From Bacteroidales bacterium (GTDB lineage Bacteria > Bacteroidota > Bacteroidia > Bacteroidales > UBA7960), in contig PWJC01000052.1 in NCBI GenBank assembly GCA_003560165.1, forward strand, positions 1 to 63,161: a stretch of 63,161 nucleotides of DNA, read 5' to 3'. Under the pieces are notes generated by a model that had not been told where the DNA came from, ran no database searches, and worked only from the letters and a program-made list of their open reading frames with translations. Each line of letters starts with the position of its first letter. Within the stretch, counting starts at the first letter, position 1. Shown piece by piece: positions 1-63,161 of the stretch. A program made the position numbers and the translations under genes.

Positions 1-63
1 ACCTTCTACCTTCCACCTTCTACCTTCTACCTTCTACCTTCCACCTTCCTCCTCCCACCTATC
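1..63. repeat. Heptamer tandem array (ACCTTCY)x7 plus 2 degenerate units, truncated by the window edge
   Basis: Units ACCTTCT/ACCTTCC at 1-49, then TCCTCCC and ACCTATC; ends 2 nt from the porU stop codon. Confidence 0.95.
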
Positions 64-65
64 AC

Positions 66-3000
66 TCACCTCATAATCACCAGTTTCTGGGTCTGTCCCG
101 ACTTCTGGCCGTCGGGTGTTTCCAGTCTGAGCCGGTAAAGATATACCCCGCTGCCCAGGGGCTTACCGCCGTCTCCCCTGCCATCCCAGTGAATGGGCTC
201 CGACTGGTAACCGCCTGAGGATACCTGCCTGAAAAGCCGGCGGACCAGCCGGCCGCTGAGGTCATAGATGTCGATGTGTACGTCCACCAGGGTGGAAGGC
301 TGGTTGTGACTGAAAGTAAACCAGGTATCGCTGTCAAAGGGATTGGGGTAATTCATGAGCTGGCCAAGTATCAGCCTGTCTGAGGAGGCCACCACAAAAT
401 GGAGGCTGGCCTCCGAAGGGTTGTTGTGGATATCCCAGGCCCTGAGCGTAAGTTGGTGCTCCCCGTCCGGGAGGCCGAAAAACGGATAGCTCAGCCTTCC
501 GCTGTTGTAGGAGTCGAGGTCTGCCTGGTAATAGCTGTTCAGCCTGATGGGTGCCGACGTATTTCCGTTGAGTATGGCCACAATATCATGTCCGATGCGG
601 CCGGTGACATTGATCCCGTTTTCGTCCGACAGGAAAGCAAGCAGTACCGGATTTTCATTGGTGGTATCGCCCGTGCGGAAGGTCGTGTCGTTCATGAAGA
701 GGCTGATCTCCGGCCCCCGCTGGTCGGGCTCAAAGCCTTCCAGGGTGCCTCCAATAACAAAGCCCCTGAATTCGCCATGGCCATCGGTATGGCCGTCGTC
801 CAGGTAATAACTGATCTTTCCGCTTCCGTATTGGTAGGCAATGTCTTTGGGCATCACAAAGGAAAAGCTGAATTCACCGTCCTCTACCCTGGCCTGCCCG
901 CGGTAAAGCACCGCGTTGCGCATCTCAAAATTACCGGGGATGGAGCCGGGGTTGTTCCCCAGGGTGCGAAAAACTGTCGTCTTGTCGTATACGGTCGGAA
1001 ACACCACTCCCTGGTACCCATCCAGCTTGTTCCCGGCGGCATCGGTCACATGCCCCGACACCTCGACCCGTTGAAAGGCCCTGATGGTATCGGGCATCAT
1101 ATCGGTAACCACCCGGTGCCGGGGATAGGCCATGCGCATGGAGGGATCGCCCAGCAATACAAAATTTCTCAGTTGCATGGGGGTGGAGGCGCCGCTGCTT
1201 CGTTGCTTGGCAATGCGGATGAGGTCGCCCAGGCGGTGATGCTGCCCTTCATCATCCCTGGCAAAGGCTATATTCATGAAATTCCTGTTGAGGACCAGGT
1301 TGGATCCCGACCACGCCAGGCGGGTAGTGGTGTACATGGCCATGGTGCCCCCCAGGGGTTTCAGCACAATGCTCACCCCGGCCGAAAGATCGTTGGGATC
1401 GGGCTGGTCGAAGCTGCTGAACTCGCAGGTGGCCGTCATGAATACGGGCATGTTGTAGGTATTGTTCCAGCTGCCGACATCTTCCATGGTCAGCACCCGC
1501 TGATGGGCCAACCCACGGGTGCCGCCGTGGCCGATGTAGTTGATCAGCAGCGCACCCTTGTTCACACGCTCGTTGATGGCCCTGTTCACCTCGGGGTATC
1601 TCGCCCCGCCGGCTGTGGTCAGCTGCTGATAGGCATCCAGGTAGATCTTCTCCACATTGGATTCGGGATGTGCATTTGTTAAAGCAGAAGAAAGGATCTC
1701 CGCATGATCCAGATGAACATTGAAATCACCGTCGTCGGCAATAAATACCACGGTATTCCGCCAATCGGCATAGTTCGACACCCCTGCGCCAGGCGCCGGA
1801 GAAGCCGCTCCGGGCTCCAGACCGGGTATTCTTTTCTGGTAACGGATAATCTTGTCGACCAGGGCGGAAGCCTCGGCAACAGTTCGCACAGGCAGCCTCC
1901 CGATGCCAATGTCAAGCACCCCGAAGGCCCCCTCTCCCTCGTGATCGTCGAGCAGTCCGAAATAATCGTCGGTCATGTATGAATTCCTGAACGACAGTGA
2001 GGCTTCGCTCTGGTAGGTGGGAATGAGATTCCCCCCGAAACCCAGCCTGTCTCTGTTGTCGATGGTCCCATTGCCGAACAGCAGCAGGTAACGTGGCAGT
2101 TGCCCGGGGGTCTGGGCTCTGTCGTAAAACATCTTCATGAAATTGCGGATGGCCGAAATGTCGACACTGCCCGAAGAGAATTCGTTGTACACCTGCTCCG
2201 TGGTCACCACCCCGACACGAATTCCGTCGTGTTCACGCCGGAAGGCGGCCAGACGCTCTGCCTCGGGCAGCAGTTCGGGGGCAGTTACAATGATCATGTC
2301 TCTGGGTTCCATGGCATGGAGATCCTGGTTCCCGACCCGGCCTTCCAGCGATGGCAACAGGTAGTCTGTCCCATCAAAAGCCAGCATTTCGCGCAGTTCA
2401 TCGCCGGGAAGGCGGAAAGAAAGGCGGTTGCCCTCCCTGACCACTTCCTGTTCCACAACATGGAAACGGTCGGTAACATCCCATATCCTGACCTGGCTGC
2501 CTGCCTGTTCGAGGGTGTAATTCAGCACATGTCCCGGGCCGGTGTTTTCCACATCCCTGAAACCCATCTGCGGGCCGGTAAGGGAAAGCTGCCGGCTGGC
2601 GTTAATTACCAGGTAATTGAGCCATCCCCGGGTGCCGGCGCCCGGGCGGTTGTAGGTGAGTGTCAGGCTGATCCTTTCCTGCCCGGAGGGGGTGAACTCC
2701 ATGGTGTCGTTCACCGAACGGGCATGGAAGCCATTGTAGTCGGCCGGATTGATCGACAAAATGTTCATTTGCTTGCTGCGCCCGCCTCCCGTAAGGGTAA
2801 AGCTGCTGGGCACAGGGGCCCTGGCAGCCAGATAAGCTTCGGCTGTAGCCTTTTTGCCGGGTTCCAGGCCGGGGAGGTCAAAGTGGAACTGCCTGGTGGT
2901 GGTGGCATCGAATATTTCGCCGTACCACTGCCTGCCACTTCCGATCAGATTGTGCTGATTGAGCTGATGAATGGCATAGTCTCTGAATGTCGTCACCTGG

Positions 3001-3938
3001 TGGGTGGCCGGCTGTTCGTAAACGGGCCTGCTCTGTATCCGGCGGCCAGGCCCGCGGTCGGCCGTAATGAAGTAACAGGACCGGTTTGCATACAGATGGG
3101 TCTGGTGCACAAAGCGCCCTAAGGCCTCCTCGTAATCCCACAGATCGGGCGAGCGGCCGTAAAAGAGAAGGTAGTCGCCCGGCCCGAAGTTGCCCTGGGC
3201 ATTGCCGGAAACATAGATGGCGTTTTCCTGCAGGTCATTCCATGCAAAGGCATTGTTGGCCTCGGGCAACATGCCGCTGCCGTTGCCATAAAGCCTGATT
3301 TGCTGTCTTTGCAAGGTGGAAGGATCCATCCCCAGGCTAAGCAGTTCATCGTAGCCCAGTCGGTGAACACCGGTCTCCTCAACACAAATACGGTACCAGT
3401 TGCCGGCCGAAAGCACAGAGCTTCCGGCCCATTGTTTACCGGGAGAGGGAAGCGCGGCCTGGTCAAACTCCTGGTAGGTTTCCAGCATGAAAGAGCGTAC
3501 TTTCTCGTACCGGTCTTCTGAAGGAAGGTATCTGTAAGGATAAAAACTGATGACCGAACTGCGCAGCCCGCCGGCAACCTGGATCTGGTGTTCCAGCCCG
3601 GGCGTCTCTTCGCGGAAACCTGCAGCACGCAACACGGCCTCTTCGGCAGGGCTGACCGGGCCGAATTCCGGATCAGCAATGCCGGCATGCCAGCTAAAAT
3701 GCGGAACCGTATTGGGGATCCTCAGTTTGTAGACCGGAAGTGTGGGCATGCTGTCGGTAAAGACCGCACTCTCGAAATACAATACTTCCAGGTAGTCGTC
3801 TTCGCCAACCGGGAACCGGACAGGCTGATGCCACTCGATGGCGATCCTTTCCTGCTGCTCCTTGCCAACGGCCGTCGAAGGGATAAAGTGCAACATCAGG
3901 AGGACAATGACGTATACGTTGATAAGGTAGACAGACAT
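66..3938 (-). CDS. porU: Type IX secretion system sortase PorU (peptidase C25 domain, C-terminal T9SS sorting domain)
   Basis: SSVLSAGNWYRI region, gingipain-like His/Cys motifs YIGHGG and TATCEF, LLGDP, C-terminal NYPNPF...GVYLYRL...KLVIMR; ATG at 3938 preferred to TTG at 4001 because it opens a signal-like segment. Confidence 0.92.
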   Translation of the reverse strand: MSVYLINVYVIVLLMLHFIPSTAVGKEQQERIAIEWHQPVRFPVGEDDYLEVLYFESAVFTDSMPTLPVYKLRIPNTVPHFSWHAGIADPEFGPVSPAEEAVLRAAGFREETPGLEHQIQVAGGLRSSVISFYPYRYLPSEDRYEKVRSFMLETYQEFDQAALPSPGKQWAGSSVLSAGNWYRICVEETGVHRLGYDELLSLGMDPSTLQRQQIRLYGNGSGMLPEANNAFAWNDLQENAIYVSGNAQGNFGPGDYLLFYGRSPDLWDYEEALGRFVHQTHLYANRSCYFITADRGPGRRIQSRPVYEQPATHQVTTFRDYAIHQLNQHNLIGSGRQWYGEIFDATTTRQFHFDLPGLEPGKKATAEAYLAARAPVPSSFTLTGGGRSKQMNILSINPADYNGFHARSVNDTMEFTPSGQERISLTLTYNRPGAGTRGWLNYLVINASRQLSLTGPQMGFRDVENTGPGHVLNYTLEQAGSQVRIWDVTDRFHVVEQEVVREGNRLSFRLPGDELREMLAFDGTDYLLPSLEGRVGNQDLHAMEPRDMIIVTAPELLPEAERLAAFRREHDGIRVGVVTTEQVYNEFSSGSVDISAIRNFMKMFYDRAQTPGQLPRYLLLFGNGTIDNRDRLGFGGNLIPTYQSEASLSFRNSYMTDDYFGLLDDHEGEGAFGVLDIGIGRLPVRTVAEASALVDKIIRYQKRIPGLEPGAASPAPGAGVSNYADWRNTVVFIADDGDFNVHLDHAEILSSALTNAHPESNVEKIYLDAYQQLTTAGGARYPEVNRAINERVNKGALLINYIGHGGTRGLAHQRVLTMEDVGSWNNTYNMPVFMTATCEFSSFDQPDPNDLSAGVSIVLKPLGGTMAMYTTTRLAWSGSNLVLNRNFMNIAFARDDEGQHHRLGDLIRIAKQRSSGASTPMQLRNFVLLGDPSMRMAYPRHRVVTDMMPDTIRAFQRVEVSGHVTDAAGNKLDGYQGVVFPTVYDKTTVFRTLGNNPGSIPGNFEMRNAVLYRGQARVEDGEFSFSFVMPKDIAYQYGSGKISYYLDDGHTDGHGEFRGFVIGGTLEGFEPDQRGPEISLFMNDTTFRTGDTTNENPVLLAFLSDENGINVTGRIGHDIVAILNGNTSAPIRLNSYYQADLDSYNSGRLSYPFFGLPDGEHQLTLRAWDIHNNPSEASLHFVVASSDRLILGQLMNYPNPFDSDTWFTFSHNQPSTLVDVHIDIYDLSGRLVRRLFRQVSSGGYQSEPIHWDGRGDGGKPLGSGVYLYRLRLETPDGQKSGQTQKLVIMR

Positions 3939-4130
3939 AGGGCTAGGACGGCAAATTGAGGCAGCTGCCCGAAGGCCGGGCCGGCGGTACCAGGTAAACA
4001 AACAGCCTGATCAAAGGTTTTGCTGCCATCTGTTTTGTTTGTAAGGCATAAACGGAAAAAAAACAAGGATATTTTGTTTCTGCCCGGCCCTGCGGGCTAT
4101 TTTTACCCGGGCCACAACAATTGCCAGGCG

Positions 4131-4138
4131 CAAAAATA
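4131..4138 (-). promoter_or_regulatory. Bacteroidota -7 promoter motif for porU
   Basis: TATTTTTG (TAnnTTTG) on the minus strand upstream of porU. Confidence 0.4.
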
Positions 4139-4174
4139 CGTTATAACCGGGACCAACCTGCCGGCAAACCGACC

Positions 4175-5158
4175 ATGAACAGGAAATCCTCCATAACCAT
4201 TTACATGCTGGGCATAACCTGGCTCTTCCTTCATCCTCAGGGGGGGCAGGCAGTTGCAGGGCAGGATCCTGTCTTTTCCCAGTTCTTTGCCGCCCCGGTA
4301 TACCTGAATCCCGCATTTGCCGGTGCCGGACATTGTTCGCGCATTGCCCTGAATGTTCAGCATACCGGCTTTGCACAAACGGGCATCAGTACCTTCACGG
4401 CCTCATTTGACACCTACGCCGGATGGCTGCAGGGCGGACTGGGCATGCTGATCACCTCCGACAATCCGGGGGGTGCGCTGATGCGCACCCAGATCGGGGG
4501 CATGTATGCCTACCACCTGAGGGCCGGCAGGGACCTGGGTATCCACTTTGGACTGCAGGCAAGCTATGTGCGCAATGATTACCGCTGGGACCTGCTGGAT
4601 TTTGTTACAGAGGAACCCCCTCCTGCTGTCACCGGGGCCGGTTCGGCGAATTTTGCCACCGGACTTTTGTTGTATTCGGGCACATTTTACGGGGGGATGG
4701 CCGCTCACCACATCACCCACCCCAACCTCAGCCTGAACCCCGACAGCCTGTCCAGGCTCGCCATAAAATACAGCGCCCATGCCGGCCTCTACCTGGACAC
4801 CGACAGGGGCAAAAGGAGGTTGCGCAGCGGTAGGGATTATTTTGTTTCGCCCAATGTGATCCTTCAGAGCCAGGGCCACCAGACCCATATGAGCTACGGG
4901 CTGTATGCCGGCACCCAACCCATCATGGCGGGTGTCTGGTTCCGCCACTGGCTCAACTATCCCCTCCAGGACAACAACACCCTGGTATTTTTGCTGGGGA
5001 TCAGCATCGGGAACTACCGCATCGGGTACAGCTACGACTATTCGCTGGCCCCGGTTACCCCTGTTTCCCTGGGTGTGCACGAGATCAGCCTTTCGCTGCA
5101 GTTCGGCTGCCCCACAAGAAATATTCGAAGCCGTATACTAAACTGTCCTACTTTTTAG
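4175..5158 (+). CDS. PorP/SprF family T9SS outer-membrane beta-barrel protein
   Basis: Signal peptide then QDPVFSQFFAAPVYLNPAFAG; C-terminal YRIGYSYDY...HEISL; ATG at 4175 chosen. Confidence 0.9.
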   Translation: MNRKSSITIYMLGITWLFLHPQGGQAVAGQDPVFSQFFAAPVYLNPAFAGAGHCSRIALNVQHTGFAQTGISTFTASFDTYAGWLQGGLGMLITSDNPGGALMRTQIGGMYAYHLRAGRDLGIHFGLQASYVRNDYRWDLLDFVTEEPPPAVTGAGSANFATGLLLYSGTFYGGMAAHHITHPNLSLNPDSLSRLAIKYSAHAGLYLDTDRGKRRLRSGRDYFVSPNVILQSQGHQTHMSYGLYAGTQPIMAGVWFRHWLNYPLQDNNTLVFLLGISIGNYRIGYSYDYSLAPVTPVSLGVHEISLSLQFGCPTRNIRSRILNCPTF

Positions 5159-5159
5159 T

Positions 5160-5167
5160 TAGTTTTG
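5160..5167 (+). promoter_or_regulatory. Bacteroidota -7 promoter motif for gldJ
   Basis: TAGTTTTG 22 nt before the GTG start. Confidence 0.5.
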
Positions 5168-5189
5168 TGATCGCCAAAATTTTCAAACC

Positions 5190-6665
5190 GTGAAGCATAT
5201 GACAAGTATGACAAGGAATCTGAGGAAGAGGCTGCCCGCATTCATGGCAGTGTTTGCAACTTCTGTCCTGTTGAGTTCCTGTGGCATTGGCGGCCTGTTC
5301 CAATCAGACAGGTCGGCTACCACCGGCTGGACCTACAACGACCCCCAGACGGGCGGGTTCGAGGTGACGGGGCAGCCTGAACAGGAGCTCGGCCCGGGGC
5401 TGGTGTTTATTGAAGGAGGCACTTTCGTGATGGGGCGCACCACCCAGGATGTGCTGTTCGACTGGGACAACATCCCCCGCCGGGTTACGGTGGCTTCTTT
5501 CTATATGGATGAAACCGAAGTCCGCAACCTCGACTATGTCGAATACCTGCATTGGACAAGCCGCATTTTCGGCGAAACCCATCCCGAAGTATACCTCAAC
5601 GCCCTGCCCGACACCCTGGTATGGCGCGACCCCCTGGCCTACAACGAACCTTTTGTGGAAAATTACCTGCGTCACCCGGCCTACCGCGATTACCCGGTGG
5701 TGGGTGTCAGCTGGGTACAGGCCGCCGAATACGCCTCCTGGCGCACCGACAGGGTTAACGAAATGATCCTTGTTCGCGAGGGGATACTCGACTGGAACCT
5801 CGACGAACAGCAGGGTGCCAACCATTTTACTACCCGGGCCTATCTCGAAGGAGCGTACGAAGGCCTGGTCAGGAGCAACCTCAGGGACCTCGATCCCCGG
5901 GGTACCGGCGAGCGCCGCGTACGCTGGGAGGACGGCCTGCTGCTGCCCCGTTACAGACTGCCCACCGAGGCCGAATGGGAGTACGCAGCCCTGGGACTTA
6001 TCGGAAATACCTTAGAAGAGAACATTTCCGATGGCAGGCAGTATCCCTGGTCAGGCCGCCATGCCCGGATGAGCGACCGCAGGAACATGGGTCAGTTCAG
6101 GGCAAACTTCCAGAGAGGGCCGGGAGACCTCAGCGGTGTGGCCGGGTATCCCAATCCGGGCGGAGACATCACCATGCCGGTAAAATCTTTCTGGCCTAAC
6201 GATTTCGGGCTGTACAACATGGCAGGTAATGTCAGCGAATGGGTAAAGGACGTTTACAGGCCATTGTCGCACGAAGCCGTGGCCGACTTCAGGCCTTTCC
6301 GCGGCAATGTGTTCCGCGCCGTCCAGCGGGATGAAGCCGGCAATGTGGTATTCGACGACCTCGGGCGGGTTGTGTACCGCGATCTGACCGAAGAAGAATC
6401 CCAGGACCGACGCAACTATAGCCGTGCTGACAACATCGATTACCGCGACGGCGATGCCGCATCGGCCATTGGCGAAGGCCGGGCAGTGTATGCCGAAGGA
6501 CAGACCCTGATCTCAAACCAGTCGAGGGTATACAAGGGCGGGAGCTGGCGCGACCGCATCCATTGGTTGTCGCCGGGAACCCGCAGGTTCCTCGATGAGG
6601 ACGCTGCAACCAGCGACATCGGTTTCCGTTGCGCCATGGATCAGATAGGAAATGCCAGGAGATAA
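5190..6665 (+). CDS. gldJ: Gliding motility lipoprotein GldJ (FGE/SUMF1 fold)
   Basis: Lipobox LLSSC, SATTGWTYND, GPGLVFIEGGTFVMG, YRLPTEAEWEYAA, NMAGNVSEWV, IGFRCAM; porU-divergent, murF-adjacent context; start could be 5199 or 5208. Confidence 0.85.
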   Translation: MKHMTSMTRNLRKRLPAFMAVFATSVLLSSCGIGGLFQSDRSATTGWTYNDPQTGGFEVTGQPEQELGPGLVFIEGGTFVMGRTTQDVLFDWDNIPRRVTVASFYMDETEVRNLDYVEYLHWTSRIFGETHPEVYLNALPDTLVWRDPLAYNEPFVENYLRHPAYRDYPVVGVSWVQAAEYASWRTDRVNEMILVREGILDWNLDEQQGANHFTTRAYLEGAYEGLVRSNLRDLDPRGTGERRVRWEDGLLLPRYRLPTEAEWEYAALGLIGNTLEENISDGRQYPWSGRHARMSDRRNMGQFRANFQRGPGDLSGVAGYPNPGGDITMPVKSFWPNDFGLYNMAGNVSEWVKDVYRPLSHEAVADFRPFRGNVFRAVQRDEAGNVVFDDLGRVVYRDLTEEESQDRRNYSRADNIDYRDGDAASAIGEGRAVYAEGQTLISNQSRVYKGGSWRDRIHWLSPGTRRFLDEDAATSDIGFRCAMDQIGNARR

Positions 6666-6686
6666 ACAGCCCCGTTAAAAAATCTT

Positions 6687-6720
6687 AAGCCCCGTTTGCC
6701 ATGGTAAATGGGGCTTTTTC
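6687..6720 (+). terminator. Intrinsic terminator after gldJ
   Basis: AAGCCCCGTTTGC-CATG-GTAAATGGGGCTT stem with two G-U pairs, running into a T tract. Confidence 0.75.
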
Positions 6721-6735
6721 ATCCATCTTGCCGCC

Positions 6736-8064
6736 ATGACCCCCAGCCCCGTTCCCGGACTCCTGCAACAGATAATCAAGGGCACCGGTGTCTGCATCGA
6801 CAGCCGCCAGGCCAAACCGGGGGAGCTTTTTTTTGCCCTCAAGGGCGAACACCTCGACGGCAACCTGTTTGCCATGCACGCCATTCGAGCCGGATGCAGC
6901 CTGGCCGTTATCGACGACCCCCGTCAAAAGCTTGACGAACGTTTCGTGCTGGTCAAAGACAGCCTGCAAACCCTTCAGGAACTCAGCAAGGCCTACCGCG
7001 AACTGCTGAACATCCCGGTGCTCGGAATTACGGGCACCAATGGCAAAACCACCACCAAGGAACTGGCCCATGCGGTGCTGTCGAAGGGGTTCTGTTCGTT
7101 TGCGACCCCCGGCAACCTGAATAACCACATCGGCGTGCCCCTGAGCCTGCTTTCGATCAGGCCGCCGGTGGGAGTGGCCATTATAGAAATGGGCGCCAAC
7201 CACATCGGAGAGATCGGGGCCCTTTGCGAGATCTCAAAACCCATGCTGGGCCTGGTCACCAATATCGGCAAAGCTCATCTGGAGGGCTTTGGCAGCGTAG
7301 AGAACATTGCCAGGGCCAAAACCGAACTTTACCGCTACGTTTCCGGCCAGAAGGGCATTCTCTTTGTCAACGCCAACGACCCCAGGCTGTTGCTCCTGGC
7401 CGGCAACAACCACAACATCTATTACGGGATGGGCGGAAAAAATCACTGCAGCGGCAGCATCACCGCTTCCTATCCCTTCCTCGAAGTGGCGTTCAGGGTC
7501 AACAAGGCATTTGGCCTGGCCCGGCAGGGGCAGGCAGGCCTGATCAAAAGCAGGCTTGCCGGAGATGTCAATTTTGAGAACATCATGGCGGCAGCAACCC
7601 TGGGGCTCTATTTCGGCATCTCACCCTGGCAGGTCTCTGAAGCCATCGGGAGCTACCAGCCCCACAATTACCGTTCACAGCGCATCGACACCGGGAAAAA
7701 CACCGTGCTGATGGATGCCTACAATGCCAACCCCAGCAGCATGGCCGCCAGCCTGGAGTATTTCAGCCAGACAGGGAAGGGACCAAAGGCCGTGATACTG
7801 GGCGACATGCTCGAAATGGGCAGCAATGCTGCCAAAGAGCATCTGTCGGTGCTCCGCCTGCTCGAATCAGGGGATTTTCAGCTGCGCGTGTTGGTGGGGA
7901 AGCATTTTTCCCGCCTGAGCAAAGAGTCTCCCCCCGGCACCCACGTATTCGAAGACACAGGGAGTACCCTCGAATGGCTCCGGGTACATGCCCCCCAGGG
8001 GTACAACATACTGATCAAGGGTTCGAGGGGCATTCGCCTGGAAGCTTTGCTCGACGCATTGTAG
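6736..8064 (+). CDS. murF: UDP-N-acetylmuramoyl-tripeptide--D-alanyl-D-alanine ligase
   Basis: IDSR, GITGTNGKTTTKE, NLNNHIGVPL, EMGANH, DAYNANPSSM, KGSRG. Confidence 0.96.
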   Translation: MTPSPVPGLLQQIIKGTGVCIDSRQAKPGELFFALKGEHLDGNLFAMHAIRAGCSLAVIDDPRQKLDERFVLVKDSLQTLQELSKAYRELLNIPVLGITGTNGKTTTKELAHAVLSKGFCSFATPGNLNNHIGVPLSLLSIRPPVGVAIIEMGANHIGEIGALCEISKPMLGLVTNIGKAHLEGFGSVENIARAKTELYRYVSGQKGILFVNANDPRLLLLAGNNHNIYYGMGGKNHCSGSITASYPFLEVAFRVNKAFGLARQGQAGLIKSRLAGDVNFENIMAAATLGLYFGISPWQVSEAIGSYQPHNYRSQRIDTGKNTVLMDAYNANPSSMAASLEYFSQTGKGPKAVILGDMLEMGSNAAKEHLSVLRLLESGDFQLRVLVGKHFSRLSKESPPGTHVFEDTGSTLEWLRVHAPQGYNILIKGSRGIRLEALLDAL

Positions 8065-8127
8065 CGAACGCACTGCCGGGTTTGAACTTTGTCTCCATCT
8101 TTTTATTTTTTATCTGAAGGTTTTCCT

Positions 8128-8135
8128 TATTTTTG
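8128..8135 (+). promoter_or_regulatory. Bacteroidota -7 promoter motif for the symporter operon
   Basis: TATTTTTG about 100 nt upstream of the ATG at 8236. Confidence 0.5.
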
Positions 8136-8235
8136 CGGCTTTAATGCCTGTAACCATCCGGGCTGGCCTGCCGGCACCGGCTAGTTTTATCAGGGATTGC
8201 AAAGTTAAAGGGGTACTGCATTCAAACCTGTTGCA

Positions 8236-9753
8236 ATGAATATCTACCTGCTGATCGTTGTTGCCTACTTTGCCTTTATCACCTTCATTTCCTTCTTTAC
8301 AAAAAAGGTAGCCGGACGCTCTGCCGCCGATTACCTGGTGGCCGGACGCAACCTGGGCATCGTTGCCTGTGCCGTGGTGGTGGCTTCCGAATGGCTTGGG
8401 GGGATGAGTACCATCGGGGTGAGCGAGAAAGCCTTTGAGACCGGGACCATGCAACCCATTTTGTACAATATCTCGACGGCACTGGGAATGATCATCATCG
8501 GCTTTACCGTTGCCCGCCATTACCGCGACAACAATGTGCATACCGTCAGCGAGATGCTGGAAAACCTCTTTGGCCGCAGGGCCAGGGCGGTTTCGGCCAT
8601 TGCGTTCCTGTTCGCCTACATTACCCTGGCCTTTGTACAGCTGCAAACATGCGCCAGCGTTATTGCCGCCATGTTCGAGTTCGGCCGCCTGGAATCCATC
8701 GTGATCTCTGCCATCCTCATCACCGGATATACTTATATCGGGGGCATGCACGCCCTGGCCATCACCGGCATCATCCACGTGGGGGTGATGTTTTTCGGGA
8801 TGGGGATGGCCACCATAATCGGCCTCAATGAGATCAACGGGCTGGGCTCCCTGCGAGGTATCCTGGTCGACCTGGGTTCGCCCGAAAACCTCTACAACCC
8901 ATTCAGTGGCGGATTGGAATATGCCTGGAGCCTGATCCTGGGGGGTGTGCTGGGCGGCATGGCCGGACAGGCCAGCATACAGCCCATCTTTGCCGCCCGT
9001 TCGGCTGCCATCGCCAAAAAATCGGCCATACTCTCCTCGCTGATCATCGCCCCCTTTGGCATCATGGTGGCCCTTTTGGGGCTGATCGTCAAAACAGGGC
9101 TGGTTTACGACATCACCGAAAGCGGGCCGCTGTTCGATGCGGCCATCGGCGAAGCCGGCGCCATTGATCCCAAACTGGTGCTGCCCACCCTGATGACCAC
9201 CCCCGAATTCATTCATCCCGTACTCGGAGGGATTGCACTGGCAGGCATACTGGCGGCCATTCTGTCGACCGTGGGCCCGGTAAACTTTGCCGTTGTGACC
9301 ATTGCAACCAAAGACATCTACCATGGTCTGATCAACAAAACAGCCATCGACAAAAAGATCATCAGCACGGCCCGCCGCCTGGTGATCATGGTGAACCTGG
9401 TCACCATTCCCCTGGCCTATTTCGGCACCGGGGCAATTCTCGACACTGCCTACATATCCTATGGGATCAGGGCCATCGGAGCCATCGTCATCATGCTGGG
9501 CATCTATCGGCGCGGATGGATCAGGGTGGAAGGTGTCAGGCTGGCCTTTATCGGAGGCACCATTGCCGTGGTGGGCAACATCTTAGCCAGAAACCTCGGG
9601 CTGCCGGTGATCGAAAACACCTACATGGCCATCGGGGCTGCTGTTATATTTATAATTATTGGTAATATTGTGGGAAAACGGAAGCCCAGGGAACTGCCTT
9701 CGGAAATGAAACTTCCGTCCGAAATGAAGGATGCAGACAAAAAGGGGAATTAA
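8236..9753 (+). CDS. Sodium:solute symporter family (SSS) protein
   Basis: About 13 hydrophobic segments, DYLVAGRNLG, YTYIGGMHA, GILAAILST. Confidence 0.9.
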   Translation: MNIYLLIVVAYFAFITFISFFTKKVAGRSAADYLVAGRNLGIVACAVVVASEWLGGMSTIGVSEKAFETGTMQPILYNISTALGMIIIGFTVARHYRDNNVHTVSEMLENLFGRRARAVSAIAFLFAYITLAFVQLQTCASVIAAMFEFGRLESIVISAILITGYTYIGGMHALAITGIIHVGVMFFGMGMATIIGLNEINGLGSLRGILVDLGSPENLYNPFSGGLEYAWSLILGGVLGGMAGQASIQPIFAARSAAIAKKSAILSSLIIAPFGIMVALLGLIVKTGLVYDITESGPLFDAAIGEAGAIDPKLVLPTLMTTPEFIHPVLGGIALAGILAAILSTVGPVNFAVVTIATKDIYHGLINKTAIDKKIISTARRLVIMVNLVTIPLAYFGTGAILDTAYISYGIRAIGAIVIMLGIYRRGWIRVEGVRLAFIGGTIAVVGNILARNLGLPVIENTYMAIGAAVIFIIIGNIVGKRKPRELPSEMKLPSEMKDADKKGN

Positions 9754-9789
9754 TCAACTGCCGGATAGAACAAAAAAACACCCTGAAAT

Positions 9790-11052
9790 ATGACGGAACA
9801 AAACATGGAGGACATTCGTGACAAGCCCCTGGCAGGGATCAGGGTGCTGGAGCTGGCCAGTGTGCTGGCAGGCCCCAGCGTGGGCATGTTCTTCGCAGAA
9901 CTTGGAGCTACCGTACTCAAGGTAGAGAACGGATCGACCGATGGGGATGTTACCCGGAAGTGGAAGCTGGCGGCAGAACCTGCCGGCAGCGATATTTCGG
10001 CCTATTTTTCCTGTGTCAACTGGGGCAAATTGTCCTTTGCCGTTAATCTGTGCGAGGCCAAAGGCCTGGAACTTGTTTACCGCCTGGCCCGGCAGAGCGA
10101 TATCGTGCTGGTGAGCTACAAACCAGGGGACGCCGAAAAGCTGAAGGTTGACTATCCCACACTCCGGGCCCACAATGCCCGGCTGATCTACGCGCACATC
10201 ACCGGTTACGGACTGCACAATCCGCGGGCGGGCTTCGACGCCATCATCCAGGCAGAAAGCGGGTTTACCTATATGAACGGCGATCCATCAGGCCCCCCGA
10301 CCAAGATGCCGGTGGCCCTGATGGACGTTCTGGCTGCTCACCACCTGAAGGAGGCCATACTGCTGGCCCTGTTGCAGCGCGAACGCACCTCCAGGGGGCA
10401 ATACATCGAAGCCTCACTGCTTCGCGCCGGGCTGGCTTCGCTGGCCAACCAGGCAACCAACTGGCTGGTGGGGGGGAGCATACCCGGGCGAATGGGTTCC
10501 GACCACCCCAATATTGTGCCCTATGGCACCATTTACGACACCAGCGATAAAAAGGGCATCGTGGTCGCCGCCGGCACCGACAAACAATTCAGGGAGCTGG
10601 TAACCGCATTGGGGCGTCCCGCCCTGGCAACCGACCCCAGGTACGCCAAAAACCAGGACAGGGTAAAGAACAAGGCCGGGATCAACGCCATACTTCAGGA
10701 CCTCATAGGGCAGTATGGCAGGGAGGAGGTCTTGCAGCTGCTGTGGAGCAAACGCATTCCGGCAGGGGGTGTTTTCAATATGAAGGAGGTATTTGAGGTA
10801 CCTGAATCCCGTGAGATGCTGCTCGATGGCCGGTGCGCCGATGGCACAGCCATCAGGGGAGTAAGGTCCATTGCCTTCAGCACCGGAGAGCAGTGGGGCG
10901 GCAGCGGGCTTGCCCCCCCGCCCCACTATGGAGAACACACCCGGATGGTGCTGTCCGACTGGCTGGAGCTGCCCGACAAAGACATCGACGCCTTAATCAA
11001 ACAACAGGTGGTATATGCAAGAAAAAACACTTCAAGACCTGGTCCTCACTGA
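9790..11052 (+). CDS. CoA-transferase family III (CaiB/BaiF)
   Basis: PLAGIRVLELASVLAGP, GATVLKVE, ITGYG, GFDAIIQAESG with the catalytic Asp, HPNIVPYG, PPHYGEHT. Confidence 0.92.
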   Translation: MTEQNMEDIRDKPLAGIRVLELASVLAGPSVGMFFAELGATVLKVENGSTDGDVTRKWKLAAEPAGSDISAYFSCVNWGKLSFAVNLCEAKGLELVYRLARQSDIVLVSYKPGDAEKLKVDYPTLRAHNARLIYAHITGYGLHNPRAGFDAIIQAESGFTYMNGDPSGPPTKMPVALMDVLAAHHLKEAILLALLQRERTSRGQYIEASLLRAGLASLANQATNWLVGGSIPGRMGSDHPNIVPYGTIYDTSDKKGIVVAAGTDKQFRELVTALGRPALATDPRYAKNQDRVKNKAGINAILQDLIGQYGREEVLQLLWSKRIPAGGVFNMKEVFEVPESREMLLDGRCADGTAIRGVRSIAFSTGEQWGGSGLAPPPHYGEHTRMVLSDWLELPDKDIDALIKQQVVYARKNTSRPGPH

Positions 11053-12136
11053 CGGTTCCAGGCTGATCATCGAATCGCTGGCGCGTTCGGGGGCCGATGC
11101 CTTTATCTGCTATCCCATTACCCCGGCAAATCTTTTGTATCTCTACGGCAGCCAGCGCATGGAACTGATGCTGGCCGCACCCGACGAGATCACCACCCTG
11201 CAGTGGATGACGGGTCTGGCCGCCACCGGGAAACTGCCGGTCACGGCCACTTCCTTTCCCGGTTTTGCCCTAATGCTCGAATCCATCAACATGGCCTATA
11301 TGATGGAATTGCCCATGGTGATTGTATTGGTACAACGGCTCGGGCCGGCCACCGGAACAGCCACCTGCGGGGCCCAGGGCGACCTCCTCCTGCTGAGGGG
11401 TATGATATCGGGGGGGCATCCGGTACCCGTACTGGCCACGTCAAGCTTCAACGACTGCTGGACCCTGTCTGCCCGGGCAAGCGAGATCGCCGTGAGGCTC
11501 CGGACACCGGTGGTGCTGCTCACCTCGAAGGAGGAGGTCATGACACAGAAAAGCTTCGGGCTGTCTTCACTGGAAGAAATCAAGCCGGTTTCCCGTCCGC
11601 TCTACGACAAGGATGATCCTTACCAGTCATACAAAGCCGGACCAAAGGGAGTGCCTGATTTTTTGCCGGTGTCCCAAAACGTCCACCAGGTAAGGCTGAA
11701 TGCCTCCACCCACGATCAGCAGGGCAATCTTCAGCACTCCAGCGAAGAGGCCCTGTCGAACACCCGCAGGCTGGAGCACAAAGTGGTGCAACAGATGAAA
11801 GATTACCTGTTTTACGAACTCGACTCCCAGGACGGGGCAAACTCCCTGGTGCTTGCCTGCGGCATTACCGCAGCGGCCGCCAGGGAAGCGGTCGGCATGA
11901 TGCGCCGCGACGGGCACAGGGTTTCCCTGCTGGTACCCAAAACCCTGTTGCCGGTTCCTCAAACCTATCTTGAGATCATCGGCCTTTACTCCAGGGTAGT
12001 GATTGCAGAAGAAACCATGAACAATCAGTTGGGAGAGCTGCTTTTCGGCAGCAGCCGCCCCGCACACATCCGCTTTGCCGGAGGGCTGGGGAAGATGATC
12101 TCACCCCGGGAAATCATCAGGGAGGTAATGTCATGA
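11015..12136 (+). CDS. 2-oxoacid:ferredoxin oxidoreductase alpha subunit
   Basis: YPITP, DEI, TATSFPGFALMLE, VQRLGPATG, QGD; no N-terminal gamma domain. Confidence 0.85.
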   Translation: MQEKTLQDLVLTDGSRLIIESLARSGADAFICYPITPANLLYLYGSQRMELMLAAPDEITTLQWMTGLAATGKLPVTATSFPGFALMLESINMAYMMELPMVIVLVQRLGPATGTATCGAQGDLLLLRGMISGGHPVPVLATSSFNDCWTLSARASEIAVRLRTPVVLLTSKEEVMTQKSFGLSSLEEIKPVSRPLYDKDDPYQSYKAGPKGVPDFLPVSQNVHQVRLNASTHDQQGNLQHSSEEALSNTRRLEHKVVQQMKDYLFYELDSQDGANSLVLACGITAAAAREAVGMMRRDGHRVSLLVPKTLLPVPQTYLEIIGLYSRVVIAEETMNNQLGELLFGSSRPAHIRFAGGLGKMISPREIIREVMS

Positions 12137-13401
12137 CCAGACCAATGCTCAAAACAATGCCACTGCCCTATTGCAAGGGATGCGGGCACGACCTGATCGC
12201 CAAACACAGTGCCGCGGCGCTGGAGAAGCTGGGGTTCTACCCCCTTGATGTGATCCTGGTAACCGATATCGGTTGCCATGGCATCATCGACAAATGCATG
12301 AATACCCATACAGTACACGGGCTGCACGGGCGCTCCGGGGCCCTGGGAGCCGGCATCTCCTTCGGCCTGCAGGCTCCGGGGAAGAAAGTAGTGGTATTCA
12401 TAGGCGACGGGGGTGCCACCATCGGGCTGCAGCATATCATGGAGGCTGCCAGGCTGAACCTGGACATGAGTGTGGTGGTGCACAACAACATGTTGTACGG
12501 AATGACCGGTGGACAAACCAGTGGGCTCACCCCCCAGGGTTTCCGTACCACCACCTCCTTCGAAGGCAACCCCTATGCGGGCTATGACATCTGCAAGATG
12601 AGCCACACAGCCGGGGCCACATACGTGGCCAGGGTGCTGGGGATCGGCGACATCAGCGGCGACTTGGCCAAAGTCTTTGGCCAGAAAGGGTTTTCACTGA
12701 TCGAGGTCATGGAAATATGCCCCAGTTACGGAGTCAAACTGAATCCCGGCCGGAAACTGGCCGAGGTGGTGAAAAGTGCCGGCAGGGAAACCGGGGTATG
12801 GACCGGTTCCAGGGAGGATTTTTCGCACCGCCAGGGCAAAAAATCCGGCGACCTGCTGTCGGAGGTCTCGGGTATCGCCAAAGGATCGGAGCACCGGCTG
12901 AAAAACCCGCTTTCGATTGTGATCAGCGGATCGGCCGGAGAGGGCGTGCAGCTTGCGGCAACCCTCCTGGCCAAAGCTTCCATCAGCTCCGGCCTGCAGG
13001 TGACACAGAAGGGAAGTTACCCGGTTACGGTGGGTGTGGGATTTTCCACGGCTGAGCTGAACCTGTCGCCCGGGCCCATCCATTTTCACGGCATCGACAC
13101 GCCCGATCTGGCCATTATCACCTCCGAAGACGGTCTGAACCACAACCGCAAGCGCATCATGGCCATGCAGCAGGGCAGCCTGCTGATCGATTCGGGCCTC
13201 GCTGTCCCCGAAACCTCAGCGCGGGTGATCCGTCGCGATTTCCGCAGCGTGGGCGCGAGAAACGCCGCCATTTGTGCTGTTCTTTATTTCGCCCGACAGT
13301 TTGGAGTTCTCACCGAAGAAATCCTTTTGCACATCATGGAGCAGGAAGGCAAGGCCGCCAAGCTGCCCATTGAAAAAATCCGCCAGGTAATTGAAAGCTG
13401 A
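12133..13401 (+). CDS. 2-oxoacid:ferredoxin oxidoreductase beta subunit fused to a gamma domain
   Basis: YCKGCGH, DIGC, TPP motif GDGG...NNMLYGMTGGQ, EICPSY; C-terminal SGSAGEGVQLAA gamma-domain motif; ATGA overlap with the alpha gene. Confidence 0.87.
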   Translation: MTRPMLKTMPLPYCKGCGHDLIAKHSAAALEKLGFYPLDVILVTDIGCHGIIDKCMNTHTVHGLHGRSGALGAGISFGLQAPGKKVVVFIGDGGATIGLQHIMEAARLNLDMSVVVHNNMLYGMTGGQTSGLTPQGFRTTTSFEGNPYAGYDICKMSHTAGATYVARVLGIGDISGDLAKVFGQKGFSLIEVMEICPSYGVKLNPGRKLAEVVKSAGRETGVWTGSREDFSHRQGKKSGDLLSEVSGIAKGSEHRLKNPLSIVISGSAGEGVQLAATLLAKASISSGLQVTQKGSYPVTVGVGFSTAELNLSPGPIHFHGIDTPDLAIITSEDGLNHNRKRIMAMQQGSLLIDSGLAVPETSARVIRRDFRSVGARNAAICAVLYFARQFGVLTEEILLHIMEQEGKAAKLPIEKIRQVIES

Positions 13402-13428
13402 TTGGCTGGCAATGCGACCCGCCCCCCA

Positions 13429-14325
13429 TCATGGGGCAACCCTTCCCTTGTCGAGCAGGATGCGCAGATCGTCCATCTCCTTTGATTTGAGGCGATCGCC
13501 GCCTCTCTGGTAAGCAACGGCCAGGTTGGCAAGCATGCGCATGATGATGTCGGTGTTGGTGCAGGGGACAAAATAGTCAGGCAGGGGCTCCAGCTTCAGC
13601 TTTGCCAGAAAAACGTTGATCTCCCTTGTCGAGAATACCCCACCCCCGCTAAAGGCATTGATGTAAAACAGGGCAACTTCACCTTCTGCACGACTGCTGC
13701 CGGGGTCAGAGGCCCTGCCCATATAGGCCAGCACAAAATGCTCCGGCAAGTTGATGCCGGCAACGGGCAGCTCCAGGCTTCGGGCCACCAGCATGTAAAT
13801 GATGCCTATGCTCAAGGGGTTGCCTTTTCGGGTTTCCAGCACCCGGTTCAGCAACGAATTGCCGGGGTCGTGATAATCTTCGATGTTTCCCTGAAAACCA
13901 TGCTGGCCATAAAATACATGGTTAAACACCTTGATCTGCTCCAAAGCGGTAAGGTTCTGGTTCAGTTCCAGCCACACATCCCTGCGGATCCGGTTGATCG
14001 CGTCCCGGGCAAATTGCGCATCGGCCAATGGTTGGTGGTATTGTGTGAGCAGCAGCCAGGCCTCCAGCAAACCCTGCCCCCCATGCTGAACCCATTGGCC
14101 CAGGTTTGCGGCCAGCATATCGTAACGGATATCCCGGAGGATGCGTTCCAGGCGATCGCGCAGGAGCCCGCTGGATTGCTCCATCAGGGCCTCTTCCAGA
14201 AAGGGTACGGCCATACCCGACAACTGCCTGAATTTCAAAGAAACCTCCCTGAACACTTCCGGGCTGGGATCGTCGGCCAGACTTAGCAGGGCCTTTATCT
14301 CGCGTTGGCTTGTTCCGGTTTGCAT
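13429..14325 (-). CDS. SirB1 / transglutaminase-like domain protein
   Basis: ALLSLADD, FQGNIEDYHDPGNSLLNRVLETRKGNPLS, GINLPEHFVL, FYINAFSGG. Confidence 0.8.
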   Translation of the reverse strand: MQTGTSQREIKALLSLADDPSPEVFREVSLKFRQLSGMAVPFLEEALMEQSSGLLRDRLERILRDIRYDMLAANLGQWVQHGGQGLLEAWLLLTQYHQPLADAQFARDAINRIRRDVWLELNQNLTALEQIKVFNHVFYGQHGFQGNIEDYHDPGNSLLNRVLETRKGNPLSIGIIYMLVARSLELPVAGINLPEHFVLAYMGRASDPGSSRAEGEVALFYINAFSGGGVFSTREINVFLAKLKLEPLPDYFVPCTNTDIIMRMLANLAVAYQRGGDRLKSKEMDDLRILLDKGRVAP

Positions 14326-14381
14326 CAGATGGCTTTGGTTCAGTGGTGTAGGATCGTGACGACCTGTCCCGGGGCCGATCC

Positions 14382-15269
14382 TCAGTGCCGGGCAGCGGCC
14401 GCCACAATGCGCTCAAGTACAAGGCGGATCATATCGGCCACCGGGGTCTTGTAATCTTTGCTGTATTCTTTCCGGACACGGTTGGCAATGATAGCGCAAA
14501 CCGTGAGGGCTTGGTGCCCCAGGATCCGGGCCAGTGCATACAGGGCGGAGGTCTCCATCTCGAAATTGGTAATGCGGTGCCCCCCGAATTCGAAGTTCTC
14601 AATGGCCTGGTTCAGCGAGGGGAAAGCCAGGGGAATGCGCAACTCCCTTCCCTGGGGGCCGAAAAACCCATTGGCCGTAGCCGTAATACCCTGGGCCAGC
14701 CCCCCGGCCAATTGCTTCATCAGGCGTTCGGAAGCTCCGACAATATATGGGTATGGCAAACGGGCATCCCATCCGGTATGGGCCGCAAAGGCAGCCTCCA
14801 TATCGGTTTCTGTGAGTGCTGCATCGTGACTGTAAAAATGAAGCAATCCGTCAAAACCCAGTCCGTAGCGGGATGCCACAAAGCTGTCTACAGCAATGTC
14901 GGGCTGGAGCGCCCCGGAGGTACCCAGGCGGATGATATCCAGAGAAGTGTGTTTTTCCTTGTCGACGCGGCTCCCCAGGTCGATATTGACCAGGGCATCC
15001 AGTTCATTGAGTACGATGTCGATGTTGTCGGTACCGATCCCGGTAGACATGACGGTGATCCGGTGGTTGTCAAAAACTCCGGTATGGGTAAGGAATTCGC
15101 GATTCTGTACGCGGACTTCCACCTTGCTGAAGTGCTTCGATACCTCGGCCACCCGTTGCTGATCGCCTACCAGGATAACCGTACCGGCCACCTGCCCCGG
15201 CTGCAGTTTCAGGTGATAGATGCTGCCGTCAGGGTTGACGATCAATTCCGATTCCATGTATTTCCGCAT
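14382..15269 (-). CDS. Nucleoside phosphorylase (uridine phosphorylase-like, PNP_UDP_1)
   Basis: SELIVNPDGSIYHL, LVGDQQRV, STGIGTDNIDIV, RLGTSGALQ, FFGPQGR, NFEMET; ATG at 15269 chosen. Confidence 0.9.
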   Translation of the reverse strand: MRKYMESELIVNPDGSIYHLKLQPGQVAGTVILVGDQQRVAEVSKHFSKVEVRVQNREFLTHTGVFDNHRITVMSTGIGTDNIDIVLNELDALVNIDLGSRVDKEKHTSLDIIRLGTSGALQPDIAVDSFVASRYGLGFDGLLHFYSHDAALTETDMEAAFAAHTGWDARLPYPYIVGASERLMKQLAGGLAQGITATANGFFGPQGRELRIPLAFPSLNQAIENFEFGGHRITNFEMETSALYALARILGHQALTVCAIIANRVRKEYSKDYKTPVADMIRLVLERIVAAAARH

Positions 15270-15303
15270 GTATGACTGTCGTTTGATCAGTGACGTAAAC
15301 AAA

Positions 15304-15368
15304 CAAAAATATCAATAATTAAAATAATTACCTAATGCCGGGCTAATCGGCCATAATCATTAATTTTG
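15304..15368. promoter_or_regulatory. Back-to-back -7 promoter motifs for the divergent nucleoside phosphorylase and cinA genes
   Basis: TATTTTTG on minus (15304-15311) and TAATTTTG on plus (15361-15368) in an AT-rich spacer. Confidence 0.6.
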
Positions 15369-15380
15369 AATAAAAAAAAG

Positions 15381-16658
15381 ATGGAGGCCCACATCATTTC
15401 GATTGGCGAAGAATTGCTTCTTGGGAAAACCGTCAATACCAATGCCGCATGGATCGCATCACAGCTCGACCAGCGCGGCATCGCCACCAGGGCCATCACA
15501 TCCGTTGCCGATTCTCATGAAGAAATTCTGCGCTGCGTGGACCAGGCCGCCTCCGGGGCCGGGCTCATCCTGATCACAGGCGGGCTGGGCCCCACCCGCG
15601 ACGACGTGACCAGGCACGCCCTCTGTGAATACTTCGGATCGTCATTGCATATCGACCATCAGGTTCTTGAAGACATCCGGCTTTTCCTTAAAAAACGCGG
15701 AAGGCAGCTCCGTGAACTTAACCACCGGCAGGCCCTGGTGCCCCGCGACGCAAAGGTGATCCGAAACCCCCATGGCACCGCCCCGGGGCTTTGGTTCACC
15801 AACCGGGGCAAGCATTTTATTGCCATGCCAGGGGTGCCCCACGAAATGAGCTGGATGATGCAACACAGGGTATTGCCCGATTTGAAAAGCCTGGTTCCGC
15901 AGCAAAGCATCCTGCACAAAACCTTGCTGACCCACGGCATAGGCGAATCGGACCTGTCGGAGAAGCTGAGCATTTGGGAGAGCGGGCTTCCGCCCGGGAT
16001 CAGGCTGGCCTATCTTCCCGACCTGGGCATTGTCAGGCTGCGTCTCACAGCCAGAGGGAAGGAAAGGGACCAACTCCTCAGGGAAATGGACGAACAGATC
16101 CGCAAGCTGGAAAAATGCATACCAGGGCAGATCTATGCTGTTGACCACCAGACCCTGGAAGGTGTGGCCGGAGAGCTGCTGGGGGGCCATGGGCATAGGC
16201 TGGCCGTTGCCGAGAGTTGCACAGGGGGCTACCTGGCGCACAGGATAACCGGCATTGCGGGCAGCTCTGCCTATTTCATTGGCGGGGTGGTAGCCTACGA
16301 TAACCGGGTAAAGCAAGACTTGCTCAATGTCTGCGCTGACAGGCTGAGAAGCAGTGGGGCTGTGAGTGGCGAAGTGGCCGAAGACATGGCCCTGGGAGTA
16401 GCAAAAAGACTGGGAGCTACCCACGCCATAGGCATAACCGGCATTGCAGGACCCGGTGGCGGAAACAGGGAAAAGCCAGTGGGCACCACTTGGATCGCCG
16501 TCTCGGGCAAAGCGGGGGTGACCTGCCGTAAATTCCTTTTCGCAGACAACAGGCAACGCAACATCGTAAGGGCCGCCAACTCAGCCCTGGCCATGCTGAT
16601 CGACTGCCTGAAAGAAGAGGCACAGAAAGGCTGTTTTTCAACCACCGGATCGGCTTGA
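15381..16658 (+). CDS. cinA: CinA family protein (molybdopterin-binding-like domain plus NMN deamidase PncC domain)
   Basis: IGEELLLG, NTNA, TGGLGPTRDDVT, GTAPG, MPGVPHEM, AESCTGG, GAVS, TGIAGPGGG, KPVGT. Confidence 0.93.
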   Translation: MEAHIISIGEELLLGKTVNTNAAWIASQLDQRGIATRAITSVADSHEEILRCVDQAASGAGLILITGGLGPTRDDVTRHALCEYFGSSLHIDHQVLEDIRLFLKKRGRQLRELNHRQALVPRDAKVIRNPHGTAPGLWFTNRGKHFIAMPGVPHEMSWMMQHRVLPDLKSLVPQQSILHKTLLTHGIGESDLSEKLSIWESGLPPGIRLAYLPDLGIVRLRLTARGKERDQLLREMDEQIRKLEKCIPGQIYAVDHQTLEGVAGELLGGHGHRLAVAESCTGGYLAHRITGIAGSSAYFIGGVVAYDNRVKQDLLNVCADRLRSSGAVSGEVAEDMALGVAKRLGATHAIGITGIAGPGGGNREKPVGTTWIAVSGKAGVTCRKFLFADNRQRNIVRAANSALAMLIDCLKEEAQKGCFSTTGSA

Positions 16659-16683
16659 TTGCTAAAACCCAACACAAAATACC

Positions 16684-17706
16684 ATGGTTCAACGAAAAAA
16701 GATCACCACCCTCACCGAATTCATCATCAAGCGGCAATCGGAGTATCCCCATGCCAAGGGGGCCATGACCCGGCTGCTCAACGACATTGCCACCGCAGCC
16801 AAGATTGTCAACCGCGAGATCAATGCCGCCGGACTGGTGGATATACTGGGCACCGTCGGCAAGGAGAACGTCCAGGGCGAGACCCAGAAAAAACTCGACG
16901 TGTTTGCCAATGAGATGTTTATCGGAGCTCTCAAGGGCGGGGGCGAATGCTGTGCCATCGCTTCGGAAGAGAACGAAAAGGTCATTTCTTTCAGCAGCGA
17001 CTTTGCAGAACTCGGAAAATACGTAGTAGCCATCGATCCCCTCGACGGCAGTTCAAACATCGAGGCAAACGTGTCGATCGGCACCATTTTCTCCATTTAC
17101 CGCAGGCTGTCGGAAACGGGAGGCGGCACCCAGGAAGACCTGCTCCAGCCCGGCATCCACCTTGCTGCCGCCGGCTATGTGATATACGGGTCTTCGACCA
17201 TGCTGGTTTACACCACCGGCAAAGGGGTCAATGGGTTTACCCTCGACCCCTCGGTCGGGATCTTCTGTTTGTCTCACCCCGACATGATGTTCCCCGAAAC
17301 GGCCAATATCTATTCGGTCAATGAGGGGAATTACATCCATTTTCCGCAAGGGGTAAAAAAGTACATCAAGTTTTGCCAGGAACACGACAGGGAAACTCTC
17401 AGGCCTTACACCTCCAGATATATCGGCTCGCTGGTGGCCGACTTCCACAGGAACCTCATCAAGGGGGGAATTTTTCTCTATCCCGGCACGACCAAAAACC
17501 CAAATGGCAAGCTTCGCCTGCTCTACGAATGCAACCCCATCGCCTATATTGCCGAGCAGGCGGGCGGGAAGGCCACAAACGGAGAACAGCGCATCCTCGA
17601 AGTACTACCCAGGACTCTGCACCAGCGCGCCCCCTTTTATGCAGGCCCCCGATGGATGGTAGACAAAGTGGAGTGGTATTTGAGAGAATTCCCCGATAAA
17701 ACCTGA
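16684..17706 (+). CDS. fbp: Fructose-1,6-bisphosphatase class 1
   Basis: [48 protein letters not shown]. Confidence 0.97.
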
Positions 17707-17713
17707 CTCTGAT

Positions 17714-20700
17714 TTGAAAACCGAAGGATTTGTTCAGCTTTTTGCCAGGGGCAGCACGGTAAAAAAACTCACCGCATACCTCCGGGCGGCCCCGCCCGCA
17801 ACCCTGTCGCTCCAAGGTTTGTCGGGGTCGGCCGCCCCCGTGATGGCTGCCGCCAGCCTGCAGGCGGTAAGCAAGCCCTGCCTTTTCATCCTTTCGGACA
17901 AAGAAACGGCAGCCTATTTTTTCAATGACTTGGAAAACCTGCTGGGAGAAAAAGAGAAAAGCTATGAGAGCCGGAATTCCTTTTTCTTCCCTGCCTCCCT
18001 GAAAAAGCCTTTTCACCCCTCGGCCGGGCCCGACAAGGCAGGGGCCCTCCTCCGGTCGGAAGTACTCACCAGGCTGGCTTCGGAACACAAGGGAAGCCTG
18101 GTGGTCACTTATCCCGAAGCCCTTTGCGAAAAAGTCATCCCCCTCAGGGAACTGAAAAAACAAAGTCTCACGCTGCAAAGGGGCGATCAGCTGTCTGTAG
18201 ACTTTCTGATGGACATACTCCTTGAATATGGCTTTGAACATGTAGATTTCGTGGTGGAGCCCGGGCAGTTCTCCGTCAGGGGCGGCATCATCGATGTGTT
18301 CTCCTTTTCCAATGATCATCCCTACCGTATCGAGATCATGGGCCAACAGGCAGAGAGCCTCCGCTCCTTCAATACCGAAACCCAGCTTTCACTGAAGATG
18401 CATGAGCGCATCAGCATACTGCCCGACATCGGCGTCATGACCGCAGATACCCCGTCGATGGAATTCCTGCTCGACTCCATGCCCCGCAATACCCTGGTGT
18501 GGATCGAAGATACGAACTGGTGCCTGGAAGTGGTCGGGAAGGCATTTGAAGACGGCCTTGCCGCTGAGGGCGGATTTGCTTCGGCCGGGCAACTCCTGGA
18601 AGCCCTGAAAAAGCGGAGGGTGGTCGAATTCCGGAAGGCCATGCTGTCAAAAGAAAACGGGCATACCCTGACATTCAACTGCTCGCCCCAGCCCAATTTC
18701 AACAAGCAGTTCGAAATGCTGCTTCAAAAGCTTGAAAATAATTCGGCAGAAGGAACCCGGAATGTCCTCCTTTTCGATACCCCCTCGCAGGTTAACCGCA
18801 TACGCAGCATATTCGACTCCCTCCTTTCCACGGCAGGCAAAAGGCAGGAGTTGCCCTACCATGCCATGCTCATGACATTGCATGCCGGGTTTACCGACCA
18901 CGAACTGGGCATTGCCTGCTACACCGACCACCAAATCTTTGACCGTTACCACCGGTACCGGATCAGGGACAAATTCCCCGGGAAGCAGGCCCTGAGTATC
19001 CAGTCGTTGTACAAACTCAAACCCGGCGACTATGTGACACATATCGACCATGGCATCGGGGTGTTCAGCGGACTGGAAAAGATCGAGGTACACGGCAGGT
19101 TGCAGGAAGCCATTCGGCTGATTTACAAAAACAACGACATATTGTACGTGAGCATCCACAGCCTGCACCGGATCTCCAAATACAGCGGCAGGGAAGGGGC
19201 AGAGCCTGCGCTGCACCGTCTGGGATCCAATGCGTGGAACAGGCTGAAAAGCCGGACCAAGAAAAAGGTCAAAGACATAGCAAAAGACCTGATTGCCCTC
19301 TATGCCAAACGCAGGGCCCGCAAAGGTCATGCATTCCCCCCCGACAATTACCTTCAGCACGAGCTTGAAGCATCCTTCGTTTATGAAGACACCCCCGATC
19401 AGGAAAAAGCGACCACAGACGTCAAAAAAGACATGGAGTCGCCCTGCCCCATGGACCGCCTCATCTGCGGCGATGTGGGCTTTGGCAAAACCGAAGTGGC
19501 AATCCGGGCAGCCTTCAAGGCCGTTTGCGACTCCAGGCAGGTGGCCGTGCTGGTGCCCACAACCATCCTGGCCCTGCAGCACTATTATACCTTCAAGGAG
19601 CGGCTCAGGGACTTTCCGTGCAAGGTGGATTATGTGAGTCGCTTCCGCTCTGTCCGCGACCGGAAAGCCGCCCTCGCAGGAGCAAGTGGCGGCAGCGTCG
19701 ATATTTTGATCGGGACTCACCGGCTGCTGGGCAAGGATGTCAGATTCAAGGACCTGGGTCTGCTGATTGTTGACGAAGAACAAAAGTTCGGGGTTACCTC
19801 CAAGGAAAAACTGAAACAGCTGAGGGTAGATGTCGACACCCTTACCCTGACCGCCACACCCATCCCCCGCACCCTGCAGTTCTCGCTGATGGGTGCCCGC
19901 GACCTTTCCTACATCAATACCCCGCCCCCCAACAGGTATCCCATCATTACCGAACTGCATTCGTTCAACGAAGACCTGATCAGGGACGCCATCGTGAATG
20001 AGGTTTCCAGGGGAGGGCAGGTATTCTTTGTTCACAACCGGGTACAGAACATCCGCGAGGTAGCCGCCATTGTCGGGCGGGTGTGCCCCGGCACCAGGAT
20101 CGCCATCGGCCACGGACAGCTGGAAGGCAATACCCTTGAAAAGGTGATGGTCGACTTTGTCAACGGCGAATACGACGTGCTGGTATCTACCACCATCATC
20201 GAGTCGGGGCTGGACATCCCAAATGCCAACACCATCATCATCAACAACGCCCATCATTTCGGGCTGAGCGACCTGCATCAGATGCGCGGCCGCGTGGGGC
20301 GTACCAACAGAAAAGCCTATTGTTACCTGCTGTCCCCCCCCATGAGCACCCTTACCGACGAAGCACGCAAGCGGTTGAGGGCCATTGAGGAATTCTCCGA
20401 ACTGGGCAGTGGTTTCAATATCGCCATGCGCGACCTCGACATCAGGGGGGCAGGCAACCTTTTGGGGGCCGAACAAAGCGGCTTCATCAGCGAAGTTGGC
20501 CTGGACACCTATCACAAAATACTGGATGAAGCAGTTCAGGAACTAAAGGACACCGAGTTCAGGGATTTGTTTGCCGACAAAGCCCCAGCGCCTGAAAAGG
20601 GGAGAAAGGAATGCCAGCTGGAAACAGACCTGGAACTGATGATTCCCAGCGACTACGTGACCAATACCGAAGAGAGGCTGCAGCTCTACAAGGAACTGGA

Positions 20701-21061
20701 CAGCCTGCCCGACGAAAGCCGATTGCAACTTTTTGCGGGCAAACTGAGAGATCGTTTCGGCCCCATGCCCCCGGCAGTGTCTGGTTTGCTGCAGGCAGTC
20801 CGCTTCCGGTGGACGGCAGCCAGGGCAGGTTTTGAAAAGGTCATCCTGAAACGGGGGAAGATGATCGGGCAGCTTCCCGAAAGCGAAACAAGCGGGTATT
20901 ACCAGGGCGAGGAATTCGGCCGGCTGCTCCAGTATACCCTGCAGCATCCGGGGCAGTGTCAGATCAGGGACGCAGGCGGGCGCTTGGCGATGACTATCGA
21001 AGAGATCAGCGACATGGACAAAGCCATGGAAGTGATCACATTCCTTTCAGGATCTCATTGA
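17714..21061 (+). CDS. mfd: Transcription-repair coupling factor
   Basis: RGGIIDVF, YVTHIDHGIG, MDRLICGDVGFGKTEVA, DEEQKFG, TATPIPRTL, QMRGRVGR, RDLDIRGAGNLLG; TTG start. Confidence 0.97.
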   Translation: MKTEGFVQLFARGSTVKKLTAYLRAAPPATLSLQGLSGSAAPVMAAASLQAVSKPCLFILSDKETAAYFFNDLENLLGEKEKSYESRNSFFFPASLKKPFHPSAGPDKAGALLRSEVLTRLASEHKGSLVVTYPEALCEKVIPLRELKKQSLTLQRGDQLSVDFLMDILLEYGFEHVDFVVEPGQFSVRGGIIDVFSFSNDHPYRIEIMGQQAESLRSFNTETQLSLKMHERISILPDIGVMTADTPSMEFLLDSMPRNTLVWIEDTNWCLEVVGKAFEDGLAAEGGFASAGQLLEALKKRRVVEFRKAMLSKENGHTLTFNCSPQPNFNKQFEMLLQKLENNSAEGTRNVLLFDTPSQVNRIRSIFDSLLSTAGKRQELPYHAMLMTLHAGFTDHELGIACYTDHQIFDRYHRYRIRDKFPGKQALSIQSLYKLKPGDYVTHIDHGIGVFSGLEKIEVHGRLQEAIRLIYKNNDILYVSIHSLHRISKYSGREGAEPALHRLGSNAWNRLKSRTKKKVKDIAKDLIALYAKRRARKGHAFPPDNYLQHELEASFVYEDTPDQEKATTDVKKDMESPCPMDRLICGDVGFGKTEVAIRAAFKAVCDSRQVAVLVPTTILALQHYYTFKERLRDFPCKVDYVSRFRSVRDRKAALAGASGGSVDILIGTHRLLGKDVRFKDLGLLIVDEEQKFGVTSKEKLKQLRVDVDTLTLTATPIPRTLQFSLMGARDLSYINTPPPNRYPIITELHSFNEDLIRDAIVNEVSRGGQVFFVHNRVQNIREVAAIVGRVCPGTRIAIGHGQLEGNTLEKVMVDFVNGEYDVLVSTTIIESGLDIPNANTIIINNAHHFGLSDLHQMRGRVGRTNRKAYCYLLSPPMSTLTDEARKRLRAIEEFSELGSGFNIAMRDLDIRGAGNLLGAEQSGFISEVGLDTYHKILDEAVQELKDTEFRDLFADKAPAPEKGRKECQLETDLELMIPSDYVTNTEERLQLYKELDSLPDESRLQLFAGKLRDRFGPMPPAVSGLLQAVRFRWTAARAGFEKVILKRGKMIGQLPESETSGYYQGEEFGRLLQYTLQHPGQCQIRDAGGRLAMTIEEISDMDKAMEVITFLSGSH

Positions 21062-22430
21062 TGTCCCGGCCAATCTTGCCGGCCAGGTGGTCGGCCCTGC
21101 TCTGGCTGTCGCTTTCGGCATACAGCCGGATAATGGCTTCGGTATTGGAGGGCCTGATATGGACCCAGTCTTCTGCAAACCATATCTTGAGCCCGTCGGT
21201 ACGGTCGGAGGGAAACCCGGAGTAACGCCTGCCCAGGGCCTCAATCATGTCGGCAAGGTCGGCATTGGCAGGCAGCCGGATCTTGTTCTTGGACAGGTGG
21301 TCGCGGGGGTATTTATTTCTGAGGCGGCTGCAGGATAGCCCGCTTTTTGCCAGGTGGGTAAGGAAAAGGGCAATGCCCACCAGGGCATCACGGCCATAAT
21401 GCAGAGTGGGGTAAATGACCCCTCCGTTGCCTTCGCCGCCAATGACGGCCTTTTGCCGTTTCATGACCTCCACCACATTCACCTCCCCCACTGCCGAATA
21501 GCTGTGTTTTCCTCCGTGAGCCCGGCTTACCCCTGCCAGGGCGCGGGTCGATGAGAGGTTGCTGACCGTATTCCCTGGTGTATGCGACAATACATAATCT
21601 GCCACGGCCACCAGGGTGTATTCCTCTCCGAACATTTCTCCGTCCTCGCACACAATGGCCAGCCTGTCCACATCCGGATCAACGGCCAGGCCAAGATGTG
21701 CGTTTCCATTCACTACCACTTCCGACAACTGCTGCAGGTTTTCTGGCAGGGGCTCGGGATCGTGCCGAAACAAACCATCGGGTTCGCAATGCAGTGGCAG
21801 GATGCTGCTCACTCCGAGGGCATCCAGCAAACAGGGCACCGCCACCCCGCCCGAAGAATTGATCCCGTCGACGGCAACGGCAAAGCCGGCCGAACGGATG
21901 GCGTCGGCATCCACCAGGGGGAGTTCCAGTATCCGCTCAATGTGCAGCGACAGCAAGCCGTCATCGGAAGTGTATTTGCCAAAGTTGGCGGCAGTCTCGA
22001 ATTCGAGCCGGCCCGGATCCATCCACTGCTGCATCTGCTTCCCCTGTGCAGCCGTCATAAACTCCCCCAGTTCGTTCAACAGCTTCAGGGCATTCCAGTT
22101 AGCCGGATTGTGACTGGCTGTGATGATCACCCCACCCTGGGCCTTGCGTTCGATAACGCCCATTTCGACCGTGGGGGTGGTCGAAAGGCCAGCGTCGATC
22201 ACGTCGATGCCAAGGGCCCTCAGACCGCCCGAAACGATCTGGCTGATCAGGGGGCCGGAAACCCGGCCGTCGCGCCCGATAACCACCTTGCTCTGCTGCT
22301 CCCGGTTGCGGTCTTTCAACCACATGCCATAGGCGGTGGCAAAGGCGAGGATGTCTACCGGCGAAAGCCCTTCGCCGGGGCGCCCACCCAGTGTGCCGCG
22401 GATACCCGATATGGACTGTATCAATGTCAT
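21036..22430 (-). CDS. glmM: Phosphoglucosamine mutase / phosphohexomutase
   Basis: MTLIQSISGIRG, GRDGR, TASHNP phosphoserine loop, DPDVDR metal loop, GGEGNGG, RPSNTE; 26-nt convergent overlap with mfd. Confidence 0.85.
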   Translation of the reverse strand: MTLIQSISGIRGTLGGRPGEGLSPVDILAFATAYGMWLKDRNREQQSKVVIGRDGRVSGPLISQIVSGGLRALGIDVIDAGLSTTPTVEMGVIERKAQGGVIITASHNPANWNALKLLNELGEFMTAAQGKQMQQWMDPGRLEFETAANFGKYTSDDGLLSLHIERILELPLVDADAIRSAGFAVAVDGINSSGGVAVPCLLDALGVSSILPLHCEPDGLFRHDPEPLPENLQQLSEVVVNGNAHLGLAVDPDVDRLAIVCEDGEMFGEEYTLVAVADYVLSHTPGNTVSNLSSTRALAGVSRAHGGKHSYSAVGEVNVVEVMKRQKAVIGGEGNGGVIYPTLHYGRDALVGIALFLTHLAKSGLSCSRLRNKYPRDHLSKNKIRLPANADLADMIEALGRRYSGFPSDRTDGLKIWFAEDWVHIRPSNTEAIIRLYAESDSQSRADHLAGKIGRDINEILKGM

Positions 22431-22465
22431 TCCCGGTTGTTTTTTTTTGTTCGCTGTCAGGGATC

Positions 22466-22525
22466 CAAAGTTAATGGAAAACAGGCGATCATTCACCCTG
22501 AAATCATCAGGATTGACTAAATTTG
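22466..22525. promoter_or_regulatory. Back-to-back -7 promoter motifs for glmM and tamL
   Basis: TAACTTTG on minus (22466-22473) and TAAATTTG on plus (22518-22525). Confidence 0.6.
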
Positions 22526-22552
22526 CAAATCATAAAGCAAACCAATAAATCG

Positions 22553-24892
22553 GTGAGGCAGGCATTTGGGTATTGTTTGGGTTTTCTGGGGCTGATGGCC
22601 TTGTTGCCGGCGTGCGCACCCACTCGCAACATCACCGGGGAGGAGTATCTGCTCAGCCGCAACCGCATTGTTGTCGAAGGGGCCGGACCGGGCCCTCATC
22701 AGCTTCGTTCGTATATCAGGCAGCAGCCAAACCGCCGCATCCTCGGTTTTTACCGGTTCCACCTGAATGTGTATCAGCTCGCAGGCGAAAATCCGCAGCG
22801 GGGGTTTTCCCGGTGGCTGAAAAATACCATCGGCGAGCCCCCGGTCATACTGGAACGCGCCCTGCTGGAACAATCTGAGCGACAACTGTTGCTTTACATG
22901 CAAAACAAGGGCTACTTCAATGCCAATGTAGACCACCACATACATACCCGGGGCAAAAGGGCCAGGGTAACCTATACGGTTACCGGCAACACCCCGTACA
23001 CCATCCGTTGTATCGAATACCTCATTGGCGACGACCATCTGGCCGGCTTTGTGTATGCAGACACCGTCAATTCGCTGTTCGGCCGCGGACAGCGCTACGA
23101 TGCAGACCTGCTTCAGCAGGAGAGGCAACGCCTTGGCCGGCATTTGCGGGATCAGGGGTTTTTCGCCTTCTCACGCGACCAGATATTTTTCCGGGTCGAC
23201 AGCACCCTGAGCAGTCGCCAGGTCGACCTGGAAGTCGTTGTCGGCAATCCGGCCGAGGGCCCGTCAGCTGAAGGCGGTCAAAAAGGGCCGGCCCTGCACC
23301 GCCGATACAAGATCAGCAACATCTACGTGATCCCTTCCTACTCGAGGCTGTTGCCGGAACCTGTTTTTCCCGACACCACCCATTACCTTGCAGGGAATGG
23401 GGAGAACGGTCCCGTCTATACCTTTTTGCACAACGGCCCCTTACGTATCAGGCCGAAGACCCTTGCCAACAACATCCTGCTTGAGCAGGGGAGGTATTTC
23501 AGCCTCACCGACCTGGAACAAACCCATAATTACCTGGCGGGGCTGCGGAACTTCCGGTTTGTCAACGTTCAGTTCAGTGAAACACCCGGCATCCCTGCGC
23601 CTGAAGATGCACCCATCGCCCACCTGGATGCCCGGGTGGAGCTGACCAGGGCTCCTTCCAATGCCTTTACTATTGAGGCCGAAGGCTTGAATTCGTCGGG
23701 GATGCTGGGGGTGGGCGGGAACCTGTTGTTTCAGAACAGGAACCTGTTCAGGGGCGCCGAAATACTGAATATCCGCTTTTTGGGCGCCCTGGAGGTATCG
23801 GGCGCAGATCAGGATGTGTTCCAACGCCTTCCGTTCAATACCGTGGAAGTGGGTGCAGAAGTCTCGATCGATTTTCCCAAGCTGCTCTTCCCGGTGCCCA
23901 TGGAAAGGCTCTCGCGCACGGCCCGGCCAAAAAGCACCTTATTGGCCGGGATCAATTACAGGCAGCGACCCGACTACACGCGCTATATCCTCAACATGAG
24001 CTATGGCTTTCAGTGGAGCCAGGACAGCAGGCAACGGCATCAGCTGACCCCTTTGGAGATCAGTTCGATCAAGATCCTGAACGACTCCGTATTACAGTCC
24101 AGGATACCGGATGCCAATCCGCTTATCCTGAGCAGGTACAAAGACCACCTGATCGGCGGTATGAAGTATAGCTATTTGTATAGTTCACAGCATCTGGGCA
24201 GGCTGCAGGACTTTGTGTATTTCAGGGGCAACTTCGAAACGGCCGGGAACCTGCTTTACCTTGGTGCCGCGATCCTCAATGCCCCGGGCGGTGAAAACCA
24301 GGCCCGCACCCTGATGGGGATCCCCTATGCACAGTTTGTCAGAGCCGACGCAGACATCCGTTACTATCGTGTGTTTGACAAAGACAACAGCCTGGTGTTC
24401 CGCCTGATGGGAGGAGCAGGGATTCCGTACGGCAACCTGGATGTCATGCCCTTTGTGAAAAGTTTCTATGGCGGGGGTGCCAATGGGGTGAGGGCATGGA
24501 GCATTTACAATCTGGGGCCCGGCGGATATCTCGATGCAGAAGCCCTGCGCTTTGATAAATACGGAGATATTAAACTGGAAGCCAATATAGAATACCGTTT
24601 CCCGGTTTACCGTTACTGGAAGGGGGCTTTCTTTGCCGATGCGGGCAATGTGTGGTTTCTGCAGGAAAACGAACAATTTCCCCGCGGAGAGTTCTCTCCC
24701 CAGCGCTTCTACAAGGAGATCGCCATAGGCCTGGGTGCAGGCATTCGCCTCGACTTCGACTTTTTCCTGGTCAGGCTCGACGCGGCATTTCCTGCCAGGA
24801 ACCCGGGCAGTCCTTCCGGACAACGATGGATACAGCAATGGCCGGCCTTCAGCCAGTGGAACCTCAACCTGGGGATCGGCTATCCGTTCTGA
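22553..24892 (+). CDS. tamL: BamA/TamA (Omp85) family outer-membrane lipoprotein, TamL-like
   Basis: Lipobox LLPAC, YIRQQPN, IGEPPV, POTRA-like NKGYF, FYGGGANGVRAW, DAGNVW, C-terminal IGYPF; GTG at 22553 preferred because the TTG at 22523 lies inside the promoter motif. Confidence 0.82.
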   Translation: MRQAFGYCLGFLGLMALLPACAPTRNITGEEYLLSRNRIVVEGAGPGPHQLRSYIRQQPNRRILGFYRFHLNVYQLAGENPQRGFSRWLKNTIGEPPVILERALLEQSERQLLLYMQNKGYFNANVDHHIHTRGKRARVTYTVTGNTPYTIRCIEYLIGDDHLAGFVYADTVNSLFGRGQRYDADLLQQERQRLGRHLRDQGFFAFSRDQIFFRVDSTLSSRQVDLEVVVGNPAEGPSAEGGQKGPALHRRYKISNIYVIPSYSRLLPEPVFPDTTHYLAGNGENGPVYTFLHNGPLRIRPKTLANNILLEQGRYFSLTDLEQTHNYLAGLRNFRFVNVQFSETPGIPAPEDAPIAHLDARVELTRAPSNAFTIEAEGLNSSGMLGVGGNLLFQNRNLFRGAEILNIRFLGALEVSGADQDVFQRLPFNTVEVGAEVSIDFPKLLFPVPMERLSRTARPKSTLLAGINYRQRPDYTRYILNMSYGFQWSQDSRQRHQLTPLEISSIKILNDSVLQSRIPDANPLILSRYKDHLIGGMKYSYLYSSQHLGRLQDFVYFRGNFETAGNLLYLGAAILNAPGGENQARTLMGIPYAQFVRADADIRYYRVFDKDNSLVFRLMGGAGIPYGNLDVMPFVKSFYGGGANGVRAWSIYNLGPGGYLDAEALRFDKYGDIKLEANIEYRFPVYRYWKGAFFADAGNVWFLQENEQFPRGEFSPQRFYKEIAIGLGAGIRLDFDFFLVRLDAAFPARNPGSPSGQRWIQQWPAFSQWNLNLGIGYPF

Positions 24893-24898
24893 CCGCCT

Positions 24899-26335
24899 AT
24901 GGACCAAACCCAGATCTGTGAAGCCATTACAGCAGAATTTCCCTACCGGCCAACAGAAGACCAGTCGGAGCTGATTGGCCGGCTGGCCGGGTTTATTTCG
25001 GGAAGTAACCCGACCCCGCTCTTTGTGCTCAAGGGGTATGCGGGTACCGGTAAAACCACCATCGTCAGCAGCCTGGTGAAGCTGCTGCCCCGTTTGCAGA
25101 TGGACAGTGTTTTGCTGGCCCCCACCGGGAGGGCGGCCAAGGTGCTTGCCTCCTATTCGGGCAAAACGGCCCTGACCATCCACAAAAAGATCTACCGACT
25201 GCAAACGGCTGCCGATGGCACCCTGGGTGTTGGTTTGCAGCTCAACAAACACCGGGATACCGTCTTTATTGTGGACGAAGCCTCCATGATACCCGGGAAC
25301 AGGATTGCCGCCAACGACAGCCTTTTCGGCGGCAGCAACCTGCTCGACGACCTGTTCCGCTTTGTTTACAACCACAAAAACTGCCGGATGATCCTTATCG
25401 GCGACACCGCACAGCTGCCTCCGGTGCAGTCGCCTGAAAGCCCTGCCCTGAATACGGGCTTCCTGCAAGACCACTACGGCCTGAAAGCTGCCGGCCACGA
25501 ACTGACCGAAGTGGTCAGGCAGTCTAAGCACAGCGGCATCCTCTACAACGCCACCCTGCTCAGAAGGCAGCTGCTGACAGGACAAGCCGGGTTCCCGGGC
25601 TTCCGGACAAAAGATTTCCCAGACATGATCAGAACAAGGGGGGCCGAGGCCGCTGATGAGGTAGACAATGCCTTTGTCAGCCAGGGGAAGGAAGAGGCCC
25701 TGATGATATGCCGCTCAAACAACCGGGCCAGGCTGTACAACCAGCATATCCGCCAGCGGGTACTCTTCATGGAAGAAGAGGTCAATGCCGGCGATTTGCT
25801 GATGGTGGTCAGGAACAATTATTTCTGGCTTCCCCAAAACTCCGAAGCAGGCTTTATCGCCAACGGCGACATCATGGAGTTGAAGCGCATACGCAGGCTG
25901 GAGAACCTGCATGGTTTTCGTTTTGCCGATGTCACGGCCCGGCTGACAGACTATCCGGACGAAGCGGATGTGGAGGCAAAGATCCTGCTCGACACACTGG
26001 ATACCAACACCCCTGCCCTGCCGCCGGCCGACCGCAAACGGCTGTACGAAGCAGTTTCGGCCGACTATCAGGACATCCCGAACAAACGAAGCCGGTTGGC
26101 CAAAATAAAGAAAGACCCTTACCTGAATGCCTTACAGGTCAAATTTGCCTATGCCATGACCTGCCATAAGGCCCAGGGCGGGCAATGGAAACATGTATTT
26201 ATCGAAATGGGCTACCTGCCGGGCAATGAACCCGACACCGGATACCTTCGCTGGCTGTATACCGCATTGACCCGGGCTACTTCAAAGGTTTACCTGCTGA
26301 ACTTCAGCGAGGAGTTTTTTATCGACAACGATTAA
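24899..26335 (+). CDS. SF1B ATP-dependent helicase, RecD-like
   Basis: Walker A GYAGTGKT, APTGRAA, DEASM, GDTAQLPPV, YAMTCHKAQG, YTALTRA. Confidence 0.88.
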   Translation: MDQTQICEAITAEFPYRPTEDQSELIGRLAGFISGSNPTPLFVLKGYAGTGKTTIVSSLVKLLPRLQMDSVLLAPTGRAAKVLASYSGKTALTIHKKIYRLQTAADGTLGVGLQLNKHRDTVFIVDEASMIPGNRIAANDSLFGGSNLLDDLFRFVYNHKNCRMILIGDTAQLPPVQSPESPALNTGFLQDHYGLKAAGHELTEVVRQSKHSGILYNATLLRRQLLTGQAGFPGFRTKDFPDMIRTRGAEAADEVDNAFVSQGKEEALMICRSNNRARLYNQHIRQRVLFMEEEVNAGDLLMVVRNNYFWLPQNSEAGFIANGDIMELKRIRRLENLHGFRFADVTARLTDYPDEADVEAKILLDTLDTNTPALPPADRKRLYEAVSADYQDIPNKRSRLAKIKKDPYLNALQVKFAYAMTCHKAQGGQWKHVFIEMGYLPGNEPDTGYLRWLYTALTRATSKVYLLNFSEEFFIDND

Positions 26336-26348
26336 TGGACACACCCCC

Positions 26349-28055
26349 ATGCAAAAGGAGAAAATAAGGATCTACCAGTTACTGCCGAGGCTGGCAGGGA
26401 ATACCACTGAGGGCTGTGTCCTCTACGGAACCATCGGACAGAACGGATGCGGAAAGTTCAATGACCTTTCCGTCCACTTCCTGAGAGAGATCAGAAAGTT
26501 GGGGATCAGCCATATATGGCTCACAGGAGTAATCGCTCACGGCAGTGTCACCTCCTGGGCCCACCACGGCATCCCCGACAGCAACCCCCGGTTGATTAAA
26601 GGCAGGGCCGGTTCTCCTTACGCCATCAGGGATTATTACGACGTGGCCCCCGATCTGGCCGAAAACCCCGGGCAGCGAATGGCCGGATTCGAAGAACTGA
26701 TCGATCGCTGCCACGAGGCCGGGCTGCATCCGCTGATCGATTTCGTACCAAACCATTTGGCCCGTCAGTACGAGAGTATCAGCTCCCGGGGGGTAAAACA
26801 TCAGCTGGGCGACAAGGACGACCCCGACAAGGCATTTGACCCGGGAAACAACTTTTATTACCTTCCGGGCAAGGCCCTTGAACTCCCTCCCGGGCTAAAC
26901 CACCTGCCCTACGTAAAAGAAACCACTACCCCACCCTATCATGAACTGCCTGCCAGGGTCACCGGCAACGATTGTTTCAGCCATGCCCCCGGATTCGACG
27001 ACTGGTACGAAACGGTGAAACTGAATTATGGAGTGGCGCCTCCGCCGGAAGGCGGGCAGCATTTCGACCCCATTCCCGACACCTGGAACAAAATGCTCGA
27101 CATCCTGCTGTTCTGGTCAGAAAAAAAAGTGAGCGGTTTTCGTTGTGATATGGCCGGCATGGTTCCTGTCGATTTCTGGCAATGGGCCATCGGAAAGGTG
27201 AAGGCAGCCCATCCCCACATGATCTTTATTGCTGAGATCTATGAACCCGCCACCTATGGAGCATACAAGACGGCGGGCTTCGACTTTCTCTACGACAAAG
27301 CCGGGCTTTACGACACCACCCGTGCCGTGCTGGCCGGGCTCCAGCCTGCTTCCAGCCTCAGCAGCGTATGGCAGTCGCTCAACGGCCTGGACGCATTCAT
27401 GCTGAGGTTCATGGAAAACCACGACGAACAACGCATTGCCTCGGCATATTTTGGCCAAGGGCCCGAGGCAGGCATTCCGGCCATGACGGTTGCGGCCACC
27501 CTGCACCAGGGCCCGGTGATGATCTACTTCGGACAGGAACTCGGAGAAAAGGCCGAAGGAGCGGCAGGTTTCAGCGGAGACGACGGCCGTACCAGCATCT
27601 TCGATTACTGCATTGTACCCACCTTTCAGCGGTGGTTCAACAACGGAGGCTGTAACTTGCAGAGGCTGGACCCAGGGGAGAAAAAGCTCAGGGCGTTTTA
27701 CCAGAAGCTACTGGAGCTGTGCGCCCACCCGGTAGTGGTCAGTGGCGAATTCTACGATCTGATGTACGCCATCCCCGCTCACCTCCACCAATCGCTCTAT
27801 GCCTATCTCAGGTGGGACAAGAACAACATCTGGCTGGTGGCTGCCAATTTCAGTTACGAGAAGGAGCTGGAAGCCGACATCGCCATCCCCCCCCATTTTT
27901 GGCAGCTCTGCGGGCGCAAACCTCTGCCCGGGCAGGGCATCCGGGTGATGATGAATGAAGGGAGCGGCCATTCAGACAAGCCGGTCAGGACAGGGGAAGG
28001 GGGCATCCGGCTGTACGCCGGGCCGCTGTCGGCACAGATTATCCGGATCCTTTGA
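26349..28055 (+). CDS. Alpha-amylase family glycoside hydrolase (GH13), no signal peptide
   Basis: GSPYAIRDYY, DFVPNH, GFRCDMA (nucleophile), AEIY (acid/base), ENHDE. Confidence 0.9.
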   Translation: MQKEKIRIYQLLPRLAGNTTEGCVLYGTIGQNGCGKFNDLSVHFLREIRKLGISHIWLTGVIAHGSVTSWAHHGIPDSNPRLIKGRAGSPYAIRDYYDVAPDLAENPGQRMAGFEELIDRCHEAGLHPLIDFVPNHLARQYESISSRGVKHQLGDKDDPDKAFDPGNNFYYLPGKALELPPGLNHLPYVKETTTPPYHELPARVTGNDCFSHAPGFDDWYETVKLNYGVAPPPEGGQHFDPIPDTWNKMLDILLFWSEKKVSGFRCDMAGMVPVDFWQWAIGKVKAAHPHMIFIAEIYEPATYGAYKTAGFDFLYDKAGLYDTTRAVLAGLQPASSLSSVWQSLNGLDAFMLRFMENHDEQRIASAYFGQGPEAGIPAMTVAATLHQGPVMIYFGQELGEKAEGAAGFSGDDGRTSIFDYCIVPTFQRWFNNGGCNLQRLDPGEKKLRAFYQKLLELCAHPVVVSGEFYDLMYAIPAHLHQSLYAYLRWDKNNIWLVAANFSYEKELEADIAIPPHFWQLCGRKPLPGQGIRVMMNEGSGHSDKPVRTGEGGIRLYAGPLSAQIIRIL

Positions 28056-28121
28056 GCTCCCACAGGGCGGTTGATTAGGATTTTTTGGCGAAAAAAAATA
28101 GGCAATTTTTCTATTTATGCT

Positions 28122-28129
28122 TATTTTTG
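28122..28129 (+). promoter_or_regulatory. Bacteroidota -7 promoter motif
   Basis: TATTTTTG upstream of the ATG at 28168. Confidence 0.5.
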
Positions 28130-28167
28130 TTCGTTGTAAAATGTTCACCCAAAACCCAAACAAAAAC

Positions 28168-28779
28168 ATGTTCAATTTCTTAAAATCATCCGCAAGTGAG
28201 GCTTCCACCCCTTTTATGGTGTTTTTCATTGCCATTGCATTCTTACTGGGTCTTCCCCTGTCAGCAGCGGCACAGGAAGTAAGGGAAGAGGAAGAAGACC
28301 CATGGGCCGATGTTGAGTTTGCCTTTGAAGATGAGCAACTGCTTGCGTTCTTTGATGTCAACCAGGAGATCAGTGCACTGCAACGCCAGACCCAGGAGCA
28401 AATCGTGGCGACTGTGGAGCAGGCCGGGCTTACCCACGAACGTTTCCAGCAAATCCACCGTGCCGCGCAGATCGGCGGCTTGCAGGGCGGAGCTTTTTCT
28501 GCCGAAGAGATCGAGATTTTCAATGCAGTGGCACCCCGTGTAACCGCTATCCAGAGAGATATGCAGGGCAGTATGCAGGAGCTGGTAATGAATTATGACC
28601 TGAGTATGGAGCAGTACCGCGACATCCTTACCGAATTCCGCCAGGACACCCAATTGCAGGAATATGTGACCCACCTGGCGCGCGAAAGGGCCATTGAAAA
28701 AATACGCGAGGAAAGAAGGCGGGAAGCCGAACAGGAGTTGCAACAGCAGCAGCAGGAGCCCCCGCAGAACGGGCAGTAA
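28168..28779 (+). CDS. Exported acidic helical protein, DUF4168-like
   Basis: Signal peptide ending AAAQ; two internal repeats (DEQLLAF...GLTHERFQQI and AEEIEIF...DLSMEQYRDI); Gln-rich tail; start uncertain. Confidence 0.65.
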   Translation: MFNFLKSSASEASTPFMVFFIAIAFLLGLPLSAAAQEVREEEEDPWADVEFAFEDEQLLAFFDVNQEISALQRQTQEQIVATVEQAGLTHERFQQIHRAAQIGGLQGGAFSAEEIEIFNAVAPRVTAIQRDMQGSMQELVMNYDLSMEQYRDILTEFRQDTQLQEYVTHLARERAIEKIREERRREAEQELQQQQQEPPQNGQ

Positions 28780-28797
28780 TCAGACACCCCGGCCTGT

Positions 28798-30096
28798 TCA
28801 GATCACTTCGGACACCACAAAGGTGCTGCCGCCCACAAAGATCAGATCATCGGCCGAGGCATCGTTTTTTGCCGCCTCAAGCGCCATTTGAACCGAATCA
28901 TAGGCCTTCCCCCGAAGGCCCCGGAAGCTGGCATCCGATGCCAGCTTCCTTGCATTCAGCCCCCTGGGGACAGCCGGCCGGCAAAAATAATAGTCCGCCT
29001 CAGGCGGCAACAGACCCAGGATGGAATCCCTTTCCTTGTCTTCTACCATGCCCATCACCATCAGCAAACTTTTATGGGGCACCGACAATAGCTGCTTGCA
29101 TACTTGCCTGATCGCATCGGCATTGTGCGCGGTATCGCACAAAATAAGGGGGTTTCTTCCCATCACTTCCCACCTGCCCCTAAGGCCGGTATTGGCCCTC
29201 ACAGCAGACAGCCCCCCGGCGATGGCCCTTGCAGAAACCCTGAACCGGTCGCCATGGGCCAGTGCTTCAAAAGCTGCCAGGGCGGTCAGCAGGTTTTCCT
29301 GCTGGTAGTGGCCGGGCAGATCGAGGAAATACTCACAACTGCCGCCCCCCTTTTGCCTTACCCCGGCAACAAGGCCCGGAATGCCGTGCCTGATTGTTTC
29401 AGAAACGCTGACAAGCTCAAAAACATCAGTGGCCACCTGCAGGGTTGCACCCTGGCGACGTGCCGTCTGTTCAAAGATCCCGTGTATGTCGGGCTGCCTC
29501 CTTCCGACCACTACCCCAACCCCTTCCTTGATGATGCCGGCCTTTTCGGCGGCGATCCCAGCCAGGGTGTTGCCCAGCAATTGGGTGTGGTCAAGCCCGA
29601 TATTGGTAATGACCGAGAGTTCGGGGGTGATGATGTTGGTTGAATCGAGTCGTCCGCCAAGCCCGGTTTCGACCACCGCAATATCCACGCCCCGATCGGC
29701 AAAATAGGCAAAGGTCATGGCCATGGCCATTTCGAAAAACGAAGGGCGCAGGGTGTCGAAAAAAGCCTTGTGTTTGACTGCAAACCGGCTGACATAATTT
29801 TTGGGGATCAGCCTTCCGTTGATGCGGATCCTTTCACGGAAATCCTTCAGGTGGGGAGAGGTGGCCAGGCCGGTGGCATACCCTTGCGACTGCAGCACCG
29901 AAGCCATCATATGGGCAACCGACCCCTTCCCGTTGGTGCCGGCAATGTGAATGCTGCGAAATGACTTCTCGGGGTGGCCCAGATAACGGCTGATTGCCAG
30001 GGTGTTGCTCAGATCGGCCTTGTAGGCAGCCGGCCCGAGACGCTGATACATGGGTAGCTGAGCAAACAGGTAATCGAGCGTTTGCTGATAGGTCAT
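28798..30096 (-). CDS. folC: Bifunctional folylpolyglutamate synthase / dihydrofolate synthase
   Basis: IHIAGTNGKGS, TSPHLKDFRERI, ETGLGGRLDSTN, IGLDH, EKAGIIK, GRWE, DTAHN. Confidence 0.96.
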   Translation of the reverse strand: MTYQQTLDYLFAQLPMYQRLGPAAYKADLSNTLAISRYLGHPEKSFRSIHIAGTNGKGSVAHMMASVLQSQGYATGLATSPHLKDFRERIRINGRLIPKNYVSRFAVKHKAFFDTLRPSFFEMAMAMTFAYFADRGVDIAVVETGLGGRLDSTNIITPELSVITNIGLDHTQLLGNTLAGIAAEKAGIIKEGVGVVVGRRQPDIHGIFEQTARRQGATLQVATDVFELVSVSETIRHGIPGLVAGVRQKGGGSCEYFLDLPGHYQQENLLTALAAFEALAHGDRFRVSARAIAGGLSAVRANTGLRGRWEVMGRNPLILCDTAHNADAIRQVCKQLLSVPHKSLLMVMGMVEDKERDSILGLLPPEADYYFCRPAVPRGLNARKLASDASFRGLRGKAYDSVQMALEAAKNDASADDLIFVGGSTFVVSEVI

Positions 30097-30918
30097 CTAG
30101 TTGATCCGGATAAAGTTGTAGGTAATGGTGCCGGTTTGTTCCTCGGGAGCATTGGCCTGAAGGTCGAACCGGGCCCTGCGCGCTGCGTCCTCGGCCAGGC
30201 GGTAAAGGTCCTCGTCGGTGGTGGTTGAGCCGCGGGCCCCTGCCGTGGCCCGGATAACCTGTCCCTGCCTGTTTACGGTAATGGAAACCACCACCCGTCC
30301 GGTAGCCTGGGTGGTATAGTCGGGCACATGGAGGTAGTTGGCTTCCCTTCCGGTGAGACTCCATTCGATGCCTCCACCCTGTCCGAAGCCATCAAAGGCA
30401 TCGGCATCGGTCACCCCTTCGCGGCGGCCCTGGTCTCCCGTTTGCCGGGTATCGCCCTGATCCTGCCTGTCGGTACTCCTTTGGTCACGTCCCGGGAATA
30501 AGGCACGGGGATCCACCAGGGGCTGAGGTTCCTCTTCTTCCACCTCCCGGGTGGTTTCTTCGGGCAGGGGTACGGGGTCTCGCCGCTGCGATTCGGGCTG
30601 CTCCCTTTCGGCAGTTTGTTCGGGGCTCACCTCAGGGATTGCCACCGATTCGGTGGTCTGCTGGGTAACGATCTCCTGGGTTTCCGCCACCGGAGCTGAA
30701 GGGGGCGACTGCGGCACCGGGGGGGTAGCGGCCAGAGGCTGGGGCCGTCCCATGCCTTCGTCCACATAACCCAGCGAAACCAGCACTCCGTGCTCCTCGG
30801 GCAGGGGAAGGGGAGTGGACAAACCAAACAACAGGAAGCACACCACCAGCACCCCATGAAATGCGATCGTGCCGATCAATGCCCTCTTTCTGTCTTTTTT
30901 GTCGGTTTCTTCCATCAT
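30097..30918 (-). CDS. TonB family energy transducer
   Basis: N-terminal TM with His (TIAFHG), Pro/Glu-rich linker, C-terminal GRVVVSITVNRQGQV domain; follows exbBD. Confidence 0.8.
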   Translation of the reverse strand: MMEETDKKDRKRALIGTIAFHGVLVVCFLLFGLSTPLPLPEEHGVLVSLGYVDEGMGRPQPLAATPPVPQSPPSAPVAETQEIVTQQTTESVAIPEVSPEQTAEREQPESQRRDPVPLPEETTREVEEEEPQPLVDPRALFPGRDQRSTDRQDQGDTRQTGDQGRREGVTDADAFDGFGQGGGIEWSLTGREANYLHVPDYTTQATGRVVVSITVNRQGQVIRATAGARGSTTTDEDLYRLAEDAARRARFDLQANAPEEQTGTITYNFIRIN

Positions 30919-30922
30919 CTGT

Positions 30923-31336
30923 TTATCTGTGCGGCTGGGTGGCCAGGATCACTTTGTGCCTGGCCTGCTGGATGCCGTTGATCTTTTCCACAACATCGAT
31001 CACGTTCACAATATGCTGCACCGGCACCGACTGGTCGCTCCTGAGCACCACCGATCCTTCCGCAAACCCCTCCAGCATACCGGTGAGCCCCACCCTAAGG
31101 GTTTCCAGGTCTACCGGTGTCTCTTCGAGGAAAAGCTGGCGTTCGGCGTTGATATACACCGTAACGGTTTGCTGGGCCATGGTGCGGCTGTCGCTTGAGG
31201 GCAACAGCAGCTTGATTGCACTCGGGGCAACCAAGGTGGAGGTAAGCATGAAAAAGATCAGCAACAGGAATACCAGGTCAGACATGGAGGCCATGCTGAA
31301 CTGCAAATTTCTTGTATTTCTTGCCTTGATAGCCAT
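30923..31336 (-). CDS. exbD: Biopolymer transport protein ExbD
   Basis: SMSDLVFLLLIFFML, LLPSS, LRSD. Confidence 0.92.
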   Translation of the reverse strand: MAIKARNTRNLQFSMASMSDLVFLLLIFFMLTSTLVAPSAIKLLLPSSDSRTMAQQTVTVYINAERQLFLEETPVDLETLRVGLTGMLEGFAEGSVVLRSDQSVPVQHIVNVIDVVEKINGIQQARHKVILATQPHR

Positions 31337-31346
31337 CTTGAAGGGT

Positions 31347-32057
31347 TTAGGAAGCCGGTTCGTGTAACAGGTCCATGAACTCGGTGGCCCGGGCCTCGAG
31401 CATAAACACCACCTTTTCTATGCGGGCTACCAGGACGTTGTAACAAATATACGCAATAATCCCCACAGTAAGACCGGTAATGGTGGTGATCATGGCTTCG
31501 TAGATACCGCCTGCAAGCAGGCTGATATCGATATTTGGCCCGGCCATCGACATATTGTAGAACGCACGTACCATCCCAATGACCGTGCCGAGAAAGCCCA
31601 TCATGGGTGCGGCTCCCGCAACGGTGGCCAGAACGGCAATGTTCTTCTCCAGTTTTGAGATCTCGAGCTTGCCCACATTTTCAATGGCTGCGTTGATGTC
31701 GCCAAGAGGACGGCCGATGCGTACGATGCCCTTGGCGACCATGCGGGCAATGGGGCTTTGGTTGTTGCGGCAAAGGGATTTGGCCGAATCGATACGCCCG
31801 TTGTGGATAAAGTCGCGAATGTTGTTCATAAAATTGGTCTCTTCATTCGATGCACGGCTGATGGCAAAATACCTTTCGATAAATATATAAATGGCCACAA
31901 CCGACAGGATTGCCAGGGGGATCATCACAATGCCCCCTTTAAGGGCAAGATTCCAGACCGAAAGTGTTTCATGGGCCTGTACCGGGACCCGGGCAAGGGT
32001 GTCGGCCACTTCTTCCTGAACACCCAACTGAACCTGAAGCAACATGGAACTTAACAT
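31347..32057 (-). CDS. exbB: MotA/TolQ/ExbB proton channel protein
   Basis: GGIVMIPL, APMMGFLGTVIGM, GGIYEAMITT. Confidence 0.92.
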   Translation of the reverse strand: MLSSMLLQVQLGVQEEVADTLARVPVQAHETLSVWNLALKGGIVMIPLAILSVVAIYIFIERYFAISRASNEETNFMNNIRDFIHNGRIDSAKSLCRNNQSPIARMVAKGIVRIGRPLGDINAAIENVGKLEISKLEKNIAVLATVAGAAPMMGFLGTVIGMVRAFYNMSMAGPNIDISLLAGGIYEAMITTITGLTVGIIAYICYNVLVARIEKVVFMLEARATEFMDLLHEPAS

Positions 32058-32076
32058 TGGCGATGTTTTTACGTAA

Positions 32077-33327
<1,251 letters not shown>

Positions 33328-33347
33328 GGCGGTTTTCCGCCCGGCGA

Positions 33348-33932
33348 TCAGCCCCGGAAGCGGGCTTCGAAGCGACAGTAGCAACGAAAGAACTTCTTTC
33401 TTTTTTCTGATCTCAGCAACAGGTTCAGCTGCAGCGGGAAGGCCTTCCAGCCCAGGTGCTTGTAATCGACAATGACCGGTTTCCACCGGGCCTCCGACTC
33501 CCGCTGCACCAAAATATTGGTGCCGATCAGAAAGGTGTCGAAAAACCATATCCTGTGCTCATCGAGCAGATGCACGATGCGTTCCACCTCTTCCCAGAAA
33601 CCATCATTGGCTACCTTTCCGTAGTCGCACACGGGCCGGGAGTGCGAGCCGTCGTAGTCGAGGGGTCTGGCGGTGACCAGGTATTCCCTTGTTGCGCTCA
33701 GCACGGGATTGAAATAGGGCTTTAAACCGGCCGGCAGGCTGGTGTATATCGCCAATTCTTCGGTATTCATTCCGGGCCGCAGAAAGGCCACCTGCAAGCG
33801 CTGGAAAAAACCGAGATCCTGCTTCAGGCGCTTTACGCACAACCCGGGCTCTCCCTCAACGGCAAAACAATCCCTGAAGTTACCCGAACCGATCTTTTCG
33901 CCCACTTCCATAGAAACCTTTTCTGTCAACAT
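33348..33932 (-). CDS. YrbL-like protein (kinase-like fold)
   Basis: IGSGNFRDCF...LCVK Gly-loop and Lys, NILVQ, IVD; start 33932 or 33911; TATTTTTG motif at 33941-33948 on minus. Confidence 0.6.
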   Translation of the reverse strand: MLTEKVSMEVGEKIGSGNFRDCFAVEGEPGLCVKRLKQDLGFFQRLQVAFLRPGMNTEELAIYTSLPAGLKPYFNPVLSATREYLVTARPLDYDGSHSRPVCDYGKVANDGFWEEVERIVHLLDEHRIWFFDTFLIGTNILVQRESEARWKPVIVDYKHLGWKAFPLQLNLLLRSEKRKKFFRCYCRFEARFRG

Positions 33933-34067
33933 ATCCGCACCAAAAATAGCATTTTTGCGTTTAATCAGATAAGCAGGCAGCATTATTTGTCGGCAGGGGC
34001 AAGTTTCCCTGCTGCCCGGGGCCGATAAAAACGCAAGGGGGTCAACCAGGAACAATTATTTTTGTTA

Positions 34068-34075
34068 TAACTTTG
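34068..34075 (+). promoter_or_regulatory. Bacteroidota -7 promoter motif for pepE
   Basis: TAACTTTG 46 nt upstream of the ATG. Confidence 0.55.
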
Positions 34076-34121
34076 AGGCAGTGCCCCGGGACGGGGACAA
34101 GCAAAACCAAAAAAAAGCCAT

Positions 34122-34832
34122 ATGTCGAAACGTTTGTTATTGATCAGCAATTCCACCAACTACGGAGAAGAATACCTGGCGTATACCAAACCTCAGATCA
34201 AGAATTTCCTGGGAAAGGACATCAGGGAGGTCATTTTTGTTCCCTATGCCGGGGTGAGTGTCTCATACGACGAATATTCGGCCAGGGTGGCTGGCGTTTT
34301 CAACAAACTGGGTTACGAAGTCAAGCCGGTTCACCGTTTTGAGGACCCCGTTGATGCCATTGCAAAGGCAGCAGCCATTGTGGTAGGGGGGGGCAATACC
34401 TTTCATCTGGTGCACTTGATGCACCAGACGGGGATTATGGATGCCATCCGCGAAAGAGTCAGCCAGGGAATACCCTTTATTGGCTGGAGCGCGGGAAGCA
34501 ATGTGGCATGTCCCAGCCTCAAAACAACCAATGACATGCCCATTGTGCAACCCTCCAGCTTTGAAACCCTTGGCCTGATCACCTTTCAGATCAATCCGCA
34601 TTATACCGATGCCATCATCCCCAATCACAATGGGGAAACCCGTGAACAACGTATCCGTGAGTTTTTGGTGGCCAATCCCGATATGGTGGTGGTCGGGTTA
34701 AAGGAAGGGACCATGTTGCGTGTGGAAAACGGGGAAGTCAAATACATCGGGAACAAAACAGTGAAGGTGTTCAGAAAGGATGAACCCACACTGGAGTTCG
34801 ACCGGAATGCCATTCTTGACTTTTTGAAATAA
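34122..34832 (+). CDS. pepE: Dipeptidase E (peptidase S51)
   Basis: LLLISNS, FVPYA, GGGNTF, GWSAG, TTNDMPI, QINPHY, GETREQRI. Confidence 0.96.
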   Translation: MSKRLLLISNSTNYGEEYLAYTKPQIKNFLGKDIREVIFVPYAGVSVSYDEYSARVAGVFNKLGYEVKPVHRFEDPVDAIAKAAAIVVGGGNTFHLVHLMHQTGIMDAIRERVSQGIPFIGWSAGSNVACPSLKTTNDMPIVQPSSFETLGLITFQINPHYTDAIIPNHNGETREQRIREFLVANPDMVVVGLKEGTMLRVENGEVKYIGNKTVKVFRKDEPTLEFDRNAILDFLK

Positions 34833-34848
34833 GATAAATCCCATTGAC

Positions 34849-36023
34849 ATGCAAAAAACCTTTATTCCCCTGCTGCTGGCGGCCATGCTGCTAACGGGGG
34901 GATGCAGCAGCCCAAAACCCCTTGGTACGGGCAACATCCGACATTTGGAGGCCGGAAGCTCCGGACCTGGAATGTTCTATGCCCTCCCCCATACGGTTTT
35001 CGCCATTGATGTGGAAGTGTTGCATACGGCCAGAACGCCCGGTCCTTACGCAGCCTATGCCCGGCGGTACCTTGGTCTGGAAGGGGTGATCAACAGGAGT
35101 ACCGACACCTATGAGATCAGCCGGGTAAGCATCAGCGGTTTTGCAGAGCCCGATCCCACCCAGGTCTATTACATCGGCCTCCCGGCAGCGGACAACCAGG
35201 GCCGATCCATGTATCTTTCGCTTACCGAATCGGGGCTGATCCTGGGGATCAACCGCCCCGATGCCGAAACCGGGACCCGTGGCCAGGGCCATCTGAGCAA
35301 GGATTACGGCCGCTTTGGCACCGATGCCACATTCAACCATTTCATGGATAGCAACCTCAGGGAACAGATCGACACCATCGTCGAGCAGATGAGGGTAGAC
35401 ACCCTTACCGTGCAGAGGCAAACCCTGAGAAGGAGCTGGGTGGAAAAGAGCACCGAACTACGCGCCAGCGAGGTGGCCGAATACATCCTGCAGATCAGGG
35501 AGAAAAAATTCGACCTGATCAGTGGCTTCCAGGAGATCAATTACTCAAAAGAAGCCCTGGAATATATGTATTCGGAGATGGACAAACTCGAAAGTGATTA
35601 CCTCGACCTGTTTACCGGGATCACGTCAAAAAGCACCATCCGTTACCGCTTTCTGCATACTCCCGACAAGAATCTGACCGGGCAGAAACAGTCGATCTTC
35701 CGTTTCTCTCACACCGAAGGGGTGAATCCGGACAGGGAAGGCGATGGGATGCCCGTCAGCATCCTTTACGACAGGAGCCAGGTCACCGACCTGCTCACCG
35801 CGCGCAGCGGAGGGCAAGCGGACGAAGACCGCCGCAGTGCGGCCGGCATCCACTACCGGATTCCGGAGTACGGCAATATCGCATTGTATGTGGGCGACAC
35901 AAAACGCGCCGAAGCGAGGCTGCTGGTCAACCAGTTCGGTGTTGTCACCTACCTCCCCCCCGGGATTCTCGACATGGAGTTTTATCCGGACACCGGTTCG
36001 CTCCGGTCGGTGGGCGAGGAAGA

Positions 36024-36030
<7 letters not shown>
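34849..36030 (+). CDS. DUF4831-like lipoprotein
   Basis: Lipobox LTGGC, FYALPHT, PGPYAAYARRYLG, YLDLFTG, YRIP, NQFG, TGSL. Confidence 0.7.
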
Positions 36031-36149
<119 letters not shown>

Positions 36150-36205
36150 CCTTCTAATTTCTTTTTCCGACAGTGCATCTTACCAAAACATAACATTATC
36201 AACGC

Positions 36206-36961
36206 ATGAAGTACTTTATAATAACCGGAGCCAGCAGGGGCCTGGGTGAGGGACTGGCGATGGAACTGCTCTGCGAGGGCCATCACCTGTTTTGCATATC
36301 CAGGAGCGAGAGCAATAAGCTGAAGCACCTGGCCGCAGCAAGAAATTGCGCCATCGATTTTTTCTCCTTCGATCTTGCCGTGAGCCAGGACATCCCCCAT
36401 CTTGCCGGACGGATTTTTGAAAAGATCGACGGGGAAAAAGCCACCGGGGTCTTCCTGGTCAATAATGCCGGGATCATCCGGCCTGTGGGCAGGGTGGAAG
36501 ACTGCCCTTCGGAACAGACCGAACTGCACATCCGGATCAATTTGATGGCTCCTATGCTGCTCACTTCGGCATTTATCAGGCATACTGCGGGCATGAAGAT
36601 GCAAAAACGCATCCTGAACATCTCCTCCGGAGCGGCAAGAAACCCGTATTACGGCTGGAGCCATTATTGTACGGGCAAGGCAGCCCTTGAAATGTTCGGG
36701 CGCTGCGTATCGGAAGAGCAAAAACAGGAGGCTTACCCGGTAGAGACCATGGCAGTGGCCCCGGGCATCATTGATACCGACATGCAGGCCGTTATCCGGG
36801 GCAGCAGTGAACGCGAATTCATCCACCGCGACAAATTCGTTGCCCTGAAAGAAAGCGGACAATTGGTGTCTCCGGCCCTGGCAGGCAAAAAGTTGGCCCG
36901 TCTGCTGCTTTCCAACAGTTTTTCTGATGGGGAGTCGGTTGATATACGCGACAAGTACTAG
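36206..36961 (+). CDS. Short-chain dehydrogenase/reductase (benzil/sepiapterin reductase-like)
   Basis: TGASRGLG, NNAG, NISSGAA, YCTGK, APGIIDTDMQ. Confidence 0.88.
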   Translation: MKYFIITGASRGLGEGLAMELLCEGHHLFCISRSESNKLKHLAAARNCAIDFFSFDLAVSQDIPHLAGRIFEKIDGEKATGVFLVNNAGIIRPVGRVEDCPSEQTELHIRINLMAPMLLTSAFIRHTAGMKMQKRILNISSGAARNPYYGWSHYCTGKAALEMFGRCVSEEQKQEAYPVETMAVAPGIIDTDMQAVIRGSSEREFIHRDKFVALKESGQLVSPALAGKKLARLLLSNSFSDGESVDIRDKY

Positions 36962-36963
36962 TC

Positions 36964-38526
36964 ATGGAAAAAATTGACCTTCACGATTTTGAATTTCAGC
37001 TGAACATCAGGAAGCTACGGGAAGAGGATTTTGATCAGCTGGTGGCCATGCAAAAGATCTGCTTCCCGGGAATGGAGATATGGACCCGCGACAACATCAG
37101 AAACCAGCTTGAGCGTTTCCCCCAGGGGCAGGTGGTCATTGAGATCGACGGCCGGCTGGTGGCCTCATCGGCCAGCCTGATCATTGACTCAGACGATTTT
37201 GACATGAATATGTCGTGGGATGAGATCTGCGACAAGGGGAATATCGGGACCCACGATCCCGAAGGCGATACGCTGTATGGGATGGAGATCATGGTCCATC
37301 CCGAATTCAGGGGCATGAAACTGGCCACCAGGCTCTATGAGGCACGCAAGGACCTTACCAGGCAATTCAACCTTCGCCGCATTGTGATAGGGGGAAGGTT
37401 GCCCGGGTACAAAAACCATCGCAAACAACTGAGCATCACCGAGTATGTAGACCGGGTAACCAGCCGGGCCATATTCGACCCGGTACTCACCCCCCAGCTG
37501 TCCAATGGCTTTTCGCTAAAAAAGATCATCCGGCAATATACAGATGACAGCGAATCGGGAGGCTACGCCACCTACCTGGAATGGACCAACTTCGACTTTC
37601 AGGAAGAAAAGGAAAAAAAGTTCCTGGCAGCGGCCCCCGTGCGCATTTGCGTGGTGCAGTACCAGATGCGTCCCATCAAAAGCTTCGATGAATTTGCCAT
37701 CCAGAGCGAATATTTTGTCGATGTGGCCTCCGGCTACAAGAGCGACTTCATTCTTTTTCCTGAAATATTCACCCTTCAGCTGCTCTCCCTCTTCCCCATG
37801 GAAGAACCCGGGATGGCGGCAAGGAAAATCGGGGAATTCACCGAGCAATACCTGGAACTCTTCAGTGAACTGGCCATTAAGTACAACATCAACATTCTGG
37901 CAGGTTCCCATTTTACCCCCGAAGGCGACAAACTCTACAACATTGCCTACCTTTTCCAGAGAAACGGAGAAATCGGCAAGCAATACAAACTCCACATCAC
38001 TCCCAACGAAAAAAAATGGTGGGGGGTCCAACCGGGAAACAGCCTGGAGGTCTTTGACACCGACAAGGGGAAGATCTCCATCATGATCTGCTACGACATT
38101 GAATTCCCCGAGCTGGCACGGATGGCCGTTGAACGGGGTGCCAGGCTGATCTTTGTGCCCTTTTGCACCGACGATCGCCAGGGCTACCTGCGGGTGAGGT
38201 ACTGTGCCCAGGCCCGTTGTGTCGAAAACCAGATATTTGTGGCCATTGCCGGGACCGTAGGCAATTTGCCCCAGGTAGACAATATGGACATTCAATACGC
38301 CCAATCGGGCATCTTCACCCCTTCCGACTTTTCCTTTGCTCGTGATGCCATTGCCGGAGAATGCACACCCAATGTAGAAACCGTGATCATCAACGACATT
38401 GACCTGGAGTTGCTCAAAAGGCACAGGAACAGGGGTACGGTCACCAACTGGAACGACCGCCGCACCGACCTTTACCGCATTGTTTCGCTCGACCGGCATT
38501 CACCCGCCCACCATGACGACAGATGA
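36964..38526 (+). CDS. Bifunctional GNAT acetyltransferase / carbon-nitrogen hydrolase (YhcX-like)
   Basis: VHPEFRGMKLA acetyl-CoA motif; nitrilase triad FPEIF, QYKLH, ICYDIEFPE. Confidence 0.9.
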   Translation: MEKIDLHDFEFQLNIRKLREEDFDQLVAMQKICFPGMEIWTRDNIRNQLERFPQGQVVIEIDGRLVASSASLIIDSDDFDMNMSWDEICDKGNIGTHDPEGDTLYGMEIMVHPEFRGMKLATRLYEARKDLTRQFNLRRIVIGGRLPGYKNHRKQLSITEYVDRVTSRAIFDPVLTPQLSNGFSLKKIIRQYTDDSESGGYATYLEWTNFDFQEEKEKKFLAAAPVRICVVQYQMRPIKSFDEFAIQSEYFVDVASGYKSDFILFPEIFTLQLLSLFPMEEPGMAARKIGEFTEQYLELFSELAIKYNINILAGSHFTPEGDKLYNIAYLFQRNGEIGKQYKLHITPNEKKWWGVQPGNSLEVFDTDKGKISIMICYDIEFPELARMAVERGARLIFVPFCTDDRQGYLRVRYCAQARCVENQIFVAIAGTVGNLPQVDNMDIQYAQSGIFTPSDFSFARDAIAGECTPNVETVIINDIDLELLKRHRNRGTVTNWNDRRTDLYRIVSLDRHSPAHHDDR

Positions 38527-38588
38527 ACCCTGTTTTTCCTGCGTTCCAGGAAAGAATACCCATTGTTAACCCCCTTAAAAAAAACCCT

Positions 38589-39080
38589 ATGGAAAAGATG
38601 ATTACGTTTGAAAAAAAGGCTTACCGCTGGATGTCTAAGAACTGCATCGTGTTGCTGCGCATCACCATCGGCATCGTGTTCTTCTGGTTCGGTGTGCAAA
38701 AATTCTTCCCCGGAGTGAGCACGGCCGAAGAACTGGCCACCAGGACCATCGAAGTATTGACCTTTGGACTGATGGGCAGGACGGTTTCCATGCCCCTGCT
38801 GGCCATTTGGGAGGTTGCCATCGGCATAATCTACATTTCAGGTAAGGGGTTGCGCATTGGGACCCCCCTGCTTTTCCTGCAGATGATCGGCACCATGACC
38901 CCCCTGGTTTTCTTCCCGGCCGACACCTTCACGGTGGCGCCCCTGATCCCCGAACTGGTTGGTCAGTACATCATCAAGAACATTATTATCATTGCCGGTG
39001 CCATGGTGATCGGCGCCCATAATGTGGGATTGATCCACCTGCATACCGAAGAGGGGGCACGGCCTACCACTGGGCAATAA
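38589..39080 (+). CDS. DoxX-like membrane protein
   Basis: LLRITIGIVFFWFGVQKFF, GQYIIKN, four TM segments; ATG at 38589 chosen. Confidence 0.75.
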   Translation: MEKMITFEKKAYRWMSKNCIVLLRITIGIVFFWFGVQKFFPGVSTAEELATRTIEVLTFGLMGRTVSMPLLAIWEVAIGIIYISGKGLRIGTPLLFLQMIGTMTPLVFFPADTFTVAPLIPELVGQYIIKNIIIIAGAMVIGAHNVGLIHLHTEEGARPTTGQ

Positions 39081-40854
39081 AGGCATCGACAAAATGCCTG
39101 AACCAGGGGTCGTGGTCTGTCAGCTTCAGCGCCACGGCCCCGGGTGAGTCTTCTGTTGCGGCACCTCGCAATTGGTTGGCGGCCTGTACCCCGGCCAGTT
39201 CCTGCAGGAAGGTGGTCTCGGATGGGCGCAGGCCCTGTTCTTTGAGCATCCGGAGTAACAACACGCTGGCCTCGGGAAAGCCTGCAACGGCATAGTTCAT
39301 CACGGCTGTCTGCAGCCTGGTGCGCTCCCCCGAGCCGGCCACATGATCCAGCAGATCGGGATATCGCAGGCAGAGTTCCCGGGCCGGCACTACATAATGG
39401 TCGTTCCCGCCGGCATCATCCAGCAGCCGGAAAAGGTCGGCCTTTTCACGGTAGCGCGTCAGCAGGCGAAAGAGCATGTCGAGGGCTTCCCTGCGTTGGG
39501 GAACAAATGCCGCCCACGACTGCTGGTAGTCGATGGCATATTCCAGATAGGTGCCGGCAAACCCCAGGTCGTCGTTCTGAAGCGCTCTTTCCGCCACCAC
39601 CAGAAAGGAGAGGTACATCCCCCGGTGAGCGCGCTCCAGAAGCCCTTCCAACTCAGGCGGGCAGTCAGCATGCCCTGCAACCTGCAAACAATATCCTTCG
39701 ACCTCAGACAACAGATTGAGTGAAGCGGTCAGACGGTTGTCGGCGATCAGCTGACGGGATTCATCAAAGAACAGGTCAAGCACCTCCCCGGTAAGGGGGG
39801 CAGCGGCTTGTTTCCAGGCCGGAGACAGGCACATTAGCGAATACATCTTCCCAAGGCGTTCCAGGGCCTCCTCTTTCTCTCCGCTTCGTATGTGTTCCCT
39901 TGTCAGAGCCAGCTGAGACGGAATATGAAAGGGGTTGTAGTTGAGGGCCGACAAATAATGTTGCCGGGCTTCGCAGTAGTTGCCGGCCATTTCGAGCAAT
40001 CGGCCATGGCGGTAAAACAGGGAGTCGATATGTTGTATGCCTTGATTGAACGCCAGCCGCAGCGCCCCGGCCCTTTGTTCCAGGAGCTGAATGGCAGGCA
40101 GGTTGCCTTCGGGATCATGACGTTCCGGATCGAGCCATTGGTGAAAGGGGGCATGGCGGAGGCCGGCCAGTAGGGCCTCGGCTTCACACAGCCGGAACTC
40201 CTCCATGATCAGGGTTTCGGGATTGGCGGGATCCAGGCCGTCGAGCAGGGAGGATACTACCGCTAACTGGCCGGGAGCCTCATAATAGCTCCGCAGGGCA
40301 GCATCCCAGCTTTCCAGCCGCCCCTTTACAGACTGGTCGTAATACACAAACAGGCGGTTCAGGTCAATGACGGAATGCTCGCCCAGCCCGGGGCCGGATA
40401 AGACAAGCTCCAACAGGGGCTCACCATTGCCGGGGAAGGTGAGATGGTCAAACCTCAGCTGCTGCTGCAGTTCGCCTTTTGGACCGTATACCGACATCAC
40501 CAGGTCGGCCCTGTCGGGCATCAGCACTTCTTTCAGGCTGAAGTCGCGGTAAGATACATCGCCCGAAATGCGGAGGCAACCGGCGGTAATCCGAAGCTGC
40601 AGCCCCCCCCGGGGGGCGGGCCCGGAAACCACCTCCAGCTGGCCCTGAAGTGTGTAGGAGGTGAATACCCTGAGTTTGCCACTCCCGCGGGCAACCGTCT
40701 GCAGCAATTCGTTTACGGTGGCGGCATGGGGGCCGGGATAAGGGTCGAAGGCAAAGTGCTGTTCAAAGGGGATGGTCAATGGCAAGTCATCCTGGCTGGC
40801 AAAAGCCCGGGAAAAGAACAGCAAAGGCAACAAACAAACAATAAGCAGGCGCAT
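39064..40854 (-). CDS. Exported hypothetical protein with TPR-like helical region
   Basis: Signal peptide MRLLIVCLLPLLFFSRAFA; GNYCEARQHYLSALNYNP TPR-like unit; TAACTTTG motif at 40895-40902 on minus. Confidence 0.65.
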   Translation of the reverse strand: MRLLIVCLLPLLFFSRAFASQDDLPLTIPFEQHFAFDPYPGPHAATVNELLQTVARGSGKLRVFTSYTLQGQLEVVSGPAPRGGLQLRITAGCLRISGDVSYRDFSLKEVLMPDRADLVMSVYGPKGELQQQLRFDHLTFPGNGEPLLELVLSGPGLGEHSVIDLNRLFVYYDQSVKGRLESWDAALRSYYEAPGQLAVVSSLLDGLDPANPETLIMEEFRLCEAEALLAGLRHAPFHQWLDPERHDPEGNLPAIQLLEQRAGALRLAFNQGIQHIDSLFYRHGRLLEMAGNYCEARQHYLSALNYNPFHIPSQLALTREHIRSGEKEEALERLGKMYSLMCLSPAWKQAAAPLTGEVLDLFFDESRQLIADNRLTASLNLLSEVEGYCLQVAGHADCPPELEGLLERAHRGMYLSFLVVAERALQNDDLGFAGTYLEYAIDYQQSWAAFVPQRREALDMLFRLLTRYREKADLFRLLDDAGGNDHYVVPARELCLRYPDLLDHVAGSGERTRLQTAVMNYAVAGFPEASVLLLRMLKEQGLRPSETTFLQELAGVQAANQLRGAATEDSPGAVALKLTDHDPWFRHFVDAFIAQW

Positions 40855-41009
40855 AACGGATAATTCAAAAAAACACCCCGACTGTCGGACTTGGCAAAGT
40901 TAGTATTTTCCTTATTTCCACAGCCCCTGCCCCGGTCCGGCAAACTGCCCCGGAACCGTAAAGCCTTTTTCCGGGTCAACAAATTGCTGGTTACAAACGC
41001 AATAAAATG

Positions 41010-41017
41010 TATTTTTG
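41010..41017 (+). promoter_or_regulatory. Bacteroidota -7 promoter motif for the Sua5/YciO-kdsA pair
   Basis: TATTTTTG 27 nt upstream of the ATG at 41045. Confidence 0.55.
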
Positions 41018-41044
41018 CACATACAAGCATTAACAAACAAACAT

Positions 41045-41665
41045 ATGCTGATAAGGATTCACCCCGAAAACCCGGCCCAACGCCTGATCAAACTCGTTGC
41101 CGACTGCCTGCGGCAGGGCGGTGTGGTCATTTACCCGACCGATACCGTGTACGCCATGGGCTGTGACATTCACCATCCCAAAGCCGTACAAAGGGTCGCC
41201 CAGATAAAAGGCATCAAGGCCGAAAAGGCGAATTTTTCGCTGATCTGTCACGATCTGAGCAATCTCTCCGACCTTTGCCGGCCCTTTCCGACTGCGGTGT
41301 ACAAAGCCATGAAAAAAGCCCTTCCCGGCCCTTATACCTTTATTCTGAACGCCAACAACAACGTACCGAAAATTTTTCAAAGCCGGAAAAAGACCGTTGG
41401 CATCCGTATACCCGACAACCGCATCACCAGGGAGATTGTCAGGGAACTGGGCAATCCCATTATTTCCACCTCGGTGTACGACAACGACGAGATCCTCGAA
41501 TATACCACCGACCCGGAACTCATACACGAAAATTACCAGAACCTGGTCGACATCGTTATTGACGGAGGCAATGGCGACAACCAGGCCTCGACAGTCATCG
41601 ACTGCACTGGAGAGACCATGGAGCTGATTCGTCAGGGCAAGGGCCCAATTGACCCCATCCTTTAA
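41045..41665 (+). CDS. Sua5/YciO/YrdC family protein (threonylcarbamoyl-AMP synthase-like)
   Basis: IHPENP, GGVVIYPTDTVY, LPGPYTFIL, VGIRIPD, STVID. Confidence 0.92.
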   Translation: MLIRIHPENPAQRLIKLVADCLRQGGVVIYPTDTVYAMGCDIHHPKAVQRVAQIKGIKAEKANFSLICHDLSNLSDLCRPFPTAVYKAMKKALPGPYTFILNANNNVPKIFQSRKKTVGIRIPDNRITREIVRELGNPIISTSVYDNDEILEYTTDPELIHENYQNLVDIVIDGGNGDNQASTVIDCTGETMELIRQGKGPIDPIL

Positions 41666-41682
41666 TCCCAAACGGCCCCGGC

Positions 41683-42504
41683 ATGCACCAGACCCTCGAA
41701 CAGATATTTACCCCCGCTCCACCGGCTTCCCGTCCTTTTTTCCTGATCGCCGGCCCCTGCGTGCTGGAGGACGAAGACATGGGATTTGTGATCGCCGACC
41801 GCCTGGCCGCCATCGCCCGGTCGATGTACATCCCTTTTGTTTTCAAGGCCTCCTACAAAAAAGCCAACCGGACCAGGCTCGACAGCTTTTCGGGACTGGG
41901 CGACGAAAAAGCCCTCGATCTGCTGGGGGCCATCCGGCAGCAATGCGGAGTGGCCGTGCTTACCGATGTGCATACCGCCCAGGAGGCCAGCCTGGCAGCA
42001 AGCCGGGCAGACATCCTTCAGATCCCCGCCTTCCTCTGCCGCCAAACCGAATTGCTGATGGCGGCAGGAAAGACAGGCAGGGCAGTAAACATCAAGAAAG
42101 GGCAATTCCTGTCTCCTTCCTCTATGGGCTTCGCCACCGAAAAGGTGATGGCCTCGGGCAACAACAGGGTGATGCTTACCGAAAGGGGGTCTTGCTTTGG
42201 TTACGGCGACCTGGTGGTGGATTTTCGCAGCATCCCCATCATGCAACAGTTGAAGGTCCCGGTGGTCCTCGACGCAACCCATTCGCTGCAGCAGCCCGAT
42301 CAGGGCAAAGGTGTGAGCGGTGGCCTGCCCCATCTGATAGAGACCATTGCAAAAGCGGGGATCGCTGCAGGGGCCGACGGATTGTTCATTGAAACCCATC
42401 CCGACCCGGGCAGGGCGAAATCGGACGGCGCCAATATGATAAAACTCGACAAGGTAGAAGCCCTGCTTGAAAAGCTGCTGAAGATCAAATCGGCCCTTGG
42501 ATAA
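41683..42504 (+). CDS. kdsA: 3-deoxy-8-phosphooctulonate synthase
   Basis: IAGPCV, FKASYKKANRT, LQIPAFLCRQT, NIKKGQF, TERG, DATHSLQ, ETHPDP. Confidence 0.97.
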   Translation: MHQTLEQIFTPAPPASRPFFLIAGPCVLEDEDMGFVIADRLAAIARSMYIPFVFKASYKKANRTRLDSFSGLGDEKALDLLGAIRQQCGVAVLTDVHTAQEASLAASRADILQIPAFLCRQTELLMAAGKTGRAVNIKKGQFLSPSSMGFATEKVMASGNNRVMLTERGSCFGYGDLVVDFRSIPIMQQLKVPVVLDATHSLQQPDQGKGVSGGLPHLIETIAKAGIAAGADGLFIETHPDPGRAKSDGANMIKLDKVEALLEKLLKIKSALG

Positions 42505-42508
42505 GGAT

Positions 42509-43789
42509 CTAAGCTGCCTCTTGCAGGGACAAAGGCATGGCTTCCAGCCTGGCCCTGAGATCCCTCACCACCTCCCGGAATGCTTCCAGGTATTCGTCGG
42601 GCAGCGGGTCTCCACTGGGAAACTCCAGCCGCAGATGATCCACCTGCTGTCCGTTTTTCCAGAAACGGAAACAAACATGGGGCCCGGTGGCCAGTCCGGT
42701 GCTGCCCACATAACCGATCACATCGCCCTGCGATACCGATGCACCCCTGCGAATGCCACTGGCAAAGCGCGACATGTGGAGGTATTGGGTCTCGTAGACC
42801 GAATTATGCCTTATGCGCACATAATTGCCGTTGCCCCGGGTATAGGAAGCCTGGGTAACGACCCCGTCGCCCACGGCAAGAATCGGGGTGCCGTGAGGGG
42901 CAGCATAATCGGTACCGTAATGAGGGCGGCGGTCGCCGTGAATCGGGTGCAGCCGCGAATGCGAATACCGCGACGAAATGCGCCCAAACTCCAGGGGGGC
43001 ACGTAAAAACACCTTTCGCAGATTGTTGCCCTGGGCATCAAAATATCCGCTGATGGTGTCGGCCTCGAACAAATACCCTTCAATTTCCCTGCCCCTGTGT
43101 ACAAAGCGAACTGCCTCCACCCGCGAAACCCCAACACGGCGTTCGCCAACGTAGTCTTCTTCGAACAACACCCTGAAGCTGTCCCCTGCCTGAATGCGGT
43201 AAAAATCGACCGACCAGGCCAGGATGCGCGCAAGCTGAACAGCCAGCTGGGGATGGAGGTCGTTGTCAATAAGTGCATTCCACAAAGAAGAGCTGATGAC
43301 CCCCGAGGCCTCCCGGCGATGTTGCTGAACCTCCCTGGCCGAGCGGCTGATCCTGACAGAGTCGGTGAAATCGATCAGCAGGTATTCCAGATCGGATATC
43401 TCATAAACAAAATAATGCAAGGGTGCCTCCCGGATTTCGGGCAGGTAGGCAAAATACCTGTTCCCGCTGCGTATCCTCCTCGGGCTAAACACATCGCCCA
43501 TCTGCCTGGCGACCCTGTCGATGTCCGATGCCGTGAAGCCGAATCCGCCCAGAATATGCGACAAGGTATGCCGGGGCCCCACCAGCCCCGACTCAATATG
43601 GTAGAGGCCGGCCGGGATGCCAAACTCATCGGCAGGGTTTTCTTCCTTCAGGGCTTCTTCTTCCGTTTCGGGGTATACGATCAGGGCTGCCTCCTCCTTT
43701 TTCAACAATACGAGACAGGCCAAAAGGGCAACAGAGCCCATCAGAAAAAGAAGCCTTAAAAATGCCGGGCGAAGAATTGGTAGATGCAT
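42509..43789 (-). CDS. M23 family peptidoglycan DD-endopeptidase (MepM-like)
   Basis: N-terminal TM, FLRAPL, HYGTDYAAP (HxxxD), YLHM, GSTGLATGPHVCF. Confidence 0.9.
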   Translation of the reverse strand: MHLPILRPAFLRLLFLMGSVALLACLVLLKKEEAALIVYPETEEEALKEENPADEFGIPAGLYHIESGLVGPRHTLSHILGGFGFTASDIDRVARQMGDVFSPRRIRSGNRYFAYLPEIREAPLHYFVYEISDLEYLLIDFTDSVRISRSAREVQQHRREASGVISSSLWNALIDNDLHPQLAVQLARILAWSVDFYRIQAGDSFRVLFEEDYVGERRVGVSRVEAVRFVHRGREIEGYLFEADTISGYFDAQGNNLRKVFLRAPLEFGRISSRYSHSRLHPIHGDRRPHYGTDYAAPHGTPILAVGDGVVTQASYTRGNGNYVRIRHNSVYETQYLHMSRFASGIRRGASVSQGDVIGYVGSTGLATGPHVCFRFWKNGQQVDHLRLEFPSGDPLPDEYLEAFREVVRDLRARLEAMPLSLQEAA

Positions 43790-43807
43790 CGGTTTGAAGG
43801 TTTTTCA

Positions 43808-44383
43808 TCAGGGGTTAAGAATAAGCAGGCTGGTAAACACCAGATTGAAAATATGGGATAGTCCCAGCAGGATAAAGAAGCTCACCAGGGTATAACCGAT
43901 CCGGTGGTGCCCGGGAGTTTCCATGAGGTAGCCGCAACCGGCCCAAAACAGGTAGGCCGTATAGAGCAAGCCCAGCCAGCGCAGGGGCGAAAGCCCCGGG
44001 CTGAGGGCCGAAACGGGCAGAAACAGCATATAGGGGGTATAGGCGGCCATCACCAACAACATGGCCATGCCGGCCGAGGGCTTGCTGTTAAAAGGCTTAC
44101 CCAGCTTGGCAATGAGGTGTGAGCCGAGCCAGATAGACAGCAAATACCCCGAAAGGCTGATCAGGAAAATACCGGCCAGCTGGTCGCCCCTGAGATCCAA
44201 GCCCCCGGGCTGATAGAGCAAAGCCCTGGCCATCCGCCCTGCCGAGCCAACGACCAACAGGGGCAGGCCATAGGCAAGCAGGAAAGAGTTCGCCGCGGGG
44301 GGCGATCCGGCCATGGCTTCGAAATAAGACCGGGGCCGGAAAAGAATTCCTGAAATGATGCGCAGGTTCTGCTTTTTGTCCAT
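43808..44383 (-). CDS. Yip1 domain membrane protein
   Basis: ILFRPRSYF, AYTP, five TM segments; TATCTTTG motif at 44418-44425 on minus. Confidence 0.7.
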   Translation of the reverse strand: MDKKQNLRIISGILFRPRSYFEAMAGSPPAANSFLLAYGLPLLVVGSAGRMARALLYQPGGLDLRGDQLAGIFLISLSGYLLSIWLGSHLIAKLGKPFNSKPSAGMAMLLVMAAYTPYMLFLPVSALSPGLSPLRWLGLLYTAYLFWAGCGYLMETPGHHRIGYTLVSFFILLGLSHIFNLVFTSLLILNP

Positions 44384-44639
44384 GAAATGAGGTTGGTTTG
44401 GCCGGGGTTTGCGGTTTCAAAGATACATGAACTTTTCTTTATGGAGAAGCACATTCATGACAGCTGTTCATCAGCAAAAATGCTTCCGGGCTTCGCAGAA
44501 AGCGGGGATGTCCTTCTTTTAAAACACGAAATATTTCCCTGGCAAAGGATCCCATTGGCCTGAACGGCTGATGCAGGCGGCAGGCTTGTCTGCGCAGAGA
44601 AAAAAACCAGCCGGACTGCCGTATATTTGCCAGGGGTTG

Positions 44640-44647
44640 TAACTTTG
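44640..44647 (+). promoter_or_regulatory. Bacteroidota -7 promoter motif for xerD
   Basis: TAACTTTG 33 nt upstream of the ATG. Confidence 0.55.
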
Positions 44648-44680
44648 TGATGCAACCGGGTACTCCGAAAATAATCCCTT

Positions 44681-45598
44681 ATGAGCTGGGAAATATGGAA
44701 AAAGGGCTTTGCCAATTACCTTAAGCTGGAAAGGTCGCTCTCCGACCACTCCATTGCCGCCTACCTTGCCGATGTCGACAAGCTGGTTGCCTATTTCGGG
44801 CACATACAGCAACCCACAGCCCCCGAGCAGGCAGATGCCGGCATGTTGTCGGGTTTTGCAGCCTGGTTGCATTCGTTGGGTATCGGTGAACTCACCCAGG
44901 CAAGGATCATCTCGGGGGTGAGGGCCTTTTACAAATACCTTCTCATAGAAGATGCCATCGACAGCAATCCTGCCGCCGCAATGGAAACACCCCGGGCCCG
45001 CCGAAAGCTGCCCGGGGTACTCTCGGTACACGAGATCCAGCGTATGATAGCGATCATCGACCTGAGCAAACCCTACGGACAGCGCAACCGGGCCATCATT
45101 GAAACCCTCTATGGCTGCGGCTTGCGGGTGAGCGAACTCCTGCAGCTGAAAATCTCCGACCTCTATGCCGCAGAGGAGTACCTCCGGATTACCGGCAAGG
45201 GAAACAAGCAACGCCTGGTACCCATCGGCAGGGAGGCCCTCAGGCATATCGGCCTCTACCTGGAAGGAAGCAGGATGCAGCTTGCCGCTGACAGAGCCTA
45301 CAGTGATCACCTGTTTTTGAACCGTCACGGCAAGTCGCTGAGCCGCGTCGCAATTTTCAACCTGGTAAAGGAACTGAGCCGGGCTGCGGGCATCGGAAAG
45401 CAGGTAAGCCCCCACACCTTCCGCCACAGTTTTGCCACCCACCTGGTAGAAGGGGGCGCCGACCTCAGGGCAGTCCAGGACATGCTGGGGCATGAATCCA
45501 TCACCACCACGGAGATCTATACCCACCTGAGCCGCGAATACCTCCGCGAAACCTTGCTATCCTTCCACCCCCGTGCGGGCCATGAGGGTGTCAGCTGA
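44681..45598 (+). CDS. xerD: Site-specific tyrosine recombinase XerD
   Basis: LKLERSLS, LYGCGLRVSEL, GKGNKQRLVP, SPHTFRHSFATHL, LGHESITTTEIYTH. Confidence 0.9.
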   Translation: MSWEIWKKGFANYLKLERSLSDHSIAAYLADVDKLVAYFGHIQQPTAPEQADAGMLSGFAAWLHSLGIGELTQARIISGVRAFYKYLLIEDAIDSNPAAAMETPRARRKLPGVLSVHEIQRMIAIIDLSKPYGQRNRAIIETLYGCGLRVSELLQLKISDLYAAEEYLRITGKGNKQRLVPIGREALRHIGLYLEGSRMQLAADRAYSDHLFLNRHGKSLSRVAIFNLVKELSRAAGIGKQVSPHTFRHSFATHLVEGGADLRAVQDMLGHESITTTEIYTHLSREYLRETLLSFHPRAGHEGVS

Positions 45599-46742
45599 CC
45601 CAGAACATGTCTGCGGCGATGCCGTCGGCAAAAAGCATCCCCTGGCTGTTGAGCACCAGGTGGTCTGCCCGCCTTTCCATCAGGCCACCGGCAATATGCC
45701 TGGCCGCCTCTTTTTCCAGGGCCTCACGCCGCGTTTTCCCCCAAAGGGCCTCTACCCTGTCCAGGTCACACCCCCACATGGTACGTAAAGAGGTCATCAG
45801 GTACTCGTCAAAGCTTTGTGCGGCAGTCAGCATTTCGGACTGCCGTGGCAAAACACCTTGGCCGATATCCCTAATATAGGCCGTGGTGTTGGCAATGTTC
45901 CAGCACCTGAAGCCTGGCTTGTAGCTATGGGCAGAAGGCCCGATGCCCAGATAGGGCCGGCCGGTCCAGTACGCCAGGTTGTGGCGGGAAAAACGACCGG
46001 GCAGCCCGAAACTCGAGACCTCGTAGTGTGCATAGCCCCTGCTCTCCATCAGGGGAAGCATCATCCGGTACTGCCTGGCTGTTTGCTCATCCTCCACCGG
46101 GGCCGCCCTCCCCTTCCGGATCAGGTAATGAAGGGGGGTCTTTTCTTCGACCGTCAGGGCATAGGCCGAAATATGGGGTATCCCGAGCCCGATCAGCTGC
46201 ATAAGGTTTTCTTCCCACAAGGCATCGCTCAGGGTGGGGGTGCCGTAGATCAGATCGACGGTGAGGTTGTCAAAACCTGCTGCCATGGCTTCGTGCAGGC
46301 TACCGACGGCCTGCTGTGGCGTATGCAGGCGGTTCATGTAACGCAGGTCGGGAAGATGGAAAGACTGCACACCAATGCTAAGCCGGTTTACCGGGGTCTG
46401 CCGGAGTGCCTTCAGTTTCTCCCTGCTCAGGTCGTCGGGGTTGGCCTCCAGGCTGATCTCGGTGTTGTGGTCAAATGCATAATGCGCCGACAGGGCCTCA
46501 AAGATCCGGATGATGTCCGAAACCGGGAGCAGTGAGGGGGTGCCACCGCCCACATAGATGGTGTTGAGTGGGATCGCCTCCCCGGCCGGGCTTTGCTGAT
46601 CGAAAAAATCACAGCTCATCCTGATCTCCTTCAGCAGGGATTCGACCAGGACCCCCTGCTGGCGACGCGACACCGAAAAATGAAAGTTGCAGTAGCTGCA
46701 GGCCTGGCGGCAAAAGGGGATATGGATGTATATACCAGCCAT
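45591..46742 (-). CDS. hemW: Radical SAM heme chaperone HemW
   Basis: MAGIYIHIPFCRQACSYCNF, GGGTPS, EANP, RLSIGVQSF, HYEVS, HNLAYW; ATG at 46742 chosen. Confidence 0.92.
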   Translation of the reverse strand: MAGIYIHIPFCRQACSYCNFHFSVSRRQQGVLVESLLKEIRMSCDFFDQQSPAGEAIPLNTIYVGGGTPSLLPVSDIIRIFEALSAHYAFDHNTEISLEANPDDLSREKLKALRQTPVNRLSIGVQSFHLPDLRYMNRLHTPQQAVGSLHEAMAAGFDNLTVDLIYGTPTLSDALWEENLMQLIGLGIPHISAYALTVEEKTPLHYLIRKGRAAPVEDEQTARQYRMMLPLMESRGYAHYEVSSFGLPGRFSRHNLAYWTGRPYLGIGPSAHSYKPGFRCWNIANTTAYIRDIGQGVLPRQSEMLTAAQSFDEYLMTSLRTMWGCDLDRVEALWGKTRREALEKEAARHIAGGLMERRADHLVLNSQGMLFADGIAADMFWVS

Positions 46743-46770
46743 GGACGGGCTTATTGGGTGTCGGGGCGAG

Positions 46771-49128
46771 CTAGACGGCAAGCCCCTCCATTGATTCCTT
46801 CAGTTCCCTTGCATTGGCCAGGAATTCATCCACGTTCATTTCTTTGAGGTAGAGCAAACCGTGACTGGCCCTGATCCTGGGGTCGGCGTTCAGGTAAAAA
46901 TAGTTCTTGCCCAGCAGCAACTGGACATCCGTCAGTTGCTTCACCCAGATCTTCTGGGCCAGGGTGCTGAATTTGCCGTTGAGTTCGTAGCTGGGGAATG
47001 AGGCATCCACCTGGCTGAGGTAGCAGTTGCTGAAAGATTCGTTCATTTCGGCCATGGCGTTCAGCGACACAGGGAAAATGATGTTGGCCTCGGCCGGACC
47101 GAAACGGTACCACACGTTGCGGTATCCCCATATCCTAAGTGCAGACAGGTCTTCTTCCTGCTTCCATTGTCGCAATGCCCCGGCAATGGTTTGAAGGACC
47201 TTGTAATGGGTATCGGGGCCACTGCCTTCGGGGTCGAATGTCAGGCTAAGCACGGTGGGCCTGACCTCCCTGAGTAAGTTGAGTACCGGCTCCACGTCCC
47301 TGTCAAGCTCGGGTTGTTCCGTAAAAATATCACCCGTGTAAAAACCCAACCGCAAATGCTCCACGTTTTTTACCTGCACCCCATAATGGGCCCAGACCAG
47401 CTCTTCCTCGAACTCTCTGATCATCCCCTTGAGCTGTTGGATCTTGGGAGGGTTTTTCTCGCCCTCATAGCTATTGAGGAGTTTTTCGGAAACCTGGCCA
47501 ATGACCTCCGTTAATTCCTGTTTGTTTTTCACCCCAAAGGTTTCCACCAGGGCCCTGACCATTCGGTGGCATACCCCCCTGCGGCGTTCGTCTTCGTTGC
47601 CCGAAGCCACATTGTTCAGGTAGTGGTATACGTCCTTGTCGTTTTTCAGTGCATACCCCACATCGAAAAAATCGGGATAGTCCACCATCTGGATCAACCC
47701 CTGCTCAAGGAGCTCGCGGGTATCGGCCAGCAGGCCGGTGACAAAGGAATTGGTCACGGCCGTGAAACCACTGGTCAGCACGGCAAACCTGAACTTATTC
47801 GAGGGAGTGCTGATGTGCTTTGTGATAAAGGGGAGGATGCCCAGCATGATGTCGTCGTGATGGGGGCCTGTGTGCAGGAACACCTGATTTTCTTCCTGCT
47901 TCAGCCCCCTGTAGATCTTTTCGATGATGCTGGCCGACACCTTCTCCACGGTATTTTCGTCCAATCCGGGGATCATATGGCAAAACGGGTCCTCCCTGAG
48001 CTCGTCAATCAGCAGCATATGCCCGAAGCGTTCCAGCTTTCTGCATAAGCCGATGACAGCCCGCTCGCTTTTTTCCATAGTCCATTCGCCGCCGGTAAAA
48101 TACCGGTTTTCCATGTCGCTGAGGCGGGAGGCCGCTCCCTGAGTAATGTAAAAACGCCCCCGGGGCAACTTGGCCAGGATAGAGGCCGGGAAAAGGTTCG
48201 AGATCTCATTTTCGAGGCTATCCCTGACAATCCCGGCCTTGGCCTCACCGGCGGCAAGTATGATGGCCACCGCGTCCTGGTTGTAGGTGATGGTCTCCAG
48301 GCCAATGGTAATCACCAGGCGGTTCGCCGATATCTCGATGCCGCCCAGGTCGCCGGCCGCCACTGCCTGGGTCTCAAAATTGGTGGAGGTGAGGCGGGTG
48401 GTACTGAATTCGTCCGACCCCCTTACGTTAAAGGCAATATGGCCATCCGGACCTATGCCCCCCAAAAAGAAGCCAATTCCACCCTTGTCGCGTATCCGCT
48501 GTTCGTAATCGCTGCACCATTCATCGATCATGAAAATGGACGATTGCTGGATTTCCTCCCGGGGGCTGCGCGCCTCGCGGTAGCGCAATGACAGGTCGAT
48601 GCGGCCCTCGGGAAAAACCTCCGAGAAATGCTTCCTCCCAAACAGGGGAATCTCGTCGCTGTTGATCAGCATGGCCTTGTCCTTGTCCAGCCCAAAGCCC
48701 CTGAGATAATACTCCGATATATAATGGTAAAAGCTGTTGTGCTGACGGTGGCTGATGGGATAGAATTCGTCGATCTGGATAAAATGCAACCCCCTTAGAT
48801 CGGGCTTGCGGCCGGTATTCAGGCCAAAGCCTTCGCGGATGGCCACCCCCTGGCTGTTGTCCCAGTTCTCGAGCAGGTAATTGGTCCACCTGATGAAAAA
48901 CTCCGGGGTTTTTCCCGTAGGCAGGCTGATGACCCCCCCGGGATTGGCCGAAACCCATTCCAGGAACCTCAGGGCGGTAAACAAACCGAGTTTCGGGAAA
49001 TTATCCACCACAATATAGGGGATGGTTGTGCTTGTCTGCAGGATGCCACTCTTCTCTATGAAGGCTTTCTCAACCTGCGAATTGCCTGTTTGCCGGCCCC
49101 CGGTCTCCTGAAACATTCTGTTGTGCAT
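46771..49128 (-). CDS. nagB: Glucosamine-6-phosphate deaminase-like domain fused to a PIG-L/LmbE deacetylase-like domain
   Basis: SLPTGKTP, QIDEFYP, GGIGPDGHIAFN, ITIG, AAGEAKA; C-terminal GPHHDD, LGFYTG, DPEGSGPDTH, SQVDASFP. Confidence 0.75.
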   Translation of the reverse strand: MHNRMFQETGGRQTGNSQVEKAFIEKSGILQTSTTIPYIVVDNFPKLGLFTALRFLEWVSANPGGVISLPTGKTPEFFIRWTNYLLENWDNSQGVAIREGFGLNTGRKPDLRGLHFIQIDEFYPISHRQHNSFYHYISEYYLRGFGLDKDKAMLINSDEIPLFGRKHFSEVFPEGRIDLSLRYREARSPREEIQQSSIFMIDEWCSDYEQRIRDKGGIGFFLGGIGPDGHIAFNVRGSDEFSTTRLTSTNFETQAVAAGDLGGIEISANRLVITIGLETITYNQDAVAIILAAGEAKAGIVRDSLENEISNLFPASILAKLPRGRFYITQGAASRLSDMENRYFTGGEWTMEKSERAVIGLCRKLERFGHMLLIDELREDPFCHMIPGLDENTVEKVSASIIEKIYRGLKQEENQVFLHTGPHHDDIMLGILPFITKHISTPSNKFRFAVLTSGFTAVTNSFVTGLLADTRELLEQGLIQMVDYPDFFDVGYALKNDKDVYHYLNNVASGNEDERRRGVCHRMVRALVETFGVKNKQELTEVIGQVSEKLLNSYEGEKNPPKIQQLKGMIREFEEELVWAHYGVQVKNVEHLRLGFYTGDIFTEQPELDRDVEPVLNLLREVRPTVLSLTFDPEGSGPDTHYKVLQTIAGALRQWKQEEDLSALRIWGYRNVWYRFGPAEANIIFPVSLNAMAEMNESFSNCYLSQVDASFPSYELNGKFSTLAQKIWVKQLTDVQLLLGKNYFYLNADPRIRASHGLLYLKEMNVDEFLANARELKESMEGLAV

Positions 49129-49203
49129 ATGTGGCTTAAACTGGAATGGCTGATGGCTAATTTGTTTGAAACCGGCCTGGGGGCACCGCCCTGCCTGCCT
49201 GGC

Positions 49204-50442
49204 TTAGTCGTACAGGAAATAGGGTTTGGCCCTGAGCACGAAATCCGGGATTCCGGCCGTCCATAATTCCATGATGTCGCTTACCCGGAAGTTTTTCTGA
49301 AAGGCCTTGCGTACCCGGTCGGTACCGCACACCTTGTCGAACATATCCAGCCGGTTGGGGGACAGCTCAAAAATATCGTATTCGGGATGCATGCGAAATA
49401 CCTCCTGCACCACATAGAACTGTATCAGCGACAGGGGGGCACTCCGAAGGTCGGTAAGGTGGACCTGCACCCCACGCATCCGTTTGCCTTCCATATTGGT
49501 GTAAAACGGCCTGAAATGAATGGGGCGGAAGATAACCCCCGGGATGTCGAGTTGGTTGAGCCGGCTGGCCAGCAATTCGGCATCGTCTATCCAGTCGGTC
49601 CCGAACAATTGAAAAGGCAGGGTGTAGCCCACTCCGATGTTAACCAGGTAGAGTTCGCCGAGTATTCCCGATACGGGATAGAAATAGGCCGAATGGGCAT
49701 GGGGAATATGGGGAGAGGACATTACCCACGGAAGTCCGGTGTCTTCAAAAGACATGTCGCGCTTCCAGCCCTTCATTTCGATCACGGTGAGATCGGCCTG
49801 TATCCTGCCGCTCAACAGCCCTTCGCCGTTGAGGAAACGGGCCAGCTCGCCCACGGTGAATCCATGAACATAGGTGATGGGGAACTGACTGACAAAGGAA
49901 ATGAAGCCGGCCTCCACCAAAGGCCCCTCGAACTTGTTCCCGCCAAGAGGGTTGGGACGGTCAAGCACCATGAAAGGAATGCCGTTTTCGGCAGCGGCCT
50001 CCATGGCCAGGCCCAGGGTGCTGATATAGGTATAGGAGCGGGAACCGATGTCCTGGATGTCGTAAACCAGCACATCCACTCCCTCGAGCATGGCCGGGGT
50101 GGGTTTGCGGGTGGGGCCGTAGAGGCTGAACATGGGGACTCCGGTGCGGGGATCCTTCTGGTTTTCGACATAGTCGCCGGCAGGGTAATCTCCCCTGACC
50201 CCGTGCTCGGGGCCATAGAGGGCTACCAGTTCCACTCCGGGGGCAGCGGCCAGTATGTCGACGGTCGAGTTCAGCCAGCGGTCAACGCCGGTAGGGTTGG
50301 TGATCAGCCCGACCCGCTTGCCGCGCAATGGCTCGAAATCAAGCCCCCTGAGTACCTCAATGCCGGTCATCACCGTGGCATTTGCGTGCATTGCAGAGAA
50401 AAGCAGCATAAAAAAACCAACGTATTTAAGCCTCATAGGCAT
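49204..50442 (-). CDS. namZ: Exo-beta-N-acetylmuramidase NamZ (DUF1343)
   Basis: Signal peptide, GKRVGLITNPTG, PEHGVRG, SLYG, DIQDIGSRSYTY, LDRPNP, HGFTVGELA, WVMSSPHIP; start 50442 or 50436; TATATTTG motif at 50510-50517 on minus. Confidence 0.88.
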   Translation of the reverse strand: MPMRLKYVGFFMLLFSAMHANATVMTGIEVLRGLDFEPLRGKRVGLITNPTGVDRWLNSTVDILAAAPGVELVALYGPEHGVRGDYPAGDYVENQKDPRTGVPMFSLYGPTRKPTPAMLEGVDVLVYDIQDIGSRSYTYISTLGLAMEAAAENGIPFMVLDRPNPLGGNKFEGPLVEAGFISFVSQFPITYVHGFTVGELARFLNGEGLLSGRIQADLTVIEMKGWKRDMSFEDTGLPWVMSSPHIPHAHSAYFYPVSGILGELYLVNIGVGYTLPFQLFGTDWIDDAELLASRLNQLDIPGVIFRPIHFRPFYTNMEGKRMRGVQVHLTDLRSAPLSLIQFYVVQEVFRMHPEYDIFELSPNRLDMFDKVCGTDRVRKAFQKNFRVSDIMELWTAGIPDFVLRAKPYFLYD

Positions 50443-50533
50443 GGCGGGAGTAGCTGGATTGAAAGGAAATGGAAGATTGTTTACTTTTGGTTTACCAAAA
50501 GAATCAAAACAAATATACATGATTTTTTTAAGT

Positions 50534-50636
50534 GGAAGGCAGAAGACGGAAGACGGAACGACTTTCAGACCTTTTGACCTTTCGACATTTAAACTTTTTA
50601 CTACTTAACTCATCACTCACTACTCATCACTACTTT
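50534..50636. repeat. Degenerate composite 7-mer/8-mer array
   Basis: GGAAGGC AGAAGAC GGAAGAC; 8-mers GACTTTCA GACCTTTT GACCTTTC GACATTTA AACTTTTT; 7-mers ACTACTT, ACTCATC, ACTCACT, ACTCATC, ACTACTT. Confidence 0.7.
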
Positions 50637-50669
50637 CGGCCTTACCGGATATATAAAAATTAGGAACAC

Positions 50670-52532
50670 ATGAAGTCGCTATTTTCTCCCCTGTCGGTCA
50701 TCGTCCTGTTCTTTCTGCTGCTTGCTGCCTGCAGGCCGGAGTACAACGAGCGACTGCACTTCGCATGGCTGACCGATCTGCATGTAAGCCCCGGAACCCC
50801 GTCAAGCGAACAGCTGCGCGCTGTGGTAAAAGACATCAATGCCCTGGCTCCCGACCTGGTTGTCATTACCGGCGACATCACCAACCATGGCTCCGGTGAA
50901 GAACTCAGGCATGTAAAAAAGCTGCTCGGCGAACTTGGGATGCCCTACCACATCCTTCCGGGCAATCACGAGACCAATTGGTCGGAAAGTGCCGGTCAGG
51001 ATTTTCAGGAGTTCTGGGGGGACGATAAATTCCTGTTCTGCCAGGGCAGCTTCCTGTTTGCCGGCCTGAACACCGGTCCGTTTATGCGCATGGGCGACGG
51101 GCATGTAAAACAACAGGATATCGCCTGGCTGAGGCGGGAGCTGTCGGAAAAGGCCGAAGCCGGGCTGAGGCTGTTGTTCTTTTCCCACTACCCCCTGGCC
51201 GAAGGTCTCGATCAGTGGTACCTGATCACCGACATCCTGAAGGCCCATGACGCCCGCCTGGCCTTATGCGGACATGGCCACCGCCAGGATCTGCTGAACT
51301 TCGATGGCATCCAGGGCGTGATGGGGCGGTCGATGGTGCTCAGGGGGCAGCATACCCCCGGCTACAACCTGGTGGAGATCACCCCCGACAGTGTGTTTGT
51401 GTTTGAAAAAGAAGTGGGCAGCGAAACGGCCGTACTCAACCATTCACTGAGCCTGGACCCGGCGGCCCGGGTCCAGCCCCTTCCTTATTCCGACCGCCCG
51501 GATTACAGCATCAACGAAGTTTACCCTGAAATCGGCAAAAACTGGTTGCTCACCGACACAGCCTCGGTGTTCACCGGCCCCCTGCTCGTGGGAGACAGCC
51601 TGCTGATCTACGGGAACTCACTGGGACATTTGCACTGCTACGCGATAGCGGACAAGAGAAAGCGCTGGACGCTTGCCCTTGAAGGCCCGCTCTACGCCAC
51701 CCCGGTGCTTGCCGGCGAACTGGTCATCGCAGGCGGTCTCGATGGCAAACTCTATGGCATCGATCCTGGTTCGGGCCGGCCGCAATGGTCTTTCGCGGTC
51801 AAAAAGCCCCTGATCGCCCCGGCTGTGGTCAAAGATGCCCATCTCTACCTGGGGGGCGGCAGCGGAAGCTTTTATAAAATCTGCGCACTCAGCGGGCGGG
51901 AGGTGTGGCGTTTTGATGGGGCAGAGGGCCTGATACAGGCCGCTGCAGTCATCGAAGGCGATGCGGTGGTATTTGCCGCCTGGGACACCCATATGTACTG
52001 CCTCGACAGGGCCGACGGACGGCTTCGATGGAAGTGGAACAACCAAAGCCCCGTCAGGCTCTTCTCTCCCGGTAATGTAGTCCCGGTAATATCGGGTGGT
52101 ACAGTTTTCGTTGTGGCCCCGGATCGCTACATGACGGCCATCGACCTGGAAAGCGGTCATCAAAGGTGGCGCACGGGCAAGCACCAGGTAAGGGAGTCGA
52201 TGGGTGTTTCAGGCGACCGCCTGCATGTGTACGTCAAGCTCATGAACGACAGCATCCTCTCGGTGAAGGCCGACCCCGGAAGTTTTCAGACAGCCTGGAT
52301 ACTGGATGCAGGATTTGGTTACGACCACAACCCTGCCCCCCTGGTCTCGCATGGGGGCATGCTGTTTGCTGCCACGAAAAACGGCCTGATCATGGCCATC
52401 GACGAAAACAAGGGGGAGGTCGTCTGGCAACACAAGGCGGGCAATTCGGCCGTGAACTTCATGACCACGACCGAAAGCCGCGAACTGTGGGTAAGCACTG
52501 CCGATGGGAAAATATTTTCCATTCCCTTTTAA
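50670..52532 (+). CDS. Lipoprotein: calcineurin-like metallophosphoesterase plus PQQ-like beta-propeller
   Basis: Lipobox LLAAC, TDLH, TGD, PGNHE, HYP, GHGH; repeated D...G...W propeller blades in the C-terminal half. Confidence 0.88.
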   Translation: MKSLFSPLSVIVLFFLLLAACRPEYNERLHFAWLTDLHVSPGTPSSEQLRAVVKDINALAPDLVVITGDITNHGSGEELRHVKKLLGELGMPYHILPGNHETNWSESAGQDFQEFWGDDKFLFCQGSFLFAGLNTGPFMRMGDGHVKQQDIAWLRRELSEKAEAGLRLLFFSHYPLAEGLDQWYLITDILKAHDARLALCGHGHRQDLLNFDGIQGVMGRSMVLRGQHTPGYNLVEITPDSVFVFEKEVGSETAVLNHSLSLDPAARVQPLPYSDRPDYSINEVYPEIGKNWLLTDTASVFTGPLLVGDSLLIYGNSLGHLHCYAIADKRKRWTLALEGPLYATPVLAGELVIAGGLDGKLYGIDPGSGRPQWSFAVKKPLIAPAVVKDAHLYLGGGSGSFYKICALSGREVWRFDGAEGLIQAAAVIEGDAVVFAAWDTHMYCLDRADGRLRWKWNNQSPVRLFSPGNVVPVISGGTVFVVAPDRYMTAIDLESGHQRWRTGKHQVRESMGVSGDRLHVYVKLMNDSILSVKADPGSFQTAWILDAGFGYDHNPAPLVSHGGMLFAATKNGLIMAIDENKGEVVWQHKAGNSAVNFMTTTESRELWVSTADGKIFSIPF

Positions 52533-52585
52533 CGCGCCCTGTTTTAATCAAAACAAGGGCGGTGCATGCAGCTGTTGTCCCTGAT

Positions 52586-54448
52586 TCAGCCCGGCTGCCT
52601 GCCCGTTTTTTCCTTGATCCCAAAGGACCGGTCGATCTTCAGAAAGCGGATGACCACAAATCCAGGTATGGTACAGAGTACCACCCAGATAAAGAAATTG
52701 TGGTAGCCGATGATCTCCTGTATCCAGCCTGAGATCATGCCGGGAAGCATCATTCCCATGGCCATCAGGCCCGTACAGATAGCGAAATGGGCGGTTTTGT
52801 GCCTGCCCTCGGAAAAGTAGATCATATACAGCATATAGGCCGTAAATCCGAAACCATAGCCGAACTGCTCCAGGGCCACGGCGCCCGATATCAGCCAAAG
52901 GCTTGTCGGCAATGCCGACGAGAGGTAAACAAATACCAGATTGGGCACATTCATGGCCAGGGCCATGGGGAAGATCCAGAATTTCAGTCCCCGCCTGGAG
53001 GCCATCATCCCGCCGAGTATGCCTCCAAGGGTGAGGGCCAGGATGCCCACGGTACCATATACCAGGCCCACATCGCCGGTGGTAAGGCCAAGCCCCCCGA
53101 TCTCCCTGGCATCGAGCATAAAGGGAGAGGCCATCTTGACGATCTGTGCCTCTCCCAGCCTGAACAGAAGCAGGAAGGAAAGGGCGGGCCCGATGTTGTT
53201 TTTCCGGAAAAAGGAACCGAAGGTCTGGAAAAACTCATAGAAAACACCCTTGCCTTCCGATCTCCTGGCAGACACATCGGCTGCAGGCCGCGGAAGGATC
53301 AGTTTGTGAAATATAAAAAAGCCCACGAACAAGGCTGCCAGCACGATGAAGGTAATGGTCCAGGCCAGGGGGATATTGCCCGAACGGCCTTCAAAAAAAG
53401 TCACGGCCCGGCGGTCGAGCTGAGGGTCGAGTTGCAGCAGCAGCCAGCCCTTCTGGTCCCAATTGGCCACGGTGAACACCAACCGCTCGCCCTCTGCCAG
53501 GCGGATACTGGCATCGCCCCGCTGGAAGCCCGTATTCAATACGATCTCACGGCCTTCGTCGGGGGGGTTGTTCAGACGCACCCCCACCAACCCCATATTG
53601 CCTTGGAACTCACTCAGCCCGGGGTCGTCGGGCTCGCTGATACGCAAACGATCGCGCAACCAGGCGCTGAAGGGATTGCCGATGGTGCGGGCCCACCACG
53701 ACACCGTGAGCTCTCCGGGTTCGGGTTCGGGCTCCACAAAACCCCAGGCCAGATTTTGCTGTCTGACCCATTGGCGGATGCTGTCGGCTTCCTCTCTCGG
53801 GATAGTTTGGGTAGAGAGTACCTGGTCGTGGCCATATACGACAAACGCCAGCCCTTCCGATTGCGCTATCCCTTCTTCGTGCGGGAACTGCCTGAACTCG
53901 GTTGCCTGGGGGTCGGCCTCCACGGTGAACACCACCGGCTCCTGACCGGTAAATACCTCAAAAAAGCCGGCCAGAATAACCAGCAGGCCCTGGCCGGTGA
54001 TCATGGCAAAACGGTAAAACGTGCTCCGGATACCGATAAAGTAAGACTGCTGCCCTTCTTTCAGGCCCAGCATATAGAACCCGTCGGCCGCAATATCGTG
54101 GGTGGCCGAACTGAATGCCAGCAACCAGAGAAAAGCCAGGGAGTACTGGAAAAAAGAGGCAAGCGGAAGGGTAAAGGCCACCCCGGCCAGTCCGGCACCC
54201 ACCAGCAGCTGCATGGTGGTGATCCACCAGCGCTTGGTCCTGAACAGGTCGACGACGGGACTCCACAGGGGCTTGATGACCCAGGGCAAATAAAGCCAGC
54301 TGGTATACAAGGCGATGTCGGCATTCGAAACCCCCAGGCGCTTGTACATGATCACCGAAACGGTCATCACCACCACATAGGGAATACCCTGGGCATAATA
54401 CAGGCTCGGCACCCAGCTCCAGGCAGATTGCTGTTTTATTTTGTCCAT
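52586..54448 (-). CDS. ampG: AmpG-like MFS muropeptide permease with a large soluble insertion
   Basis: WVPSLYYAQGIPY, LPWVIKPLWSP, SATHDIAADG, EQFGYGFGFTAY, TAHFAICTG; hydrophilic insert at about aa 169-356. Confidence 0.8.
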   Translation of the reverse strand: MDKIKQQSAWSWVPSLYYAQGIPYVVVMTVSVIMYKRLGVSNADIALYTSWLYLPWVIKPLWSPVVDLFRTKRWWITTMQLLVGAGLAGVAFTLPLASFFQYSLAFLWLLAFSSATHDIAADGFYMLGLKEGQQSYFIGIRSTFYRFAMITGQGLLVILAGFFEVFTGQEPVVFTVEADPQATEFRQFPHEEGIAQSEGLAFVVYGHDQVLSTQTIPREEADSIRQWVRQQNLAWGFVEPEPEPGELTVSWWARTIGNPFSAWLRDRLRISEPDDPGLSEFQGNMGLVGVRLNNPPDEGREIVLNTGFQRGDASIRLAEGERLVFTVANWDQKGWLLLQLDPQLDRRAVTFFEGRSGNIPLAWTITFIVLAALFVGFFIFHKLILPRPAADVSARRSEGKGVFYEFFQTFGSFFRKNNIGPALSFLLLFRLGEAQIVKMASPFMLDAREIGGLGLTTGDVGLVYGTVGILALTLGGILGGMMASRRGLKFWIFPMALAMNVPNLVFVYLSSALPTSLWLISGAVALEQFGYGFGFTAYMLYMIYFSEGRHKTAHFAICTGLMAMGMMLPGMISGWIQEIIGYHNFFIWVVLCTIPGFVVIRFLKIDRSFGIKEKTGRQPG

Positions 54449-54450
54449 AT

Positions 54451-54686
54451 TTAGCTTTTGGGTTTTGGCTGTTGGGTTTTGGCTGTTGGCTGTTGGGTTT
54501 TGGCTGTTGGCAGTTGGCTTTTTAAACTTTTCAACTTTTCAACTTTTCAACTTTTCAACTCTTCAACTTTTCAACTTTTCAACTCTTCAACTTTTCAACC
54601 TTCTTCTTCCTACTTACTACTTACTACTTACTACTTACTACTTACTACTTACTACCTTCTACCTCCTCCCTTCTCCCTCCTCCCAC
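54451..54686. repeat. Composite repeat cassette A-B-linker-C-D (longest copy)
   Basis: 10 TTGGCTG/TTGGGTT-type units; TTTA; 9 x AACT(T/C)TTC; AACC; TTCTTCTTCC; 6 x TACTTAC; TACCTTC TACCTCC TCCCTTC TCCCTCC; fills the spoIID-ampG gap. Confidence 0.97.
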
Positions 54687-56027
54687 TCAGTATATCTTCT
54701 CCACTGCGGCTCCCCTGAAATAATGCGCCAAAATGTCTGTATAGCTATATCCCCTGCTTCCCATTACCGCAGCGCCTATCTGGCACAAACCCACTCCATG
54801 CCCCCATCCGGCCCCGGAGAAAAGATACTTTTGGGGGACACCCTGGTGGATATCTGCGGGACGGGCAACAAATGCGGCGCTATACAGATGGGAGGATGAA
54901 AAAGCCTTCCTGATCTCCAGCTCCTTGCCGATGATCACCTCCCCCCGGCTGCCCCTAATGCCCAGCCTGATCAGCCGGCCCGACACCCCCCGGCTGACAG
55001 GGATCAGTTCCAGGACCTCTCCCACATCGACCGACACCCTGGATTTCAGCAATTCCCTGATTTCTTCCTGGGAGTATTCGACCTGCCAGCGAAAAAAATC
55101 AACCGTTTCCCTGTCGTAATCGTTCAAAATCTGCGAAAGCACCTCAGGGTCGGCCGTGTTGCAAAAGGCCTCCGGAGAGTTTGTGATCCATGCCCCGGCT
55201 TTTTCCTCTGTATCCAGCACGGTATCGAAGCCCGGCGGGGGTCGGTGGTTGTCGGTCACTTTGGTCAGATAGGGATGACGGACCGCTTCCCACACATTTT
55301 CGAACAACTCGGTAATGCCCCCGCAGCATTTCGAATACCTGGCGTCGCAAATGCCGCCCTCATGGGTCAGCACCATTCCGGCAGTGGCGTCAACGGCTTT
55401 GCGTACAGCCGGTGTGGAAGCCCTGCTCAGCCCCTGGTAACGCTGGCAATGATCGTCGGCGCATACGTGGAAGTGAGTGTGGTCTTCGCGATCGTACCAC
55501 CGGATGCGTTCTCCTTCATCTTCTTTAATTCCGGGGCTTCGCCCCTGCCCTTTCAGACGTCTGGCCTTCTCATGCTGGGCCATCAGCCAGCTGCGTGAAA
55601 CGACGGCATGGGCTTTCAAAAGTTCCTCCGATGAGGTAGCGCTCATTTCGGAGGAAATGACGCTTTTCAGGTAGTCTTCCAGCAAAAGGATGTTGATAGC
55701 CAACAGTCTGCCATCGGACTCCATGATGCTCAGGGTTCCCGGAAAATGCTGTTTTTCCTTTCTTTCCCAGTGAAAGCCGATGCCAATGGTCACATCGCTG
55801 AGTTCGAAGGATGCCTCTGCGGAACCGACCGGCGAAAACACAAGTGGCAGGTCTGTACGCTCTTTCCGGCCGCCCAGTTGCAACCGCCACCCCCCTTCTG
55901 CTGTTGATTCCAGAAAACCTTCACCACTCAGACGCGGCCCACCCCTGCCTATTTCGTAGCTCCCGTGCAGCCTGAAGGCAATTTTCGGTGCGCTCATGAT
56001 CCCCACCCGGATGATTGATTGTTGCAT
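54687..56027 (-). CDS. SpoIID/LytB domain lytic transglycosylase-like protein
   Basis: LEDYLKSVISSEM, LKAHAVVSRS, VCADDHCQRYQG, YSKCCGG, GAGWGHGVGLCQIGA, ILAHYF. Confidence 0.9.
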   Translation of the reverse strand: MQQSIIRVGIMSAPKIAFRLHGSYEIGRGGPRLSGEGFLESTAEGGWRLQLGGRKERTDLPLVFSPVGSAEASFELSDVTIGIGFHWERKEKQHFPGTLSIMESDGRLLAINILLLEDYLKSVISSEMSATSSEELLKAHAVVSRSWLMAQHEKARRLKGQGRSPGIKEDEGERIRWYDREDHTHFHVCADDHCQRYQGLSRASTPAVRKAVDATAGMVLTHEGGICDARYSKCCGGITELFENVWEAVRHPYLTKVTDNHRPPPGFDTVLDTEEKAGAWITNSPEAFCNTADPEVLSQILNDYDRETVDFFRWQVEYSQEEIRELLKSRVSVDVGEVLELIPVSRGVSGRLIRLGIRGSRGEVIIGKELEIRKAFSSSHLYSAAFVARPADIHQGVPQKYLFSGAGWGHGVGLCQIGAAVMGSRGYSYTDILAHYFRGAAVEKIY

Positions 56028-56075
56028 TTGGTTATCGTTTTTATGTTTCGGTGTTTGGAGAAGTCAAGAAGGTTA

Positions 56076-56267
56076 AAGGCTGTTGGGTTTTGGCTGTTGG
56101 GTTTTGGCTGTTGGCTGTTGGGTTTTGGCTGTTGGCTGTTGGCTTTTTAAACTTTTAAACTTTTCAACTCTTAAACTTTTCAACTCTTCAACTTTTCAAC
56201 GTTCTTCTTCCTACCTACTACCTACTACCTACTACTTACTACTTACTACTTACTACCTTCCACCTTC
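56076..56267. repeat. Composite repeat cassette A-B-linker-C-D
   Basis: 10 TTGGCTG/TTGGGTT-type units; TTTA; 6 x AACT(T/C)TT(C/A); AACG; TTCTTCTTCC; TACCTACx3, TACTTACx3; TACCTTC CACCTTC. Confidence 0.97.
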
Positions 56268-56273
56268 CGTCAA

Positions 56274-56289
56274 CCCCGTCGACACGGGG
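56274..56289 (-). other. Short GC hairpin between the GNAT stop codon and the repeat cassette
   Basis: CCCCGT-CGAC-ACGGGG; no long T tract on the sense strand, so not a clear terminator. Confidence 0.4.
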
Positions 56290-56291
56290 GT

Positions 56292-57209
56292 TTATTGTAT
56301 TGTTTTTTCCATTCTCCAGAACACCCGGTCGATAGAGGCATCCACATAATGAGCATAAAATGCAACGGGGGCAACCCAGGGAATAATGGCCTGACGGTGT
56401 CCCTGGTCCTGCATGTCCTGAAGGCAGCGCTTAAGTAACACATTGCCCACACCAAGGCCCCTCGCATCGGGATGGGTGCCCATCGGGCCGAACCAGCCGC
56501 TGCCCTTGTTGTTGCCATTGTGCACTGAAAAAGCTATTATCCGGTTATTTTTCAAGGCAATATGCACCGAGGGCGGACTATCCCGCATGGCCATATCCAC
56601 CTCGTTGTTCCACAGGGCCCATTCCTGGCTCAGCAAATCCCGCAATGCCGGGAGGTCGGCTTCGCCGGCACGGCGCACTTCCACTCCCCTTTCCTGCAGG
56701 CTGCGCTCGGCCAGCCCGGTCGACCAGTCTTTGCCCTGCAACGGTGCAAGCATGTTGACGGCCTCCCCCACCTGTTTAAACCCATGCCTTAGCGCAAAGC
56801 AATAGGCAGGGGTATACCTCGGATCCAGCCCTGGCATGAAATAATTAAGGGGCACGTCGTACCAGCGCATGGCCGTCACCCCGCTTTGCTTCAGCAGGCC
56901 CTCTGCCCGTTCGTACAACCGGCTGCCCAGGCCGCGCCGTCGATGCGGCTTGCCCACTGCCATCAGTTTCACATAGCCAAGCCGCTGACCCCTGATGTCG
57001 CGTTGAACGCAATACAGCATCCCGGCGATCAGTTCACCGGCCATTGCCGTAAAGCACAGACCGGAGTCGGCCATGGGGTCGTCGTGCAGCTTCTCCCCCA
57101 GCATGCCGGCCCCGATGCTGTCGTAGTCCCAATTGCTGTCGAGAAAGGCAGCCATGGCCTCCAGATCCTCCGGCCAGCCCTGAACAATGCGTATGTCTTT
57201 GTTTTTCAT
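56292..57209 (-). CDS. Tandem two-domain GNAT N-acetyltransferase
   Basis: Two acetyl-CoA motifs VGKPHRRRGLGSRL and THPDARGLGVG; YFMPGLD; WFGPMG; start 57209 or 57245, since the ORF-track start lies inside the repeat. Confidence 0.85.
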   Translation of the reverse strand: MKNKDIRIVQGWPEDLEAMAAFLDSNWDYDSIGAGMLGEKLHDDPMADSGLCFTAMAGELIAGMLYCVQRDIRGQRLGYVKLMAVGKPHRRRGLGSRLYERAEGLLKQSGVTAMRWYDVPLNYFMPGLDPRYTPAYCFALRHGFKQVGEAVNMLAPLQGKDWSTGLAERSLQERGVEVRRAGEADLPALRDLLSQEWALWNNEVDMAMRDSPPSVHIALKNNRIIAFSVHNGNNKGSGWFGPMGTHPDARGLGVGNVLLKRCLQDMQDQGHRQAIIPWVAPVAFYAHYVDASIDRVFWRMEKTIQ

Positions 57210-57249
57210 CTTGTGCCCATCGTTTAAACGTGCAAACCAATTCATTCTA

Positions 57250-57333
57250 TTGGCTGTTGGCTGTTGGCTTTTCAACTTTTCAACTTTTCAACTTTTCAAC
57301 TTTTCAACTTTCTTCTTCCTACCTACTACCTAC
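57250..57333. repeat. Composite repeat cassette A-B-linker-C (short copy)
   Basis: TTGGCTGx2, TTGGCTT; TTC; 4 x AACTTTTC; AACT; TTCTTCTTCC; TACCTACx2; overlaps the last codons and stop of the DUF4922 gene. Confidence 0.95.
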
Positions 57334-58293
57334 TGCCCTGATAATGCGATCTATATCGGCCTGGGCCGGGCATACCTGTTCGAAAACATCCTTTACCACC
57401 TCCCTGCCTATCCTGGGGAAATCCTGCTCTCTGGGGATGATGAACATGCCCCCCATGTCCACGGATGCCGGGCTCAGCAGAATACGGTCATCGCCTTCTG
57501 CATAGAACTGCCACGGACGGTGAGCCCTGCGGGGGAACACAGCAACCCGCAATATCTCTTTGTGTTCCCAGGCCAGGACATTGAGCATCGGCTCCTCCTG
57601 CCTGGCCCCGCCATGGGGTAAAAGGGCCAGCAAATCCTCAAAGGTCCGGCAGAGGGCCCTGTCATCAGCGCCTTCGAGCACAAGGCAGGGGCGGCCGTAG
57701 CCCCGGGGCGACCAGATCGTGTTCCCCCCCGACTCCCTGAGCAGGGATTTGGGAAGGATATCCAACTCCTTCCCAATGGGGAGGAAGCCCTTGTTGCCGG
57801 CCTGGAAATGAAAATGATCGGGTGCCGAAGCCCCGCAGCCCGGGCCGTTGTAAAATACCACAAAGTCGTCCAGTTCCCTGGCCAGGGCCAGCATGGGCGC
57901 CATGCGGCCCGCTATCCTCTGGGGAAGGTGTTCCCTTAGCGGAATGGTCAGGTGGCGGGTGAAAATGGGGAAGGGATTCACCAGGATAAGGTAATCGGCA
58001 CCGAAGGATACCCCGCGTTGCTGTGGGGGCAAATGGGCTGGGCACAGGAAACATTTCCGCTCACTCACCGACTTTTGGTCGACCCTGGCGGCCGAGGAAG
58101 TGATCCGCCACGGATTGTGTTGCACCCCGATCACGACCCCCCTGCCCAGTGTCAAAAAGCGTTGGTGCACCTGTTTTAGCCCTGCATAGTTGCCCGAGGC
58201 CAGTTCCCAGCCCCGGAGCTGTTGTTCGAACAGGGCATAGACCCTTTCCTGCAAGCCCATCGGTCTATCAGGATTCGTCCCTTCTTTTGCCAT
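57319..58293 (-). CDS. DUF4922 family protein (HIT-superfamily HxHxQ nucleotidyl phosphorylase-like)
   Basis: QHNPWRITS, CFLC, LVNPFPIF, HLTI, FYNGPGCGASAPDHFHFQ, EPMLN, LSPASVDMGG. Confidence 0.82.
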   Translation of the reverse strand: MAKEGTNPDRPMGLQERVYALFEQQLRGWELASGNYAGLKQVHQRFLTLGRGVVIGVQHNPWRITSSAARVDQKSVSERKCFLCPAHLPPQQRGVSFGADYLILVNPFPIFTRHLTIPLREHLPQRIAGRMAPMLALARELDDFVVFYNGPGCGASAPDHFHFQAGNKGFLPIGKELDILPKSLLRESGGNTIWSPRGYGRPCLVLEGADDRALCRTFEDLLALLPHGGARQEEPMLNVLAWEHKEILRVAVFPRRAHRPWQFYAEGDDRILLSPASVDMGGMFIIPREQDFPRIGREVVKDVFEQVCPAQADIDRIIRAVGSR

Positions 58294-58296
58294 GAC

Positions 58297-59775
58297 CTAT
58301 GCCTTATTGCTGTTCATGGCGATCCTGGCCCACAGTTCGATGGTACGTATCCTGTCCTTGTAAAAGTTGTGGCTGTTCTGCCTGCCGATATCCAGTGAGG
58401 CATCGGTGTTGTCTTCCCAGCGCCGGCACAGGTAGAGTGGCTCATAAATGCGCCCGATCCGGTAGTGGCGCGATATCTGCAGGGCCACGGCATAATCCTC
58501 ACCGTAGCTCACATTGGGCAGGCGGACCAATCGAAGGACCGGGGTATAGAACGCCCTGGGGGCCCCCAGCCCGTTGATCCGCAGTGCATTGTTGCGTCCG
58601 TTGTCGGGGGTCCACTCCCGGTGGTCGATCAGCCCCGGGGGGATCTCCTCAAGCTTGAAGTTGACCATGCGGTAGCTGCCCACCACCATGGCACACTGCT
58701 GGGAATAAAATGAATCGACGATCTGGCGGACCACCTGGTCGTGAAGGTAAAGGTCGTCGCTGTCGAGTTGTATGGCAAAACGTCCACAGGCCTCATGAAA
58801 CAAGCCAATGTTCCAGCATCCGCCGATGCCCAGGTCATCCCTGCCGGGGACCACATGGATCAGCCGATCGTCTTCGCGCGAAAGCTCTTCCAGCAACTGC
58901 GATGTCCCGTCGTTCGAATGGTTGTCGACCACGATCAGGTTAAAGGAAAAGGGGGTCTGTTGTGCAAAGACCGAACGAACGGCATCTTCGATGGTCCTGA
59001 TACGGTTTTTAACGGGGATGATCACCGAAGCCTCCGCCGGGAAATCCCCTGCCGACAGATCCACCTCAGAAAAAACGGGGCTCAGCCAGCCACCGATTGC
59101 CTTCAGGTGAGAGGTGCAAGCCTTTTCCATCTCGATCTGCACTTCCCTGTTTTTGGGATCGACGTAATCGAAGATTTTCTCGCCCGAGCTGCGGGTATCG
59201 GTTTCCATTTCGGTATAAAGGAATTCGGGGATCCTGAGCAGCCGGTTTTCGCGGGATACCCGAAGCCGCAGATCGTACAGGCCGGCATACAGAAAGTCCT
59301 GGTCCATACGGGACACGGTCCGGCGCAGGTCTTCGGTGCGGTAAAGCAAAACCGGCCCGAAGTTGAAGTCGTCGCGCAGGCTGCCATCCTGGTAATCAAT
59401 CACCGGCAAGGCCGATAAGTTGCCGTCCTTCATCTGGTAGTGATCGGAATAGACCATGCCAGACCCGGTGCTTTGAGCAACCTGAAGCATCCTTTCGAGC
59501 GCAAAAGCCCCCAGCCTGAGCGGTTGGGTCTTGTTGTAGACAAGGACATATTCCGAATTGCACAAGGCCGACATTTGCTTCACCCCCCGGGTCGACTGCA
59601 TGCTACCGATGTCGGCGTAACGGCCCTTTTCGGGCATTCGCAGCTTTTCGTGGGGGGGCTTGCCCACTATAAAAATGCTGCTCACCAGTGGGTGGTTGCC
59701 CAGTTCATCCAGGCTGGCCTGCAGTTCAGTGCGTTCTCCTGCGGGTAAAAAACAACTGATCGTAGATTGGTTCAT
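58297..59775 (-). CDS. Glycosyltransferase family 2 protein with an additional degenerate N-terminal GT-A-like region
   Basis: [31 protein letters not shown]; N-terminal VYSDH...[14 protein letters not shown]...YDLRLR. Confidence 0.87.
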
Positions 59776-59789
59776 AAGCAACAGGTCTT

Positions 59790-62700
59790 TTATGGCTGTT
59801 TGAAAAAATTAAGTATCTGTTTCATGAGGTAGTCCCGTTCTCCCTCGTCGATAATGGCCTCAAAGGGGAAGCCCATTGAAAAAGCCTTGTGACCACCCTG
59901 GTAGAGCACCGCTGCGCTCGACTTGCCAGGGGCGTAACGGTATGCCGTGGCCCCGCCCCCGGCAACGGCTTCAATGGCATCGGGAGCCCCGACCGTATAG
60001 ATCAGCGGATGCCAGCCGGTATTGATGGCCAGGGCCTCAAAACCCATCGCTCCGGCAATTGCCGTCGGGGTTAGCCCGGGGGTGTTGCTGGCATTGTCCG
60101 ACCGCCAGAGGAAGCCCAGAATGTCTTCGGCAAAGCGGACAGCTTCCGCGTCGTTGTGCCGGATCATGTCGGTGCCGGTGTAAGCACCCGAAACAAGGAT
60201 ATTACCTCCCGAAAGGGCGTATTGCCGGAGCCCTTCCCTCATGGGCGGACTGAAGACCCTGAAAACAGTTTTATTGCTGCCTGGCCACTCGGGAATCCCC
60301 TTCTGAAGGCCCGCGACAAGGTTCACCGCCCAATAGTCGGATGAGGTGAATGAACCGGCCTCAAAGGCCTTCCTGCTTACCGATACGAAGGAGTACCCGG
60401 CGTTGCGGATGGCTTTGCCGTGAACAGATGGATAGTCGAAGCTGTTTCCCTGCCGTATCCGGCCTTCCCAGTCTGCATAGCTGGCACCACAGCCGGGGCT
60501 GTCGTCATCCAGCCAGGGCGATCCCCTGTCGAAATCGTATTGCATGCCGGTATAAGCCACCGAATGTCCGAGGGGAACATCCATTCCCCCCCACCAACGG
60601 CGTCCGGCCAATTGGCCGGTATCGAATACCTGCGGACCGCTGAGGCGGTCAAAGCCATTGACCACCAGCACCTCTTCCTGCTGGCCGGGCAACAGGGCCA
60701 CCGACAGGATTTCGGAGGGGAAGCTTTCTCCTCCGCTGTTCAGTGCGGTTACCTTGTACGAATAGATGGTATGCCAGGCGGGGAGTTCGATCAGGGCATA
60801 GGGATCGCTTACCACCCACCCCTGGCAGAATCCGGCTCCTTCGGCACGCTGGTAAATTTTGTAATGGGAAGGCACGGCCGAATCTTCCAGCTTATCCCCG
60901 GCCCCCCGCCACGACAGCATGATGGTTTTTCCTTCCACCCGCCTGATGGCCATGCTGTCGGGAGGCAGGGGTTTTACCACGGCCTCCCTGCCTTCCTGCC
61001 CGGCAAGGAAGCGAAGGATGCCCTTGTAAATGGCACGCCCCACCATAAACTGGAAGCGGGGGTCGAGCCCGTAGCTGATATCGGCCAGGTTTTGATGGGA
61101 ATACAATTCGAGTAGCATGGCCGGCACATTCGGACGCCAGGCTTCCGAATACGCCCGGTCCCATAGTGCCCGCCGTGTCCAATCTGGATTTGCCATAGCC
61201 CGGATGTCGGAAACGATCTGATCCTGGACCATGTCGGAGAGGTCACGGCCGGCCAGCCGGGAAACCCCATCGGGAAACATCCCCCCGTCGCGCTCAGCGC
61301 TGTAGATGGCCAGGGTGCCTATGACCGAATCGCCGGGAGTTACTCCCGCATCGGTATGAAATGAAAGGGAAAGGTCGATGGGGATGCCCAGACCCGCATT
61401 CCTGTCATTTTGAGGTCCGAAAGGAGCTCCCATCAGAAAATTAACCCATTCGCCCCGCGACATGTAGTCGTCGTTGTAGTCATTCCTTCCTTCATTGAGC
61501 GAATACACAAGGGTATCGGGCATTCCGGCATATTGCAGGTAATACCGGGCGCCTTCCTGATAGCGGGGCCGTCCGCTGGTCCGCCAGGTGGAATGCTCAG
61601 GCAGGGGGCCGGGTACTGAGGCTTCGGTGACATCCGTTTGGCGGTCTGAGTCCGAACGCCGGTTGGGGAGGGAAATGCCGGATGCCCCCCTGGCAATGCT
61701 ACCCATCCCCCCGCCAAAACGCACAGCACCCGCAGTAAGTACCCCATCATGAGCGGAATGGGTGAGCAGTTGCAGCCGACCCGACTCAGAATCGAGTCCC
61801 TGCTTAAAATAAAAATGCCCCAGATAGACCCAGGTGCCGTGGCCCATGGCCTGGTTTACCTCAAAGCTGGCCGTTCCTCCTGCATAACTGAGATCAAGCC
61901 TTGCATCGGGTACCGCAGCAGCCGTTTTGGCCCAGGAAAAATACACAGCATACTTCCCACTGGCCGGGATATCGGGCACATAGGTCAGGGAGCCACCCTG
62001 GTTGGTGGGTATCTTCAGATGCACTCCTTCATCGAAAGGGTTTACAGGCCCGGTCAGGGGTTCAATGCGGTCAAATCCACCCGATTCCTGCTTCCACCCG
62101 GCCTGCCCGTGATCCACCAGCAGCTGACCCTGGTTCCCGGCAATGCCCGGTCCGATGATCACTTCGTGCACCTGCACATCCCTTTCCCTGGGCAACAATA
62201 CATTGGCGCCGGCATTTTCGAGCATGGGGGCGACATACCCCAGCACGTAGTCGGCCGTAAGCATGTCTTCTACCGTGCCGAACAGCCTGGCCCGCTGCCA
62301 TTGCCAGCGGTCGTTCACGGCATTGTAATAATAACCGTGGCTGTGCCAGAGTGCAATGTGGTTTCCCGATAAGCCGCCCTCAAATCCGGGTTGTCCGGTT
62401 TTCCTGACCAGGGCCGGGACAGGGGAACGCGGCCTGATCCTCAGGGTGTCGGGGGGAATGTGGCCGTTGCGGAAGTGGTTCGGCACAAAATCGGTAAGTG
62501 GGTTGTCCCCGCTAAGCAGGCTGAGGCTGTAATTTCTGAAAACCCATCCCAGGCTGTTCATCAGTCCGGTTTCGAGCGATAGCAACCAGGGGACCCTCAT
62601 GGGCAGATGGGTGATTGCCGGACTGAAATGCACCGCAATATGGCGGTCTCTCCGCATGACAACGATGCTGTCGATCCCCATATGCCCCAGGTGGCGGTAG

Positions 62701-62858
62701 TGAAGGAAAAAATCATCGAAATCATCCAGGCGGTTCACTGCCCGGCGTTCGACCCAGCGATCGGGCGAAAACACCGACTGCCCGCTGGCCGCGCCCCCTA
62801 TCAGCAGGAGAGGCAAGAGACAAAAGAGCCTGCGAAGCACCCGGGAAATTCCTTTCAT
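59790..62858 (-). CDS. Exported multidomain protein: amidase_3-like catalytic domain, golvesin/xanthan-lyase-C-like module, FN3 domain
   Basis: Signal peptide; [25 protein letters not shown]; GKYAVYFSW...VNQ...[10 protein letters not shown]...AVRFGGG; [14 protein letters not shown]. Confidence 0.7.
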
Positions 62859-62915
62859 GGTGTGAATGTTGCGGCCCCGTCAGCCAAAGAAGCCGGCAGT
62901 GCCCGGTATGGTTCT

Positions 62916-62923
62916 CAAAAGTA
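62916..62923 (-). promoter_or_regulatory. Bacteroidota -7 promoter motif for the cell-wall salvage operon
   Basis: TACTTTTG on the minus strand, 57 nt upstream of the ATG. Confidence 0.55.
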
Positions 62924-63022
62924 TTAACTCTTTTCCAATTACAAAAAAATGACACACTTATATTGAACATTCCTCTTTAGCCTGCAAGCATTGCGACAGT
63001 TAAAACCAGGGAAAACCCCAAC

Positions 63023-63161
63023 AGGTTTAAAGGTTTAAAAGTTTAAAGGTTTAAAAGTTTAAGTACCGGATAATCAGCCTTTAAACTCTTCAACTCTTCA
63101 ACTCTTCAACTCTTCAACTCTTCAACTCTTCAACTCTTCAACTCTTCAACTCTTCAACTCT
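63023..63161. repeat. Two opposed octamer arrays, truncated by the window edge
   Basis: A(G/A)GTTTAA x5 (63023-63062), 17-nt spacer, TTTA, then AACTCTTC x9 plus a partial unit. Confidence 0.95.

Follow-up and report, generated by a model that had tools for sequence, protein, structure and literature searches.

What could place the same ordered series of short tandem repeats at three consecutive junctions of a single gene cluster? The question arises from a contig of an uncultured soda-lake Bacteroidales bacterium, of which we analysed the whole 63,161-base stretch (hereafter, the window). Six co-directional genes occupy 52586..62858 of the minus strand, in a gene order that also occurs in relatives, and apparently form a cluster for cell-wall (peptidoglycan) turnover. 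Read along the minus strand, they encode an amidase-like protein with a Golvesin_C domain (59790-62858), a GT2 glycosyltransferase (58297-59781), a DUF4922 gene product (57319-58293), a double GNAT acetyltransferase (56292-57245), a SpoIID-like protein (54687-56027) and an AmpG-like MFS permease (52586-54448). Only 8 and 3 bases separate the genes at the first two junctions, which have no cassette; the last three carry repeat cassettes, which we number from the left as cassette 1 (54451-54686), cassette 2 (56076-56267) and cassette 3 (57250-57333), all with one common block order. Judging from gene order and spacing alone, the cassettes are most likely transcribed within the operon mRNA.

Since the genes flanking the cassettes are all on the minus strand, the reverse complement is the biologically meaningful reading, and in this orientation the order is stop codon, GAAGGTA-type units, GTAAGTA/GTAGGTA units, GGAAGAAGAA, GTTGAAAA/GTTGAAGA units, GCCAAAA/CAGCCAA units and start codon. 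On the plus strand the blocks are labelled A to D from left to right. Cassette 1 fills the entire spacer (54449..54686, minus strand) from the SpoIID-like stop codon (54687-54689) to the AmpG-like ATG (54448-54446), with A at 54450-54522, B at 54520-54599, the linker TTCTTCTTCC at 54601-54610, C at 54611-54655 and D at 54655-54684. Cassette 2 lies in the spacer 56028..56291 (minus strand), between the stop codon of the GNAT gene (56292-56294) and the SpoIID-like ATG (56027-56025); its blocks are A 56078-56147, B 56145-56200, linker 56202-56211, C 56211-56258 and D 56256-56267, with a short GC hairpin (approximately 56268-56291) separating the stop codon from the arrays and some 50 non-repeat bases (56028-56077) separating the A block from the ATG. 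Cassette 3 is a short form (57246..57334, minus strand) comprising A 57250-57269, B 57268-57311, linker 57310-57319 and C 57319-57334. Its A block stops 4 bases before one candidate ATG (57245-57243), a second candidate lying at 57209-57207, and its C array forms the 3' end of the DUF4922 reading frame, namely its final four codons and TAG stop.

The original prediction, that three stretches share one layout, is borne out. The junction of B and C takes the form TTCAAC-N-TTCTTCTTCC-TAC in all three cassettes, and this 20-base pattern, allowing at most one mismatch, has 3 matches in the window, against a mean of 0.00 in 100 dinucleotide-preserving shuffles of the window, none of which reached 3. 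As had also been anticipated, both the linker and the TTGGCTT heptamer that closes every A block on the plus strand recur in all three copies, and block D, present in cassettes 1 and 2, is missing from the short copy. Tandem Repeats Finder, by which A of cassette 2 ends at 56144 and C of cassette 1 starts at 54606, gives 10.4, 9.6 and 2.9 copies of A (period 7), 10.0, 7.0 and 5.5 of B (period 8) and 7.1, 6.9 and 2.3 of C (period 7) in cassettes 1, 2 and 3 respectively; earlier counts were 10/10/3 for A, 6/6/2 for C and, approximately one unit low, 9/6/4 for B. The placement of the copies at gene junctions likewise stands, except that the third is not purely intergenic, its C array encoding the end of the DUF4922 protein.

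That a single repeat locus was collapsed, or was copied to three places during assembly, is a very remote prospect. Assembly clearly struggles with these repeats, given that 126 of the 368 contig ends in the draft genome fall inside a cassette; against this, the three copies are each flanked by unique coding sequence, in a gene order that is conserved, and each has copy numbers of its own, while 13 sequencing runs contain at least half of the words sampled from the 4-kb region. Furthermore, a second, independently made metagenome assembly from this population bridges several of the contig ends and reproduces 10 of 13 other cassettes (not these three) at identical length, the remaining 3 differing by at least one unit, although the two assemblies may share reads.

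The layout is not peculiar to this operon: there are further arrays in the window (at 1-60, 36021-36149, 50534-50590 and 63023-63161) and hundreds more across the genome. At the left contig end a GAAGGTA-type array (1..60, minus strand) runs off the sequence, the assembly having broken inside a cassette. Another cassette, at 36021..36175 between plus-strand genes and itself on the plus strand, consists of GAAGGTA/GAAAGTA units followed by GCCAAAA-type units and closes with a short reverse-complement arm (CCACCTTCTAATTTC...). The divergent spacer between a NamZ gene (49204-50520, minus strand) and a phosphoesterase/PQQ gene (50670-52532, plus strand) contains a mixed array without assigned strand (50534..50660), in which GAAGACG units precede blocks of opposite orientation. 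A hairpin-type array (62959..63161, minus strand) precedes the gene that opens the cluster, and its repeats at 63023-63161 do have two arms: a 5' arm of GTTGAAGA units (63084-63161) that runs past the contig end, a short loop and a 3' arm of TTAAAC-type units (63023-63062), followed by one species-specific unique motif of about 50 bases (approximately 62960-63029), which lies some 100 bases before the ATG at 62858.

On the scale of the draft genome, the three cassettes are members of a species-specific family of composite simple-sequence spacers. There are 664 arrays of period 7 or 8, with 321 and 298 arrays respectively having at least three copies, and these merge into about 270-290 cassettes (286 in one merging, spanning 35,727 bases or 1.3% of the genome, and 269 in another). 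Searching the genome for the linker, the units and their orientation, as originally proposed, recovered 52 linkers, placed 643 of the 664 arrays in eight unit classes and showed a block order, on the sense reading, that is strictly one-way: C precedes B in 48 cases and B precedes A in 33, with no case of either reverse, and paired B arms are convergent 63 times and never divergent. Among 269 cassettes, 18 contain the full C-B-A chain and 20 have C followed by B and reversed B, while all reversed orders number zero. This one-way order, together with the eight classes and the 52 linkers, upholds the suggestion of a dispersed, ordered element with expandable modules rather than independent microsatellites. 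Few cassettes touch coding sequence, only 6 of 269 being inside called genes and 20 of 286 having more than half their length in common with them.

These arrays are extreme composite forms of a known class of bacterial repeats. Being head-to-tail units of 7-8 bases, above chance in frequency and mostly non-coding, they are long simple-sequence repeats in the sense of Mrazek et al. 2007, as summarised in PMC4679880, where units of 5-11 bases and above all heptamers are described; the class includes the STRR heptamers of cyanobacteria and G-rich heptamers of Xanthomonas and Nostoc (PMC4692102). Lineage specificity and an almost wholly intergenic position are shared with that class, which, so far as those partial accounts describe it, is unlike the present family in lacking eight classes in fixed one-way order with conserved linkers, a three-letter alphabet for each block, polarity anchored on stop and start codons and a share as large as that found in this genome. 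The original statement that no element with such a composite layout was known was too strong, since heptamer repeats forming ‘larger assemblages’ in the spacers of Bacteroidetes are on record (PMC4679880). The same source (MacGregor 2015) describes intergenic TAACTGA heptamers in Beggiatoaceae, cyanobacteria and five Bacteroidetes, and as portrayed there these resemble our arrays in being oriented to the downstream start codon, in having stop codons on the forward reading with the reverse open, and in being replaced by short, repeat-free spacers at orthologous positions in close relatives. The units differ, however, and the arrays studied here are ordered, multi-class, far denser and anchored more strongly on the upstream stop codon. 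TAACTGA is absent from the canonical units listed for the period-7 arrays of this genome with at least three copies. Given these units and the Bacteroidales host, we take the arrays to be distinct from the STRR heptamers of heterocystous cyanobacteria.

A further comparison is with BrickBuilt of Porphyromonas gingivalis, a minisatellite-containing MITE present in 19 copies, which has a single unit of 23 bases and leader and tail subunits whose ends are small inverted repeats (PMC4596501). It offers the model for an alternative in which the cassettes are non-autonomous elements with internal microsatellites, moved by a transposase or recombinase, and the likenesses are plain: both occur in Bacteroidota, have a narrow, species-limited host range, are always intergenic and are built around tandem repeats. 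Dozens of near-identical junctions (the 52 linkers) and the associated unique motif of about 50 bases, which has 51 copies here and none in 76 family genomes, could likewise be the mark of mobility. Unlike BrickBuilt as published, however, our units measure 7-8 bases, lack unique ends and number in the hundreds. Neither the three cassettes nor 40 inspected junctions have a unique leader or tail, terminal inverted repeats or a target-site duplication; at their ends, repeat units directly adjoin a stop codon on one side and a start codon on the other, the array of copy 3 itself forming the stop codon, and the linker pattern has no match in viral contigs. The proposal of a mobile, transposon-like element thus fares badly, and we consider it improbable.

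Copying between junctions, the ‘converting’ half of that proposal, has fared better. Cassettes 1 and 2 are identical at 188 of 217 aligned positions and share a 21-mer whose only two occurrences in the genome are in these two cassettes; such private fine structure indicates, at the level of sequence comparison, that whole cassettes have been copied between junctions. The family is species-specific. The linker, present in 52 copies here, has none in 40 relatives, and within a metagenome collection was found in one sample only, of the same population as the genome; array density is about ten times that of relatives. Orthologous junctions in relatives are short and repeat-free or have different units. 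The small genes suggested as another possible content of such sites are absent, with no PF05635 open reading frame in 80 orthologous loci of relatives nor, by gene content, at the three cassette junctions.

The orientation of the cassettes follows the genes beside them. Of 140 blocks adjoining a stop codon (median distance 12 bases), 123 read in the sense direction; exceptions amount to 17 of these 140 and to 17 of 66 internal co-directional cassettes, the gene calls being crude. Among the 63 contigs that have two or more polar cassettes, 41 show both orientations, and orientation switches between neighbours in 51 of 105 pairs, which excludes a cause in the replication strand. Composition is equally polar. 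The stop-adjoining half is G-rich, almost free of C and supplied with stop codons in all three frames, and the start-adjoining half is G-poor, consisting of either the CA-rich GCCAAAA block or reverse-complement blocks. Cytosine falls below 1% on the sense strand of classes B, C, D and H. All three sense frames are stopped in 75 of 75 C arrays, 207 of 229 B arrays and 71 of 92 D arrays, with the antisense strand open, but classes A, E and F are mostly without sense-strand stops, so that stops in all frames are no universal rule. G-C skew in cassette-filled co-directional spacers is +0.67 over the first 60 bases and -0.40 over the last 60, and both skew thresholds are reached by 16 of 26 such spacers against 7 of 244 array-free spacers.

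An asymmetry this extreme might act on DNA or transcription, silencing antisense transcription or insulating neighbouring units. RNA that is rich in purines and free of C would be resistant to Rho and prone to form R-loops, and since Rho prefers C-rich, G-poor, unstructured RNA, the C-rich and G-free antisense transcript would be an ideal loading site; the G-rich arm is always 5' on either strand, as the 63 convergent and no divergent pairs attest. The same logic meets a difficulty at the other end of the cassette, where the sense A block is C-rich, G-poor and directly before a gene, and would invite termination of the operon transcript. We regard this reading, a prediction as it stands, as having little likelihood.

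A role in the mRNA is somewhat easier to entertain, though still doubtful. The cassettes would then be functional cis-acting modules whose copy number tunes expression of the downstream gene, either because an unpaired, G-rich, C-free ‘stop pad’ ends translation in any frame and a CA-rich ‘start pad’ recruits ribosomes in the absence of a Shine-Dalgarno sequence, or because the arrays are periodic platforms for candidate binders such as S1, a cold-shock protein, an RRM protein or a pentameric PF05635 protein. Beside start codons the A block is in sense orientation 25 times and antisense twice; the next gene 3' of an A block shares its strand 34 times, eleven of them within 31 bases, and lies on the other strand 12 times. 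The A block also has the composition of natural leaders, its G content of 0.11 matching that of 833 A-rich, G-poor array-free leaders (G 0.09-0.21 at -20 to -1), and the polarity of the cassettes is strict. Folding is weak: the three cassettes range from -0.08 to -0.17 kcal/mol/nt (-0.12 for the sense RNA of cassette 1), whereas background spacers have their median at -0.26 and their 95th percentile at -0.17. Relatives in other genera place C-free GTTGANNG 8-mers directly 3' of stop codons, and a translational role has been proposed for TAACTGA heptamers upstream of start codons (PMC4679880). On the other hand, the sequences are species-specific, the orthologous junctions in relatives display no conserved requirement, and the first two junctions of the cluster manage without a cassette.

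One block type leads beyond this genome. The only PF05635 (‘23S rRNA intervening-sequence protein’) gene detected in it (C15:216-533) is situated between B-type arms at 118-161 and 587-616, and this same B block, with GTTGAARA units, is the arm type of the eight nearest relatives of that protein (44-63% identity), all of which have GTTK-type 8-mer arms. The small four-helix-bundle gene that had been sought at the junctions is therefore connected to the cassettes indirectly. PF05635 is present in 51 of 77 family genomes; at 26 of 30 loci the two flanks of the gene share more inverted than direct 6-mers, and at 21 of 30 the upstream arm has G in excess of C and the downstream arm C in excess of G. 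To the single gene-bearing copy in our genome correspond 63 gene-less arm pairs, in which a mismatch recurs systematically at 8-base intervals and folding is weak. In 23S rRNA, intervening sequences bearing an ORF for this protein (S23p) are excised by RNase III, and tandem heptamers of variable number adjoin the ORF at the 5' processing site, according to PMC4990558. The C15 cassette, a PF05635 gene within complementary arms, is similar, and the genome has an RNase III gene; contrary to those rRNA elements as there described, the cassettes occupy protein-gene spacers, the gene-less pairs are regularly mismatched, and cassettes 1-3 contain no ORF and, by sequence and by alignment of the three copies, no reverse-complement arm. 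Descent of these three from intervening sequences accordingly rests on one common block type.

Our preferred explanation, to which we would give about an even chance, is that the arrays are slipping and converting, transcribed spacer repeats, filtered by the constraints of translation, which began as arms similar to those of intervening sequences. They may have originated in PF05635 cassettes and would grow and shrink through replication slippage, loops of 7-8 bases being able to escape mismatch repair, while recombination or gene conversion between junctions would spread and homogenise them. Only an order and orientation that leave translation termination and Shine-Dalgarno-less initiation undisturbed would persist, such that the fixed ‘grammar’ may be a filter set by translation and not a message; the three cassettes of the cluster would be gene-less, one-armed derivatives serving as unstructured spacers. 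It is not obvious why a passive filter alone should leave a 10-base linker unchanged at 52 sites, or produce the roughly tenfold density; both features would be compatible too with function or with copying in a recent burst. The 10 of 13 arrays of equal length in two assemblies give weak backing to rapid slippage.

Tandem heptamers and octamers are among the commonest unexplained repeats of bacterial genomes, and this genome supplies a clean natural experiment, with hundreds of arrays in eight classes, one-way order and polarity tied to stop and start codons. There are practical consequences also: short-read assemblies break in the arrays, within which a third of this genome's contig ends fall, and their stop-free antisense strand will lead gene callers to false ORFs. 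The direct tie between one block type and the arms of PF05635 cassettes yields testable hypotheses concerning translation compatibility, RNase III processing and binding by the four-helix-bundle protein. The boldest of these, and an unlikely one, is that Shine-Dalgarno-less operons carry, in the ordered blocks, a cis-acting code linked with PF05635, in which 5' G-rich, C-free, stop-laden modules and 3' G-poor modules uncouple and restart translation and the arrays form a lattice for the pentameric four-helix-bundle protein encoded in full-length cassettes. Were it true, a single widespread protein-RNA (or protein-DNA) system would have the heptamer repeats of bacteria as its footprint, and the species studied here would be its most expanded example.

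The repeat cassettes lie in a six-gene cluster on the minus strand at 52.6-62.9 kb of the window, which is the entire contig C111 of a 2.71 Mb draft genome (184 contigs, 53.7% G+C). The cluster encodes an amidase-like protein (Golvesin_C), a GT2 glycosyltransferase, a DUF4922 protein, a double GNAT acetyltransferase, a SpoIID-like protein and an AmpG-like permease; together with an adjoining NamZ gene, this content suggests a role in cell-wall turnover, and relatives share the gene order. Protein relatives of one gene in the window are from uncultured Bacteroidales, with a best identity of 64%, and the sequencing runs containing the region (many DNA runs and one RNA run) derive from soda- and salt-lake samples. 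Junctions 1 and 2 of the cluster are 8 and 3 bases long, and the final three carry cassettes 1, 2 and 3 (54449..54686, 56028..56291 and 57246..57334). Judged by ORF layout alone, the double-GNAT gene is absent from the cluster of one relative (locus L002, 4984-7329, compared with 54687-58293 in the window), and this gene, with a cassette on each side, may be a later insertion between DUF4922 and SpoIID. Spacers of L002 at 7330-7546 and 9449-9591 contain several palindromic units of about 25 bases (GGTCGTTGAGCCTGTCGAAACGACC-like), a separate REP-like dispersed repeat of that relative.

The original prediction was of an ordered composite repeat at three consecutive gene junctions. Tandem Repeats Finder (TRF) places blocks A, B and C where they had been read, with 10.4, 9.6 and 2.9 copies of A, 10.0, 7.0 and 5.5 of B, and 7.1, 6.9 and 2.3 of C in cassettes 1, 2 and 3 respectively, and the common junction TTCAAC-N-TTCTTCTTCC-TAC is present at three places in the window, where shuffled sequence gives an expectation of 0.00. 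Read as mRNA (minus strand), the blocks run from the stop codon through GGAGG/GAAGGTA-type units (D), GTAAGTA and then GTAGGTA units (C) and GGAAGAAGAA, and continues with GTTGAAAA/GTTGAAGA units (B) and CAGCCAA/GCCAAAA units (A) to ATG; the C array of cassette 3 supplies the final four codons of the DUF4922 gene as well as its TAG stop. A short GC-rich hairpin (CCCCG...CGGGG; 56268-56291, minus strand) stands directly after the GNAT stop and before cassette 2, and looks like the stem of a terminator, although a clear T run is missing. An Rfam scan of the entire window at gathering thresholds returned no matches. Long open frames pass antisense through the cassettes on the plus strand (54441-54899, 54458-54718, 56083-56349 and 57187-57621) because the pyrimidine-rich strand lacks stop codons; they translate to low-complexity strings rich in L, F, W and Y, and are interpreted as spurious ORFs, which may turn up in automated gene calls.

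Across the genome, TRF returned 386 period-7 and 417 period-8 rows among 1884. Arrays were kept where a row had at least 2.8 copies (n = 664), and these merge into 286 cassettes covering 35,727 bases, or 1.3% of the genome; 643 of the 664 match one of eight unit classes within one mismatch. Among neighbouring blocks, C precedes B 48 times, B precedes A 33 times, and D, E and F precede B 28, 27 and 26 times, while B-then-C and A-then-B are found nowhere in the genome; B arms are convergent 63 times and never divergent. Of 269 cassettes, 18 contain the full string C-B-A, the layout originally described, and 20 contain C-B-B(reverse); contig ends cut 170 of the 269, which makes both counts lower bounds. 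A search for the 10-base linker between B and C, proposed as a check on the dispersed nature of the element, bore this out with 52 occurrences (54 in a looser form, 45 in the strict form first suggested).

Contig ends fall inside a cassette in 126 of 368 cases, including both ends of the window. In a metagenome collection the linker was found at 52 loci, every one from a single metagenome; these match the genome at 99-100% and bridge contig pairs across cassettes, and therefore represent an independent assembly of the same population. Thirteen cassettes, cassettes 1-3 not among them, could be compared in length between the two assemblies, of which 10 were identical; of the remaining three, one differed by one 7-base unit, another by 11+3 bases and the third in array content. 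It is highly improbable that the cassettes are an assembly artefact. Cassettes 1 and 2 are identical at 188 of 217 aligned positions, including the higher-order pattern of block A, and a 21-mer from this pattern occurs twice in the genome, in cassettes 1 and 2 only; hence, copying or conversion of whole composites takes place between junctions that lie 1.6 kb from each other. A reading of the cassettes as a true mobile element seems improbable to us. A phage origin was rejected on zero matches of the linker in viral contigs.

Polarity was assessed against our own crude gene calls (2016 genes, 87% coding). Of 140 stop-adjacent blocks, 123 are in sense, with a median distance to the stop of 12 bases, and the commonest start-adjacent blocks are B antisense (55), A sense (25) and D antisense (24). 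Internal cassettes between co-directional genes lie on the strand of those genes in 49 of 66 cases and against it in 17. Orientation flips in 51 of 105 neighbouring cassette pairs and both orientations occur on 41 of 63 contigs, and polarity therefore tracks genes and not replication; a replication-strand bias is ruled out as its cause by this switching along contigs.

Sense-strand C content is below 1% in classes B, C, D and H; on that strand class F has less than 1% T, and class A has 3% T and 11% G. Stop codons occur in all three sense frames of 75/75 C arrays, 207/229 B arrays and 71/92 D arrays, the antisense frames being open, and are mostly missing from the sense strand in classes A, E and F. 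Where arrays occupy half or more of a spacer, the G-C skew is +0.67 over the first 60 bases and -0.40 over the last 60, and both skew thresholds are passed by 16 of 26 array-filled spacers compared with 7 of 244 that are array-free. In 833 ordinary genes the leader is rich in A and poor in G; A peaks at -11 to -13 and a Shine-Dalgarno signal is missing, as is generally the case in Bacteroidota. Block A has the same base bias. Predicted folding is -0.12, -0.17 and -0.08 kcal/mol/nt for cassettes 1, 2 and 3; the median of 220 array-free spacers is -0.26 kcal/mol/nt (5-95% range -0.37 to -0.17). One reading of these features is that the cassettes are a selected mRNA element, which we hold to be possible but rather unlikely. 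A role at the level of transcription seems improbable to us. We give an even chance to the proposal that the fixed block order is the outcome of copying combined with a translation filter. The 5' part of cassettes 1-3 is G-rich, C-free and stop-rich, and the 3' part is a non-complementary, G-poor, CA-rich block abutting the start codon; the filter would require that the upstream reading frame is not extended, and would bar G-rich or structured sequence from the position before the start.

The arrays are also linked to a protein-coding gene. The proposed check for intervening small genes, such as four-helix-bundle types, at orthologous junctions succeeded only indirectly: there was no PF05635 match at the three junctions or at 80 orthologous loci. 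Small GIY-YIG genes within the cassettes were rejected, the sole PF01541 match lying within a 632-residue frame. The only PF05635 ('23S rRNA intervening-sequence protein') match in the genome is on another contig, at C15:216-533, within a locus (C15:100-660, L178) where it is flanked by a sense B array at 118-161, following the stop of the upstream gene, and an antisense B array at 587-616, preceding the start of the next gene. This gene, between two ordinary genes, was missed by the crude gene caller. PF05635 occurs in 51 of 77 genomes of the family, with a maximum of 11 matches per genome; among 30 fetched loci, 26 have flanks with more 6-mers in common in inverted than in direct orientation, and 21 combine an upstream arm of G>C with a downstream arm of C>G. 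All eight proteins closest to that of C15 (44-63% identity) have GTTK-type 8-mer arms, and remoter relatives have other arm units, including GAAAGTA, a D-class variant here.

Another 63 convergent B pairs are without a gene and have loops of 30 bases or fewer. Convergent arms 100-2500 bases apart gave nine candidate pairs, of which one (C15) holds the PF05635 gene; called genes were found inside none of the nine. A GTTGAA-type 5' arm is paired with the complement of GTTTAA as 3' arm in 59 of 63 cases, which therefore places a mismatch in the stem at each 8 bases and yields a weak fold of -0.17 kcal/mol/nt, ruling out strong hairpins. In its TTAAAC form the arm does bring TAA stops into the sense strand. 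The genome has a gene for RNase III. A published account describes an ORF-bearing 23S rRNA intervening sequence whose inverted ends are cleaved by RNase III, with a variable set of tandem heptamers adjoining its ORF (PMC4990558). Cassettes 1-3 are most readily understood as members of this PF05635-linked array system that have one arm and lack the gene.

The minus strand carries, at approximately 62960-63029, a unique motif of some 50 non-repeat bases, after a 3' B arm and before GACATTTC-type 8-mers. It has 51 genome copies (three mismatches or fewer), and most of the 49 copies listed stand 40-100 bases upstream of a same-strand start codon. By eye some copies look like hairpin variants with seeming compensatory changes; a structured RNA was rejected on alifold, which gave no consensus structure and an energy of 0.0 across 44 aligned copies. 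A conserved promoter was rejected on zero matches in 76 family genomes, and neither the Bacteroidetes -33/-7 consensus nor a sigma-54 box could be matched to the motif.

In 40 other genomes, of which 24 belong to the same genus, the linker does not occur. Triple B units number 828 here, are found in 0 of 24 congeners, and occur 1-15 times in 8 of 76 other family genomes, all eight from other genera. In 6 of 10 fetched loci, GTTGANNG-type C-free 8-mers begin at or just after a same-strand stop, as located by eye (L106, L107, L108, L109, L112 and L114, all from other genera); in L110, L111 and L115, also from other genera, the array is upstream of an opposite-strand gene. At orthologous or neighbouring cluster junctions, two relatives follow this pattern, with GTTGATGG-type units after the GT2 stop, CA-rich units before the SpoIID start and, in a congener, GTAAGTA-type units; further relatives have short junctions without repeats. 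Arrays of at least three copies number 24 in 889 kb of relatives' loci versus 619 partly overlapping TRF rows in 2.7 Mb here. Within the genus and family, many assemblies are strongly fragmented, at 200-680 contigs for 2-6 Mb; this would fit a clade in which repeat-rich spacers are common.

Heptamer arrays that abound between genes are already known, for instance as long simple-sequence repeats and as STRR. Other examples are TAACTGA repeats, along with 'larger assemblages of heptamer repeats' in some Bacteroidetes (PMC4679880), and, in Porphyromonas, a MITE that contains a minisatellite (PMC4596501); a description of such an ordered composite was not found in the open-access literature searched. 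What is new here is that several unit classes stand in a strict order and are joined by conserved linkers, along with the three-letter alphabets, the anchoring to stop and start codons and the density of the arrays, and that one block is tied directly to the arms of a PF05635 cassette within the same genome.
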